The notes under the pieces: generated by a model
Told to the model about the DNA's origin: nothing
What the model saw: the letters and a program-made list of their open reading frames with translations, nothing else
The model's database searches: none
Shown: positions 1-64,000 of the stretch, piece after piece
How the letters are laid out: every line of letters starts with the position of its first letter
Numbering within the stretch: position 1 is the first letter of the stretch
DNA from: the human T2T-CHM13v2.0 reference genome, Homo sapiens
Reading direction: 5' to 3' (one strand)
Assembly: GCF_009914755.1 (NCBI RefSeq)
Contig: NC_060928.1
Length of the DNA stretch: 64,000 nucleotides
Made by a program: the position numbers and the translations under genes

Positions 1-249
1 GAATATATGACATATACAAAATTTTATTATATTATTTTTATTTGAATGCAATATTTAATAATAAATTTAATCAATCAGAGTCTTTGAAAGTGATGCTTAG
101 CATCAATAATTTTAATAAGTTTCCCAGGTATTTCTTTTGCATAAAAAGTTTAAGACCTCTTAGAATTATATGAATATCAGACTTGCAAATTAGAAGGATC
201 ATTTTGGGAGGCACTTAATTGATAAATTTGAGGTAGATAAAACAAAAAG

Positions 250-880
250 TAAGACAATCTGGAAGGATACTATTTCAGCTTTACTAAAGAGGTGATGAGC
301 TCCTAAATTAGGTCAGCGACAAGAAAATGGAAAGAATGTGTATTTTCAATTTGCAAAATTTCCTGAATAATTGATTAGGTCTGGGGATTATGACTATGGG
401 AGAATGAGAAATCCAGGAAGTCTAACACATTTCCAGATTATATCACCAATTGGTTCACCAGTTACCAAGTAGAGAAGACTGAAATGGAAGCCCTAGGGGG
501 AAAGAAAACAAGTATGCTTTGGAATTTGTTCAGTGAAGTGCCTGGGGTAGATCAGACCCAGATAGTAAGATGTGAGACTCACGGGCATATAATTTTGGCA
601 ACAAGTGTGATCCAGAGATTTCATAGTTAATGACAGAATTTTTCTAGAAAGCCAATGTAATATTAGAATAGGAAAACATGGAGGACTAAACATTTTAAGC
701 ACTATATCATTTCAGCATTGATCCAAAACGAAGGAAACTGAGAAGAATTGGAGACAGGATTGTTAGACCAAGAGCCAAAATGAAGGAAGTAAGGAGGAAA
801 TACTTTTCAAAGAAAACACATGGGTCGACTGATCCAGAAAGTTTAGGAAAAAAGATACTGGGACTCAGTTATGAATATAA
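250..880 (-). mobile_element. highly degraded L2-like fragment(s)
   Basis: Purine-rich degenerate motifs resembling antisense L2; weak recognition only. Confidence 0.3.
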
Positions 881-1007
881 GCAGAGTCGAAAGACTATGA
901 ACTGGATAAAATTCATAGATTGAAAGTATTTATTTTTAAAAAAGCAGATTTAATCAAGTTAAAAATAGTCTAAAGATCTAAGAATGCGCATGTGGAATTA
1001 AGTAAAT

Positions 1008-1056
1008 TGTGTGTGTGTGTGTCTGTGTGTCTGTGTGTCTGTGTGTCTGTGTGTGT
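1008..1056. repeat. (TG)n/(TGTCTGTG)n microsatellite
   Basis: Direct reading. Confidence 0.95.
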
Positions 1057-1504
1057 ATAATTGTATTCAGGTTTAAATTATAAGTCATTAAAATTAGGTC
1101 ATCAAATAATGTGCAATTAGGAAAAGGATTTGTTTGTGATGGTTCCTTTTATGCCAACTTGGGTGGCCATGGGGGTTCCCAGATTAAACATCATCTCTCA
1201 GTGTGTCTGTGAGGGTGTTTTGGGATGAGATTAGCATTTGAATGAGTGGAAAGTATATTTACTGACTACTCCTATGTGGGTGGACCTTATCCAATCCCTT
1301 GAGGGCCTGAATAGAACAAAATACCCAGGAAGAAGGAATTTGTCCCTTTTTGTTTTGTTCCTGCCTGCTTTAGCAGAGACAGCCCATCTCATCTTCTCTG
1401 GCCTTCAGAATGGAATTTATACCTGGACTCCCCTAGTATTCAGGCTTTCAGACTGAATTAACCCACAGGTTTTTCTGTCAGCTTATAGATGGAAGTTCCT
1501 TGGA

Positions 1505-1809
1505 TTTCTTTTTATTTTTCCTTTCTGTTAGAGGAGTTTTTGCTCTTGTTGCCCAGGCTGGAGTGCAATGGTGCTATCTTGGTTCACTGCAACCTCTGCT
1601 GCTGGGTTCAAGTGATTCTCGTACCTCAGCCTCCTGAGCAGCTGGGATTACAAGCACATGCTACCACATCTGGCTATTTTTTGTATTTTTAGTAGAGATG
1701 AGGTTTCACCATGTTGGCCAGCTGGCCTCGAACTCCTCACCTCAGGTGATCCGCCTGCCTTGGCCTCCCAAAGTGCTGGAACTACAGGTGTGAGCCACTG
1801 CGCCCAGCC
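1505..1809 (-). mobile_element. AluS (Sq/Sp-like)
   Basis: Antisense Alu dimer: TGCTCTTGTTGCCCAGGCTGGAGTGCAATGG ... GAGCCACTGCGCCCAGCC. Confidence 0.92.
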
Positions 1810-1852
1810 TCCTGAATTTCTTATAATGGCATGAGTCAATTACTCATAATAA

Positions 1853-1940
1853 ATCTATCTATCTGTCTATCAATTATCTGTCTATCAGTTATCTATCTAT
1901 CTATCGATCAATCTGTCTATTTATCTATCTATCTTTATCT
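1853..1940. repeat. imperfect (TCTA)n tetranucleotide repeat
   Basis: Direct reading. Confidence 0.9.
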
Positions 1941-2298
1941 TACTGGTTCTGTTTCTCTGCAGAACCCTAATAGAGTATTTATGATATAGGATTAAATGAT
2001 AAATCAATCTCAAAACATCCAGTAGAGTGCAATTTCACTCCTATTATATAACTGCAACAAAATATAATACAAGATTAACAATGTGTTGTCCTAGAATTAT
2101 CGATTCCACATTACTGCATCTCCAGATTTTGTAATGATCACATCTTATTTGTATAATAAGAAACAACTCACTTGAATTATAGGCATGTCTTGGAGCTATT
2201 GTGGATTTTTTTTCAGAACACCATAATAAAGTCAATATCCCAATAAAGTAAGTCACACAAACTTTTTGGTTTCTTAGTGCGTATGAAAGTTATTTTTA

Positions 2299-2665
<367 letters not shown>

Positions 2666-3114
2666 TCAATTTTAAAATATGTTATTGCTAAAAAATGCTA
2701 ACAATCATCTGAGCCTTCAGTGCATCATAATTCTTTTGCTGGTGGAGGGTGTTGCCTGGATGTTGATGGCTGATAACCAGTTAGGGTGGTGATAGCTGAA
2801 GGCTGGTGAACTGTAGCAATTTCTTAAAGTAAGATAATAATAAAATTTGCTTCATTGATTGACTCTTCCTTCCTGAAATATTTCTCTGTAACACATGATG
2901 CTATTCATTTACCCACACTAGAACTTTCAAAATTAGAGTCAGTCCTCTCAAATCCTGCAGCTGCTTTATCAACTATGTTTAGGTAATACTGTAAATTCTT
3001 TGCTGTCACTTCAACAATGTTCACAGCATCTTCACCAAGAGTAAATTTCATCTTAAGAAACCACTTTTTTTTTGCACATCTATAAGAAGCAACTCGTCAT
3101 CCGTTCAAGTTTGA

Positions 3115-4420
3115 TCATGAGATTGCAGCTTCAGTCACATCTTCATGCTCCGCTTCTAATTCTAGTTCTCTTGCTATTTCTACTACATCTGCAGTTACTT
3201 CCTTCACTGAAATATTGAACCCCTTAAAGTCATCTATGAGAGTTGGAATCAACTTTTTCCAAATTCCTGTTAATATTGATATTTTGTTGACTTCCTCATA
3301 CGACATCACTAGTGTTTTTAATGACGACTGGAATAGTGAATCCTTTCCAAAACATTTTCAATTTACTTTGCTCAGATCTATCAGAACCATCACCAAATAT
3401 GGCAGAAATAGCCTTATGAAATGTATTAATATTTCTTAAGTAGTAAGACTTGAAATTCAAAATGACTACTTGGTCCAGCTGTGGAATGGATGTTGTATTA
3501 GCAGGCATGAAAATAACATTAATCTGCTTGTACATCTCCGTCAGAGCTCTTGGGCAAAAAAGTGCATTGTCAATGAGCAGTGATATTTTGAAAGGAACCT
3601 TTTTTTTTTGAGTGGCAAGTTTCAACACTGGGCTAAAGATACTCATTAAACCATGCTGCAGACAGATGTGCTGACATCCCAGGTTTGTGGTTTCATGTAC
3701 AGACCACATAGTAGATTTAGTATCTTAAGTTCCCTAGAATTTTCAGAATGGGAAGTGAGCATGGGCTTCAATTTATGATCTCCAATTGTGTTATTTAAAA
3801 AAAAAAAGTCAGCCTGTCCTTTGAAGCTTTGAAATCAGGCATTGAATTATCCTCTCTAGCTGAGAAAGTCCTGGATGGGAATCGTCCCTCAGATACAGCC
3901 ATTCCAGCTACCTCGAAAAAATCTATTGTTTAGTGTATCAACCTTCATCATTATTTTAGCTAGGTCTCCTAGGTAACTTCAGTTTCTGTCTCAGCACTTG
4001 CTCCTTCACCTTGCACTTTTATGTTATGGACATGGTTTCTTTTCAGAAGCCTTATGAAACAAATTCTGCTACATTCCCACTTTTCTTCCTCAAATCTTCC
4101 TCACCTTTCTCAGCCTTCAGAGACTTGGAGAGAGTGAGGGCTTTGCTCTGGATTAGACTTTCTCCGTATCACCAATAAGACTGTTTCACTTTCTTATCAT
4201 TCACATGTTCACTTGAGTAGCTCTTTTAATTTTCTTCAAAAATGTTTCCTTTGCATTCACTACTTGGCTTACTGTTTGCAACAAAAGGCCTAGTTTTGGG
4301 GCCATCTCAGCTTTTTACTTTCCTGCCTCATTAAGCTTAATTATTACTAGCTTTTGATTTCCAGTGAGATATGTACAATCTTCCTTTCACTTGAACACCT
4401 GCAGGTCTCTGTAGAAATAT
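3115..4420 (-). pseudogene. decayed Tigger1 transposase ORF
   Basis: ORF fragments 3296-3709 (SLLIDNA...FMPANTTS...FKSYYLRN) and 3115-3309 (GIWKKLIPTLIDDFKGF...ELELE) resemble the DDE region; frameshifts and stops between them. Confidence 0.85.
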
Positions 4421-5221
4421 TAATTGATCAGATTTCAATATTTTTGTGTCTTATGGAATAGGAAGGCCCAAAGAGAGAGAGAGAGAGAGACGATTAGGGA
4501 ACAGCAAATCAGTGGAGGAGTTAGAACATGCACAATATTTATAAAGTTCATTGTCTCATATGGGCATGGTTTGTGGCACCCCAAAACAATTACAATAGTA
4601 ACATCAATGAGCACTGATCACAGATCAACTACACCAGATATGATAGTCATAAAAAGGTTTGAAATATTGCAAGAATTGCCAAAATGTGACACAGAGACAG
4701 GAAGTGAGCACATACTGTTGGAAGAGTGGTGCTGATAAACTTGCTTGATGCAGGTTCGCCACAAACCTTCAATTTGTAAAAAAATGCAATATCTGTGAAG
4801 TGCAATAAAGCAAAGCACAATAAAACAAGGTATGTCTGTATTACTTTCATTTCTTACATTATCAAAGAAAGTTAAATTTTTATCCACATGAGTTAAATGT
4901 TCAACATCGTTTAACTCTGATTTTGAAGGCAAATGGTTTACTTGCTTACTGTGTGGTATTCCCTTGGAGAAAAAAATGGTATTTCTTAGTGTGTACATTC
5001 ACATTTTCCTGCTGTTTATGGGGAGCTTATTTGTAGTTTATGTCTCTGTCTTTTTCATGTTAGTCTTCCCTTCTCAGCAAAGCCAACTGTGCATCTATTA
5101 GATCACTTTTGACCTCTATATTTTTCTTCTTCTCTTTCATTCTTTTATTTCTGTCCTTTTTCCATTTTACTTACACTTTTTTCCTCCTTATTTTTCACAT
5201 ATGAAGTTTTTTTTTCTCCTC

Positions 5222-5523
5222 TTTTTTTTTTTTTTTTTTTTGATTTAGAGTTTCACTGCGTCACCCAGGCAGGCGTGTGATGGTGTGATCTCGGCTCACT
5301 GCAACCTCCGCCTCCCAGGTTCAAGCCATTCCCCTGCCTCAGCCTCCTGAGTAGCTGGGATTACAGGCACCTGCCACCACACTTGGGTAATTTTTGTATT
5401 TTTAGGACAGGCTGGATTCTGCCATGTTAGCCAGGCTGGTCTCGACCTCCTGACCTCAGGCAATCCGCCCGCCTCAGCCTCGCAAAGTGCTGGGATTACA
5501 GGCATGAGCCACTGCTCCCGGCC
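5222..5523 (-). mobile_element. AluS
   Basis: Poly(T) followed by antisense Alu dimer. Confidence 0.93.
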
Positions 5524-5829
5524 CCATATGTTTTTTTATAGCACTCTCTTGCTTATTTGTTTTTGAGTCTCATGGACTTTTATTTCCATGTGGTTTTTGT
5601 TTACTTTCTTTCTGTAGCTCACCTAATCCCAGCCATGTCAAAAGTGTATGTCCTATTCTCTTACCGTTATTTGTATTCTAATGTTTGAAGTGTGTTTTTA
5701 ATTACTCACAGCAACTATGCTCTTCAATATTTGAGGACTGAATAAATTAATCTATACAATGTATTATTCTGGAATTATTTTTATGCGATGTGTTTTATTT
5801 TTTAGTGGCTGCATATATGCTATGGTATT

Positions 5830-6632
5830 AGTTGTTTGCATACCTAAATGTGTTTTTGTGGTTGCCAGTAACGGTTTTTCCTTCTCATATTTAGCACTCC
5901 CATAAGGACCTCTTGTAAGGCAGGTCTAGTGATAACAAATTCCCTTTGCATTTGCTTTTTTGAAAATGACCTTATTTCTCTTTCACTTACGAAGCTTAGT
6001 TTGGCTGGATATGAAATTCTTGGTTAGATTTATTTGCTTTAAAAATGCTAAATATAGGACCCCATCATCTCCTGGCTTGTAGGGTTTCTGCTGAAAGGTT
6101 TGCTGTTAGCTTGATGGGGTTCTCATTGTAGGTAACCTGCTCTTACTCTCTAGCTGTCTTTAACATTTTTCCTTTGATTTCAACCTTGGATAATCTGATG
6201 ACTACATGTCTTGAGGATGCTCCTCCTGCATTGTGTCTTGCAGAGGTTCTCTGCCTTTTCTGGATTTGTTGGCTTCCGTAGCAAGGTTGGGACAATTTTC
6301 ATGGATTATATCCTCAAATATGTTTTCCAAGTTGCTTGCTTTCTCTCTTTCAGGGACACCAATAAGTTTTAGATTTGTTCTATTTAGCTAATCCCATATT
6401 TCTCTTAGGTTTGGTTCATTCTCCTTTATTGTTTGTCTTACTGAATTACTTCAGAGAACTGATCTTTGAGTCCTGAGATTGTTTCTTCAGCTTGGTTAAT
6501 ACTACTATTAATATTTGCAATTGTATTATCAAATTCTTGACATAAGTTTTTCAGCTCTATCAGTTCAGTTTGGTTCTGTTATGAAATAGCGATTTTCTCT
6601 TTTATCTCCTGTATCATTTTATTGCATTCCTC
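5830..6632 (-). mobile_element. L1P ORF1 fragment (antisense)
   Basis: AAGCTTAGTTTGGCTGGATATGAAATTCTTGG and TCTGCTGAAAGGTTTGCTGTTAG, typical antisense L1 ORF1. Confidence 0.85.
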
Positions 6633-6639
6633 AGAGTGG

Positions 6640-7652
6640 CACACCAAAAGAAGCTATCAACAGAATAAACAGACAACCTATGGAAGGAGAGAAACTATTT
6701 GTAAACTATGCATCCAACAAAGGTGTTATATTCAGAGCCTATAAGGAACTTAAACAAATTAACTAGCTAAGACAAACAATCCTATTAAAAAGTGGACAAA
6801 GGACACGAACAGACACTTTTCTAAAGAAGACACACATGGCCAACAATCATATGAAAAAGTGCTCAACATCACTAATTATTAGAGAAATGCAAATCAGAAC
6901 TATAATGAGGTATCATCTCAGGCCAGTCAGAATGGCTATTACTAAAAAGTCAAAAAAAAAAAAAAAAAAAAGAAAAGAAAAGGAACTGTTGCTGGTGAGG
7001 TTGCGGAGAAAAGGGTACATTTATATGCTGATGGTGGGAATGTAAATGACTTCAGCAATTGTGAAAATCAGTGTGGCAATCTCTCAAAGAACTTAAAATG
7101 GAAGTCCCATTAAACCCAGAAATCTCACTATTGGGTATATACTCAAAGGAGTATAAATTATTCTGCCATAAAGACACACACATATGTTCATCACAGCACC
7201 ATTCACAATAGCAAAGTCATGGAATCAACCTAAATGCCCACCAACAGTAGACTGGATAATGAAAATGTGTTACAAATACACCATGGAATACCACGCAGCC
7301 ATAAAAAAAAGAACAAGATAATGTCCTTTGCAACAACATGGATGGAGCTGGGGCCATAATCCTAACTGAACTAACACAGGAATGGAAAACCAAATATCAC
7401 ATGTTCTAACTTTTATGTGGGAGCTAAACACTGAATACGCATGGACACAAAGAAGAGAACAACAGACACTGGGCCCAACTTGAGAGTGGAGGATGGCAGG
7501 AGGGAGAGGAATTGAAAAACTACGTATTGACTATTATACTTACTATCCGAGTGACAAAATAATCTGTGCACCAAACAACCCATGACAAGCAATTTGTCTA
7601 TATAGCAAACCTTTACCTGTACTCCTGAACCTAAAATAAAAGTTTAAAAAAA
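6640..7652 (+). mobile_element. L1PA15-17/L1PB-like 3' end (ORF2 C-terminus and 3'UTR)
   Basis: ORF 6836-7045 [28 protein letters not shown] is the L1 ORF2 C-terminus; 3'UTR ends CTAAAATAAAAGTTTAAAAAAA. Confidence 0.92.
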
Positions 7653-9004
7653 CCTCCAATTTCAAATTTTAAAATCATTTTATGACAGATTACTAAATGT
7701 ATCCTTGCTAAAAAATAAACAAAATACATGTATATGCAATGGGATGGATAAATATTACAAACATAATGTTGCATAAAATAATGATTAAACAGTAATATAT
7801 ATATGTGATATGTGCTATGTGTTTTTCCTTCTTTTTTTAAAGAGTGTTTATGTTTGAATTCTATATATAATGAATTAAGGTTATTACCCTTCTTGAAATG
7901 AGGTTTATTTGCATTTGTTACTTTTTCATAAAGAGTTCACAGAGGGAAAGATGGCAGAGTATAGGGGATTTCTTTCAAGTGATTTGCTACTTCAATTAAT
8001 ACTTTCTAGGAAAAACTTCATTGTATCTTACTTCTTTTTCTTGAGGCCTCTCCTCTGAACTACATGCCTTTCTTCTAGGGAAAGGAGGAAAGCTTTTTAC
8101 CTAGGGAAAAGGTCAGTGTGGCATTCATTAAAATTTCTATATCTAAAGATAAAAATGTATAGCAGTAGAACAAATTCTCACAAAAAATACCTAACCTTCT
8201 ATAATAGACAGGAGCAGAGTGCTCTAAGACTTTGTATGTTTTGTCTCTCCAGGTGTATACCCACTTAGGTTAGCAATGATCACATGACATATTTTAGCCA
8301 ATGCAATGTGATCAGAAGTGTCATGTGTCATTCTCATGCAAACGCACAAAGAACTAACACCTGATGTGTTTACCCTCCTGCTGTCAAAAGGAACCCAAAT
8401 ACTTTTGTGTTATATGGCAGTGAGATAAAAAGTAGAACTGTCATCCTAGGATGTCTGTACATTTATCTATCATAAAATGCTTCCTCTATATAAAAAAGAA
8501 TTAACATATCTATGTTTTTTCATTCCCTAAAACAAGTGATCATCTATTTACCCTTTTAGATACATTTTAAATGTTTTTGCATATTAATTAAAATAAAAAT
8601 AATAAATATATTATTAAGAAACATGGTTTTAACTAAGATAGCCAAATGGTTGCACCTAAGTAAAATTATTCAAAAATTCTATTTTAGAATTTTTTTATTT
8701 ATATAGGATCTTAAAAAATAAGAAAGATACAGGAATATGTAAGGTCCTTATATATTCCCTATACCTATCTACCTGTTTGAAAAGAATTAGAAATTTACCC
8801 CCTTTTAGCATTTGATTAAAGGTAATGAGTAAAGAATATACTTCTAAAATTATCAGTTCACAAGATTCTTTCTACTGAAAACTAGAATAGACATGCAGGA
8901 TTGTATACACCTACTATTACAAAACTTTATGCTCAATTCTAAGAATATTGTCCACTTTTCCTCTGTCACTGTCTGTTATAAAGTTGCTTTCTTCTCTGAG
9001 ATAC

Positions 9005-10401
9005 TGAGAGGTGACAGCCTGCTGGCAGTCCTCAGAGCCCTCGCTTGCTCTCGGCGCCTCCTCTGCCTGCATTCCCACTTTGGCCGCACTTGAGGAGCCC
9101 TTCGGCTGGCCGCTGCACTGTGGGAGCCCCTTTCTGGGCTGGCCAAGGCCAGAGCCGGCTCCCTCAGCTTGCAGGGAGGTGTGGAGGGAGAGGCGCGAGC
9201 AGGAACCGGGGCTGCGCACAGCGCTTGCGGGCAAGCTGGAGTTTCAGATGGGCGTGGGCTTGGCGGGCCCCACACTCGGAGTGGCCTGGGGCCCTGCCGG
9301 CCCCGGGCAGTGAGGGGCTTAGCATCCGGGCCAGCGGCTACGGAGGGTGTACTGGGTCCCCCAGCAGTGCCGGCCCACCGGTGCTGAGCTCGATTTCTCG
9401 CCGGGCCTTAGCTGCCTTCCCGTGGGGCAAGCCTCCGGACTGTAACCTGCCATGCCTGAGCCTTCCCCTGCCTCCATGGGTTCCTGTGCAGCCGGAGCCT
9501 CCCCGACAAATGCCGTCCCCTGCTCCACGGCGCCTAGTCCCATCGACCGCCCAAGGGCTGAGGAGTGTGAGCGCATGGCGCAGGACTGGCAGGCAGCTAA
9601 CACCTGCAGCCCCAGAGCGGGATCCACTGGGTGAAGCCAGCTGGGCTCCTGAGTCTGGTGGGGATGTGGAGAGTCTTTATGTCTAGCTCAGGGATTGTAA
9701 ACACACCAGTCAGCACCCTGTGTCTAGCTCAGGGTTTGTGAGTGCACCAATCGACACTCTGTATCTAGCTGCTCTGGTGGGGCCTTGGAGAACCTTTATG
9801 TCTGGCTCAGGGATTGTAAATACACCAATCAGCACTCTGTATCTAGCTCAAGGTTTGTAAACGCACCAATCAGCACCCTGTCAAAACAGACCACTCGGCT
9901 CTACCAATCAGCAGGATGTGGGTGCGGCCAGATAAGAGAATAAAAGCAGGCTGCCCGAGCCAGCAGTAGCAACCCGCCCGGGTCGCCTTCTGTACTGTGG
10001 TACCTTTGTTCTTTCACTCTTTGCAATAAATGTTGCTATTGCTCACTCTGTTGCTACTGCTCACTCTTCGGGTCCACATTGATTTTATGAGCTGTAACAC
10101 TCACCGTGAAAATCTGCAGCTTCTCTTCTGAAGCTAGCGAGACCGCGAGCCCACGAAGAGGAACTAACAACTCCAGACGTTCTCCCTTAAAAGCTGTAAC
10201 ACTCACCGTGAAGGTCTGTTGCTTCACTCCTGAGCCAGCAAGACCACGAACCCACCAGAAGGAAGAAACTCCGAACACATCCGAACATCAGAAGGAACAA
10301 ACTCCAGACGCGCCACCTTAAGAGCTGTAACACTGGCCGCAAAGGTCCCCGGCTTTATTCTTAAAGTCATTGAGATCAAGAACCCACCAATTCCGGACAC
10401 A
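9005..10401 (+). mobile_element. solo LTR12C (ERV9/HERV9 LTR)
   Basis: Starts TGAGAGGTGACAGC, ends CCACCAATTCCGGACACA; 4-bp TSD ATAC at 9001-9004 and 10402-10405; GC/CpG-rich U3, CCAAT repeats, three GCTGTAACACT U5 repeats. Confidence 0.96.
9680..10030 (+). promoter_or_regulatory. LTR12 enhancer/promoter core (NF-Y CCAAT boxes, GATA, AATAAA box) and poly(A) signal
   Basis: CCAAT at 9747, 9825, 9866 and 9904; GATAAG at 9931; AATAAA at 9939 (promoter box) and 10025 (poly(A) signal). Confidence 0.75.
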
Positions 10402-10701
10402 ATACCAATTCCTCCAACGTACTTTGCCTTTGTAGAATTTTTGTTTGAGGTCTCATGCTCTAACCTAATGCAAGCTCTCTCATGAAATCTGTCGGTTATA
10501 ACTGATCTCCACATGGCAGGAACTCTTTTAGAACTTTATTCCAATCTCAAAATAGGAGTTTTGTGATTACTTTTTCAATTTCTAAATATGTTGTTATTTT
10601 AAGTTGTTTGCACATTTCAAGCTTCTTGACGGTTTACATTTATTTACCACATTATATAGAATGTTTTCTTGAAAAATAACAATGCCTAAAACATATTTGT
10701 G

Positions 10702-10985
10702 AAAGGGAAAAGAAACTAAAGAGAGAGGAAATGTAAGAAAAAAATGGCAGGGAGGATGGGAAGCCCAGATGAAGAAGGAAGCGGGGAAGGAGGGAGTGAG
10801 AGAAGGAAGGAAGGAGAGAGGGGAGGAAGGAAGAGAGGGAGGGAAGAAGAGAGGAAGGAAGAAAATGAGGGAGGAAGGGAGGCAAGAAGGCAGAAAGTGG
10901 AGGGAGGGAAGAAGGAAGGGAAGGAAGAGGAGAAGCATATCTCAGGGAGTTAGAAAGGAGAAAAGGGAAGAATGAAAGAGAACAT
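10702..10985. repeat. purine-rich (GGAA/GA) low-complexity tract
   Basis: Almost pure A/G on the + strand for ~280 bp. Confidence 0.9.
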
Positions 10986-11325
10986 TTACTAACATCATGA
11001 AAATTTTGATTGAGAAGATTTTAATGCGTTTATTTCTAACATATCCATATACTACATCTAATGAACTAGAAGGACAACTATAACTTGCTATGATTTTCAA
11101 ATATAAGGTGATCATTATCAAAACATTCATTCTTTTATATATTCTTCTTTCTCTCTAGAATATGTTTTCTGTTTTTGTTTTCCTGTCATTCTACATGTTT
11201 TCCAAAGAAGATAATAGCAATTACTATTCCATATTATTACAATCTAATTCCAGATAGTTAACATGGACTTCGTGCTATGATGGTAGCTTTCATAGTGCAT
11301 TTGTATGAATTGCATTACTTCAGCC

Positions 11326-11350
11326 TATATATATATATATATATATATAT
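11326..11350. repeat. (TA)n
   Basis: Direct reading. Confidence 0.95.
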
Positions 11351-12017
11351 TCCTTATAAGCAAGTGACTTTATTTCAGATTTATGGGAATCTATTGACAA
11401 CCAGTGATTTCCCCATTTCTATGTAAATACCTATTTACATGTAATACTGTCAAGAAAGTAAAAATAAAGATGACTAAGTATTAGCAAACAGTGGCACGTG
11501 TGTCAAGAATGGTAAGACAGAATAAGATTTATTTTCCCTTAGTTTCTATCTGAGGATGAGTCACAAATATTCCATCATCACTTCCAGTCAACTTGTACTT
11601 CAAATTCTTTCATGAGGATAACATAACTAAAACTAGACAATCACTGACACAATCTACAGTAGTAACATGGAGCACACACACTGTGTCCTTCACATGTAGC
11701 TAATTATCATCTTCCATCATTTAGACACAATTCTTCCAGAATGGTGAAAACTAACATTATAATAAAAAAGAACAAATCATCTGAGGTTGGTCATTTATTT
11801 TATACAAAATAATTGGACACTCATTAAGAAAATACCTCCCAAGTTTTAGTAATCCACTTACCACACTGATAATCTTTTGACAAACATTTATGTCATCTTC
11901 TAGCTTTAACTAACTTTTTTTTTCATATTTAAATATTTAAAAGGAAACTTTGTATGACTGCCATAGGTCACTGATGACAAGTGAAATAATTTATGAAAAT
12001 TCTTAAAACCAAACCTA

Positions 12018-12347
<330 letters not shown>

Positions 12348-13044
12348 TTAATAACCAAAAATGCAAATAACATGACCAAAAACAACATTATGAAACAAGA
12401 AATTTTATTAAATTATAGATAGATAATCTTTCCTGCTGAAGGCTTCGAGCCTGAGGTCTAGTTTCACTTAGTTAAAACTGAATTTTTAAGATGATAAAGA
12501 CATAGTAACACCAAACTGTCTCTCCTTTTATCTAATCAGAATTGATGTATGTAAAATTTAAAATATCTTTAGATAACAGTGCATGAGTTGACATATTATT
12601 TAATTTGGAATGTGCGAATAACACTTTAGAAAACATCACTTGAATGAATGCTATAAACAGGCTTCAGAATGTCTGTGGCCCTTCTGGAGTTGAATGCAGT
12701 ATATATCAAGATTGTCTATAGTTTTGTTTATTTCATATGCTCTATGGAGATTGTAACTCAACAAAGATTAAATACTGCTTTACATAAATATTCAAATGCC
12801 AAAGGATAATTTTATTTATCTATATTTGTTTTATTTTATTTTTGCCAACTTTGGAGGGAGCTCAAGCAATATTTTGTGAGAAAAATATTTCAATGGCCTT
12901 TTTTAGTGGAACTGGAACAAGGAGAATTTTGTAATAGACAGCAACCAGTCTGGACTTCTAAAAAGATATCAAATATCCAATTTAGAGCATGTCATTAAGT
13001 ATTAGAGGACACTGATTAACGACCAAAAGTTATGGGATGGGCCA

Positions 13045-13235
13045 GTCCTGGTTTCCAATATTGGCTCAGTCACACAGAGTTCTGTCAATACCGTCATAGC
13101 CCTGAATTCTAAGGTTTTTTTTGTTGCTTTTATAGAAATTGTTGTCAGTATTAAATAAAATAAAAAATATAAGAAGGTCAGAGCATATTACATAGCGCCT
13201 TTGGCATACCAAGCATGCTAAACGTAGTAGCTATT
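13045..13235 (+). mobile_element. MIR fragment
   Basis: Degenerate MIR core and 3' motifs (TTAAATAAAATAA...GGCATA...TAGCTATTA). Confidence 0.5.
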
Positions 13236-13953
13236 AAGACCTGATGGATACTATATGCTGGATACAAATTATCACAAGATAGAATGGAGTAAAGAAAAAA
13301 GTAGGAGAAAAATAATTGACATAATTCAAGGTGGCTTGTTGAAAACTGAAGTCAACAGTAATAGTTATTAATTGGTAAGTCAATATGACCCAGAGAGGTG
13401 ATTCCCTATATAGGTAAATGTGCCCTCTGAGGTTTGTATTTCCTGATAAGCAGCATACGATTTTTATCTTTGCCAAACATACGTGTGCTATTATACATCG
13501 AGGTTTACTTTTCCAGTTTTAGAAAATAACATTTAAATCAGGGTTTAAATAGACAAATTGTGCATATTAGGGCTCAGTACTGTTATGGAGAAACATATAC
13601 GTATCATTCTTTCCCACAGAAAAATAGGGATTGATGAATTATGAATTTTCACAGACTAATTGAGACAGGCTTCTGTGCTAAATTTAATTAAATTCTGAAT
13701 ATAAAATATAATCCTTTTCCTTAAAGTCCTTTTGACCTTTTTTTTTCACTTATTTTTCATAAGCACCCTTCCCCCACCCCATCCCCCACACTAAATTGTA
13801 AGCTTTGAGATCATGGAGTTCATACAGGAGATCTTCAGAGGATAGGAAAAAGTGTAGTATGTAGATGTTCAACAAATATGAGGCCTATGCAGCAGTAGTT
13901 TAAATAAAAATATTTTATTTCCTTTAATATTCATTGTCAAACAATGAACAATT

Positions 13954-14272
13954 GGCCGGGTGTGGTGGCCCACGCCTATAATCCCAGCACTTTGGGAGGC
14001 CGAAGCTGGCGGATCACCTGAGGTAGGGAGTTCGAGACCAGCCTGACCCACATGGAGAAACCCTGTCTCTACTAAAAATACAAAATTAGCCGGGCCTGGT
14101 GGCGCATGCCTGTAATCTCAGCTACTCAGGAGGCTGAGGCAGGAGAATTGCTTGAACCCGGGAGGCTGAGGTTGCAGTGAGTCAAGATTGGCCATTGCAC
14201 TCCAGCCCAGGCAACAAAAGCAAAACTCCGTCTCAAACAAACAAACAAAAATGATAATAATAATGAAAAACA
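13954..14272 (+). mobile_element. AluSp-like
   Basis: CTGACCCACATGGAGAAACCC diagnostic; (AAAC)n tail; TSD AAACAATGAAC(A/C)ATT. Confidence 0.92.
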
Positions 14273-14323
14273 AAACAATGAACCATTAAACAATGTACAA
14301 AATAAAAATTTTATAGAATTCAA

Positions 14324-14591
14324 TTTTTTTTTTTTTGTTTGAGATGGAGTCTTGCTCTGTCACCCAGGCTGGAGTGCAGTGGCGCGATCTTGGCTCACTG
14401 CAAGCTTTGCCTCCCGGGTAGTTGCTGGGACTGCAGGCGCCTGCCACCACGCCCGGCTAAATTTTTGTATTTTTAGTAGAGACGGGGTTTCACCATGTTA
14501 GCCAGGAAGGTCTCGATCTGCTGACTTCATGATCCGCCCGCCTCAGCCTCCCAAAGTGCTGGCATTACAGGTGTGAGCCACTGCGTCTGGC
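14324..14591 (-). mobile_element. AluY with ~30-bp internal deletion
   Basis: GCAAGCT and GTTAGCCAGGAAGGTCTCGATC motifs; TSD TAGAA(T/A)TCAAT. Confidence 0.9.
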
Positions 14592-14799
14592 TAGAAATCA
14601 ATATTTTTAAGAGAAAACTCTTCTCTTCCACTCTTGCATTTTCCTTCTACATTTGGATTATGGTCATATTTGGTTAAGCCCATTTACTTTCGCATATGTG
14701 GCTTTTCTCTGACACTACTTATTCCATATAGGGTAAAGTAGTGTGACTTACCTGATTGTAATTTGTTACAAATAAACTTGGCATGTGGGGATCACTTGG

Positions 14800-15340
14800 T
14801 AGATCATACTTCTAAAACCTGCCACAATCTTATCTCTCATATCCCAAACTAGTTTGCAGTTTGTTCATATCACACCCTCAACAAGAGGTGGGGTCTGTTT
14901 TCCCTCCAGTTGCATTTAGTTTGGCTCTATGCCTATCGTAATTAAAACAAACAAACAAAAACAGTAGAAATACCATTCTGAAACTTCAAAGTCCAGGTAC
15001 TAAGCAAGCTTAGCAGCTTCTGCTTTTGTGCTCTGGAGTAAGTAATCCACCAGCTAATAAGTCGGAATAAACTGAGACTTCCACAGTACCAAGAAACCAG
15101 AACTAGATACACGAACAGGCTGTGTAGATAGAGACAGTCAAATGCCTGTCCAGTCATCATCACTGCTAGGCTTCATCCATTTTAGGAAAGAAGTCATCTT
15201 GGATGTTTTAGTCCTAGCTGATGCCATTGGGATTCCAGGTAATTTTTCTCCAGTGAACTCCACCCCAAAAGACGATTCCTGAGCAAATAAGTGAGTGTTG
15301 TTTTAATCCAGTACATGTTGAAATAATTTATTATACTATA
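14800..15340 (+). mobile_element. old MLT1-family LTR
   Basis: CAAGAGGTGGGGTCTGTTTTCCCTCC ... GCAGCTTCTGCTTTTG ... GTTGTTTTAA. Confidence 0.6.
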
Positions 15341-15917
15341 AGAAGTTGTCAAGGTGGCTCAACTCCATATATTTTGGTTTTCCATCTCTTCAGTATTACA
15401 TTCACATAAGGTGCAAGCCTTCTATTCTCCTTCAAAAGAAAAATCTAACTCTATTACTTTGAGTCATTGGGATGTGTCTGCCCTGGGCAAGCACTGCTCT
15501 GAGAACGTAGGTATCATCATGAATTCTGGGATGCATTTAGCAAGCCCATTTCTTTCCACTAAACTACATTCTCTAGTTAGCTTTTAATCGTAATAGGGAT
15601 GATATTTTGGGATCCACGTGCCACTACTTTTTTTAACCTTATTTTTTCGATATTTAGAACATGAGTTTGAAAGACATGTGTTAATTATTGGTCTATCGCA
15701 AATCCCTGATATTTAGAAACACACGATTTATACACGTTGCTTTTGTGGCTTTTGTTTCTCATCTGTAAAGTAGTGGACTATCTCTAAATTTCCAAGCTTC
15801 CATGAAACTTTAACCTTGAGCTGAATCATTGATGATGTGCCATATTAAATGCATATGCTTCTAAGAAAAAGTGTGTATTCCTGAGAATGGCAGTACAAAC
15901 CAAACCAGTTTGTATTA

Positions 15918-16626
15918 CTAGTTTGTCGACTAAGATCACCCTAACAAAATAACACAGACTGGGTGGCTTAAACAAACAAACAAAAATGTATTTTATCATA
16001 GATCTGAAGGCTGGAAGTCCAATATCAAGGTGCAGGCAGGTTTCGTTTTTACTAAAGCCTCTCATTAGCTTGAAGATGACCTCATTCTTGCTGTGTTTTC
16101 TGTTAAAAGAAAAAAAATAGCCAAAATAAATTTAACAGAATTTAGTTGAGCAAAGAAGAATTCATGTATCAGGAAGCACTCAGAATCAGAAGAGATTCAG
16201 AATGCTCCACTATTGCAGCATAAGCAGCAAGCTTTTACATCAAAGGAAGACAAAGAAAATGTATTTAATCATTTTAGTGTGGAAAGACCCTAGATAGAGG
16301 TTAGATGGAGCTTTTGATTGGTAAAGTCTGTAGTTTCGCTTTACTGTTAGTTTGGGCTCCATTCTGCTTATGGAGGAAGCTAAAACCCTGGGACTGTCTC
16401 AGTCTAATGACCTCCCAATTATTTGCATGCACCATCACCATTGTCTCTGATTCTTCTTATAAGAACACCAAGTATATTGGATTAATTTCCCACCCTAAAA
16501 GCCTCACTTTAATTTAATTGCCTCTTTAAAGACCTTACCTCAAAATACAGTTACATGTTGAGACACTGAGGGGTTGAGACTTCAACATATGAATATGGGG
16601 GAGGGTGCATAATTCAGCGCATAACC
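15918..16626 (-). mobile_element. MLT1A/B-like LTR split by a MER93-like LTR
   Basis: CACAGACTGGGTGGCTTAAAC...GGCTGGAAGTCCAATATCAAGG, resuming ~16436 and ending ACTTCAACATATGAA...ATAACC. Confidence 0.75.
16101..16425 (-). mobile_element. MER93-like (MER4-group ERV1) LTR
   Basis: TGTTAAAAGAAAAA...AAATTTAACAGA...GAGCAAAGAA start; CTCAGTCTAATGACCTCCCAATTATTT end. Confidence 0.65.
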
Positions 16627-18037
16627 AATTCCATCTGAGTTTCCTGTAGCACAAGCCCAACTAGATGCCTTCCAAGTATCTTACATCAGAAACACAAAGA
16701 GTGGAATTGCCAAATCACATTTACAGAAATTACAGTTCCTCTGATTATACTGTTAATTCAAAAGATAGATGCAATATCAAAACATGTTAAAAATAGAGAA
16801 ATTTGAGATTGTCAGTGCAGTTCTGAGTGCTTTACCTTAACATTGGGTTGCATTTCTTGTTTACATTTTACATTTCTAAGTGAAATTACTAGCTCAAAGG
16901 TAATCATTTTCTTTATGAAATGGCTCCATATTACACTTATTTACTTCCACAGCTGTTCAGATGTTCTACAACTAGAAATGCCCATATAAATCCATACATT
17001 GAAGATTTATTTGCAATAAGCAATGTAGTCAGACAAGATAAATATCATTGAAGGAATTCTATAGATAAAGACTCCTTCTGCCAGAAAATAAAATTTATGT
17101 GTTTGCTATGAGGGCTCATTAAATGATTATAAGGGGATTTGAATGGGTCATTTCTTTTCTTTCTTGGGCATAAAAGGGGAGAGTGGATTGCAGCCTCCTT
17201 GTAACCCATTCTTTTTCATCTCCAAATTCCTGTGAGTTAAGATATGCTTTAGTTTAGCAACAATGTAATAAAGACCTCATATAATTACTGGTCTCCTAGG
17301 GCTACACTAATGTTTATGAAGTCTTTGTTGTTGAATTGCTCAACTCTACTCTGTTTTTACACAGATTTTTAAAGAAGACTAAAACATTCTAAATTTAGTG
17401 TTTTAACATTGACACTCATCCATTCTTCCATCCATTCTTTCTCTATGGTACTACCACTCACAATCATTTTGTCTCCCAGTATCAGGAAATACTCTTCCCA
17501 GGTCAGAAGAAAGTGAGACCACCAATGAAAAGCAACACTTGTCTCAAAATAGAAGAGTGTACCACTCACTGAATGAGAGAATTCACAATATGATGCATTC
17601 ACTGACATTGTTCAGCTATGTCCATTAGGCAATGTTTGCTGGCTCTCGTTGGCTGAGGACATATGTTAATTATCAGATCGTGGGAAAATATAGTTATGAC
17701 TGGTTTGTCAGCCATGCAGGTGCATATTTAGATGAATATTCCAGAGAGAATAGCATTATAAATTAGGAATTCTGTTGTGTACTTAATAAAAAGGTGTTAA
17801 AAAGGAGCAAGTAAGTATACCTATACGCATATAAATAGGTAATAAATAAATCTGTTTTACAACATTCTCTAACCTTGATAAAGAGAACTAATATGATCAT
17901 TTTTCTTTGTGTAAATTACAGATCCATTGCTAGGTTGCATGTAGATACTAGTTTTACACATATTTGAACCAATATAATGTAAAATAATTAAAAAGAACGA
18001 TTAGTAAATAAGACTAAAAGAAAGATAAGGATTAATG

Positions 18038-18425
18038 ACTTAAAAGGAAAACTTTAAAAAAATGAACAGAATTTATTTGAACAAAGAAATATTCATGAAT
18101 CAGGCAGCACTCAAAACTGAAAGAGGTTCAGAGAGCTCTACTCCAGTATCCTAGGAAGTGAGCTTTTATAGAAAACGTGAGGAAGTAAAGTAAATAAATT
18201 ACTTGTTTGGCTATGCCTAGGCATTGGCCTTATTTGGGTATGATCTGATGGGAAGTCACTAATAATATAACCAAAGGGTTGGTAGGCCATCTGTGATTTG
18301 TTGAAACTTAATTCCAAATTAATCATTAACAGGAATGCTTCTAAGTTATGTTTTGATTTGCTTGCATGAGGCTTCTGGGTACAGAAATCCCAGAATAATG
18401 GCCTTCTGCTTATTTTGCTTTAACA
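18038..18425 (-). mobile_element. MER57/MER93-like ERV1 LTR
   Basis: Shares GAACAAAGAA..ATTCATG.ATCAGG.AGCACTCA with the LTR at 16101; ends TTTTGCTTTAACA. Confidence 0.6.
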
Positions 18426-18678
18426 GTCTGAATACAGCAATGGATTGGTTTGAAATAAAAGAAACACTTATGATTTCATTAATAATTTACATATGACAGG
18501 CTGATGTAAGGGGTGCAAATGATGTGGGAGAAAAAAAAATCGTTCATAAAATAGTTGTGGGTTTTATAGGCCCGAGCACAGGCCATGGGTTAGTGATCTA
18601 ATTATAAACTGAATATACCCAGTATCTGCCCTTCCACAAATTACAATCTAATGGAATAAATAGATTTGCAGAAAAAAG

Positions 18679-18679
<1 letters not shown>

Positions 18680-18714
<35 letters not shown>
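18680..18714. repeat. (TA)n
   Basis: Direct reading. Confidence 0.95.
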
Positions 18715-18716
<2 letters not shown>

Positions 18717-21178
18717 CATTTTAATAGTGCATTATAATACAAAAGTATAAAATGAAAGCATATACCAGGCACTCTAACTTTATTAATCTGTGCTATCAGG
18801 TCTCAATTCTTTATTTTAAAATAATGACAATTCGGTTGACAATATAAGAAAAGCCTTTGAGAAAAAAAATAAGATAATTAAAATGTAAAAATAAGGTATG
18901 AAAGGTACATGTTACTATATGATTTCTGCCATTCCACCCATTAACTTTATTGTGAACTCAAACCTAAGACTGCATAGACATTGCACCTGCAGCAAGGTAG
19001 ACATGGATGTGGCATGATTATCCTGGAGGATTCTGTGAAACACAGCAGTGTCCACAGCCTGGGGAGGTTTGTTTCCATAAAAAGCAGGTCAGTAAGGTAT
19101 TTTTGAATTGACAAATAAATATAAATGGTAATGAGAAAGGCAATATTTTGTATGGAAAACATTCTGAATTTTTTCAATAAAGATGAAGTAAATTTGAGAT
19201 TTTCTGAAGCTATTAAGAAATTGTCACAAAAATAATTTAACCATCTAGTCTGCATTTAATTACATCCCCTGCACTGTACCAAACATAGAAATAGTCTTAG
19301 ATTAAACTCTTTAGGTAAGAATTATCCCCATTCCTGCAGATGAGGAAACTGGGACTCGGTGCATATGTTTAGCCTTTGAGTGGTTTAGTTTTGTTATCTG
19401 TAAAATTAGGCACACATATAAAAGAATACTTGAACCTCCACTATGCTACATTAAGTAAAACTATAGAGTAAAATTAAAAGGTATGGATAGTAAAAGGGTA
19501 AAAGGGATGGAGTTTATTCCCCTAAAATTCTAGATTAAAACCTAAAAAGTTATCAACAGTCAGAGAAACAGTCAGCAAAACATATGAATATTCACAGGGA
19601 AAGAGTTTAATTTGACAGTTACTACAAAAGATGCTCAGTTGTCTTTTCCTCAGAAACTGAGATTGAAATCAGAAAAGTTTAGCTTCTGAGAATATTCCTG
19701 AAGGAACTATAACATGGTGTGATAAATACAGCAATGGAATTATAATAGTAGTGCTGTGGTATCTTAGAGAGGATAGGATTTGTACTGTTGAAATGAGAAA
19801 AATGAAGACTTCAGTAAAGAATGAGTTGACAGCTGATCTATATATTGAAGAATAAATAAGAAGAAGAAAATCAAAGAATAAAATTAAGATTCATGTCTTT
19901 CAGGTTTTCACTGCTCACACCTTGGGGTCCTTTAGAATATGTAAAAGAAATTACTGAAGGGAATTCAGGAAGTTAAGAACATCCTAGTATGATTTAGTTT
20001 ATCTGACTGAAATTCTCTGAAAACAACAGGCTCTGTCATGATATTAATAGAGGGAGAAAAGATACCTTTAAAGAGATTGCTGGAGAGGTCAGAACAATTG
20101 TACTTTTCTGTCATCTGTTTCCTAAACAAATGGCTACAGGATATGATTCAAAATCAGTGACTAATTCAGTCTTTACTTGCATGCTTCCTCTCTATTTGCA
20201 TGCCAATGTTTTCTGCAAATGATAGTAAAACATTTTAGGTTTTCTTCTTTTTTGGTATCTGAATTCATAAAGCTAGCATTGCAAGAATTGATAGCTTGTG
20301 TCTCATGGTGCCAAAATCCTCCTGAAAAAGCAAACTTCACTTTCTTAACCATCTATATAAAATAATCACATTATGGGAATGGTATTTCAAAGCTTTCTTG
20401 TCAGGTAAATCATATTTTAAAAAAAAATTTCCACGTATTCTACTATGAAATAATAAAATTCACTGGCCTACATACCAGTTTGTATATAGTTAATATTTCT
20501 CTTGACACCTGTGAGCTCAGTTCAATTATATTAACTCTATGAATTGAAAATCAGAGTGACAAACTAATTTCTAAATTATGTGATAACTGGGTCCATAGAA
20601 AGAAAAATCTATGAATTTTACTGCCCAAGTGAATACAATTCTGTTTATTATCTTACATACCAACTGTCAGCAGCCTGTGATGTGGAACAGTTTAGATTAC
20701 TGCTGACATTTGGAAAAGTAAATGGATTTGAATGAGCTTGAACAAGTTAAGCAAAATGGCAACTTGATATTGTTGAGAATAAATTGTTTATTTGTTAATA
20801 AACTGTTACAAATACTATAGAAATTTTTGTAAGCTCTTGCTTCTTAGTTTACATATATCTCTGGAGAATAAGCATAACTAGGACGACTTTGACATAAAAA
20901 TACTGAATAAAACATATTAACATTCCTAACAGGAGTTAAATATAGGGAAATATTCATTGGTGTGTATGAACTCTGCCATTGGGTAAGACTGAGTTAAATT
21001 GATATTTCTTATTGGATGCTCTGCATTCTATATCTTGATGTATTATTTAAAAAATAAAAATTTAATTTTCAACAGGGAAAATGTTAAGAAACATGTTTGA
21101 GAGAGATATTAATTAAGGTTGGGAATATAATCATTTTTGCTAAATGGATAGTAACCTAAATATAACTATTTAAATTCC

Positions 21179-23425
21179 TACATTAGTCTGTTCTCAGGTT
21201 GCTATAAAGAAATACCCGAGACTGGGTAATTTATAAAGAAAAGAGGTTTAATTGACTCACAGTTCTGCATGGGTGGGAAGGCCTCAGGAAACTTACAATC
21301 GTGGAAGGCACCTCTTCATGGTGCAGCAACAAAGAGAATGAGTGTAAGCAGGGGAAATGCCAGATGCTTACAAAACCATCAGATCTCCTGAGACTCACTC
21401 ATTATCATGAGAACAGCATGGGGGAAGCAGCCCCATGATCCAATTACCTACACCTGGTCCTGCCCCTATATGACACATAGGAATTATTGCAATTCAAGAT
21501 GAGATTTGGGTGGGGACACAAACCATATCATTTTGCATCTGGCCCTCCCAAAAATCATGCCCTCACATTTCAAAACACAATCATGCCTTTTTAACAGTGC
21601 CTCGAAGTCTTAACCCATTTTAGCATTAACCCCAAAATCCAAGTCCAAAGTCACATCTGAGAAAAGGTAAGTCCTTTCTGCCTATGAGCCTGTAAAATAG
21701 CAAGTTAGTTACTTCCTAGATACAATGGAAGTACAGGTATTAGGTCAATATACCAACTCCAAATGGGAGAAATAAGCCAAAACAAAGGGGTTACAGGCCC
21801 CATGCAAATCCAGTAGGTCAGTCATTAAATCTTAAAGTTCCAAAATGATCTACTTTGACTCTATGTCTCACATCCAAGTCATGCTGATGCAAGAGCGGGG
21901 ATCCTACAGGTATTGGCAGCTCTGTCCCTATGGATTTGCAGGATACAGCCCCCTCCCAGCTGCTTTCACGGGCTGACATTGAGTGTCTCTGTCTTTCCTG
22001 GGTGCACAGTGCAAGCTGTCAGTGGATCTACCATTCTGGGGTCTGGAGGATGCTGGCCCTCATCTCACAGCTCCACTAGGCAGTGCCTCTGTGTGGGGAT
22101 TCTGAGTGGGGGCTTCAATCTCACATTTTCCTTCTGCACTGCCCCAGCAGAAGTTCTCCAGGAGGGTTCCACCTCTGTAGCAGACTTCTGCCTGGACTTC
22201 CAGACATTTCCATACATTTTTTGAAACCTAGATGGAGGTTCCCAAACCTTACTTCTTGTCTTCTGTGCACCCACAGGCCCAACACCATGTGTAAGCCACT
22301 GAGGCTTGGGGTTTGCACCCTCTGAAGCAATGGCCTGAGCTGTATTTTGGCTCATTTTAGCCAGAATTGGAGCTGAAGCAGCTGTGATGCAGGGCACCAC
22401 GTCCTGAGGCTACATAGAGTAGGGGGCCCATGAAACCATTTTTCCCTCCTAGGTCTCCAGATCTGTGATGAGAGTGGGTGCTGTGAAGTTCTCTGACATG
22501 CCCTGGAGGGATTTTCTCCATTGTCTTGGTGATTAACATTTGGCTCTTCATTACTTATGTAAATTTCTACAGCAGGCTTAAATTTCTCTCCATAAAATGA
22601 GTTTTTCTTTTTTATTACGTGGTCAGGCTGCAAATTTTCCAAACTTTTACACTCTGCTTTCTCTTCAATGCTTTGTTGCTTAGAAATTTCTTCCACCAGA
22701 TACCTTAAATCATCTCTCTCAAGTTAAAAGTTCCACAGATCTCTAGGGCAGGGGCAAAATGCCACCAGTCTCTTTGTTAAAGCATAGTAAGAATCACCTT
22801 TGCTCCAGTTCCCAATAAGTTCTTCATCTCCCTCTGAGACCACTTCAGCCTGAACTTCATTGTTCACATCACTATTAGCATTTTGTTCAAAACCATTCAA
22901 CAAGTTTTTAGGAAGTTCCAAACTCCCAACTATTTCTGTTTTCTTCTGAGTCCTCCAAACTGTTTCAATCTCTGCCTGTTACCCAGTTCTAACGTTGATT
23001 CCACATTTTCAGGATTCTTTATAGCAGCACCCCACTACCTCAGCACCAATTTACTGTGTTAGTCTGTTCTCATTCTGCTATAAAGAAATATGCAAAACTG
23101 GGAAATTTGTAAAGAAAAGAGAAAATTGACTCAAAATTAAATTGACTCAAAGTTCTGCAAGACGGGGAAGGCCTCAGGAAACTTACAATCATGGTGGGAG
23201 GCACTCCTTCACAGGGTGGCAGGAGAAAGAATGAGTGCCAATTAAAGGGGTAAGCCTCTCATAAAACCTTCAAATCTCATGAGAGCTCACTCATTATTAT
23301 GAGAACAGCATGAGAGAAAACACCGATATGATTTAATTATCTCTACCTCATCCCACCCTTAACACATGGTGATTATTACAATTCAAGGAGAGATTTGTGT
23401 GGGAACACAGAGCCAAACCATATCA
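21179..23425 (-). mobile_element. full-length THE1D-like MaLR provirus (LTR 21179-21530, internal 21531-23054, LTR 23055-23425)
   Basis: Two LTRs ending AAACCATATCA; 5-bp TSD ATTCC at 21174-21178 and 23426-23430; internal ORF remnant MELPKNLLNGFEQNA...GNWSKGD...LVAFCPCPRDLWNF. Confidence 0.93.
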
Positions 23426-24299
23426 ATTCCTAATAAATACGCATATGTTTCTTTGATTGTTAGGAAATATTTATGAATCACACATTCCTGTTGTCTAAGG
23501 AGAATCAGGCTTTTAAATTCATCAGGCCTTCCAAATATTAGATAAATCCTATATAGCTTGATTTTTCATTTTAGATTCTTTATTTGTCATAAGAGTGTTC
23601 CAATAAATATTGCAGTTGACAATAGGAAATTGTCTAGATAAATATGTTAAGGTCATTCAAAATTCTGAAAGAGACAATTACAGTGAGATTATAGCACAAA
23701 TGTTCAGCAGGGTTCAGACATGCAAGATAGGCAGTTAAGAGGACAATAGTAAACTTCAAATTTTTATTATTTTCATCTAGAAGATATTATATTATTTTTT
23801 ATGCCACTTCCCGTCATAAAGAATCAATATGTTGAACCTTGGTCATCAATGAAATCATCAATAAATTTCACAATTATTAAAATGCTAGTGAGGGTTTTAC
23901 CAGATAGATAATACAGATACAGAAAATCCACTTTTCATTTTAATAAAATTACTTTCCAAAGTCTTCTCCTTACCCTCATAATCTAATATATGTAGGATAC
24001 TAATTTATATATTGTAGACATTCAATACATAATCATTATTTCAAAAGTAAGGAAATTTACTAATAGTACCAATTTAAATGTGTTTTTCTATAGAAAAACT
24101 CCTTTGTATTGCCAAAAATCAGTAATGATTAATCAGTGAGAAATAGAGTCTGGAACATGGGAAGGGAACTATTTTATGCAAAGGGCCTCTCAAGTCACAC
24201 TGCATAGAAGACTGTGTTGGTGGCCCATGTTGTGAACTCCAAATATCCTAAAGAAAACTAAGTGTTAAAATTTTAGGAATGGGTGGCATAAGTACAAAA

Positions 24300-24555
24300 T
24301 ATTTATTGAATACCTACCGTTTCCTAAGTGATGAACATACATTGAGAGCTTATTAAACATCCGTCAATGCTCAAAATACCTTACTTGTATTCATTTACAT
24401 CCTCACATCAATACTAGGTAAGCAGGTACTACGATTTTCACCATTTTACAGAAGACAAAGAGTCGCAAACTAAAGTACTTATCCAAGCTTAACAAGTTTC
24501 AAATTCAGGATTTGAATTCAGACTTTTGGTGCCTGAAGATGTGCTCTTAGCCAAT
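24300..24555 (-). mobile_element. MIR
   Basis: CCATTTTACAGAAGA...AGGATTTGAATTCAGAC. Confidence 0.65.
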
Positions 24556-24654
24556 AATCAAGTTGCTGCTTATTTGTATAGTCTCATATGAATAAATCTC
24601 AAGACACTGTCTGTGTGCAGCTTGAAGAAAGTAACTGATTTTTTCTCTATATAT

Positions 24655-26566
24655 TATTTATTTGTATTGAGGCATAATTTACACACAATATAATTACACA
24701 TTTTACTATGTAGCTCAATAAAATTCTGCATATATATCCATGTAACTATCATCAAGAGACAATAATAGAACATTTCCCACAATGCCGGAATTTCCTCAGT
24801 AAACTAGTACAAGCATAACCACACTAATTTCAATCATACATAAATTAGTCTGCCTATAATATTTACAATATTCAATATTTACAAAACTATTAAGCAGAAA
24901 GTATGTAGAATTCCTATAAAATTCCTCTTCTCTCACCCTGTTTCCTGTATTATTAATATCTTTCATTGATGTGGTAAATATATTGCAATTGAGGAACCAA
25001 TGTCGATATGTTATTATTAAATAAAGTCCATACTTTCCATTAGGGTTCACTGTGTTGTACAATTCTATGGGTTTATTTCTCCTTACAGTTGATTACATTT
25101 GTGTGGAAATATTTTGGGACTCTATTTTGTTCCATCAATTTACGTGTCCATTCTTTCATCAATACCACATTGTCTTAATTACTATAAGTTTACAGCAAGA
25201 CTTGAAGTAGGGTAGTGTTTATCTTCTGTCTTTGTTCCTCTTCTTCAATATTGTGTTGATTTTTCTGAGTTTTTGCCTTTCCATGTTAACTTTAGAATCA
25301 ATTTGTCAATATAAACAAACTGACTTGCTGGAATTTTTATTAGAATTTTATTTAATCCATACATCAATTTGGGAAGAATTGACATCCTATAAACTCAGAT
25401 TTTCCTATCCATGAACATGGTTTTTGTATTAGGGTACTGCTGTCCTAAAAAAACTGAGTTAGGAAGTGTTCCTTCTGCTTCTACTTCTAGAATGGATGGA
25501 TGGTAGATACATGATATCATTTTACCTTAAATGTTTGGTAGAATTAACCAGTGAGACCATGTGGGCATGGTGATTTCTGTTTTAAAAAAGTTATTAGTAT
25601 TTTTTCAATTTCTTTAACAAATACTGTCTATTCAGATTATCCATGTGAGTTTTGATAGACTGTGTCTTTCAAGGAATTGTTTTATTTTATCTAAGTTATC
25701 AAATTTGTGGGCACAAAATTGTTCATTAATTTCTTTTCTTATTCTTTTTAATCTCCTGGGGTCACTAACAATATCCTTTCTTTTTTCTTGGATAGCTGTG
25801 TAAGGTTTTAACAATTTCACCATTTTCTTCAAAAACAGGGTTTTTTTTTTTTTTCGTTTTGCTGATTTTCTCAATTTCTTTCCTGTTTTAAATTGCATCA
25901 ATTTCTGCTCTGTATTTTATTATTTCTTTCCACCTTCATTCTTTGAATTTGTTATTCTTTTTATAGTTCCATAGAACAGAATCTTAGTTATAGATTTTTG
26001 ATCTTTTCATTTTATTAATATGTGCATGCAATACTATAAATTTCCAAGTAATTACTGCTTTCAATTCATCTCACAAAATTTCATATGCTGTATTTTATTT
26101 TTATTTATTTAAAATATTTTTAATTTCTCTTAAGACTTCTTTGATTCATGTGTTACTTAGAAGTAACTTGGTTAATCTCCAAATAATTTGTGAATTTCCA
26201 GCTGTATTTCTGTTTTTGATTTCTAATATAATTCCATTGTTTTCTGACTAGTATACTTTGTATAATGATCATTCTTTTAAATTTACTAAGGTGTTCTTTA
26301 TGGCCTAGAATGCGGTCTCTATCTTGGTGAATGTTCCATGTGAGCCTGAGAAGAATGTGCATTCTGCTGTTGTTTGATGATATATAATTGATTTCTGGTG
26401 TTGTACAATTCAACTATGTTCTTACTCAGCATTCTGCCTGCTGGAACTGTCAATTACTTATAAATGAATGGTGACATCTTCAACCGTGAGTGAATTTATC
26501 TATTTATCCTTATAGTTCTATCAATTTTGCTTCACACATTTTGATGTTCTGTTGATAGGTACATCC
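24655..26566 (-). mobile_element. old L1M (L1MC-like) 3'UTR and ORF2 fragments
   Basis: L1MC-type 3'UTR near 24930-25070; ORF2 remnants such as ORF 25632-25901 KFDNLDKIKQFLERHSLSKLT. Confidence 0.8.
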
Positions 26567-26609
26567 AAATCTATATTAGACATACACCTACAGATGTACA
26601 AATGTAAGA

Positions 26610-29035
26610 ATTATATTATACTTCTCTTCAGAAACTATGTAAGCTAGGACAGAATGAAGTGAAATATTTAAAGAGTAAAAGGAAAAAAACTATCAACCTA
26701 TAATTTTCTATCCAGTGAAATTCATCTTCAAAAATGAAGAAGAAATAAAAAGTGCCTAGATAAACAAAAATGAAGCATACTTGCCTTATAAGTAATATTA
26801 AAATAAGTTATTCAAAGAGAATGAAAATAATATGGGTGAGAAACTTGAAACTACATAAAGAAAAGAACATTGGGGAAGAAATTTGTTCTTCTTGTCTCAC
26901 CTGTGATAATGTATAGTGTTATTTTAAAGAGAACTTGGATTAATATCTAAATTATTATTCCATATTTTAAGGCAAGCACTAAAATAAATTAATTAAAAAT
27001 AATTGATAAGAGAGAACAGAAAATAATATTATGTGCAATGTCCAGTTAAAACCAAAGAAAGATTAAAAAATAATGAAAACCAAAATATAAAGAAAGGACA
27101 AGAATAATACAAAGAAAATAATTACATACATGGTAGATATTAATCCAACTACATCAATAGTTACTTTAAATGTGAATGTCTAAATATAAAATTAAAAAAC
27201 AGACTGTCAGAGTAGGTAAGAACAACAAGACAGAACTATATGTTGTCTATAAGAATCCTACTTTAAATATAAAGACACAAATGGATTAAAAGTGAAGGGG
27301 GAAGCAAAAAGAACAAAACTGGAAGAATCACATTGCCTCACTTCAAATCATACTACAGAGCTGTAGTAACCAAAACAGTAGGGTACTAGCATAAAAACAG
27401 ACACATAGACCAATGAAACAGAATAGAAAGCCCAGAAAGAAATCTATACATCTATAGTGAACTCATTTTTGACAGACTCTCCAAGAATATATATTGGGAA
27501 AAGGACAATCACTTCAATAAATGATGCTGGGAAGAACTGTATATCCATATGCAGAAGAATGAAACTAGAACCCTATCTCTCACCATATACAAAAATCAAA
27601 TCAAAATGGATTAAAGACAAATCAAAGAAGCCAAACTATGAAACTACTACAAGAAAATATTGGGAAAACTCTTGAGGGCATTGGTCTGGGAAATTATTTC
27701 TTGGGTATATCTTATAAACACAGGCAACCAAAGAAAAAATGGACAAATCGGATTACATCAAGTTAAAAAGCTTTTGCCCAGCAAAAGAAACAATCAAAAA
27801 GGGAAAAAACAACCCACAGAATGGGAGAAGATCTTTGCAAACTATCTATCTGACAAGGAATTAATAATTGGAATAAATAAGGAGCTCAAACAACTCTATA
27901 GGAATAAAATCTAATAATCTAATTGAAATGGGAAAAAGATCTGAGTAAATATTTTTCAAAAGAAGACAATCAAATGGCAAACAGGTGTATGAAAATTTCT
28001 CAACATCATTGATCATCAGAGAAATGAAAATCAAAATGTCAATGACATTATTTCACCCAGTTTAAATGGTTTTTATCCAAAAGACAGGAAAAAAACAAAT
28101 ACTGCCAAGAGTGTGGAAAAATGGGAAACCTCATACACTGTTAGAGAGAGTGTAAATTAGTACAACCACTATGGGGAACAGTTTGGACATTCCTTGAAAT
28201 ACTAAAAATATACATGTCATATGCTCCAGCAATGCCACTGCTGGGTGTCAGTGTATCAGTGATATATCTGCCCTCTCATGTGTTTTGCAGCACTATTCAC
28301 AGTAGCCAAGATTTGGAAGCAACCTGTGTTTGTCAACAAATAGATAAAGAAAAGGTGGTACATATACACAATGGAGTACTATTCAGCCATAAAAAATAAT
28401 GAGATCATGTCATTTTGCAACAACATCATTGAAAATTGAGGACATTATGTTAAGTGAAATAAGCCAGGCACAGAAAGAAAAACTTCACAGGTTCTCAATT
28501 ATTTTGGGGAACTAAAAATTAAAGCAATTTAATCTCATGGAGATAGAAAGTAGAATGATGGTTGCCAGAAGCTGGCAAGGGTAATTGTGGGGTGGGGTGG
28601 GAATAGTTAATGGGTACAGACAATAAAGCTAGATAGAATAAATAAGATTTAGTATTTGAAAACACAACAGGGTGACAACAGTCAACAATAATTTGTTGTA
28701 TATTAAAATAATTAGAAGAGTATAAATGGATTGTTGGTAACACAATGAAAAGGTAAATATTTGAAGTGATAAGATACTCATTTCCTGACATGTATGATTA
28801 CCATTTATTGTATGCCTGTATCAAAATGTCTCATATATCCACATAAATATATACACCTATTATGTACCTACAAATTTTTTTTAAATGAAGGGGTGAAAAA
28901 AGATGTAACATGCTAACACTAACTAAAAGAAAACTGGAGTAGCTTTGTTAATTCTAGACAAAGAAGGATTCAGAGCAATGAAAATTACCAAGAATAAAGA
29001 AGGACATTACATAATGATAATGAGATCAATTACCC
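26610..29035 (+). mobile_element. old L1M ORF1 end and ORF2 start, split by an L1MA insertion
   Basis: TTCTATCCAGTGAAATTCATCTTCAAAAATGAAG (ORF1); TACTTTAAATGTGAATG (ORF2 start); resumes ~28885 and runs to GGACATTACATAATGATAATGAGATCAATT. Confidence 0.75.
27301..28884 (+). mobile_element. 5'-truncated L1MA2/3-like element
   Basis: ORF2 3' remnants (ICRRMKLEPYLSPYTKIKSKWIKD; QPTEWEKIFANY), L1MA 3'UTR; flanks AAGTGAAGGGG / AAATGAAGGGG are a likely TSD. Confidence 0.88.
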
Positions 29036-29159
29036 CATATTTACTTTTAACTAACAGAATATGGTAAAGATAATCAGATATGGCTTTCTTGATTGTGCTA
29101 TATTACTCCATTTTGCTGGCATATTCTGTTTTCTGGCTTTATAAACTAAGTCACCCATC

Positions 29160-29900
29160 ATAGCCAGTTCAGGGTATGTATTAGTGCATTTTCACACTGC
29201 TGTAAAAAATATCCAAGACTGGGTTATTTATAAAGAAAAGAGGCTTAATGGACTCACAGTTCTACATGGCTGGGGAGGCCCCAGGAAACTTACAATCATG
29301 GCAGAAGGGGAAGCAGGTACGTCTTACATGGCTGCAGGAGAGAGAGAGTGTGTGTGAAGAAAGAGCAGTCTAACACTTATAAAATCATCAGATCTCATTA
29401 GAATTCACTCACTATCATCAGAACAGCATGGGGGAAACTGCCCCCGTGATCTAATCACCTCCCACTCGTTCCCACCCTCGACACATGGAAATTATGGGGA
29501 TTACAATTTAAGATAAGATTTGGGTGGGGACACAGTGTCAAACCATATCAGGCTGCTATAACAAATTATCATACACTGGGTGGCTTAAACAAGAAACATT
29601 TATTTCTCTGCGTTCTGGAGGCTGGGAAATTCAAGATCAAAATGCCAGTAGCTACAGTGTCTGGTGAAGACTCTCTTCCTGGTTTGCAAATGGACATCTT
29701 CTCATTGTATTCTCATATAGAGGAGAGCAGGGAGAGCAGAACAAGCTTCTGCCTGTCTCTTTTTTTAATGAGGAAATAATCTCATCATAAGAGATCCACT
29801 TTTGTGACCCAAATACCTCTGAAGGGCCCATCTCCAAACACCATCACATTGATCATTATGGTTTCAACAGATAAATTTTGAAAGAAAATAGACTACAGAC
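29160..29900 (-). mobile_element. MLT1A0-like LTR split by an MSTA/THE1 LTR
   Basis: CAGTTCAGG | GGCTGCTATAACAAATTATCATACACTGGGTGGCTTAAAC. Confidence 0.7.
29177..29550 (-). mobile_element. MSTA/THE1D solo LTR
   Basis: TGTATTAGT ... AAACCATATCA termini. Confidence 0.9.
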
Positions 29901-30657
29901 TGTTTTTGAGAGTAAACAGCCCTGCAACACCATCACATTGGGAAGACCATGTGACAAAGAACTGCATGCAATCACTAGAAACTTTGGGTGGCCACATGAG
30001 CTGAGCAGGAAAAAGTAAGCTCTCACGTCAATAATTGCACGAAACTGAATGTTATCAACAACCAAGTGAGTGCTGAAGAGAATCCTGAGGCTTAGGTGAA
30101 AACTTAGCCTGGCCAACACCCTAATTACTGCTTTTCATAACATAAGCAGAGGACCTAGTTAAGTAGTGCCACTCTTTTGACCGACAGAAATTGCGAGATA
30201 ACAAACAAGTATTGTTTTAAGCCACTAAAACTGTGGTAATTTGTTACACACCAATACAAAACAAATACAGCTTGTTTTCAGTTTGGTGATATTGTGAATA
30301 AACTGCAATAAATATTTTTATTTATGGTTTTTAGTGGACATACACAGGTATTTTGTTGGGTAAATATCCTTGAATGGAATTTCCAGATCACAGGGAATAT
30401 TTACATTTAATAGTTACAGTCCCATATTTTACTGAAGAGGTTGTACCAATTGACAGTACCACAAGCCATGAAACAGACATTCAGTTATTTCCCAAACTTG
30501 CCAACACTTGACACTGGTAATTCTTTTAATTTTAGCCATTCTGGTACCTATGTACTGGTATATTATTGTGGTCACGAGTTACCTTTTTAGTAAGAATATA
30601 AAATGATATAGACCACCCAAAGCATGTATCAAGGACTTTGTTGATATTTATAAATTA

Positions 30658-31264
<607 letters not shown>

Positions 31265-32269
31265 AAATACGAACATTTTAAAGAAAGAAAATGTAAAAGA
31301 AAAAAAAATGATGAGTAATAATCTAAAAAAAATATTGAAGTAATAAAGTTCGTAAAACAGCTCACAACAGCATCACAAAAGTTTTGTAATACACTAAAGG
31401 GCCTTTAGGACACTGCTTTAATCATGTACATTGGAATTAAGATGTCATTATGCATAAGTGACTAGAACAAAACCTTATTAAAACATTATGCCAACTGGCA
31501 TAATACTAAATGCTGTAGTTGTAACTTGCACAACATATATTCTTGCTTATCTTATTTTACTGTTATAGGCTTTGGAGGTTTCAAGATAAAGAGAAATTAA
31601 AAATCTTCCTGCAATAAGCAAGTTTTCTCCTTCTGAAAATGTAGCTTAGCAACTGACCACACCCCATTTAAAAAGAGCAAGGAAGTGAGAGAGAGAGAGA
31701 GAGACAGGACAACAAATAGAAAAACGGAAAAGTTTTTTGATATAAAATATAAAAAAGGGAAATATAAATGTACAATAAATATTTTATTACATGATGAATC
31801 TTAGTAGTATTCAGGTAAATTATGTTACATTTTATCCATCAGATTGGTAACATTTATTTACTTATTTTTTTGCTGAATAATTTATATAAAGTGTTATATC
31901 TGTATATGCGCAAAGTCTATTAACCCAATACAATTTCATTTCACATATTTAGGGCCGAAAATCATATGTACATACAAGAAAACATGTAGACTCATTGCCT
32001 GTATCTATTTTTATTAATAATAAGACTAATTTGGAAAAAATACAATGTCAATTAAAAAAAGAATAATTTCCTTCATTATAAAATAAATAGACCTAAGCAC
32101 TTCATACGTATCTCCATGCTTTATAAAATGTCCCATTGCTATCACAATTCATTATTCCCAGTTCCTCTCTTCAGAGTGCTTTTGGAAAGTAAAATGCCCA
32201 GAGAGATATGCTACTAATCACCAAGCAGAAGCAAGACAAAAAAAAAAAACATAAGAGCTGACTATTTAT

Positions 32270-32330
32270 CATAATAATAGGTGTAACTTACATTTACATA
32301 GTGCCTAATATGTGCTAGGCATTGTTCTAA

Positions 32331-32373
<43 letters not shown>

Positions 32374-32535
32374 CATTGAGTTCTCAACACAACCAGATAA
32401 GGTAAGTACTGTTTTTATCTCTATACTCTCCATTGATAAGAAAACAGAAGTCTAATATTTTGTTAAAGGTCACAGAGGTGGAAGATAGTGGAGTCAGGCT
32501 TACTAAATCTGGCAGCCATGCTCTCAACCACTGTT
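32270..32535 (-). mobile_element. MIR containing (TG)n at 32335-32370
   Basis: TGTGCTAGGCATTGTTCTAA...AAGGTCACAGAG; TG run. Confidence 0.65.
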
Positions 32536-34784
32536 TTCCTTCTTCTTAACTTGATTTGCTATTCATCTATTAATACTATTGTGGCATTTTTAACTGTGTT
32601 CTAAACTGAATAGCCTGAGTTTACATTTGTTCTAATTCCCAATGCGTATTGAAAACAACCTCTAATCAAAAGGCACGGATTCTCAAACATGAATAGTATA
32701 TGAACTATTAGTGCGTATGAACCAGTATAGGTTAAAAATAAGTGAAATGACCAAGAAATCTCCCAAGATTAACAATTATTTAATTGAATAATTTGTATTG
32801 TTTGTTTCAAAAGTATGTGACTATTGAAAAAAACACTTTACAATTTCTTATGCTTATAGAATGTTATTTTTAAAACAAAACTGATTCAATAAAAACTGGG
32901 AAAGACTGATGATGTTAACTGTTATGAGTTTTTTAAGACAACCTCTATTCACACTCTTTGCCATGTGATGTTTTTGCTCCTCTTAATTAAAGAAAGCTGT
33001 CCGTGTGACTTTTTCTGGCAGTGGAATATGGCAAAAGTGGCACAATGGTAGTCCTTAACGTAGGCCTCAAGATGACTCATATATTCCCCTCTTGTATCTT
33101 CGCCCTATGAAAAGAATCCATCTATTCTAACCTCGTGGATAGAAATAGAGAAACATGAAGCTGCACTAAATTGCTTCAGCCAAAAGACAGTTGATTTGCA
33201 AGTGTTTGAATTCCCAGCATCCAGTAGCCAATTCCCAAATGAAAGCTAAAATCAAATCCAAAGCTACCCTTAGCTAAAACACAGACTTGTAGAATCAGAA
33301 GATGAATAATTGTGTATTGTTTTATGCCTCCATATTTTGGGATGGGTAATCATGTAGCATGACCATGGCACTGTGTAATTAATTCAGAAATTGATGCCTA
33401 TACTTGGTGTGCTGTCATATAAATAAAACATAAAGTATGTGAATTCGTGTACTGGACTACAAGTGAGCAGAGGCTGAAAAAATGATAAAGAAATTGGACA
33501 GGATGGAAAACTGTCAAAGTATGTTATGGATTGATAACTTATACTGGCAGTAACTGGGAAGATATAAAGTTTACCCAATGAATATTACTTGTGATGATCT
33601 GATATTGGACCTAAGCCACCAATGTTTGGTTTAAGAGAAAGATTTAGACTGACGTCTGGCTCCATATTTATCTGTTTATGAATTTGATTCCAACAACACA
33701 AATGCAAAGAACAATACTTTAAACAAATATGTACAGGATACATTAATAATTTTAACAGTACTTTAGTAGAAAAATCTGACCCCCATCTTTAGTAAAATGA
33801 GAGTGTAGAATGCTTAAGTGGCAATTTTAATGAGGCTTCATTGAATAACCCTATGATGTTCTCACGTTGTATTTGACAACAGTTTACCATTCCAGTGCTG
33901 TTCATATCTGTATTAAATGGTTATCCATTGTATTTATTGTTAGATTCTGAAAGAAGACAATTATTTCTCATTATACATTTATTCCTGATCAACTGTGTAG
34001 TACTAATTGTTGTGAGTACGTAATTACAGGGATAGAATCATTTTAGACTGACAATAATGAACTCCTCTCTTTGGAACAGATCCTTTTGTGTCTGACAACT
34101 TTCAGTAGCGTGTGCCACCTGATGACTCGTGAGTCATACCACCCTTGTCCATTCAATCTACAAAACCTTTCATACTGAAACCTTGTTATCATTGAATTGT
34201 CAATTTGCTGGAACACATTCATTTAACAACAACAACAAAAAGAATTAAAGTGTTTCCATCACCATCACTGTGCTGTGATAGACTAATTGGTAGTAATAAT
34301 TATTCCCTCACCATGCCCTGTTTGTAAATGTTCAGTCACTTTCACTGAGGTTTAAGGCACATTTATGACACTTACTTTTCAACTTGACCATGTAACTAGC
34401 TTTGGACAAAGGGATGTTAGCAGAGATGGCATAAGCAGGGTCTTAAAAGTTGCTTTTAAGATTGTACTTTCTCTCTTATGTTTCTGCATTGCATTGATCA
34501 GCAGCTGCTCCTTCACCTTGGAACCCAGAGTTAACACAGGTGGAACAAATTTGCTTTAGCCTACCCACAGACATATAAGAATTATACGCTTAGTTTTGAA
34601 TGCCACTGAATTATTATGGCATTATTGTCTGTTACACACTAATTGCCTATTAATATAGTAGTAAGCCAGACAACCCAGAAAATAATTATGCTAATTTTTG
34701 TTGCTTGTCTTTAAGCTTGAACTGAAAATTTGTGAAAGTGTAGAGATCATTCCCCATCGTAAGTATAGAGATTCTTGATGGCGA

Positions 34785-35111
34785 CGAGATAGCCAGGTGG
34801 GAGGGGGTCCCTGGCAAAACTCCACCTGGCCTGCACACTGAGAATAAGCACTGGGGTGGAGCCACAGAAGTTCGCGTCGTTCGCAGCAGGGAGGAGCCTG
34901 GCCTGTCTTCTATCCCTGTGGAACCTGGGATTCAAGCTGTGAGGCTGGAAGTACTCTTAGCAGGAATTCTGGCTTTGTGGAGAGTCCCTGTTTCCTCCTT
35001 TTCACCCAATAAAACCTTGTCTTACCATTCAAATTGTCTGCGAGCCTGAATTTTCATGGCCGTGGGACAACAACCCTGTCTTTAGCTGAACTAAGGAAAA
35101 GTCCTGCAACA
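34785..35111 (+). mobile_element. ERV1 solo LTR, MER61-like
   Basis: GGGGTGGAGCCACAGAAGTTCGCG...CAATAAAACC...TAGCTGAACTAAGGAAAAGTCCTGCAACA; near-TSD GCGA/GCCA. Confidence 0.75.
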
Positions 35112-35249
35112 GCCAAGAGAGGGGTGTAGCTCTTTACAGGCATCATTGTAAGGGTTCCTGACTTAAGTTCACCCAAGCGTATTTTTGACTTTTTCAACCT
35201 GAAAAAGTTTAATAAACTTAGTGTTAGTGTTGGGGAGAAAGCCTTGTCC

Positions 35250-35298
35250 TGGATGGATGGATGGATGGATGGATGGATGGATGGATGGATGGATGAAT
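35250..35298. repeat. (GGAT)n
   Basis: Direct reading. Confidence 0.95.
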
Positions 35299-36034
35299 GA
35301 CACTAATGAACTAGTGTGGCTATTCATTTTTTTATTATTATTGCCAGAGGGCAATTTGAAGAAAAGATGAATTTGACTACAAAGTATACTGGGGGCATGA
35401 GACCAATACACTGGTAAGAAATATATTTACACCTTTTTACATGTTTTTGGTTAGGTTCCCCAAGAAGCGAATTTTTGGAGTCTATTCCCCTTGCCCTTGG
35501 ATTATCTTTATCAAATAAAGTAAACCTTTACAATATGTATTTATGTATTCTCCAGAAGTTTATTGAATGACCTGTGGTACCTTTTGAAACTTAGTCTTCT
35601 ATCATATTGTATATGTTCAACCTCTTAAACCTCTAAAACTCTTCACCTAGAGCACAAGAAGTATATCTTACTTTTGGAACTTAGTAGTGCTCAGGAAATG
35701 TGGGATGACTTAAGTTAAACAGAGTTAAATAATTGAATTGAAAATTTTGGAGCAGTTGCTATACCAGTATGGCCAGCAGTTGAGGACTGATATTGAATAG
35801 GAATGAAAAGGGGAATTGGAAAGTATTTTGATATATTATCATAGAGACAAAAAAAACTCAGTAAATGTTTTGAAAGTTGTAATACATAAGTTTAAAAACA
35901 AACAAAAATAATAGGAAAGTGGCACAGTCATTAGTCTGGCGACAATATGCCTAATTATTGAGGGAGTTGAGAGATAGGTCGTAGGGGCACCAAGTAGGAA
36001 TTTATAATAGCCGTTTAGATATAATGTAACTATT

Positions 36035-36329
36035 GGCCGGGGGCGGTGGTTCACACCTGTAATCCCAGCACTTTGGGATGCGGAGGTGGGCAGATCACCT
36101 GAGGTCAGGAGTTCGAGACCAGCCTGACCAACATGGTGAAACCCCGTCTCTACTACAAATACAAAAATTATCCAGGCCTGGTGGTGTGTCCCTGTAATCC
36201 CAACTACTTAAGAGGCTGAGGCAGGAGAATCACTTGAACTCAGGAGGCAGAAGTTGCACTGAGCCGAGATTGCGCCACTACACTCCAGCCTGAGAGACAA
36301 GGGCGAAACTTCATCTCAAAAAAAAAAAA
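36035..36329 (+). mobile_element. AluSx/Sz
   Basis: Full Alu with poly(A). Confidence 0.93.
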
Positions 36330-37639
36330 TAGAGATAACTATCAACAATATTCAAGATTTCTGCAGCAAGTCTACCACATTTAACCCAACTTAAGAAGAT
36401 TAATAAGAGGACTATATACACATTTTTGGAAATGATCCAAAGAAACCAATAACTAATAGTGCTACCCCTAGCAGCCAGTCACAGTGCAGGGAGTGGTGAT
36501 TACTATGTCTAGATATGAAGGGACAGAGCAAAGTTGGATTTGTAGGGACCCAAACCTAAATAGGGCAGCTATATGAGGAATAAGCTGTGGCCTCCAAGGG
36601 GCACAGTCAATCCTTAGCAACCTGACACTGTCCTCCCACCCTATGATCTCTGCAGGTAATTCCCATCTGCTAAGCAGAACAGAACCTACATTGAAATGAG
36701 ACCCACTGTCACAATGCATAGTGAACTAGGATTAAAGCAAGGTGGAAAACAGTGAGAGTGGTTCAGAAGGGGCAAAGGAAAAATGTCTAGCACATTCTCT
36801 AGAAACAAAATGTGCTTTAGATACAAGATACTAGGAAATACCCAGGAGGGAGTGGGAAATGTATCCATGTTGCTCTTTCCTCAACCAAATAACAGTTACT
36901 GAAGTCTGTGAGTTTCCCTTAAGCGAGTTTGTGCTTAAAAATAAACAAACAGCACCCACCACCAACAAATTTTTGGACTAGCATTTACTTGTCTCATGCC
37001 ATTCTACCCAGCCTGTTTGTGGAATCAGTGGTTCTGGCCATAAGATCTAGACCATAATTGGAAATTTGACAGACTAGTTTAGAAACTTTTTGTAACCATT
37101 TTCTCCATACCTCTGAAAACAGAAAGTCTTGCTGTAAGTTACTAATTTGAAATCTGACTTATTATTGTAAAGATTACATCAAAGACTTTTAATTGTCTCA
37201 GCAAAGAATTTGATATGTAAAAAAAAACTTGATAGAGACAATAGGGAAAAATATTACCTTTAAATTTATAACTAGTTTTAGGCTAAGTTCAAACTTGCAT
37301 CATTATCACATCCTTGCTTTAGACAGAATGAACATCCTGCAAGTAAATATGGTATTTTAACTGAGAGTCTGGGATTCTTCAGTTTGGGAAAAGTAGAAGC
37401 CTGAGGTCATTCGCTGTCTTCTAAGGACAGAAAAAAATTCCATTCTTTTCCAAGTTTATTAGCAGTTTAACTGAAAATCCACATTCTTTCTTTCTAACTA
37501 TATCATTTGTTGCTTCAGAGATGTGATTGATGTGTTGATTTAGAGATGTGCTTTAGAGATTGCTATATCTAGCAATTAAACTTCTACTAATTACATATAT
37601 CATTTTTGTTAAGCCAGTAAACTCTCAAAGTATCAAAGA

Positions 37640-37880
37640 GCAGTATGGTAGCATGGTTAGTGGTAAAGAATATGGAGCTGGGTGGATCAGGGTATCAATT
37701 CCTCTTTTCCACTCACCAGTTGATTAACCTACAATAGTTTACTTAAGCAGTCTTATCTCAGTTCTTCATCCATAAAAATGAAGGAAATGATAGTGATGGC
37801 TCCATGACAGATTAAATAAAACATGCCAAATGCTTAATACAGTATCTAACTAATAGATTTTACTCAATAAATATGAACTG
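37640..37880 (+). mobile_element. MIR
   Basis: CAGTATGGTAGCATGGTTAG...TCTCAGTTCTTCATCCATAAAAATG...CTCAATAAATAT. Confidence 0.7.
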
Positions 37881-38228
37881 AGTGGCTAAAATATGATATG
37901 GGACACCTCTTATACTTTCATAACTTTTGTTGTGTAAAATAAATACTTTCCCACTGAGAAATGTTGATGTGAACATATGTATGGGTATACTGAACCCTGT
38001 ATTTTGTTACTTACACATCACCTATCAAAATATTGTGACCAACCACATGTTTTTGCTGCTAGTTTCTGACCCCTAAATTAGTAATTAGTTATTATTTTTA
38101 AAAAGCTGTACTATATTTTACATACCATAATATCCACCTATTTTAAGTGTATGCAGTCTGATAACTCTTAAGATTTTACAATCTTGCAACCACGGTCATT
38201 TCATGTTATAATATCTCTGGCATTCTAG

Positions 38229-38938
<710 letters not shown>

Positions 38939-41324
38939 AGCGAGTTGTTTTTTTTTTTTTTTCTATGAATTTTATGTAAATTGAATAACCTTATAATCAC
39001 CTAATGATTTTGGCAGTGGTTGTATTCATACACTTCAAACCCATGAGGTTTTTAACCAGTATTGATCAAGTTGTGGATCCACTGAAAAAAACCCTTTTAA
39101 TTGTAGCCAGTATTCAGTTTTTTCTTTTTAAAATTTTTTTCACAATACATTCTCCTATTTTTTTCATGCATGCGGATTTCAATAGTAATCTAAGCATATG
39201 AGGAGAGTTTATTTCAGACCTTTACATCTAACTTTACAGTCTAGCTGTTAAATTTTTGGTTAATATGCTTTGCCTCGTGAACTGGAATACAAACTTGAAC
39301 TAATAAAACTTTTTATTTTCTCTGTTGATTTTGAGCCAAGATCACCACTTTTAGTTGGCCACACTCCCATCTCCCTATCACAGACTCTAGTCTAGGAGAG
39401 CTGTAATTTTGGCTGACCATGCCAAGGAGGTACATGAGAGGAAGGCAAACTCTCAATATTTTCCTCAAAGCTGTAGCCTTTTTTTTAAAAAAAAAAAAAC
39501 AACAGCAAATGCTTCTCAATTTATCTGACTTTGATCCAATCCAAGGACACTAAACTCGTTGCTTTCTGGCAGTTATATGCAATTTTATAATTGTTTTATT
39601 CAGAGGGATATTGCTTTACTTATTCATGCTACCATTTTTAGAATTCCAGTCTGTTGGAGGAGGTGTTTCCTTAGGTGGTGGTTACAGATTGTGGAAAAGT
39701 CTTTATAATATTAGTCCTTTGAAAAGTTGCCTTCTCAATTTTTCTCTGGTCCAGGAATGTTTGACCATTTGCACTTATTTCATGAATTTTGCTGTTCAAT
39801 GCAAGAATAAAGGGATGTGTTTAAAATATATGAAACAATGGGGCATGTTTTTATGTGTCTTTTTCTGTTTAAAAGTGTTTATAAGACTATTTGAAGGTTT
39901 GCTATGTCTATTACCACCTACAGTTTTCAAGTCTTGTTCACTTAAAAAAAAAATCTTCTAATAAGCATTTTGCCACTTTTCTTGGCTTGCTGTTTTATAG
40001 TATTTTCACGTGCTTTAGGGGAATTAATATAAATAAACAAAATGAAGCTAACAAATGAAGCTACAATTGCATCCTGAGTAAAATAAATTACATTTTTTTC
40101 ATCATCCTGAATTACAGAAATGATAAGAATTTTACAGATATTTTTCTTTTTTGCTTTTTATATTAAACTCCTGTCACCTGAGATAAACTGAATATATCTG
40201 ATTGTACTTTAATCAATTTTAATTTCTAAGAAAAAGTTTAGATTCAGGAAATGGAAAGAGAAATAGAGGAAGAAACTAGAAGAGAGAAAAATGGACAGAA
40301 CCTCATGTATGATAAGGAGAGTCATGTAGTTAATGCTATGGCAGTCAAAAGCCTTTATGAACACATATGGATGAAAAGGTAAGAGAAGACATAAAAAGAA
40401 GGCTGAAGGTTTTAAAGGAATATGGAGCATGTTTTGCAGGTTATTGAAGACTTCTGGTGACAACAACCTTAAAGTTGCTCATACACTTAATCTACATTGA
40501 AAGTGTTTATTATATCCTGAAAACCAAAAAACATGACGTGCGATATGTGCGCATCGTACAACCTTTCCCTCCTGCCTTTGAATTGACTTATTTTTTCATA
40601 TATATAGATGAGATAATATATGTCTTTATTGTGGGAACCTCTTTATTATAAAAAATTTCACAAACAAAGCAGAGATTAGTCCAACAAAACTTAATAAATC
40701 CATTACACAACTTTAAGTGGTTTAACTCAGGGCCAGTCTCATTTTATCTGCATTCCCATCTACTTCTTCTCCCTCTTCCTGGATTAGTTTGAGACAAAGC
40801 CAAGGGAGAAGAAACTTTATGTTTTATTCATTATTATTTAACTATGTATGTTTTAATATGACTTTTATATAATTTAATTTTAATTATTAAGTCTAAAAAT
40901 TTTACATTATCTTAGTATTATATGATATCCAGCAGTTGTTGTATTTATGTGGACACTTTACCAAGTCCTTTAAAAATAATTCACAAAGCCATCCCTCCAT
41001 GACTTAGAGGAGTCAAAAAGATAATGTAGAGGCTTTGTGATAACATATTTAATATATTGTTATTGATGGTAAATTCAATTGCTTATAGAAGTTTCTATTA
41101 TCACCGGTTCAATTTACATTCTAGATTTATATGTTCCCCATTTAAATGAAAAATCAAACATCACAAAATTTTAAGGGATTATTTTTCTGTATCATCCAAG
41201 CTCCACCAAAATCTATAAATGTAGACCTTACTTGGCATGTTTACTAAATTATTTTATATTTACATTAAGCAATGATTTTTATGCTTATCATGCACTATGA
41301 GTTGCATGCATTCTTTGGCTTCCT

Positions 41325-41631
41325 TGTGTTTTGCCAAACACTCCATTTGACCAGTGAGCCAAAGTGCACTGTAACTGATGAACTGCAAATGTATTCAATA
41401 TATTTCTGGTAAAATCTGAGTCAGCAAGAAGAGCCTACTGGAGTGCAAAAATTAGCATGACATAATGCCGAGTACATTCTCTCACAAGTTAAAGATATGG
41501 ATAACAAAAGTTAATCCATGATTTCCTAGAATTAATAAATTAGATAAACCTATTTTAGCTTTAATAAGTTTGCAACACAAAGATCATTTACTTGAAGTAA
41601 CACATAATTAAGTTCTTGGAAATTATAATTT
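41325..41631 (+). repeat. inverted repeat, left arm (307 bp, apparently unique sequence)
   Basis: Checked block by block as the exact reverse complement of 42610-42916. Confidence 0.98.
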
Positions 41632-42609
41632 ACTGCAGTCTTTCTGCATGGAACTCTGCTGTAATGGGGAAAGTTTATATATATGTGAGTACATATTCAT
41701 GTCAGTGTGTGTGTATCTATGTGTGTGTATATAGCCCCTATCAATTAAATAAACAAGATGCAGCAAGATGTCAGCCACTTTTACATAATTTTAGCAAAGC
41801 TCTAAAGGAGGGAACACAAGTTATCTTTTCTTTAAATAATAATTTCTGTGAATAATCAAGGCTTACTAATTGCTTTTTCAAATTCTCCAGCTCTGATTTT
41901 TACTTCACATGTTCAATATATATTTTTCTTTTGTACTTCTAAAATATTCTCCTGCTGGCTACTTACTAATTTCTTTGATAGTCTTTGATTTCATCAACTT
42001 ATTTTATTCTATAAAAGTAACATTCCAAAGTCACTTTGTGCAATTTGTAAAAAAAGAGATTTAAGGTTATGATTAAAAGTGGAAAATTCAAATTCTTTAA
42101 AATAATTTTGAATAAAATCAGCTAGGTTTTTAAAACAACATTCATAAAAGTCTTGATCCTATCATTTGAATTTTTAAAAAGCCATGTTTATTGAAATGAC
42201 TTTGCTTTAAATCCAGTAAAAGAAGATTCAGCTGGCATTTATGATAAAAATTACTGTATTTGGAAATGTATTTCTTGGCTTTTACAATAATCAGAAGTCA
42301 CTTTTTAAATGTCATATTACACACATACAGATACACACACACATACACACGTACTTGTTAGCTCTGGAGGACTAAAAATGTGTTTACATGAGATTCTTAA
42401 AGAAAAAAAAAACTAGTTCATGTTTTAAATTAAATCCTTTTAGGCAATTAGATTTTTAGCCAGTAGCAGTAAAGAGCAGGTTTGTAATTCTAAAATTAAT
42501 GTTAAAAAAAATGATATATTACTTGAGGAACTACATTATGTTTTTGGCTCAGAGAACATACTTTAAAAACCTGCCAACATCAAGAATATGTGTCCTGGAA
42601 AAATACAGG

Positions 42610-42916
42610 AAATTATAATTTCCAAGAACTTAATTATGTGTTACTTCAAGTAAATGATCTTTGTGTTGCAAACTTATTAAAGCTAAAATAGGTTTATCTA
42701 ATTTATTAATTCTAGGAAATCATGGATTAACTTTTGTTATCCATATCTTTAACTTGTGAGAGAATGTACTCGGCATTATGTCATGCTAATTTTTGCACTC
42801 CAGTAGGCTCTTCTTGCTGACTCAGATTTTACCAGAAATATATTGAATACATTTGCAGTTCATCAGTTACAGTGCACTTTGGCTCACTGGTCAAATGGAG
42901 TGTTTGGCAAAACACA
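42610..42916 (-). repeat. inverted repeat, right arm (derived copy flanked by a 12-bp direct repeat)
   Basis: Exact reverse complement of 41325-41631; GGAAAAATACAG at 42597-42608 and 42920-42931. Confidence 0.98.
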
Positions 42917-45437
42917 GCAGGAAAAATACAGATATTTCATTATCTCTTATGTTTTCTTTTCTTTTCATTTTATCGCTATGGTTTAGATTCTGAGCATGAT
43001 TGATTTCAAAAAAAAGCTTGAGAAATGTCAAATGTATCATATCATTATGAAAATAATGAGAGCACATCTAAAATTCTCATACTAATTTTTAAAAGTTATG
43101 CATAGTATATACATATAATGGGCATATGGAATACTATTGCACATAATGAAATCTAAAACTGCAACAAATCCAACTTTCTAAAATTCAGTTCCTTTTTAAA
43201 AATATAATACAAAATAAAAAAGACATCTCCAAGTCATCTTATAATTATGGCGGCCTTGTGATTTGTCATCCAAACTGAACTCTTAAGAGTGAAAGAGGGC
43301 ATTATTAATCATTACTCTGAAAAAAGAAGTTTAACCTGGGCCTGTTCCAGTGCCCATAATTATGACTTTTTCCACAAGCTTCTTGTGATTTTAGGTACAG
43401 TTATTAATTCTTTCATTCAGGAGCTTAGTGCTGTAAGTGCATATAACACTGCTAGAGTGGCTCAATGCATTGATGGGCCAAACTGAGTTTAAGAGAATAA
43501 TTTATATTCACAACCGGGCACTATGAGAACAAGTATTTATATGGGCTTGCTACTTATTGCATCTTGATGTCTGAATTATTTCCTTCAAGTATGAAACTTT
43601 TTTATTTCTCTAGATGCCTGAGAATTCCAACAGGTGGTCTAATTAGGTGAATAGAATGAGGATAACTGGACATATGAGTTTCCTCCATTCATAAGGTAGG
43701 AAATGGCATCTGTCACTTAAGACTTAAGGGTTCCCACTTCCCACTCATGCAATATTATTCATTGACTTTAAAACATGAAGCTGATTCTCATCTAGCTTTG
43801 TTTGTTCACTTCTTTAGAATGGAGACTCTTCCAGAAGCTTCACTACTATCACTGAGAGTCAAGAAATTCTAATTCCAAGAACTTGTGATTAATATTCATG
43901 AGAGAAATTTGTAAGTTAAACAACTTCATATTACCTATCTCTGCTGCCTTCTTATGGCCATGTTTGGTTAGAAAGGCGCCGGAAGCTAAATAATTCGTGT
44001 GTGCAAAGACACTCTTTGTCTTGTGTGTTTTGTATTCAAGACACATAAACACTACATATAGTATTTGGGGTATATAGTTAAATTGTCTATGGGTTTTTGA
44101 GAGACAGAAAATGTTATTGGAAGGCTATATTGAGTCAGAAACATCAAAGGTAGTCAATAATTTAGAAATGCATTTATTGATTAGATACTCGATGATAATG
44201 CCCAAAGTTTATTGTCATTGTGACATTTTTCCTGCCACAAATCAAAGGGTTCAGGTGTTTCCAGAGGGAGGTCAGTAGAATAACAGTGCCCTGTTAGCAC
44301 AGTTTTGATAGTACCTAAATACCCCACTTGACAACTGAAGTCCAACCTGAAACAATAAAAGCTTATCCTAATAAGTTCTCTAGTGCTGCTAAAGTGGTTG
44401 ATTTGCCAGTGACTATTAACCTCACTGTTATCCCAGGGTTGAAGGCTACTGAACTCTTGGCAACCTATGTGCCAGGAGGCTGCTGCTCTGTATTTTATCC
44501 TCATCTTGAGGACCGACCTAAGGCTCCAGCATCAAATTCAAGCATTTGCTTATCTTCAAAGTCTCATTGTACAAACAAAAGTTATGGATGGCACTTTGCA
44601 AAGCAGCACTTCTATATTTTTATTTTTGGAAGGCTACTCAGATATAAAAACCCTCTGTGTTTTTGAAAAGTTTCTATTGGCTCTTTCCATGGAATATATT
44701 GCTGCAAAATTATCCTATAAAAGCAAGGTACAATTCAGTACTTAGAATTATATCAAACATCAAGATCCAATCTCCAATAAGAAAAATGTCTTAAATTTTT
44801 ATTTTACAGTATTAAATAATGACTCATTATATAAATTTCTATAATTATTTGTTTGCAAATAGAAAAGAATTGTTGAATGCTAGTTTAAAAAATTTACAAT
44901 AGCCCTCTGGGAGAATATTTAAATGGAGAATATTTTATTGTGAAATACTTTATAAGAGGATTTTTACCCATTTTCCCATGTAGTTGATTACTTTATTACA
45001 ACACTTATTCTATTTAATTTTTTAAATAATTTAACTATGCATTTCAAGAATACATTAAGTATTAGACATGAGAAACCTTTTTTCATGCATACTTCAGTAT
45101 GAGTGTATGGAAGTGTATGTGTATTTGAGAAATACACTGATTGGTTGAAGAACTGATTGGTTGAAGGAGAAAGAGGGCAACCTTATGTTGTAGTGCTAAA
45201 ATAAGCATTTATCACTCTGAGATGGGCTTTTGCACTCTTTTGAGTTCAGCTAAAATAAAATTCTGTGTTACCAAGAAGGAAAGGTGTAGTGAATAAATTT
45301 CTTTTCAACAGGAAGTGGGATAAGAGCAAGAACACAGAGCTTGACGTTGGACAATCATGAATTCAATCCTAGCTCAGCAACTACATGTCCTTTCATGCTA
45401 GACAACTTATTTACACTCTAAGAATTCATTCACCTCC

Positions 45438-45856
45438 TAATATGGTTTTGATCTGTGTCCCCACCAAATCTCCTGTCAAATTGTAATCCCTAATGTTGGA
45501 GGTGAGGCCTAGTGAGAGGTAATTGGATCATGGAACAGAGTTCTCATGAATGGGTTAGCATGATCCCCTTGGTGCTGTTCTCCTGATAGTGAGCGAGTCA
45601 GTTGTGAGATCTGGTTGTTTAAAAGTGTATAGCATCTCCACCCTCTCTCCCTCCCTCCTGCTCCCGCCATGTAAGATGTGCCTGCTTCTCCTTCACCTTC
45701 AGCCATAATTGTAAGTTTCCTGAGGCCTCCCCAGAAGCAGATGCTGCCATGCGTCCTGTACAGCCTGTGGAACCATGAGCCAAATAATCCTCTTTTCTTT
45801 ATAAATTACCCGGTCTCAGGTATTTCTTTATAACAATGTGAGAATGGACTAATACA
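45438..45856 (+). mobile_element. MSTA/MSTB solo LTR inserted in a MIR
   Basis: TAATATGGTTT...GGACTAATACA; 5-bp TSD CCTCC at 45433-45437 and 45857-45861. Confidence 0.92.
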
Positions 45857-45876
45857 CCTCCTTTGTGAGATGAGGA

Positions 45877-46288
45877 TGTGCTGGGGTTATTCACTTACCT
45901 GCTCATTCTACTTCCCATATTCCTCCACTCTAATCTGTGCCTCTGGAGATTGACATTTATGAAATCAATCAATCAATAAACTTTGCCTTCTGACTTTCAG
46001 TTGAGTTCAGTGAATAGGAGGCACCAGCAGGAGAGTAATTGTTTTTCTCTGTGCCAGACTGAAGACTGATGCTGCTGCTGTTTTCTCTAGGATGTACCCT
46101 TTGCAGGTCTAGGTCTTGTGGGATGCTGGTAATTTTCAGGCCTATTGGTATAAATGCTCTGGATTCCTTTGCTATCTCATGTGGGTTTTCTTAAATCTAG
46201 CCCTACTTATGTAATTGATCCTTCGATTAAACAATTATTAATTTTCTTCTTTGAGCATGTCATTATCTGTTGGACCCAGACTCATATG
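45877..46288 (+). mobile_element. LTR33-like (ERVL) LTR
   Basis: TTGCCTTCTGACTTTCAGTTGAGTTCAG...GGAGGCACCAGCAGGAG. Confidence 0.6.
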
Positions 46289-47359
46289 GACAATAAATAA
46301 AATACTAGAAATATATGGTTGTTGAATGGATTTATTTCTGTGTGACAACATGAGTAAGACATATTCAAATTATGTCAAATAAATATTAGTTGAAGTAATC
46401 TAGGTCATATGCCTCAGTTTTGATTTAAAATGCCTGTCTGGCTGCTGAAACAGTAACAGGAGAGCCTTCCTGATCCAAAGGAAGGAGTCTACTTTTAGCA
46501 CTTTTGGATCCTCCCTCTACCAGGCTCCATGGTTTTCTCAAGACACACAACTATTCCAAACAGCTGTTATTAAGACATATGAAGGGCATTTTGTCCACTT
46601 CTCTGTTTTAGAATGAGTCTTCTTTGCAACACTGAGGTTTTAAAGTAGTTCTGTCTAAAATTTGGCAAGTATGTGAATTTCCTAAGATGTCTGTCAGGAA
46701 AGCGACAATTATAATGTTGTTAGAAAAAGAGGAATCGACATTGCTGATGAGATGACAATGCCTCAGTTACTGGATAACACAGATGACAGGAACCTGAAAA
46801 CGGCTATGTATTCTTGACATTTCCCTACAGGGCAAAGGGAGCTCGTATTGCAGACTGCAAAGGTGGTAGTCAGTTCAAAGAAATGATGCTTACAGGTGTT
46901 TCATTCTTCTTACACACTTGATTAGAAGAAAGTGGCAAGTGTCATATGCTTAGTTTCAAACATCAGGATAAGAAAGAACACCTCCCTCAGTCAATCTGCC
47001 TGTTCTGTGCTACAGAAACTGGAAACATCATCAGAGTACCATTCTAGAAACATGGGTTTCAGCCATGTCTCAATTCAAACTCCTTGACACATCAGCTAAC
47101 TACTGTAAGTTTCCTCTTAGTAAAGCATAAAATGAGGGTAAAATAATTACAGTCATATCTATATCCCACATGGAAAGGATGAAAGAATTAAATCAGATGC
47201 ATATCTTTCCAATTCTGCTGTGTCAACTGTAGACAAATTGCTTAACTTTACTAGGACTTGGTTTCTTTATCTATAAAATGAGAAATGTTTAGGAGAGTTG
47301 TTTTCTGAACAAGGTCATTAGAACCTATAGGGTTCTTAAAAGGTTACAACAAGCCTAAC

Positions 47360-47597
47360 TTAAAGGTAAAATAGGTATTCTTTATCTGAAATTATATCAT
47401 CTCAGTGTAGAAGCTTACGAAAATACAATTAGTGAAATAAAAATTTATATTCAGTTAAGTTAAACATTCTAGTAGTAACCAATGACAAAACAGTATAATA
47501 GAAGAAATATAAACCATAATTTATAATACATATAATGCATAACTATACATATTAGTATCGTTATATGTATTATAGTAAATTATATGTAAGTATTAAC

Positions 47598-47636
<39 letters not shown>

Positions 47637-48650
47637 TGTGTGTGTATTTAAGCCATCAGCCTATACCACAACTAGTAGGGAAACACTAGAGCTGTTTTGC
47701 CTGAAGTTAGGAATAAGGCCAGAATTGTTTTAATATTGTTCTAGACAATTTAACCAATATAATAAATATGAGGCATAAATATGGGTTTTTCTATAATTGA
47801 GAGGTCACAAATACCACTATTTTAAAATGTTTTTTATTTCCAAATATCAAACAGGGAAAAATAGAAAAAACCAAGAAAATAGTAAAAATATATTTAGAAA
47901 TATTTTCATAGTTTCATCATCATGGTCAATTACAAGACTATTACACACACACTTACATATATATATATTACATTTATATGTATAATGTAATATATATATA
48001 TAAAATCTTTGTTTTATATCAGAAATGACCAGTACAAGCAGATTAACAAAAATTCTTAGAGTCTACAAAGAGTTCTTAATGTTACAACAGATCAGTTAAA
48101 TATCTAGGTAAAAAAAATTCAACCATAAATGACTATGAACAAAATACATGGTAATATTTCTTCAGTTTTAGATTGAGAAGGCATCCGAGTGTTGATCAAA
48201 CAGGAAGAAACCATAAATAGAAAAAGTAATAGATTTGGTTATATATAACTTTCACACATCAGAAACAAATGTTAAGCTATAAAAACATGGCTATAATTCA
48301 TATTTGTTGCCAACGCATGACCAGATAATGTAATACATAAAGGCTTTTCTACTTACTCATTAATGAATTCAAGAAATGTCTTAAAAAATAAAAACACCCT
48401 TAATTGAAACATAAGGAACATACACATATGAAAAAATTTAAATAGCCAATAAATATAGATATAAAAAGCAGCTCAGGAGTAACTAATTCACCAAAAAGAA
48501 AAAAAAAAAAAAAAAACAGCCAAGAAGACACACATTTCATTAGCAAATTAGACAAAAGATAAAGAAATACATAAAACAATTTGTAATTGTATGCTATTAA
48601 AATATTATGAAATAATACAAGACATAGCATTATAATACTTTAGAATTTCC
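47360..48650 (+). mobile_element. degraded L1ME fragments containing (TG)n at 47605-47645
   Basis: A-rich L1 ORF2-like remnants; TG run. Confidence 0.5.
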
Positions 48651-49600
48651 AGATTAAAAAGTAAAACAAAATTTGAAATAACGTTTTGAAATTCTATAAA
48701 ACTTATTTAGGACATTAAGTAGAATGTATATGTTAAGGTAAAGAGATTAACATCTTAAAAATATTTAATTTTAAAGTATAGAAACTTAGTTTCTTTCCTC
48801 ATTTATGTAATATATCTTTTATTAACTATTTACTTTGGGTAGTCTGGCCTACAACTGTTTGACTTGGTGGGCTTTGATTAACATTCGTATGACCAAACAG
48901 AACCAGTGTTGAAAGTGTGTGATGGAATAGCATTCCAGGTGATCGAGCTAAATTGTGAGAAGCTAGACGTGTTAAACATGAAAGGGACTATGGAGATTCT
49001 GAATGTAGCAAGATCACTCTCAATGATGTGTATACATCATTTTGTAGTAACCGAAATACAAAATAATTCAGAATATTGTCATGTTCTTCCTAATTCCAAA
49101 GTGCTCAGACTTTAAAAAAATAAGTAAATTCATGTATAACTAAGAAAAATCCAACTGGAGTCAAACAAATGGCCAAGTTCATTTTACCATTTTCACACTT
49201 TTCTCAAAAATGTTTAAACCAGTAGATACCACTTTAGAGTTTATGCACTTTAGAGCGTGCTTCCCAACTTACTATATATTTATTTAAATTATAATAATTT
49301 CAGGTTGTCTTAAATGCAAACATAATGTTTCCAGATCATATATATTAAAAATGAAAAAATAAGCTCTTATTAATGCTGTTCTATGTTTTCAGAAAGCCTT
49401 ATCTCCACTGATTCTTTCAATAAATCCATTAAGTACTTTATTAGCTTCATTTTATAAATACACTAATTTGCCCAAGATTAAAGAACTAGGAAGTTGTGAT
49501 CTATAATTCAAATCCATATATTCTGTGAGTCTTGTAAGTATATTCTGACCCTATTCAAACCACTACTACATATTGCTGTTAAAATATATTAGAGTTGTGA

Positions 49601-49966
<366 letters not shown>

Positions 49967-50249
49967 TGAATTCATCTTTCTCTTTTCTTTTCTTAGATAT
50001 TTGTAACTTTCTGTTTTCACTTGATAATTTTCTATGAGAATCTTCTCATAGACCCACTGATATGCGCATATCCTTCTCACTTTTAGTAGGACTACTTTTA
50101 TATTGGTATGAAAAATATGATAACTGAGCCACACAAAGCAATCAATATAATGACTATGTAAGATATAAATGTAAAACATAAACACTTTTGAACTTGCTAT
50201 CCAACAGGAATTATAATATTGAAAGTTATCTAATCTGTCCAGCTGTCTC

Positions 50250-53180
50250 TTACCATAATAAAAATAACCAATCACCAAAACTTTTGTCCATTAATTCTTT
50301 TTTTGCATTTTAAAATATGTTTATGATATACTTAGGTATTCCTAAAATATATATATATCTTATGTTTGCCATATACGTCAGAGCTTTATTAAAACGTAGT
50401 ATCATTCTCTAGCTATCATTACATCACTGAGATTCATTCATGCTATTTCATGATTATTTTATTTTTGTTTCTACATAATATTCCATTAGGCCAGAGATCA
50501 GCAAGTTTTTCTGTTCATGGAGAGATAGTTAACATGCTTGAGTCTGTGGTGCATATAATCTGTCGCAATTAACTAACTCTGCTGTCATACAGGAAAATCA
50601 TCCACACATGATACAGAAAATAAATGATATGGTTGTGTTCCAAGAGAAATGTTTTTACTAAAACAGGAGGCTGGCCAACTTTAGCTCATGGGCCATAGTA
50701 TACCAATTTCTGCATGACATGAATATAGCCAAATTTAGTTATGTGTTATTGGGTTTAGAGACACTTTTGTTGTGTCTAGTTTTTGCTATTATGAATGATT
50801 GTTGCTATGAACAAATTTAAGCATAATTTTCCTGACAAATATGTGTATGCTTGGAAGTGGAATGTCTAAGTTTTAATGTTCATATTTTAAAAGATAAACA
50901 CATATTGTTTAGCAGGATGGTTTTTAGCAATTTTCCATCTCACTAAAATGTATAAATCCCTGTTGACCCATATTTTTACCACAATTTGATATAGTCAGGT
51001 ATCTTATTTTTTGTCTACATATTTGTATCATATTATGGTGCAAATATGAATTTCCACTATATTAACAAGGGTATTTGGGTTTTGATTTATAAAAATATTT
51101 AATTTATGTAGAAATATAAATTAAATAAAAAGGTTTTGTTTCTTTAAAATACCTATAAATGTCTTTTGTCCATGTATATACTAAGTTTTTGTGTTTTGCC
51201 TATTGAGTCTTGTGAGTATATTCTGAAAAGTAATTCCTTTTTCAAATACTTTCTTCCAGTTAGTGACTTGTCTTTTTATTTTCTAGACAATTTATTCAAT
51301 AAACTGTTTTTTTAATTTTAGTTTATTCAGGTGATCAGCCTTTTCGAGGAGAGATAGTATATTTTGTGTCTCCTGGGAAAACAAATGCATCAGAGTATTC
51401 TACATTGGCCTTAAGTATACTTTAACATTTGAATCCTTCATCCTTCTGGAATTGACATTTTGTGTATTCATTTGTGAAGATGCAATTTCAAAATGACCTC
51501 TGAGATGGGAAGTTATCCAACACCATTTATTGCATAGACCACTTCTTCCCCAGTGAAACTGATGCGACTTTGGCCATATAGCAAGTTTCCATATGTGGCC
51601 TTTTTGTCAGCTACCTTTGTGTCCCATTGGTCAATGCAGTTTATCTCTGGGTTAATGTCACATTGACTTAATTACTATAGTTTCATAAATGTCTTAATAA
51701 CTGAGAGGAAATTTCTTCTTTTAGGGGTGACTTTGCCATTCTTAGTCCCTTTATCTACATATGAAATTTAAAATTATATTGTCAATTTTCTCAAAAATCC
51801 TGCTGGGATTTTGATTAAAATTCTATTAAGTCTCTGAGTTAATTTCTAGAGAAATAATGCCTTTATAATAATGATTTTGATAGCATCTTGCAGTAATTTT
51901 TTGAATTTTCTTTGTGTCATATATCTTGTAAGATTTATTGCTAGATTCATTTCTAGATGCCTTAAACTTATTTACTGTGTTGGTATATTATCACTTTTAA
52001 GAATATATTTTTACCTATTTTTGGAGTAGAGAAATGCAAATTCTTATTAATTCTAATAATAAAATAAGGTTTTTGCAGTTTTAGTTGTAGAAGTTGTAGC
52101 TTCTTTAAATAGTAATAATTTCAGTACATCTTTTTTGTCCTTGCATGATGTCCTTTGTGTGTGTGTTATTTTGGTGACTGGGATATACATGATAATGTTA
52201 AATAGAATAGCCTATATTGAGTTCCCTATCCTGTTCCTGTTCATAAATATAATGCTTAATGATTACCAGTAGAAATAATGTTGACTGTGTTTTGGATAGA
52301 CATCCTTTATGAGGTTATTCTCTTATTCCTATTACTTAGGGTTTTATTTTAAATTTCTAATTGGCTGCAGATTTTCACAAAAGGCTTTAACTCCATTCAT
52401 CGGAATAAAATATCATATGAATCTCTTAGTATAGAATGACTTTTATAGATTTTAGAATATGTAACCGTTTTGCACTTCTGGTATAAACCTTATTTGGTCA
52501 CAACATATTCTCTTTATTTTAAATACACAGATGGGTTTGATTTGCTCAAATATTCTCCAAAATTTTATTCTATATTTATGAGCAGTATTGCCCTGTAATT
52601 TCCCTAGTGATATCTGGTGTTGATACCAAGATTCATCTGGCCTCACAGAATGAGTTGAGATGTGTATCCCCTTTTTATCACTCTAGAAGAATTTTTATAT
52701 TATTTAAATAACCTGTTATTTGAAGAGGAGAACACAACTGCAGCACTATTTGGATCTTGCATTTGCATTTTGTGAATATTTTTCAACATTGGTTTAATTT
52801 CTTGAAAAAGATTTAAATTTGTGATTCCTATATTTTGAGAGTAATATTTGTATTTGTCTAGTTATTTGTCCCTTTCAACTAAGTTTTCAAATGTTGGCAT
52901 TAAGCTGTTATGTATATAACTTTGATATTTTTACAATCCAATAAATCTCTATCAATGTACCCAGATTTATTTATACAACAGTTTATTAGTGTGATTTTTC
53001 TATTTTCTTGACACAATTTACCACAGGTATTAATATTTTCAAAACAAATTATTTTCTGTGATACATCTTTCCATTACATTTTTTTTGCTTTCTATTTCAC
53101 ATGTTTTTACTTTTATTATCTTTTCCCCTCTACTTACTTCTAGATAGTCTGTTATTATTTTTCTAACTTCTTAAATGTTA
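50250..53180 (-). mobile_element. old L1ME fragments
   Basis: T-rich antisense L1 3'UTR/ORF2 motifs (CAACACCATTTATTG; GCTGGGATTTTGATT). Confidence 0.65.
50492..50712 (+). mobile_element. MER58A-like hAT-Charlie MITE
   Basis: CAGAGATCAGCAAG...GGTTGTGTTCCAA...AAAACAGG...GGGCCATAGT...TCTG. Confidence 0.7.
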
Positions 53181-53538
53181 TTTTTTATGTAAGATCTGAC
53201 ATATTTTTTACATCTCAGTTTAAAGTTCTCTCAAGTAAGTCTGAGCTCTCAAAAAAGTAAGACAACAGCTTCTTACTAAATTAGTGCTCCTTATTATATA
53301 TACTCACATATTTACTTGGAAACTAATATCAGACTTTTTACTTAGCATACTTATCAATATATATTATACCGTGATATGTAAGGAGACTTTATATAAGATA
53401 CCTTAAGTAAAGTTTGCATCATAATCTCAAGAGAAATTATTTGAAAATTTAACGATTAGTAATATCTCTCTTACATTGGATACATCAGAATCTTTTACAA
53501 TATTCTATAACACCTGTAAATAAACAAATGTACCCAGC

Positions 53539-53908
53539 TGTTAATGATTGAATGTTTGTGTTCTTTCAAAATTTATATGTTGAATTCAAGGTTACTTCAA
53601 TGTGATGGTATTTGGAAGTGGGACATTGGGAGGGAGCTGGTTGAAATGAGTTTATTAGGGTGGAGCCCTCATGATAAAATTAGTGCCCTTATAAAAAGAG
53701 GAAGAGATCTCTGAGGTTTCTTCCTCTGCCATGTGAGGATACAATGAGAAGGCAGTATCTACAAGCCAGAAAGAGTGCCTTCACCAAGAAACAAATCTGA
53801 TGGCACCCTGATCTTGTACTTCCCAGCCTCCAGGACTGTGAAAAACAAATGTCTGATTTTTAAGCCATGCAGTCTATGGTATTTTGTTTTAGACTCCGAA
53901 CTAAGACA
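53539..53908 (+). mobile_element. MLT1A0/MSTD-like solo LTR
   Basis: TGAATGTTTGTG...TTCCCAGCCTCCAGGACTGTG...ACTAAGACA. Confidence 0.8.
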
Positions 53909-54703
53909 TTATGCATCTTCATGTGGGAGCTATTCTACCATCATTGATGCCAGACTAAATCCACTAAAAGTCCTCATGGGTTCTTAAGCCATAGAGTGGC
54001 CCAGAACAGTTACAATGGCACTGAAAAGAAAACAGTAACTGACCACTGTCAGGACCTCCATCTGAAACATGAGTTTATTGGATATAGGCTAATGAAAAAC
54101 AATGTGTCTTCTATCCAAGCAAATTTGAGTGTATATTTATATGACATGATTGTTATTTACATGATTGTGAAAGAAATTTGTATGGCTCTGAAGTATAATT
54201 ATTCCTTCTTTCAGTAGCTTAGCAGAGACAGTTTTCTACTTAGAGAACTCACTATGTCTAAGCCCCCAAGCAGGACAGACTAATTTTAGGCACTGGTTTT
54301 CAGAGGCCTTCCCTTTCTTAAAAGGACAACTCCTTATCCAGAGTGCATCCATTGTTACATAGTCATATAGATCGTCACTCCTTGTCTACTATTCATACAG
54401 AGACTCAAGTGGCATTTTGACCATGGTGTTCACTTGAAGGTTTTCTTGACTCAGCCCAAGCTGTGGTATGCTATGAGAATCATTGTGCTCACTCTGTAAC
54501 TTCTCTGCTTATCTTTCCCCAAATATGCATCGTGCTGCTGATATGTACCCATGACCCCTTTGAGCAACACATAAAAAAAGAAATTAATGGCATAGATAAA
54601 TATGTGATAATGATAGCATAATTTAAAATATAGTACATTCATGCACATGGATGCATATGCACATATGCATTTGTATGTGGATGATCACTTATCAAAATGA
54701 TAA

Positions 54704-55117
<414 letters not shown>

Positions 55118-56492
55118 TAAGTATTCTATCCTATAAATTTCTGTTCTTCACAATTGATATGACCCTGGAAATTTCAAATGCTTTGCTAATGAAATAATAT
55201 ACATCATAATCCTTACACATCCTAATGGATATTGTTACTGGTGTCAACACCCACCATTCCAGAACCTGAGAACATTTAACATCCCAGGGCATCTTTCAGG
55301 AAGATGAATCCATGTTTATCTCAAAAAATAAGAGTTTACTGACAAATTTTCCACTGTTTCCTAGGGGTCAGGCACTGTCTCATCCAAACCTGCATCAGTG
55401 AGGCAAATTTCACAACGACTCCATAAGTACACAAACACAATACTTTCTGAAGTGTCTTCATAATTTGTTTCCACCATCATAATATCACTTACATTCAATC
55501 AATAAAGTAGAAGACTTAAAACGTTTCTAATCTTTCATTTATACTGATGGTCTGTGATTGCCTTCCACATCACATTTGCAGTCGTCCAAAGAGTTCATGT
55601 CTCTAAATAGGTCCTTGATACGCTCCCGGCAAACATCAACATTTTTAAATTACATAAACTTTATGTAACATATAGAGAAAACATACCTTTTAAAAAGCAT
55701 TTCCCCTGTATTTACTTGCTATCAAGAACTCACGTGCATACGATCAAAAATTTATTGAGATTGTAGCTAAGATATACTCAGTCTTAATTCCCTCTTGCTC
55801 AGCTTCCTCGTAATGCATATATAAAAAAGAAAATTAAGAAAACTCTGTTCCAAAATGTTTGGAAAATTAAGAAAAGAAGAGAAAACAACAAATCAATATT
55901 TTAACAGTTTAAACAAAATATCCATAATTCTAATTTGGAGATACTAATTTTTCTAGATGTATGTTTTCACAAAATTATGTTAATAACAGTAGCATAATAC
56001 AAACTTTAGAAGAGCTCTAGAGAAATTTGTGTACCTCATAACAATCCCTACAAAGTGAATTATGATGAAGATCAAGGAAAACATGGACTTTACAATACCC
56101 TCGTCTTCACAAGAACTCAAACAAATAGAGAGTATAGTTTTTAATAGGAAAATCTAAGGTATTATGCATATAATGGGACTTTTGGATCAAGTTCTCAAGT
56201 GTTTCTGAGTACTGTTTTCTTTATTTTCAAGTATACTCTTACACTCCTGAGTCTAGGGAGTCTTTCAAGTCAGGCTCAAGGGGAACCAGGCTGAGAAGCA
56301 GGAGAAGACAGCTCAATTCAGTGCCAGGAATAGATGGGAAGAGAGCTTCCACTCCCTGGCCTGATATGATTGGGACACAGAGTATGAGAAAAGAATGGTT
56401 GGACAGTAGGCTATGGCATGTAAGAATGGTGAGGCATAAGTTTAAGTGATAAGGGTGACTAGGGACCATGTTATAAAATAATGGCACTTGAG

Positions 56493-56877
56493 TGTTACAG
56501 GGTGAATTGTGCCTCTCTAAAATTTATATGTTGAAATATTAACCCTCAGCACCTCAAAATGTGAATCCATTTAGAAACAGGGCTTTAAAAGAGGTAATTT
56601 AGGTAAAAAGAGGTATTATGAATGGGCCCTAATCTGATATAATTGGCATCCATAAGAAAAGGATATTAGGACACGAAATAACCAGAGGAAAAGCCATGTG
56701 GGGACACAGAAAGAAGAATAACCATTTGCAAGCCAAAGAATGAGGGTCCAGAAGAAACTACCTGCTGAGAACTTAATCTTGGATTTCCAGTCTCCAGAAC
56801 CATGAGAATATAAACTTTCTTGTTTAAGTGACCCAGTTTGTGTTATTTTGTTATGGCAGAACCAGCAAACTATTGCA
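56493..56877 (+). mobile_element. MLT1B-like solo LTR
   Basis: GAATTGTG...ATATGTTGAA...GGGCCCTAATC...TTTGTTATGGCAG. Confidence 0.8.
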
Positions 56878-56999
56878 TCTATTAACAGAGATCTGTTTTT
56901 CCCCTGTGAATTAAAGAAACCACTGGTAGTTAAATAGGGAAGTGACTCCAATTTACTAAGAAATTAATTTTGCAAGACTCGATATATTTCATAACTTGA

Positions 57000-58045
<1,046 letters not shown>

Positions 58046-58320
58046 CAATCTTTCAGCCCTGGGCCCCTGACACAATTGCTTAAAATCCATAGTTTGCCTA
58101 TACTTAATTTTATGAATGGTTTTATGTATCTGAGTTCAGGAGCTTTTATTTCTATTTTTTCCTTACTCTTTTTGGTCTATAATTTCAACATATTGATATA
58201 ATTTTATACAATCTTGATTTAAAATACAAATTACTTTCTATCCTTTTAAACTTTGTGTGCCAAATTTTGGCAAGGGTGATTTGTTTTCATTCAAAAAGTT
58301 GATAGACATATCAACTAGTA

Positions 58321-58441
58321 CAGGATAATCGCTTGAACCCGGGAGGCAGAGGTTGCAGTGAGCAGAGATCGTGCCCTTGCATGCCAGCCTGGGTGACAAG
58401 AGAGAAACTCCATCTCAAAAAAAAAAAAAAAGAAAGAAAGA
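58321..58441 (+). mobile_element. Alu right-arm 3' fragment
   Basis: CAGGATAATCGCTTGAACCCGGG...CATCTC followed by poly(A). Confidence 0.9.
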
Positions 58442-59809
58442 AATTTCCCATCAACCACAGAACTACATCCAACTGTCAACATGGCATACAATTTCCTTGA
58501 TGGTATAATTTCAGTTTTGAATTACACCAAGCTTCTCATATGTTAAAGACACCAGAACGCAAGAATTTCAAAAGAAATATTATTTTCAATAATAAGTAGT
58601 TTTATTTTTCCAAAAAAAACCCTCCACATGTGTTATTATAAGAATGATCTATTCCTTACTGGACTTTTTATGTTAACTCTATGGTTTAAAATTTTTTAAA
58701 CAGTTTAATTACATATAGAGATGGAAAAGTTTTGACCATTTAGACCATTCAATCATTTCAAACCAGCCCTTTAATCCCCAAATTGCCACCAGATTTTCTT
58801 ATAATTTTCTGCCTTAAATAGTTTCTATTCTCATTTCCACAGAGCTTGATGTTCCCACTCTCTTTCATGCTTTTTTTTGTCATCAAATTCTTGAAAAGAT
58901 TTTTTTTTCACTTTGTGTAATAACTTGTCCATCTCCACCACCATTTTTACCTGGACTTACGGCATCTTGTCATCTAACATCTGCTCATCATCAAGAACTC
59001 TGTGCTGACATTTTAGTTATACAGCAACCCTTTCTTATTTAAGGTTTTTTTTCCATGTTTGCACATGCATACAATAAACCACGTAAGCTGACATAATTGT
59101 ATCTATAATATTATAATACAATTAACTACTTATGAATATGTCCTCCACATTAAATGCTTAAGGAAAGGATTTGTGATCCTTTTTTCCCTTTTAGAACCAA
59201 CATGCGGCAGTGTCTTCCATATAGCCAATGTTTACTATTATTTGCAGAATTAGTTAACATGTATTTCACTTACAAATGACAGTAGATGGATAGATAGATA
59301 ATAATATTAATGTTAAATGTTTATATATTGTCTCTTTACGTTCCTAAAAAATAGGGAAGAACAATTTCAAATAAAAATATAAAACTCCAGGGTTTGTAAT
59401 ATTTATAATTGGTTTCTTACTGTTTTAGAAGCAATGATATTTGTCTATCTGTAGGCTATTGATGAATTAATAATTCCTTTGAAGGTGCATTTTAGTTGCT
59501 TGGGTTCTGTGGACCTAATACAAAATTTAGAATTGGAATGAAGGATACGTGGCAGGAGAGCCAAAGGTAGAGCTGCATGTTCAAATAGTGCCTGTAGAAA
59601 TTAATCTAAATCCAGAGTATAAAAGGAGCTCTTAGTCTTTTAGCTACAAATGTTCACATGTACCATAACTGTTTTACTTTGAATTTAAGTATATAAATGG
59701 TCCTCTTCACTAATTTAAGATATAATTATAATTGCGTCATTTAAATTCAGTTTTTCAAATGTAATATTCTCATACTTTACTGTCAGAAAATCTGGTACAT
59801 CTCTCTTAA

Positions 59810-60130
<321 letters not shown>

Positions 60131-60149
60131 TGAGATCCTCTGCAGCTTA

Positions 60150-61260
60150 GTAATTTGTTCACGTATTCAGCAAATATTTGTAGAGTGCCTACTATATATC
60201 AGGCATGCACAAGGCATTCAGGATACATTAGTGAATACAGCAGTCAAACTCCCTGACCTCAGGGATCTCATATTTTTGTAAGGGGGAGCATTATTTACAT
60301 TATTTACATTTGTAAGTGGAAGCATTATTATGTTAATATCAATTAACATAATTAAGAAGTAAATGAAATTGTACTTGAGAAAATAACAAGTGACATGTAA
60401 AAAAGGAGAAAAAAAATGTACAGTAGAACAAACAGGATTGTGAATGTGTGCATGTGGGAGGGTTCTGGAGAAAGCAGCAAGCTACAGTATTAAGTAGAGT
60501 GATTCGGGTAATCTTAAAAGAGAAGATGCCACCTCCTCCCAAACTTAAGGAAGGCAATACAGTTAGCAAGGAAATAGCTGTTGTAGACCAGTCCAGGTAC
60601 TGAAAAGAGCTTGAACAATGCCCTAAGACAGAAGCATACCTGATCTTTGCAACGAACACAAAGAAGTCCAGTGTCTCAGAGAATGATAAGAAGAACAAGG
60701 GTGTTGAGTGTTTAAGGCCTTAGAAGTAAGGGGTTCGAGCCAGGGGAAAACACACATGCCTTTGAAAGAATTTTGGCTATTACTCTGAGTTGAAAAGGGA
60801 GGCGCAGAAAATTTATTAGCAGATGTGTTACTTAATTTAACTTAAATTTTGAATGAGCAGTGGCTGTTTTTAAAGCTTAGATTGTAGTTCTGCTCGGAGA
60901 TAACCCAGGCAAGAAATATTGGTTGCTTTCGGCCAGAGTGGGACAGTTCAGTAGTTCCAAGTGTCCTGATACTAAATATATTGTAGGAACAGCCAGTAGG
61001 ATTTCATGACAGATTAGAATATTTGACTTGATAAAAGAGTAAAAATTCACCCCCAGGAATTTGACCTAAGCAAGTTAAAAAATGCTATCAGCAACAACAG
61101 AGGTGGGGAAAGTAGTAAGTAAAGCATGTATGGAAGATTAGGAAATCAGTTTAGGATGTATTGAGTTACATGCTTCTTAGACATCCTGTAGGCAGCTTGA
61201 TATACGAGTTGAGAGTTTAGGCAGTGGAGTTCACAGGAGTCCATCTCAGTTTCCTAACAA
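60150..61260 (-). mobile_element. L2a-like fragment
   Basis: ATTCAGCAAATATTTG..GAGTGCCTACTA..CAGGCA 3' end and further L2 motifs. Confidence 0.7.
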
Positions 61261-61274
61261 AAGATAGAGAAGAG

Positions 61275-61616
<342 letters not shown>

Positions 61617-62219
61617 TTAATAATTTTGTCACATAAAATTAATACTATGTAATTTTTTTTGAATTATCTTACGTTATGGTGCAACTGAAATCTATGATTG
61701 GATGAAACAAGTTGATTGCAATTAGGTAAAGAATTTTCATTTCGTTATAAACTTAGAATTAGTTGAATTTTCAGTAAAATAGCATACTCACCACTAGAAT
61801 ATAAATTGAAAGAAAAACGTAAGTATTCATCTTTGGTAAAGAAAAGCCAATAGGTTAGCAAAAGCTTAGCACATAAGTTAGTAAGTAATAAAAAAATAAA
61901 GAGTTTTCCAGAGTGTGGTAGTAGTTTACATTCCTTCCATTATTATATGAGAATCTCACTTGTTTTACATTAAATTTTCTTTAGTATTTACAATTGCAGT
62001 CATTCTAATGGTTGTTAAATGGTATTCCATTATAGTTGTAATTTGCAGATCCTGATAAATAAGCATGTTAATTATTATTCATCTTCTTATTTGACATTGG
62101 TACATCTCCTCCAATAAACTCTGTGTTCAATTCTGTTGCTCATGTTTTAAAAATTAAATTTTTATATTCTTATTTTTCAACTGTAAGACTGTTTTCTCAA
62201 TAGAAGTAATTTTATATGT

Positions 62220-62485
62220 AAGATCAAAGCACCAGCAGATTCTGTGTCTGGTGAAGACCCATATTCTGGTTCATGGATGACTCCTTCACTCTATTTTCAC
62301 ATAGTGGAAGGGGCAAGGCAGTCCTCTGAGGCCTCTTTTATAAATGCAGTAATCTTACCATGAAGGTTCCACCTACACAACCTAATCATCCATCTACCAA
62401 TAGCTTCACCTTCTAATGGCATCATATTGATAATTAGGTTGCAAAATAAAACTATAGGAATGACATACACATTCAGACCTTTGTA
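62220..62485 (-). mobile_element. MLT1A/MST LTR fragment within an old L1
   Basis: AAGATCAAAGCACCAGCAGATTCTGTGTCTGGTGAAG...CACATTCAGACC. Confidence 0.7.
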
Positions 62486-62654
62486 CCATCCTTCGAGGTC
62501 AAGTTCTAATTTCTTAATAAATGTTATTATTTGGCATTGGTTATAGATAGTTTTCTCTGCAAGGATTTTCATGCATCTTTTTTTTTTCTTTCATTAACAG
62601 GAGTCCTGTGTAGACTAGGAAATGGAGGAACCGTATCTTAAAGAATTATCACTA

Positions 62655-62962
<308 letters not shown>

Positions 62963-64000
62963 GAATTATAACTCTACAACTCAATAGCAAAAAGACAAAT
63001 AACCTTTTATAAATGGGCAAATGACCTGCATAGACATTTCTCCAGAGAAGACAAAAATGGTCATCAGGCATATGAGAAGACGCTCAACCTTACTAGAAAA
63101 TGCAAATCAAAATCAGGGAAATGCAAATCAAAACTACCAGAGGCCAGGCATGGTGGCTCATGCCTGTAATCCCTGCACTTTGAGAAGCTGAGGCAGGAGG
63201 GTCGCTTGAGTACCGGAGTTCAAGACTAGCCTGGGCAACTTAAGGAGACCCCATCTCTACAAAACAATGACAACAACAACAACAACACAATATTACTGCA
63301 CACTCTTTGAGAGTCTGAGGCAGGAGTATTGCTTAAGCCCAGGAGTACAAGACCAGCAATATTGCAGGTAACATAGTGAAATCCCATCTCTACAAACAAA
63401 CAAAAAACACAATGGGATATTACCTCACACCTTTTAGGATGGCTATTATTAAAAAGGCAAGAGATAACAAATATTGAGGGTGTGGAAAAAAGGTAGCTCC
63501 CTTGTACACTGCTGGTGGAAATGATGGTTGGTGCAGTCATTGTGGAAAACAGTATGGAAGTTTCTAAAGAAAATACAAATAGAGTTATCATATGACCTAG
63601 CAATTCTTCTTCTGCATATATACACAAAGGAAATGATATTATGAACTTGTAAAGACTCTCATATTCATTGTAGCATTATTCACAATAGCCAAGATATGGA
63701 AACAACCTACATGTGCGTTAAATTTGATGATATTGATAGATACATAGATAATTATGCAGCCTTAAAAGAGGAGAGCTTGCCATTTGTAACAACATAGGTA
63801 AAACTAGAAGACACTATGCTAAGAGAAATAAGTTTGACAGAAAAAGACTGACTGATCTCACTTGTATGTGGAATAAAAAAATGGATATATAGAAAGAGTA
63901 GAAAGGTAGTTACCAAGGAAGATGTATGCAGCAAAATGTACAAAGTTGCAATTCTGTCAGGTGAATAAGCCTGGAGATCTACTAGAGAGTATGAGGAATA
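62963..64000 (+). mobile_element. L1MA/MB 3' end, runs off the window
   Basis: AAATGGGCAAATGACCTGCATAGACATTTCTCC...CACAATAGCCAAGATATGGAAACAACC. Confidence 0.85.
63142..63405 (+). mobile_element. two tandem FLAM/AluJ left monomers
   Basis: Both units end CCCATCTCTACAAA; (AAC)n linker between them. Confidence 0.8.

What the first reader, a model, noticed from the sequence alone, without database searches (positions are those of the whole stretch)
41325..42916. Perfect 307-bp inverted repeat of apparently unique DNA flanking a 978-bp spacer: candidate invertible segment
Seen: 41325-41631 is the exact reverse complement of 42610-42916, with no mismatch in any block, including a CpG. I recognise no transposon in the arms, which sit in the largest repeat-poor stretch of the window. 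Known: identical inverted repeats can mediate recurrent inversion by non-allelic homologous recombination, can form hairpins, and form long dsRNA if transcribed. Inference: the duplication is very recent or homogenised by gene conversion, and the spacer may flip between orientations.
Basis: partly seen in the sequence, partly recalled or inferred. Interest (0 to 1): 0.85.

Follow-up and report, generated by a model that had tools for sequence, protein, structure and literature searches.

The report
Young inverted copy pasted 1 kb away
A 307-base stretch of unique human DNA on chromosome 4 was copied backwards and pasted about 1 kb downstream, leaving a perfect inverted repeat that looks like the scar of a DNA-copying error, not a proven genetic switch.

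Summary
Window 41325-41631 is the exact reverse complement of 42610-42916 (307 of 307), with a 978-bp spacer. The whole 3.1-Gb assembly holds only these two copies.

Arm 2 reads as a secondary insert. It is flanked by a 12-nt direct repeat, GGAAAAATACAG, at 42597-42608 and 42920-42931. Both junctions show short homology to the flanks of arm 1, plus 1 and 3 odd bases. Arm 1 has no such flanking repeat, and neither does the whole unit.

I read this as a local, opposite-strand, templated insertion of 311 bp plus 12 re-copied bases. A template switch or repair synthesis most likely made it. L1 retrotransposition is unlikely: there is no poly(A), no suitably placed signal, and the source lies only 1 kb away.

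Zero differences in 307 bp only bounds the age to under about 9 My, so gene conversion is not needed.

The direct orientation of the 12-mer means this assembly carries the original spacer orientation. Two inversion catalogues list nothing at this locus. Flipping by recombination is possible but not shown.

This is a known class of mutation, and I saw no sign of function. I could not compare ape or other human haplotypes.

The parts
41325..41631 (+). Arm 1, the inferred source (original) copy, 307 bp of unique sequence
   Evidence: Exact reverse complement of 42610-42916. It is one of only 2 copies in the genome. Its best flanking direct repeat is 6 nt, which 20% of random segments reach.
41620..41631 (.). 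12-nt perfect palindrome AAATTATAATTT at the inner end of the copied tract; a possible stall or fold-back point
   Evidence: Only 0.34% of positions in the window lie within 1 nt of an edge of a perfect palindrome of 12 nt or more.
41632..42596 (+). Intervening DNA between the source and the insertion site, inferred to be ancestral and still in its original orientation
   Evidence: Unique in the genome apart from TG/CA-like low-complexity stretches. The orientation is inferred from the direct 12-nt duplication around arm 2.
42597..42608 (+). Left copy of the 12-nt target-site duplication GGAAAAATACAG. Its last 3 nt (CAG) match the source flank, and 8 of its 12 nt match overall.
   Evidence: Random 12-mer pairs from the window reach 8 of 12 matches with P = 0.0062.
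42609..42609 (+). Single G at the inner junction that matches neither source (T expected) nor target; it extends the palindrome to 16 nt (42608-42623)
   Evidence: Its origin (misincorporation or snap-back synthesis) is inference.
42610..42916 (-). Arm 2, the inferred inserted inverted copy, 307 bp
42917..42919 (+). Three junction bases, GCA, at the outer junction. An alternative reading is a 2-nt GC insertion followed by 5 nt (AGGAA) that match the source flank 41320-41324.
   Evidence: Gapped BLAST alignment and offset alignment.
42920..42931 (+). Right copy of the 12-nt target-site duplication GGAAAAATACAG
   Evidence: The 12-mer occurs only at these 2 places in the 64-kb window and at 3 places in 284 kb.

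Best explanation
The inverted repeat is the footprint of one young structural mutation. The ancestral order was: left flank, arm 1, about 965 bp, one copy of GGAAAAATACAG, right flank. A growing DNA 3' end that had just copied this 12-mer left its template. It annealed through imperfect homology (8 of 12 nt, the last 3 exact) to the opposite strand about 1 kb away, next to a 12-nt palindrome, and copied about 307-316 nt in the reverse direction. It then returned to its own template at a GGAA match, 12 nt behind the point it had left. The result is a 311-bp inverted insert (42609-42919) flanked by a 12-bp direct duplication. In the four-point notation for template switches the order is 3-2-4-1, with point 4 before point 1. 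Shown: the two identical copies, their uniqueness in the genome, the 12-nt duplication around arm 2 only, and the junction homologies and odd bases. Inferred: which arm is the source, that the event was DNA-templated (a replication-fork switch, MMBIR-like, or repair synthesis at a break), its age (most likely under about 9 My), and that it has no function. A side effect is a 307-bp perfect inverted repeat that could recombine and flip the spacer. This assembly carries the unflipped state.
For: The arms are identical at 307 of 307 positions, and the arm has 2 matches in the 3.1-Gb genome, both here. A 12-nt direct repeat sits around arm 2, 1 nt and 3 nt from its edges. Only 31 of 20,000 random 307-bp segments of the window (0.155%) have a flank repeat of 12 nt or more, and that null includes real transposon duplications and microsatellites. 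Arm 1 reaches only 6 nt and the whole unit only 4 nt. The 12-mer occurs twice in the window and 3 times in 284 kb. Homology continues past both arm ends. At the inner junction it is CAG after one mismatch, and 8 of 12 overall (P = 0.0062). At the outer junction it is AGGAA after a 2-nt insertion. The inner end of the tract coincides with a 12-nt perfect palindrome. Passages read in print fit this picture. Two to five nt of microhomology, inverted insertion depending on the strand invaded, and stimulation by palindromes are described for FoSTeS (Gu et al. 2008, PMC2583991). Template-switch events with point 4 before point 1 look like a single large insertion and create perfect inverted repeats (Walker et al. 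2021, PMC7954356). Local opposite-strand non-tandem duplications made up 21 of 166 supported local rearrangements in human long reads (Frith and Khan 2018, PMC5829575). The source lies under 1 kb from the target, which a local copying error predicts and a genome-wide insertion process does not (inference).
Against: I could examine no outgroup or second human haplotype, so the empty site is inferred, not seen. The copied tract (307-316 nt) is longer than the maximum of 128 nt in Walker et al.'s gold-standard set. A 12-bp flanking duplication containing an A run is also what L1 endonuclease leaves. One G at 42609 and the GCA at 42917-42919 are not explained by simple copying. The junction homologies are short, and the significance of the 8-of-12 match and of the palindrome coincidence is only about 0.01 each. 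The sequence alone cannot separate a replication-fork switch from repair synthesis at a staggered break.
Confidence: 0.7

Rival explanations
1. L1 ORF2p-mediated insertion (target-primed reverse transcription) of a cDNA made from a local antisense transcript. This would be a class-1 templated sequence insertion.
For: The 12-bp target-site duplication lies in the usual L1 range, and the target has an A5 run (T5 on the other strand). Class 1 TSIPs are defined by a duplication of at least 5 bp together with a poly(A) tract, a polyadenylation signal and a TTTT/A site (PMC5110952, passages).
Against: There is no poly(A): the longest A run in the insert is 4 (top strand) or 5 (bottom strand). AATAAA/ATTAAA occurs only at position 68 of 311 (top sense) and 213 of 311 (bottom sense), not 10-30 nt from a 3' end. 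The nick site implied by the duplication is not TTTT/A (read). No gene is annotated in the window (hub note). Insertion within 1 kb of the source is very improbable for a process that inserts genome-wide (inference).
Confidence: 0.07
2. A single event inverted the spacer and duplicated arm 1 at the far end. This could be staggered breaks or a template switch that copied spacer plus arm, like non-homologous inversions with breakpoint duplications. On this reading the spacer in this assembly is the derived orientation.
For: The anatomy fits: arm, then segment, then inverted arm. Such alleles are known. HsInv0260 is a 1831-bp inversion with a 980-bp duplication, and 18 of 45 inversions carry indels attributed to one complex FoSTeS/MMBIR event (PMC6748972; main-text passage, supplementary file 10).
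Against: The ancestor would have needed a pre-existing 12-nt inverted repeat sitting 1 nt and 3 nt from the two breakpoints. The 12-mer is rare: 3 copies on the + strand and none on the other strand in 284 kb. The new junctions this model implies (41631|41632 and 42916|42917) show no adjacent microhomology (read).
Confidence: 0.08
3. One reading: an older inverted repeat kept identical by gene conversion, acting as a recurrently flipping NAHR segment.
For: Perfect identity over 307 bp. This length lies at the lower edge of the 300-500 bp meiotic homology requirement and above the 134-232 bp range where mitotic recombination falls off, and close spacing lowers the requirement (PMC2583991).
Against: Identity needs no conversion, because the probability of zero differences is 0.72 at 1 My and 0.12 at 6.5 My. 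The intact direct 12-nt duplication around arm 2 shows the original orientation here. There is no call at the locus in the 41-genome T2T callset or among the 45 validated inversions. The two shortest recombination-type repeats in that set (654 and 755 bp, 99.7-99.9%) are scored as of unique, not recurrent, origin.
Confidence: 0.08
4. An assembly artefact, or a mutation private to the sequenced cell line.
For: Only one assembly could be examined.
Against: The structure spans 1.6 kb, far below long-read length (recalled, not tested). A 12-nt flanking duplication with junction microhomology is the signature of a biological insertion, not of a mis-join.
Confidence: 0.04

Closest known systems
Localized non-tandem duplication, opposite strand (Frith and Khan 2018, PMC5829575)
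   Same: A nearby segment is copied and inserted in the opposite orientation while the source stays intact. It is a recurring pattern: 21 of 166 supported local rearrangements.
   Different: That survey compares reads with a reference and apes. Here only the derived allele is seen. I saw no statement there about flanking target duplications.
Four-point short-range template-switch events (Walker et al. 2021, PMC7954356)
   Same: A reverse-complement copy of nearby sequence creates a perfect inverted repeat. Events with point 4 before point 1 appear as one large insertion.
   Different: The scale differs. Their 2-to-3 tracts have a median of 12 nt and a maximum of 128 nt, and the template lies within tens to hundreds of nt. 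Here the tract is 307-316 nt and the jump is about 970 nt.
FoSTeS / MMBIR rearrangements (Gu, Zhang and Lupski 2008, PMC2583991)
   Same: Microhomology of 2-5 nt at the joins, orientation set by the strand invaded, small insertions at junctions, and possible stimulation by palindromes.
   Different: The described cases are mostly kb-to-Mb, disease-associated copy-number changes. This is a 0.3-kb event in a gene desert.
Class 1 templated sequence insertion polymorphisms (Onozawa and Aplan 2016, PMC5110952)
   Same: An insert of non-repeat genomic sequence flanked by a target-site duplication of at least 5 bp.
   Different: No poly(A), no polyadenylation signal near the 3' end, no TTTT/A site, and the source is 1 kb away on the same chromosome rather than distant.
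Small human inversions flanked by near-identical repeats of unique sequence: HsInv0061 and HsInv0040 (Giner-Delgado et al. 2019, PMC6748972)
   Same: Inverted repeats of mainly unique sequence at 99.7-99.9% identity flanking 1.7-3.6 kb.
   Different: Their repeats are 654-756 bp and two orientations are documented. Here the arms are 307 bp and only one orientation has been seen.

Membership tests
Local opposite-strand templated insertion (template-switch / non-tandem inverted duplication) | A second copy in reverse complement close to an intact source | tested here: met
   307 of 307 identity, 978 bp apart, both copies intact; only 2 copies in the genome.
Local opposite-strand templated insertion (template-switch / non-tandem inverted duplication) | Microhomology or small untemplated insertions at both joins | tested here: met
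   Inner junction: CAG, and 8 of 12 nt overall, plus 1 odd base. Outer junction: GGAA/AGGAA plus 2-3 odd bases. The homologies are short and only modestly significant.
Local opposite-strand templated insertion (template-switch / non-tandem inverted duplication) | The return point lies upstream of the departure point, giving a short direct duplication around the insert | tested here: met
   12-nt direct repeat at 42597-42608 and 42920-42931.
Local opposite-strand templated insertion (template-switch / non-tandem inverted duplication) | An ancestral empty site in outgroups or other haplotypes | not testable with these tools
   The genome has no relatives held. A scan of prokaryotic genome contigs for stray human DNA carrying the arm found 0 matches.
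L1-mediated retrocopy / class 1 TSIP | Target-site duplication of at least 5 bp | tested here: met
   12 bp.
L1-mediated retrocopy / class 1 TSIP | A poly(A) tract of 10-40 A at the 3' end of the insert | tested here: not met
   The longest A run is 4 or 5, and none lies at an end.
L1-mediated retrocopy / class 1 TSIP | A polyadenylation signal 10-30 nt upstream of the tail | tested here: not met
   The only AATAAA/ATTAAA hits are at position 68 of 311 and 213 of 311.
L1-mediated retrocopy / class 1 TSIP | Insertion at a 5'-TTTT/A-3' site | tested here: not met
   The site implied by the 12-nt duplication has CC before the nick and AGG after it on the bottom strand. A T5 run is present but is followed by CC (read).
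NAHR-mediated polymorphic inversion | Highly identical inverted repeats at both ends of the segment | tested here: met
   100% identity over 307 bp. This is shorter than the 654 bp-24.2 kb range of validated cases.
NAHR-mediated polymorphic inversion | Both orientations present among haplotypes | not testable with these tools
   Only one assembly is held. Published callsets checked show no call here. This assembly has the original orientation by the logic of the 12-nt duplication.
Transposon with long terminal inverted repeats / foldback element | A target-site duplication flanking the whole unit, and multiple copies in the genome | tested here: not met
   The best flank repeat around 41325-42916 is 4 nt. 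The 2.8-kb region is single-copy apart from low-complexity hits.
Described RNA family (hairpin RNA, miRNA) | A match to an Rfam model | tested here: not met
   0 matches at E up to 1 in 40000-44500.

The most novel reading that the evidence does not exclude
The template-switch insertion created, from unique DNA, a 307-bp perfect inverted repeat that is now a live recombination substrate. If both spacer orientations segregate in people, this would be the shortest-armed unique-sequence NAHR inversion documented. It would also be a clean example of one copying error manufacturing the substrate for a recurrent second rearrangement. A further possibility is a long hairpin transcript, if the locus is transcribed in the germline.
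Probability: 0.06. Interest if true: 0.45.

Novelty: new member of a known kind. Interest (0 to 1): 0.2.

Why it matters
This is mainly a clean teaching example. All the junction details of a mid-sized (about 0.3 kb, 1-kb jump) inverted templated insertion are still intact, so the source, the target, the 12-nt re-copied stretch and the orientation history can be read from one haplotype. It also shows that a perfect inverted repeat in a finished assembly need not be functional, conversion-maintained or invertible. At this length, perfect identity is compatible with several million years of neutral drift. The practical value is small: a candidate marker and a possible weak NAHR substrate in a gene desert.

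Tried and rejected
- **Whole unit as a transposon with 307-bp terminal inverted repeats.** Rejected: the best flanking repeat is 4 nt, and the unit is single-copy.
- **Arm 1 as the insert.** Rejected: its best flank repeat is 6 nt, which 20% of random segments reach.
- **Arms as a known interspersed repeat.** Rejected: there are 2 genomic matches only. The 2.8-kb query gave 21 matches, of which 18 were short low-complexity hits outside the arms. Caveat: the tool says common words are skipped and counts are lower bounds.
- **RNA family.** None found.
- **Coding potential.** Only 3 ATG ORFs of 51-63 aa overlap 41200-43000, and none lies within an arm.
- **Second, older nested inverted duplication.** The TG-rich and CA-rich stretches in the spacer match generic low-complexity sequence elsewhere, so I set this aside.
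- **Second human haplotype from stray human DNA in prokaryotic assemblies.** 0 matches.
- **Wider survey of the chromosome.** I obtained 220 kb.
- **Literature gaps.** One search term was too long and I re-sent it shorter. I did not read part 2 of supplementary file 10 of PMC6748972, so I saw 42 of its 45 rows; all 3 chr4 rows were among those seen. I read only part 8 of 14 of the PMC10150506 table, so 21 of its 31 'chr4' occurrences were not read. A search for coordinates beginning 3008-3013 returned only three '3010' strings, and the two shown were genotype codes.

Full report
**The observation**

Window 41325-41631 is the exact reverse complement of 42610-42916, 307 of 307 positions. The spacer is 978 bp. 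Each arm has 31.6% G+C and one CpG. The repeat finder and BLAST find the same pair. The window is G000:C4:30070001-30134000, so the arms lie at chr4:30,111,325-30,111,631 and 30,112,610-30,112,916.

Identity ends sharply. None of the first 8 positions outside the outer edges is complementary, and the first position inside the inner edges is a mismatch. The other 14 inverted pairs of 80 nt or more within 10 kb in the window are 73-87% alike, and most fall in intervals that the hub lists as masked repeats. In 284,000 contiguous bases, made of the window plus 220 kb fetched downstream, this is the only inverted pair of 100 bp or more at 95% or better.

**Not a repeat family**

The arm has exactly two matches in the 3,117,275,501-base assembly, both at this locus. 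A 2801-nt query (40700-43500) gave 21 matches. These were itself, the two arm cross-matches, and 18 short hits (35-81 nt, 75-94%) to TG/CA-like low-complexity stretches outside the arms. The tool warns that very common words are skipped and that counts are lower bounds. The hub's masking list has no stretch of 100 bp or more between 38986 and 45600. No Rfam family matches 40000-44500 at E up to 1. Only three ATG ORFs of 51-63 aa overlap 41200-43000, and none lies inside an arm.

**Anatomy that gives the repeat a polarity**

Arm 2 is flanked by a 12-nt direct repeat, GGAAAAATACAG, at 42597-42608 and 42920-42931. The left copy is 1 nt from the inner edge of arm 2 and the right copy is 3 nt from its outer edge.

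- Only 31 of 20,000 random 307-bp segments of the window (0.155%) have a flank repeat of 12 nt or more. That null still contains real transposon duplications and microsatellites.
- Arm 1 reaches only 6 nt, which 20% of random segments do.
- The whole unit reaches only 4 nt.
- The 12-mer occurs twice in the window and three times in 284 kb.

Arm 2 therefore looks like a 311-bp insert (42609-42919) with a 12-bp target duplication, and arm 1 looks like the source.

Homology between the source flanks and the target continues a little beyond the perfect arms.

- At the inner junction there is one mismatch (G at 42609 where the source predicts T), then CAG. Overall 8 of the 12 target bases match the source flank (P = 0.0062 for random 12-mer pairs).
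- At the outer junction a gapped alignment gives a 2-nt GC insertion followed by AGGAA, which matches 41320-41324.

The inner end of the copied tract is a 12-nt perfect palindrome, AAATTATAATTT (41620-41631). With the junction G it becomes a 16-nt palindrome at 42608-42623. Only 0.34% of window positions lie within 1 nt of the edge of a perfect palindrome of 12 nt or more.

**Most likely mechanism (inference from this anatomy)**

A growing 3' end that had just copied the 12-mer left its template. It annealed by imperfect homology to the opposite strand about 970 nt away and copied about 307-316 nt in the reverse direction. It then came back at a GGAA match, 12 nt behind its departure point, and so re-copied the 12-mer. 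In four-point notation the order along the sequence is 3-2-4-1.

Passages I read support each element.

- FoSTeS joins carry 2-5 nt of microhomology, the inserted piece is direct or inverted depending on the strand invaded, and palindromes may stimulate the switch (PMC2583991).
[quoted passage not shown] Their gold-standard tracts have a median of 12 nt and a maximum of 128 nt, so this event is larger (PMC7954356).
- Local non-tandem duplications inserted on the opposite strand are a recurring class in human long reads, 21 of 166 supported rearrangements (PMC5829575).

The extra G could be a misincorporation, or one base templated by snap-back of the palindromic 3' end. I cannot tell which. 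I also cannot separate a fork-based switch from repair synthesis at a staggered break.

**Rivals**

1. *L1-mediated retro-insertion.* The duplication length fits, and an A5 run is present. But the insert has no poly(A): the longest A run is 4 or 5. The only AATAAA/ATTAAA motifs lie at 68 of 311 and 213 of 311. The implied nick site is not TTTT/A (class 1 criteria from PMC5110952). A genome-wide insertion process would also rarely land within 1 kb of its source (inference).
2. *One event that inverted the spacer and duplicated arm 1.* HsInv0260 is an example of this type, a 1831-bp inversion with a 980-bp duplication. This would require the ancestor to carry a 12-nt inverted repeat sitting 1 and 3 nt from the two breakpoints. 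The junctions it makes new show no adjacent microhomology.
3. *An old repeat homogenised by conversion.* This is not needed, as the age estimate below shows.
4. *Artefact or cell-line change.* This is unlikely given a junction signature typical of a biological insertion, but it was not tested.

**Age**

I used a recalled human rate of about 0.5e-9 per bp per year, with ten times that rate for the two CpG bases. Zero differences in 307 bp then has probability 0.72 at 1 My and 0.12 at 6.5 My. The median age is about 2.1 My and the 95% bound about 9.2 My. With a flat prior, the probability of an age under 1 My is about 0.28. The event could be polymorphic, human-specific and fixed, or slightly older.

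**Does the spacer flip?**

The two copies of the 12-mer are in direct orientation on either side of arm 2. An odd number of arm-to-arm inversions would place one copy, reverse-complemented, next to arm 1. This assembly therefore has the original orientation (inference).

- *Porubsky et al. 2023 (PMC10150506).* In the 41-genome callset the chr4 rows I read lie at 4.01, 33.07, 49.2, 49.6, 72.26, 72.70, 91.25, 160.25, 191.30 and 192.18 Mb. Coordinates above 190.2 Mb, which I recall as the GRCh38 length of chr4, together with the 193,574,945-base contig, show that these are T2T coordinates. Calls as small as 520-574 bp are listed. No coordinate beginning 3008-3013 occurs in the tables. The three '3010' strings include two seen as genotype codes, and the third was not shown. 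I read part 8 of 14, so 21 of the 31 'chr4' occurrences were not read.
- *Giner-Delgado et al. 2019 (PMC6748972).* I saw 42 of the 45 rows of supplementary file 10. The three chr4 rows are at 39.9, 89.07 and 189.1 Mb in hg18. The recombination-type inversions have repeats of 654 bp to 24.2 kb. The two shortest (654/656 bp and 755/756 bp of mostly unique sequence, 99.7-99.9%) are scored as of unique origin.
- *Homology requirement.* Human meiotic NAHR is said to need about 300-500 bp of identity, mitotic recombination falls off between 232 and 134 bp, and proximity relaxes the demand.

Flipping is thus mechanistically possible but unobserved.

**Hairpin and dsRNA**

As single-stranded DNA, a 1500-nt piece (41371-42870) folds with the arms paired along their full length, at -400.8 kcal/mol. 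This is trivial for a perfect repeat, and the loop is 978 nt. Extrusion from duplex DNA with so long a spacer is not expected (established knowledge, recalled). No gene is annotated in the window (hub note). I have no expression data.

**Verdict**

The best reading is an ordinary member of a known class of structural mutation, a local inverted templated insertion. Its junction details are unusually legible. The invertible-segment idea is a possible consequence, not a finding.

The decisive evidence could not be obtained here. It consists of an empty site in apes or other humans, and spacer orientation across haplotypes. The bioRxiv and PDF supplements of the inversion papers were not readable and might list small variants at this locus.

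Noticed in passing
window 41700-41729 and 42318-42347: A TG-rich and a CA-rich imperfect microsatellite inside the spacer form a 30-nt, 87% inverted pair 588 bp apart. TRF calls an (AC)n-like array at 42319-42350. Similar low-complexity matches occur elsewhere in the window and genome, so this is probably generic and not a second nested duplication.
   Followed up: partly
window 42608-42623: The insertion junction created a 16-nt perfect palindrome, GGAAATTATAATTTCC. The source has only the central 12 nt. The extra junction G is what a one-base snap-back extension of the palindromic 3' end would add. This is speculative.
   Followed up: partly
window 2415-14188, 30734-38960 and 54711-63264: The other 14 inverted pairs of 80 nt or more within 10 kb are 73-87% alike. 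Most fall in intervals the hub lists as masked, so they are probably ordinary interspersed-repeat pairs.
   Followed up: no
literature, not in the window (PMC6748972, supplementary file 10): HsInv0061 and HsInv0040 are 1.7-3.6-kb inversions flanked by 654-756-bp repeats of mostly unique sequence at 99.7-99.9%. They are filed as NAHR but scored as of unique origin. Their repeats might have arisen by the same kind of inverted templated copying as here. I did not examine their sequences.
   Followed up: no

What the first reader, a model, noticed from the sequence alone, without database searches (positions are those of the whole stretch)
42597..42931. Right arm is a templated insertion flanked by a 12-bp duplication with microhomology at both junctions
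Seen: GGAAAAATACAG occurs directly before (42597-42608) and after (42920-42931) the right arm. At junction 1 the recipient ...CAG|GAAATTAT matches the donor reverse complement CAG|TAAATTAT. At junction 2 the donor continues AACACA-AGGAAG while the locus reads AACACA-GC-AGGAAAAATACAG, giving GGAA microhomology back to 42597. There is no poly(A) tail. Inference: a double template switch (FoSTeS/MMBIR or Pol-theta type) copied DNA from ~1 kb upstream on the opposite strand, then re-primed 12 bp behind where it left. This predicts an ancestral allele lacking 42609-42931 (323 bp) and identifies the right arm as the derived copy.
Basis: partly seen in the sequence, partly recalled or inferred. Interest (0 to 1): 0.8.

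Follow-up and report, generated by a model that had tools for sequence, protein, structure and literature searches.

The report
Young inverted copy-paste insertion scar
A 311-base stretch was copied backwards from about 1 kb away and pasted into unique, gene-free human DNA, duplicating 12 bases at the landing site; this is a clean but ordinary example of a common, already catalogued type of human structural change.

Summary
Window 42610-42916 is a perfect (307/307) reverse-complement copy of 41325-41631. It is flanked flush by an exact 12-bp direct repeat at 42597-42608 and 42920-42931.

- **Right arm is the derived copy:** a flush 12-mer repeat is expected about 1.6e-4 times by chance. The left arm has no such repeat, and there is no decayed homology beyond the arms. 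T2T-CHM13 holds only these two copies.
- **Junctions:** homology to the donor continues at both ends, as CAG after one mismatch and AGGAA after a 2-nt extra. Both together occurred in 0.15% of random trials (a post hoc test).
- **Not retrotransposition:** there is no poly(A), polyadenylation signal or L1-type nick site.
- **Mechanism:** most likely one replication-associated double template switch that returned 12 bp behind its departure point. A staggered break that captured a local fragment gives the same product and cannot be excluded.
- **Not tested:** the predicted empty allele. No ape or other human haplotypes were reachable.

The kind is known. Long reads from 1,019 humans gave 277 inverted duplications with a median length of 284 bp, mostly with 1-15 bp microhomology and attributed to replication (PMC12350158). 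Interest is low.

The parts
41320..41635 (+). Donor tract (left arm). The perfect block is 41325-41631. Junction homology adds 41632-41635 (A, then CTG) and 41320-41324 (TTCCT).
   Evidence: perfect 307 bp; BLAST aligns 30111320-30111635 to window 42606-42923.
41636..42596 (.). Intervening unique sequence between donor and landing site, inferred to be ancestral. It holds an inverted (TG)n / (CA)n microsatellite pair at about 41700-41733 and 42318-42350.
   Evidence: (I3, I4). No paralogue elsewhere except microsatellite hits.
42597..42608 (+). Copy 1 of the 12-bp direct repeat (the target-site sequence). Its last 3 bases, CAG, are also homologous to the donor (junction 1 microhomology).
   Evidence: (D14).
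42609..42919 (+). Inserted tract, 311 bp: one mismatched G (42609), the 307-bp perfect inverted copy (42610-42916), then GC (an extra relative to the donor) and A (42919, which matches the donor's continuation).
42920..42931 (+). Copy 2 of the 12-bp direct repeat. Its first 4 bases, GGAA, with the preceding A, match the donor's continuation (junction 2 microhomology).
   Evidence: (D14).
42608..42623 (.). Perfect 16-bp palindrome created at junction 1 from one recipient base, the mismatched G and 14 donor-derived bases. The left arm's counterpart at 41618-41633 is 15 of 16.

Best explanation
The right arm is the scar of one mutational event. It has no indicated function.

Inferred course of events:
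- DNA synthesis running left to right on the + strand had just copied the 12-mer ending at 42608 when the growing 3' end left its template.
- It paired through CAG with the complementary CTG at 41633-41635, about 1 kb behind. The template there was either the opposite strand or the nascent strand folded back on itself.
- It copied about 316 nt in reverse-complement sense, down to about 41320.
- It then returned through GGAA to the original template at 42597, 12 bp behind the point of departure. The 12-mer was therefore copied twice.
- Two small errors lie right at the switches: one wrong base at 42609 and a 2-nt extra at 42917-42918.

Result: a new, perfect 307-bp inverted repeat with a 978-bp spacer in unique, gene-free DNA.

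Shown: the structure, its statistical significance, the two-copy status and the absence of retrotransposition marks.
Inferred: that the right arm is the derived copy (about 0.85-0.9), that the event was replicative (about 0.6, the confidence given here), and that it is young. There are zero differences in 319 paired sites. With a recalled rate of 0.5e-9 per site per year, the probability of seeing no difference falls to one half at 2.2 My and to 5% at 9.4 My, if there was no gene conversion.
For: - The inverted copy is perfect, 307 of 307.
- The 12-bp direct repeat is exact and flush with the insert. About 1.6e-4 is expected by chance for +-3 bp registers, and 20 of 3000 in a loose window test.
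- The left arm's best boundary repeat is 6 bp and not flush, and the whole structure's is 4 bp.
- There is no residual inverted similarity outside the arms: outer flanks z 0.25-0.70, inner flanks z about 2. I attribute the inner value to the TG/CA microsatellite pair.
- There are only two copies in 3.1 Gb.
- It is the only pair of 80 bp or more at 95% or better in 264 kb, and the only long pair above 90% identity in the window.
- Donor homology resumes beyond both irregular junction bases. Chance gives J1 8.7%, J2 1.6% and both 0.15% of 20,000 trials.
- Both irregularities sit within about 5 nt of the tract ends, as expected of switch-associated errors. By my own arithmetic the chance for two random changes is (12/318)^2, about 0.0014.
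- Donor and target lie 1 kb apart in a 3.1-Gb genome, which favours a local DNA-level process (inference).
- Published parallels, read as passages: events with point 4 before point 1 give a direct repeat and look like one large insertion (PMC7954356). Human inverted duplications number 277, with a median of 284 bp, mostly 1-15 bp microhomology and a 'replicative formation origin' (PMC12350158).
Against: - No empty allele or outgroup was seen, so polarity rests on the 12-bp repeat and on the lack of one at the left arm.
- The microhomologies are separated from the perfect block by a mismatch (J1) and a 2-nt extra (J2). J1's 3 nt alone arises by chance in 8.7% of trials.
- I defined the junction test after seeing the data.
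- A 12-bp duplication is also what fill-in of a staggered break gives.
- PMC12807874 (section 13) argues that many 0.1-1 kb insertions once ascribed to MMBIR are single-stranded fragments from near a break, joined by microhomology-mediated end joining.
- Folding the inferred pre-insertion strand gave no special closeness of donor and 3' end: 22.7% of upstream positions were at least as close.
- The age bound fails if the arms have been homogenised by gene conversion.
Confidence: 0.6

Rival explanations
1. Break repair without a replication fork. A double-strand break with 12-nt 5' overhangs was filled in on both ends, which gives the 12-bp duplication. A roughly 0.3-kb fragment from about 1 kb away was then joined between the ends by microhomology-mediated end joining. 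The fragment could be a fill-in or resection product complementary to the resected 3' overhang.
For: - The size (311 bp) and the distance of the source (under 10 kb from the break) fit the short insertions of breakage-replication/fusion: median 184 bp, 113 of 126 within 10 kb, with junctions showing more than 2 bp of microhomology or added bases (PMC12807874 section 13).
- The extra GC and the mismatched G could be filler bases.
- A 12-bp duplication is a natural product of staggered ends (inference).
Against: - That process was described in chains of insertions within heavily rearranged chromosomes. This is a single, isolated insertion.
- Simple ligation does not explain why the recipient flank matches the donor's continuation at both ends, which chance gives in 0.15% of trials. 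The fragment would have to have carried those bases.
- No agent for a 12-nt stagger is evident. The site does not match the L1 endonuclease site as I recall it.
Confidence: 0.25
2. An old inverted repeat whose arms are kept identical by gene conversion. The 12-bp repeat would be either chance or the relic of an ancient insertion.
For: Arms of 307 bp about 1 kb apart could in principle convert each other (recalled knowledge, not tested). Zero differences is compatible with ongoing conversion.
Against: - Identity drops from 100% to background within 1-5 nt at both ends, with no decayed homology outside.
- The two 12-mers, which lie outside any arm-to-arm conversion tract, are still identical.
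- A flush 12-mer by chance is expected about 1.6e-4 times.
Confidence: 0.05
3. L1-type retro-insertion: target-primed reverse transcription of a local antisense transcript, with the 12 bp as a target-site duplication.
For: A 12-bp duplication lies within the 10-20 bp usual for mobile-element insertions (PMC12350158).
Against: - There is no poly(A) tail, and no AATAAA or ATTAAA in the last 60 nt in either orientation.
- The nick sites implied by the duplication do not match the L1 endonuclease site as I recall it.
- A retrocopy landing 1 kb from its source in a 3.1-Gb genome would be an extreme coincidence (inference).
- No gene or transcript is annotated in the window (annotation given with the task).
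Confidence: 0.03
4. The left arm is the derived copy, or the whole 1.6-kb inverted-repeat unit arrived as a mobile element with terminal inverted repeats, or the structure is an assembly artefact.
For: Template switches that return ahead of the departure point leave no duplication, so the lack of a repeat at the left arm does not by itself prove that it is the original (PMC7954356).
Against: - The flush 12-bp repeat at the right arm would then be chance, about 1.6e-4.
- The whole unit has no flanking duplication (best 4 bp) and no other copy in the genome.
- The 1.6-kb structure is much shorter than the long reads used for this kind of assembly (recalled, not tested).
Confidence: 0.04

Closest known systems
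Polymorphic 'inverted duplications' called as insertions in long-read human genomes (SVAN class; Schloissnig et al. 2025, PMC12350158; passages read)
   Same: The inserted sequence is an inverted copy of sequence within a 2-kb window around the breakpoint. The size is typical: the class median is 284 bp and this one is 311 bp. The breakpoints have short microhomology (1-15 bp), and the authors attribute the class to replication.
   Different: Whether this locus is polymorphic or fixed is unknown. I did not find it in the supplement I could search, and that supplement has no table of this class.
Four-point template-switch mutations with switch point 4 before point 1 (Walker, Goldman and Loytynoja 2021, PMC7954356; passages read)
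   Same: The geometry is identical: a reverse-complement copy of nearby sequence that appears as one insertion flanked by a direct repeat made by re-copying the stretch between points 4 and 1. The point order here is 3-2-4-1.
   Different: The scale differs. Their gold-standard 2->3 fragments have a median of 12 nt and a maximum of 128 nt. Here the tract is about 311-316 nt and the donor lies about 1 kb away. The related human scan compared alleles with only 150 bp of flank (10.1101/2021.11.26.470150).
MMBIR templated insertions (MMB-TI; PMC8421209; passages read)
   Same: An insertion in proximity and in inverted orientation to its template, flanked by microhomologies. [quoted passage not shown]
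   Different: The irregular bases between microhomology and copy seen here are not part of their signature.
Small inverted triplications and DUP-TRP/INV-DUP (PMC13334657; passages read)
   Same: A DUP / inverted / DUP layout made by two switches. Flanking duplications start at 7 bp, and inverted fragments run from 20 bp to several kb.
   Different: In those events the inverted piece is a copy of the duplicated segment itself, giving a triplication, with a median spacer of 30 bp. Here the inverted piece comes from about 1 kb away and does not overlap the 12-bp duplication.
Short insertions of breakage-replication/fusion (Zhang et al. 2026, PMC12807874; abstract and section 13 read)
   Same: A 0.1-1 kb piece that originates within 10 kb of a break, joined with microhomology or added bases.
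   Different: Those were described as chains within complex rearrangements after chromosome fragmentation. This is a lone insertion in otherwise undisturbed sequence.

Membership tests
Template-switch inverted insertion (four-point model, point 4 before point 1) | The inserted tract is the reverse complement of nearby sequence | tested here: met
   307 of 307 identical to the reverse complement of 41325-41631, 978 bp away.
Template-switch inverted insertion (four-point model, point 4 before point 1) | A direct repeat flanks the insert (the stretch between points 4 and 1, copied twice) | tested here: met
   Exact 12-mer at 42597-42608 and 42920-42931, flush with the insert; about 1.6e-4 expected by chance.
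Template-switch inverted insertion (four-point model, point 4 before point 1) | An ancestral allele without the insert, with direction resolved by an outgroup | not testable with these tools
   No primate or other human haplotypes are held. There is no bridging paralogue in the genome, and scans for stray copies found 0.
Template-switch inverted insertion (four-point model, point 4 before point 1) | Scale within the published short-range sets. This is a limit of those scans, not part of the mechanism's definition. | tested here: not met
   The tract is 311-316 nt and the donor about 1 kb away, against a maximum of 128 nt and 150-bp flanks. It is within the 2-kb window and size range of the SVAN class.
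SVAN inverted duplication (PMC12350158) | The inserted sequence realigns in inverted orientation within a 2-kb window around the breakpoint | tested here: met
   The copy aligns to 41320-41635, which is 962-1,289 bp left of the insertion point at 42608/42609. Whether their window means +-1 kb or +-2 kb I could not tell from the passage.
SVAN inverted duplication (PMC12350158) | Polymorphic in human populations (called as an insertion relative to a reference) | not testable with these tools
   Only one haplotype is held. The locus is absent from the one supplement file I could search, which does not list this class.
MMBIR templated insertion | Microhomology at both junctions | tested here: inconclusive
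   CAG (3 nt) and GGAA/AGGAA (4-5 nt) are present but separated from the perfect copy by 1 mismatch and a 2-nt extra. Chance gives 8.7%, 1.6% and 0.15% jointly (post hoc test).
L1-mediated retro-insertion (TPRT) | Poly(A) tail at the 3' end of the insert | tested here: not met
   No A-run at either end, and no polyadenylation hexamer in the last 60 nt of either orientation.
L1-mediated retro-insertion (TPRT) | Target-site duplication of about 7-20 bp at an endonuclease site of the TTTT/AA type (motif recalled) | tested here: not met
   The length fits (12 bp). But the implied nick sites, read from the target context printed (TGTGTCCT / 12-mer / ATATTTCAT), do not match the recalled motif in either orientation.
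DNA transposon with terminal inverted repeats | Target-site duplication around the whole element, and more than one copy in the genome | tested here: not met
   The best direct repeat across the outer boundaries is 4 bp. There are only these two arm copies in 3.1 Gb.

The most novel reading that the evidence does not exclude
The jump of about 1 kb was not random. The pre-existing inverted (TG)n/(CA)n microsatellite pair in the spacer (about 41705-41729 with 42318-42342) formed a stem in single-stranded DNA. That stem drew the stalled 3' end towards the donor, so microsatellite stems would guide kilobase-range template switches and decide where new long inverted repeats are born. The new perfect 307-bp arms would in turn be a substrate for flipping the 978-bp spacer in the population.
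Probability: 0.08. Interest if true: 0.45.

Novelty: new member of a known kind. Interest (0 to 1): 0.18.

Why it matters
It matters little beyond serving as an example. The locus shows, at base resolution and in unique DNA free of mobile elements, how one copying error creates a long perfect inverted repeat, with both junctions, the duplicated target and the switch-associated errors still readable. No gene is annotated in the window, and the RefSeq enhancer is about 20 kb away.

Two modest points follow. First, the donor lies outside the 100-150 bp search radius of dedicated template-switch scanners, so such tools would miss this event, whereas a 2-kb realignment window would catch it. Second, 307 bp of perfect inverted identity could support inversion of the spacer or hairpin formation: 304 of 307 arm pairs form in the predicted fold. 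Population assemblies could check this.

Tried and rejected
1. Empty site inside the genome. I searched T2T-CHM13 with the left flank (42150-42608) and the right flank (42920-43400) at E up to 10. The only hits were the AC microsatellite and a short old repeat at about 43258-43350, and nothing bridged the insertion point.
2. Stray human contigs in the public collections carrying the unique left flank: 0 in genome contigs and 0 in viral contigs.
4. RNA families: 0 Rfam matches at E up to 1 in 40500-43800.
5. Fold of the inferred pre-insertion strand 41300-42608. The TG/CA stem is in the minimum-energy structure and shortens the path from the donor start to the 3' end from 973 nt to 55 steps. 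But 22.7% of upstream positions are at least as close, so this gives no support.
6. A wider census. I obtained 200 kb next to the window. The census therefore covers only 264 kb and says nothing about genome-wide frequency.
7. Locus-level literature.
   - Number prefixes 3007-3012 in the supplements of PMC9435742 gave no chr4 entry. 11 of 22 files were searched (files 2-12); file 1 and files 13-22 were not.
   - CHM13-style coordinates and chr4-300/301 in the table file of PMC12350158 gave only two unrelated variants, at 30,031,609 and 30,060,306. That file is stored cut.
   - I do not know this locus's GRCh38 coordinates, so a listing under them could have been missed.
8. Rejected readings: L1 retro-insertion, transposon with terminal inverted repeats, and old converted repeat. 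The reasons are given under Rival explanations.
9. The single mismatch at 42609 as a quasi-palindrome correction. It completes a 16-bp palindrome, but any substitution had a 1-in-3 chance of doing so. Left open.
Full report
**What is there.** Window 42610-42916 is a perfect reverse complement of 41325-41631, 307 of 307 bases. The two arms are 978 bp apart. The '318 nt, 99%' reported by the repeat finder over-extends into one junction. The right arm is bracketed by an exact direct repeat, GGAAAAATACAG, at 42597-42608 and 42920-42931. The neighbouring bases differ on both sides, so the repeat is exactly 12 bp.

Between the first 12-mer and the perfect block lies one base, G at 42609, where the donor's reverse complement has T. 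Between the perfect block and the second 12-mer lie GCA at 42917-42919. Read against the donor, homology resumes beyond both irregularities. CAG at 42606-42608 matches the donor on the far side of the mismatch. AGGAA at 42919-42923 matches the donor's continuation once a 2-nt extra (GC) is allowed. BLAST accordingly aligns 42606-42923 (318 nt) to window 41320-41635 (316 nt) at 99%.

**Is it more than chance?** Exact 12-mer direct matches at offsets of 100-2000 occur in 395 of 121,643,089 position-offset pairs in this window, or 217 if low-complexity words are dropped. A repeat flush with both ends of the arm within +-3 bp is therefore expected about 1.6e-4 times. In a deliberately loose test, 20 of 3000 random pairs of 36- and 39-bp windows 322 bp apart shared 12 bp or more.

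The junction homologies are weaker evidence. Against random 15-mers of the window, the J1 pattern arose in 8.7% of 20,000 trials, the J2 pattern in 1.6% and both in 0.15%. I defined that test after seeing the data. The pair itself is exceptional locally. In the 64-kb window all other long repeats look like Alu-type dispersed repeats, at 60-90% identity. In 264 kb of contiguous sequence (the window plus L003-L022) it is the only pair of 80 bp or more at 95% or better, direct or inverted.

**Which arm is the copy?**
- The right arm has the flush 12-bp repeat. The left arm's best boundary repeat is 6 bp, not flush, which is the background mode. The structure as a whole has only 4 bp.
- No decayed homology lies beyond the arms. 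Outer flanks give z 0.25-0.70 against shuffles. Inner flanks give z about 2, which I attribute to an inverted TG/CA microsatellite pair.
- The arm exists only as these two copies in the 3.1-Gb assembly. The flanks of the landing site have no paralogue that could serve as an internal 'empty site'.

Taken together, the right arm is the derived copy with a probability I put at 0.85-0.9. This is an inference. The direct test, an allele or outgroup without the insert, could not be run. No primate or second human haplotype is held, and scans of the public collections for stray contigs with the unique left flank found none.

**Age.** There are no differences in 307 + 12 paired sites. With a recalled substitution rate of 0.4-0.6e-9 per site per year, the probability of seeing none falls to one half at 1.8-2.7 My and to 5% at 7.8-11.7 My. 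With a flat prior this puts about 87% of the weight below a human-chimpanzee split of 6.5 My. That figure is my own arithmetic, using a recalled split date. Gene conversion between the arms would void the bound.

The two irregularities lie within about 5 nt of the tract ends. By my arithmetic, two later random changes would do that with a chance of about (12/318)^2 = 0.0014. I therefore read them as made during the event.

**Mechanism.** The geometry is the four-point template-switch type in which the return point (4) lies before the departure point (1). Walker and colleagues report 'many events' of this kind. [quoted passage not shown] Here the order on the ancestral sequence is 3 (about 41320), 2 (about 41635), 4 (42597), 1 (42608).

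A growing + strand moving rightwards could have used either its own earlier product (fold-back) or the other strand behind the fork. A leftward fork would need to invade unreplicated duplex. A tract of 311 bp suggests a processive polymerase rather than the short patches I recall for Pol theta (recalled, not tested). An elevated variant density around structural-variant breakpoints has been reported as support for error-prone replication; I saw that paper only in the search listing (PMC4937565).

I put a replicative double switch (FoSTeS/MMBIR in the broad sense) at about 0.6.

**Rivals.**
- A staggered break with 12-nt overhangs, filled in, that captured a local fragment gives the same product. 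Zhang and colleagues argue that many 0.1-1 kb insertions (median 184 bp, 113 of 126 from within 10 kb of a break) are single-stranded pieces complementary to a resected 3' overhang, joined with microhomology or added bases (PMC12807874, abstract and section 13). Against this, the event here is isolated, and simple ligation does not explain homology to the donor's continuation at both ends. I give it about 0.25.
- Retro-insertion by L1 machinery is disfavoured. There is no poly(A), no polyadenylation hexamer and no match to the recalled endonuclease site in either orientation. The source also lies only 1 kb away.
- A mobile element with terminal inverted repeats is excluded by the lack of an outer duplication and of other copies.
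- An old converted repeat is disfavoured by the sharp edges and the intact 12-mers.

**A mechanistic idea that did not hold up.** The spacer contains an inverted (TG)n/(CA)n pair. In the predicted fold of the inferred pre-insertion strand (41300-42608) this pair forms a 24-bp stem and shortens the path from the donor start to the 3' end from 973 nt to 55 steps. But 22.7% of upstream positions are at least as close. I keep it only as the boldest reading not excluded.

**Comparison with what is known.** The kind is well described.
- Long reads from 1,019 humans led SVAN to reclassify 311 insertions as inverted duplications. In the detailed set, inverted duplications were the commonest non-mobile-element inversion class, with 277 events and a median of 284 bp. 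Most have 1-15 bp of microhomology, 'suggesting a replicative formation origin' (PMC12350158, passages).
- SVAN looks for the template within a 2-kb window around the breakpoint. This event would fit that window, with a typical size.
- Dedicated template-switch scanners look much closer: 150-bp flanks (10.1101/2021.11.26.470150) and 100 bp (PMC8421209). They report much shorter tracts: a median of 12 and a maximum of 128 nt in apes, and in humans a longest of 318 bp overall, per-individual maxima of 97-180 bp in unmasked sequence and a mean of 11.56 bp.
- Small inverted triplications share the DUP/inverted/DUP layout but triplicate the duplicated segment itself (PMC13334657).

I did not find this locus in the supplementary files I could search. 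Those files are partial, and I do not know the GRCh38 coordinates, so I make no claim that the locus is undescribed.

**Verdict.** It is untested on the ancestral allele and unresolved between replicative and break-repair routes. This is a new member of a known, common kind, in a gene desert with no indicated function. Interest 0.18.

Noticed in passing
window 41700-41733 and 42318-42350: A (TG)n-rich and a (CA)n-rich microsatellite form an inverted pair inside the spacer, 87% complementary over 30 nt. They pair in the predicted single-strand fold.
   Followed up: partly
window 42608-42623 (and 41618-41633): Junction 1 creates a perfect 16-bp palindrome from one recipient base, the mismatched G and 14 donor bases. 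The donor's own version is 15 of 16. The mismatch could be a quasi-palindrome correction, but any substitution had a 1-in-3 chance of completing the palindrome.
   Followed up: partly
window 21207-21307 and 29204-29304: A 101-nt direct repeat pair at 88% identity, with a weaker third copy at 23097-23197. One copy lies inside the RefSeq enhancer 21123-21624. The family is unknown (D15).
   Followed up: no
window 9654-9762 and 9773-9881: Two adjacent 109-nt copies at 84% identity, spaced 119 bp apart, inside a stretch that NCBI masks as repeat (D16).
   Followed up: no
window about 43258-43350: A short stretch right of the insertion has 75-82% matches on four other contigs or places (C1, C2, C4, C23), as expected of an old dispersed repeat.
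   Followed up: no
window 38297-38986: Two Alu-like copies lie head to tail with 307-bp spacing, within the longest masked stretch of the window (D1 and D4).
   Followed up: no
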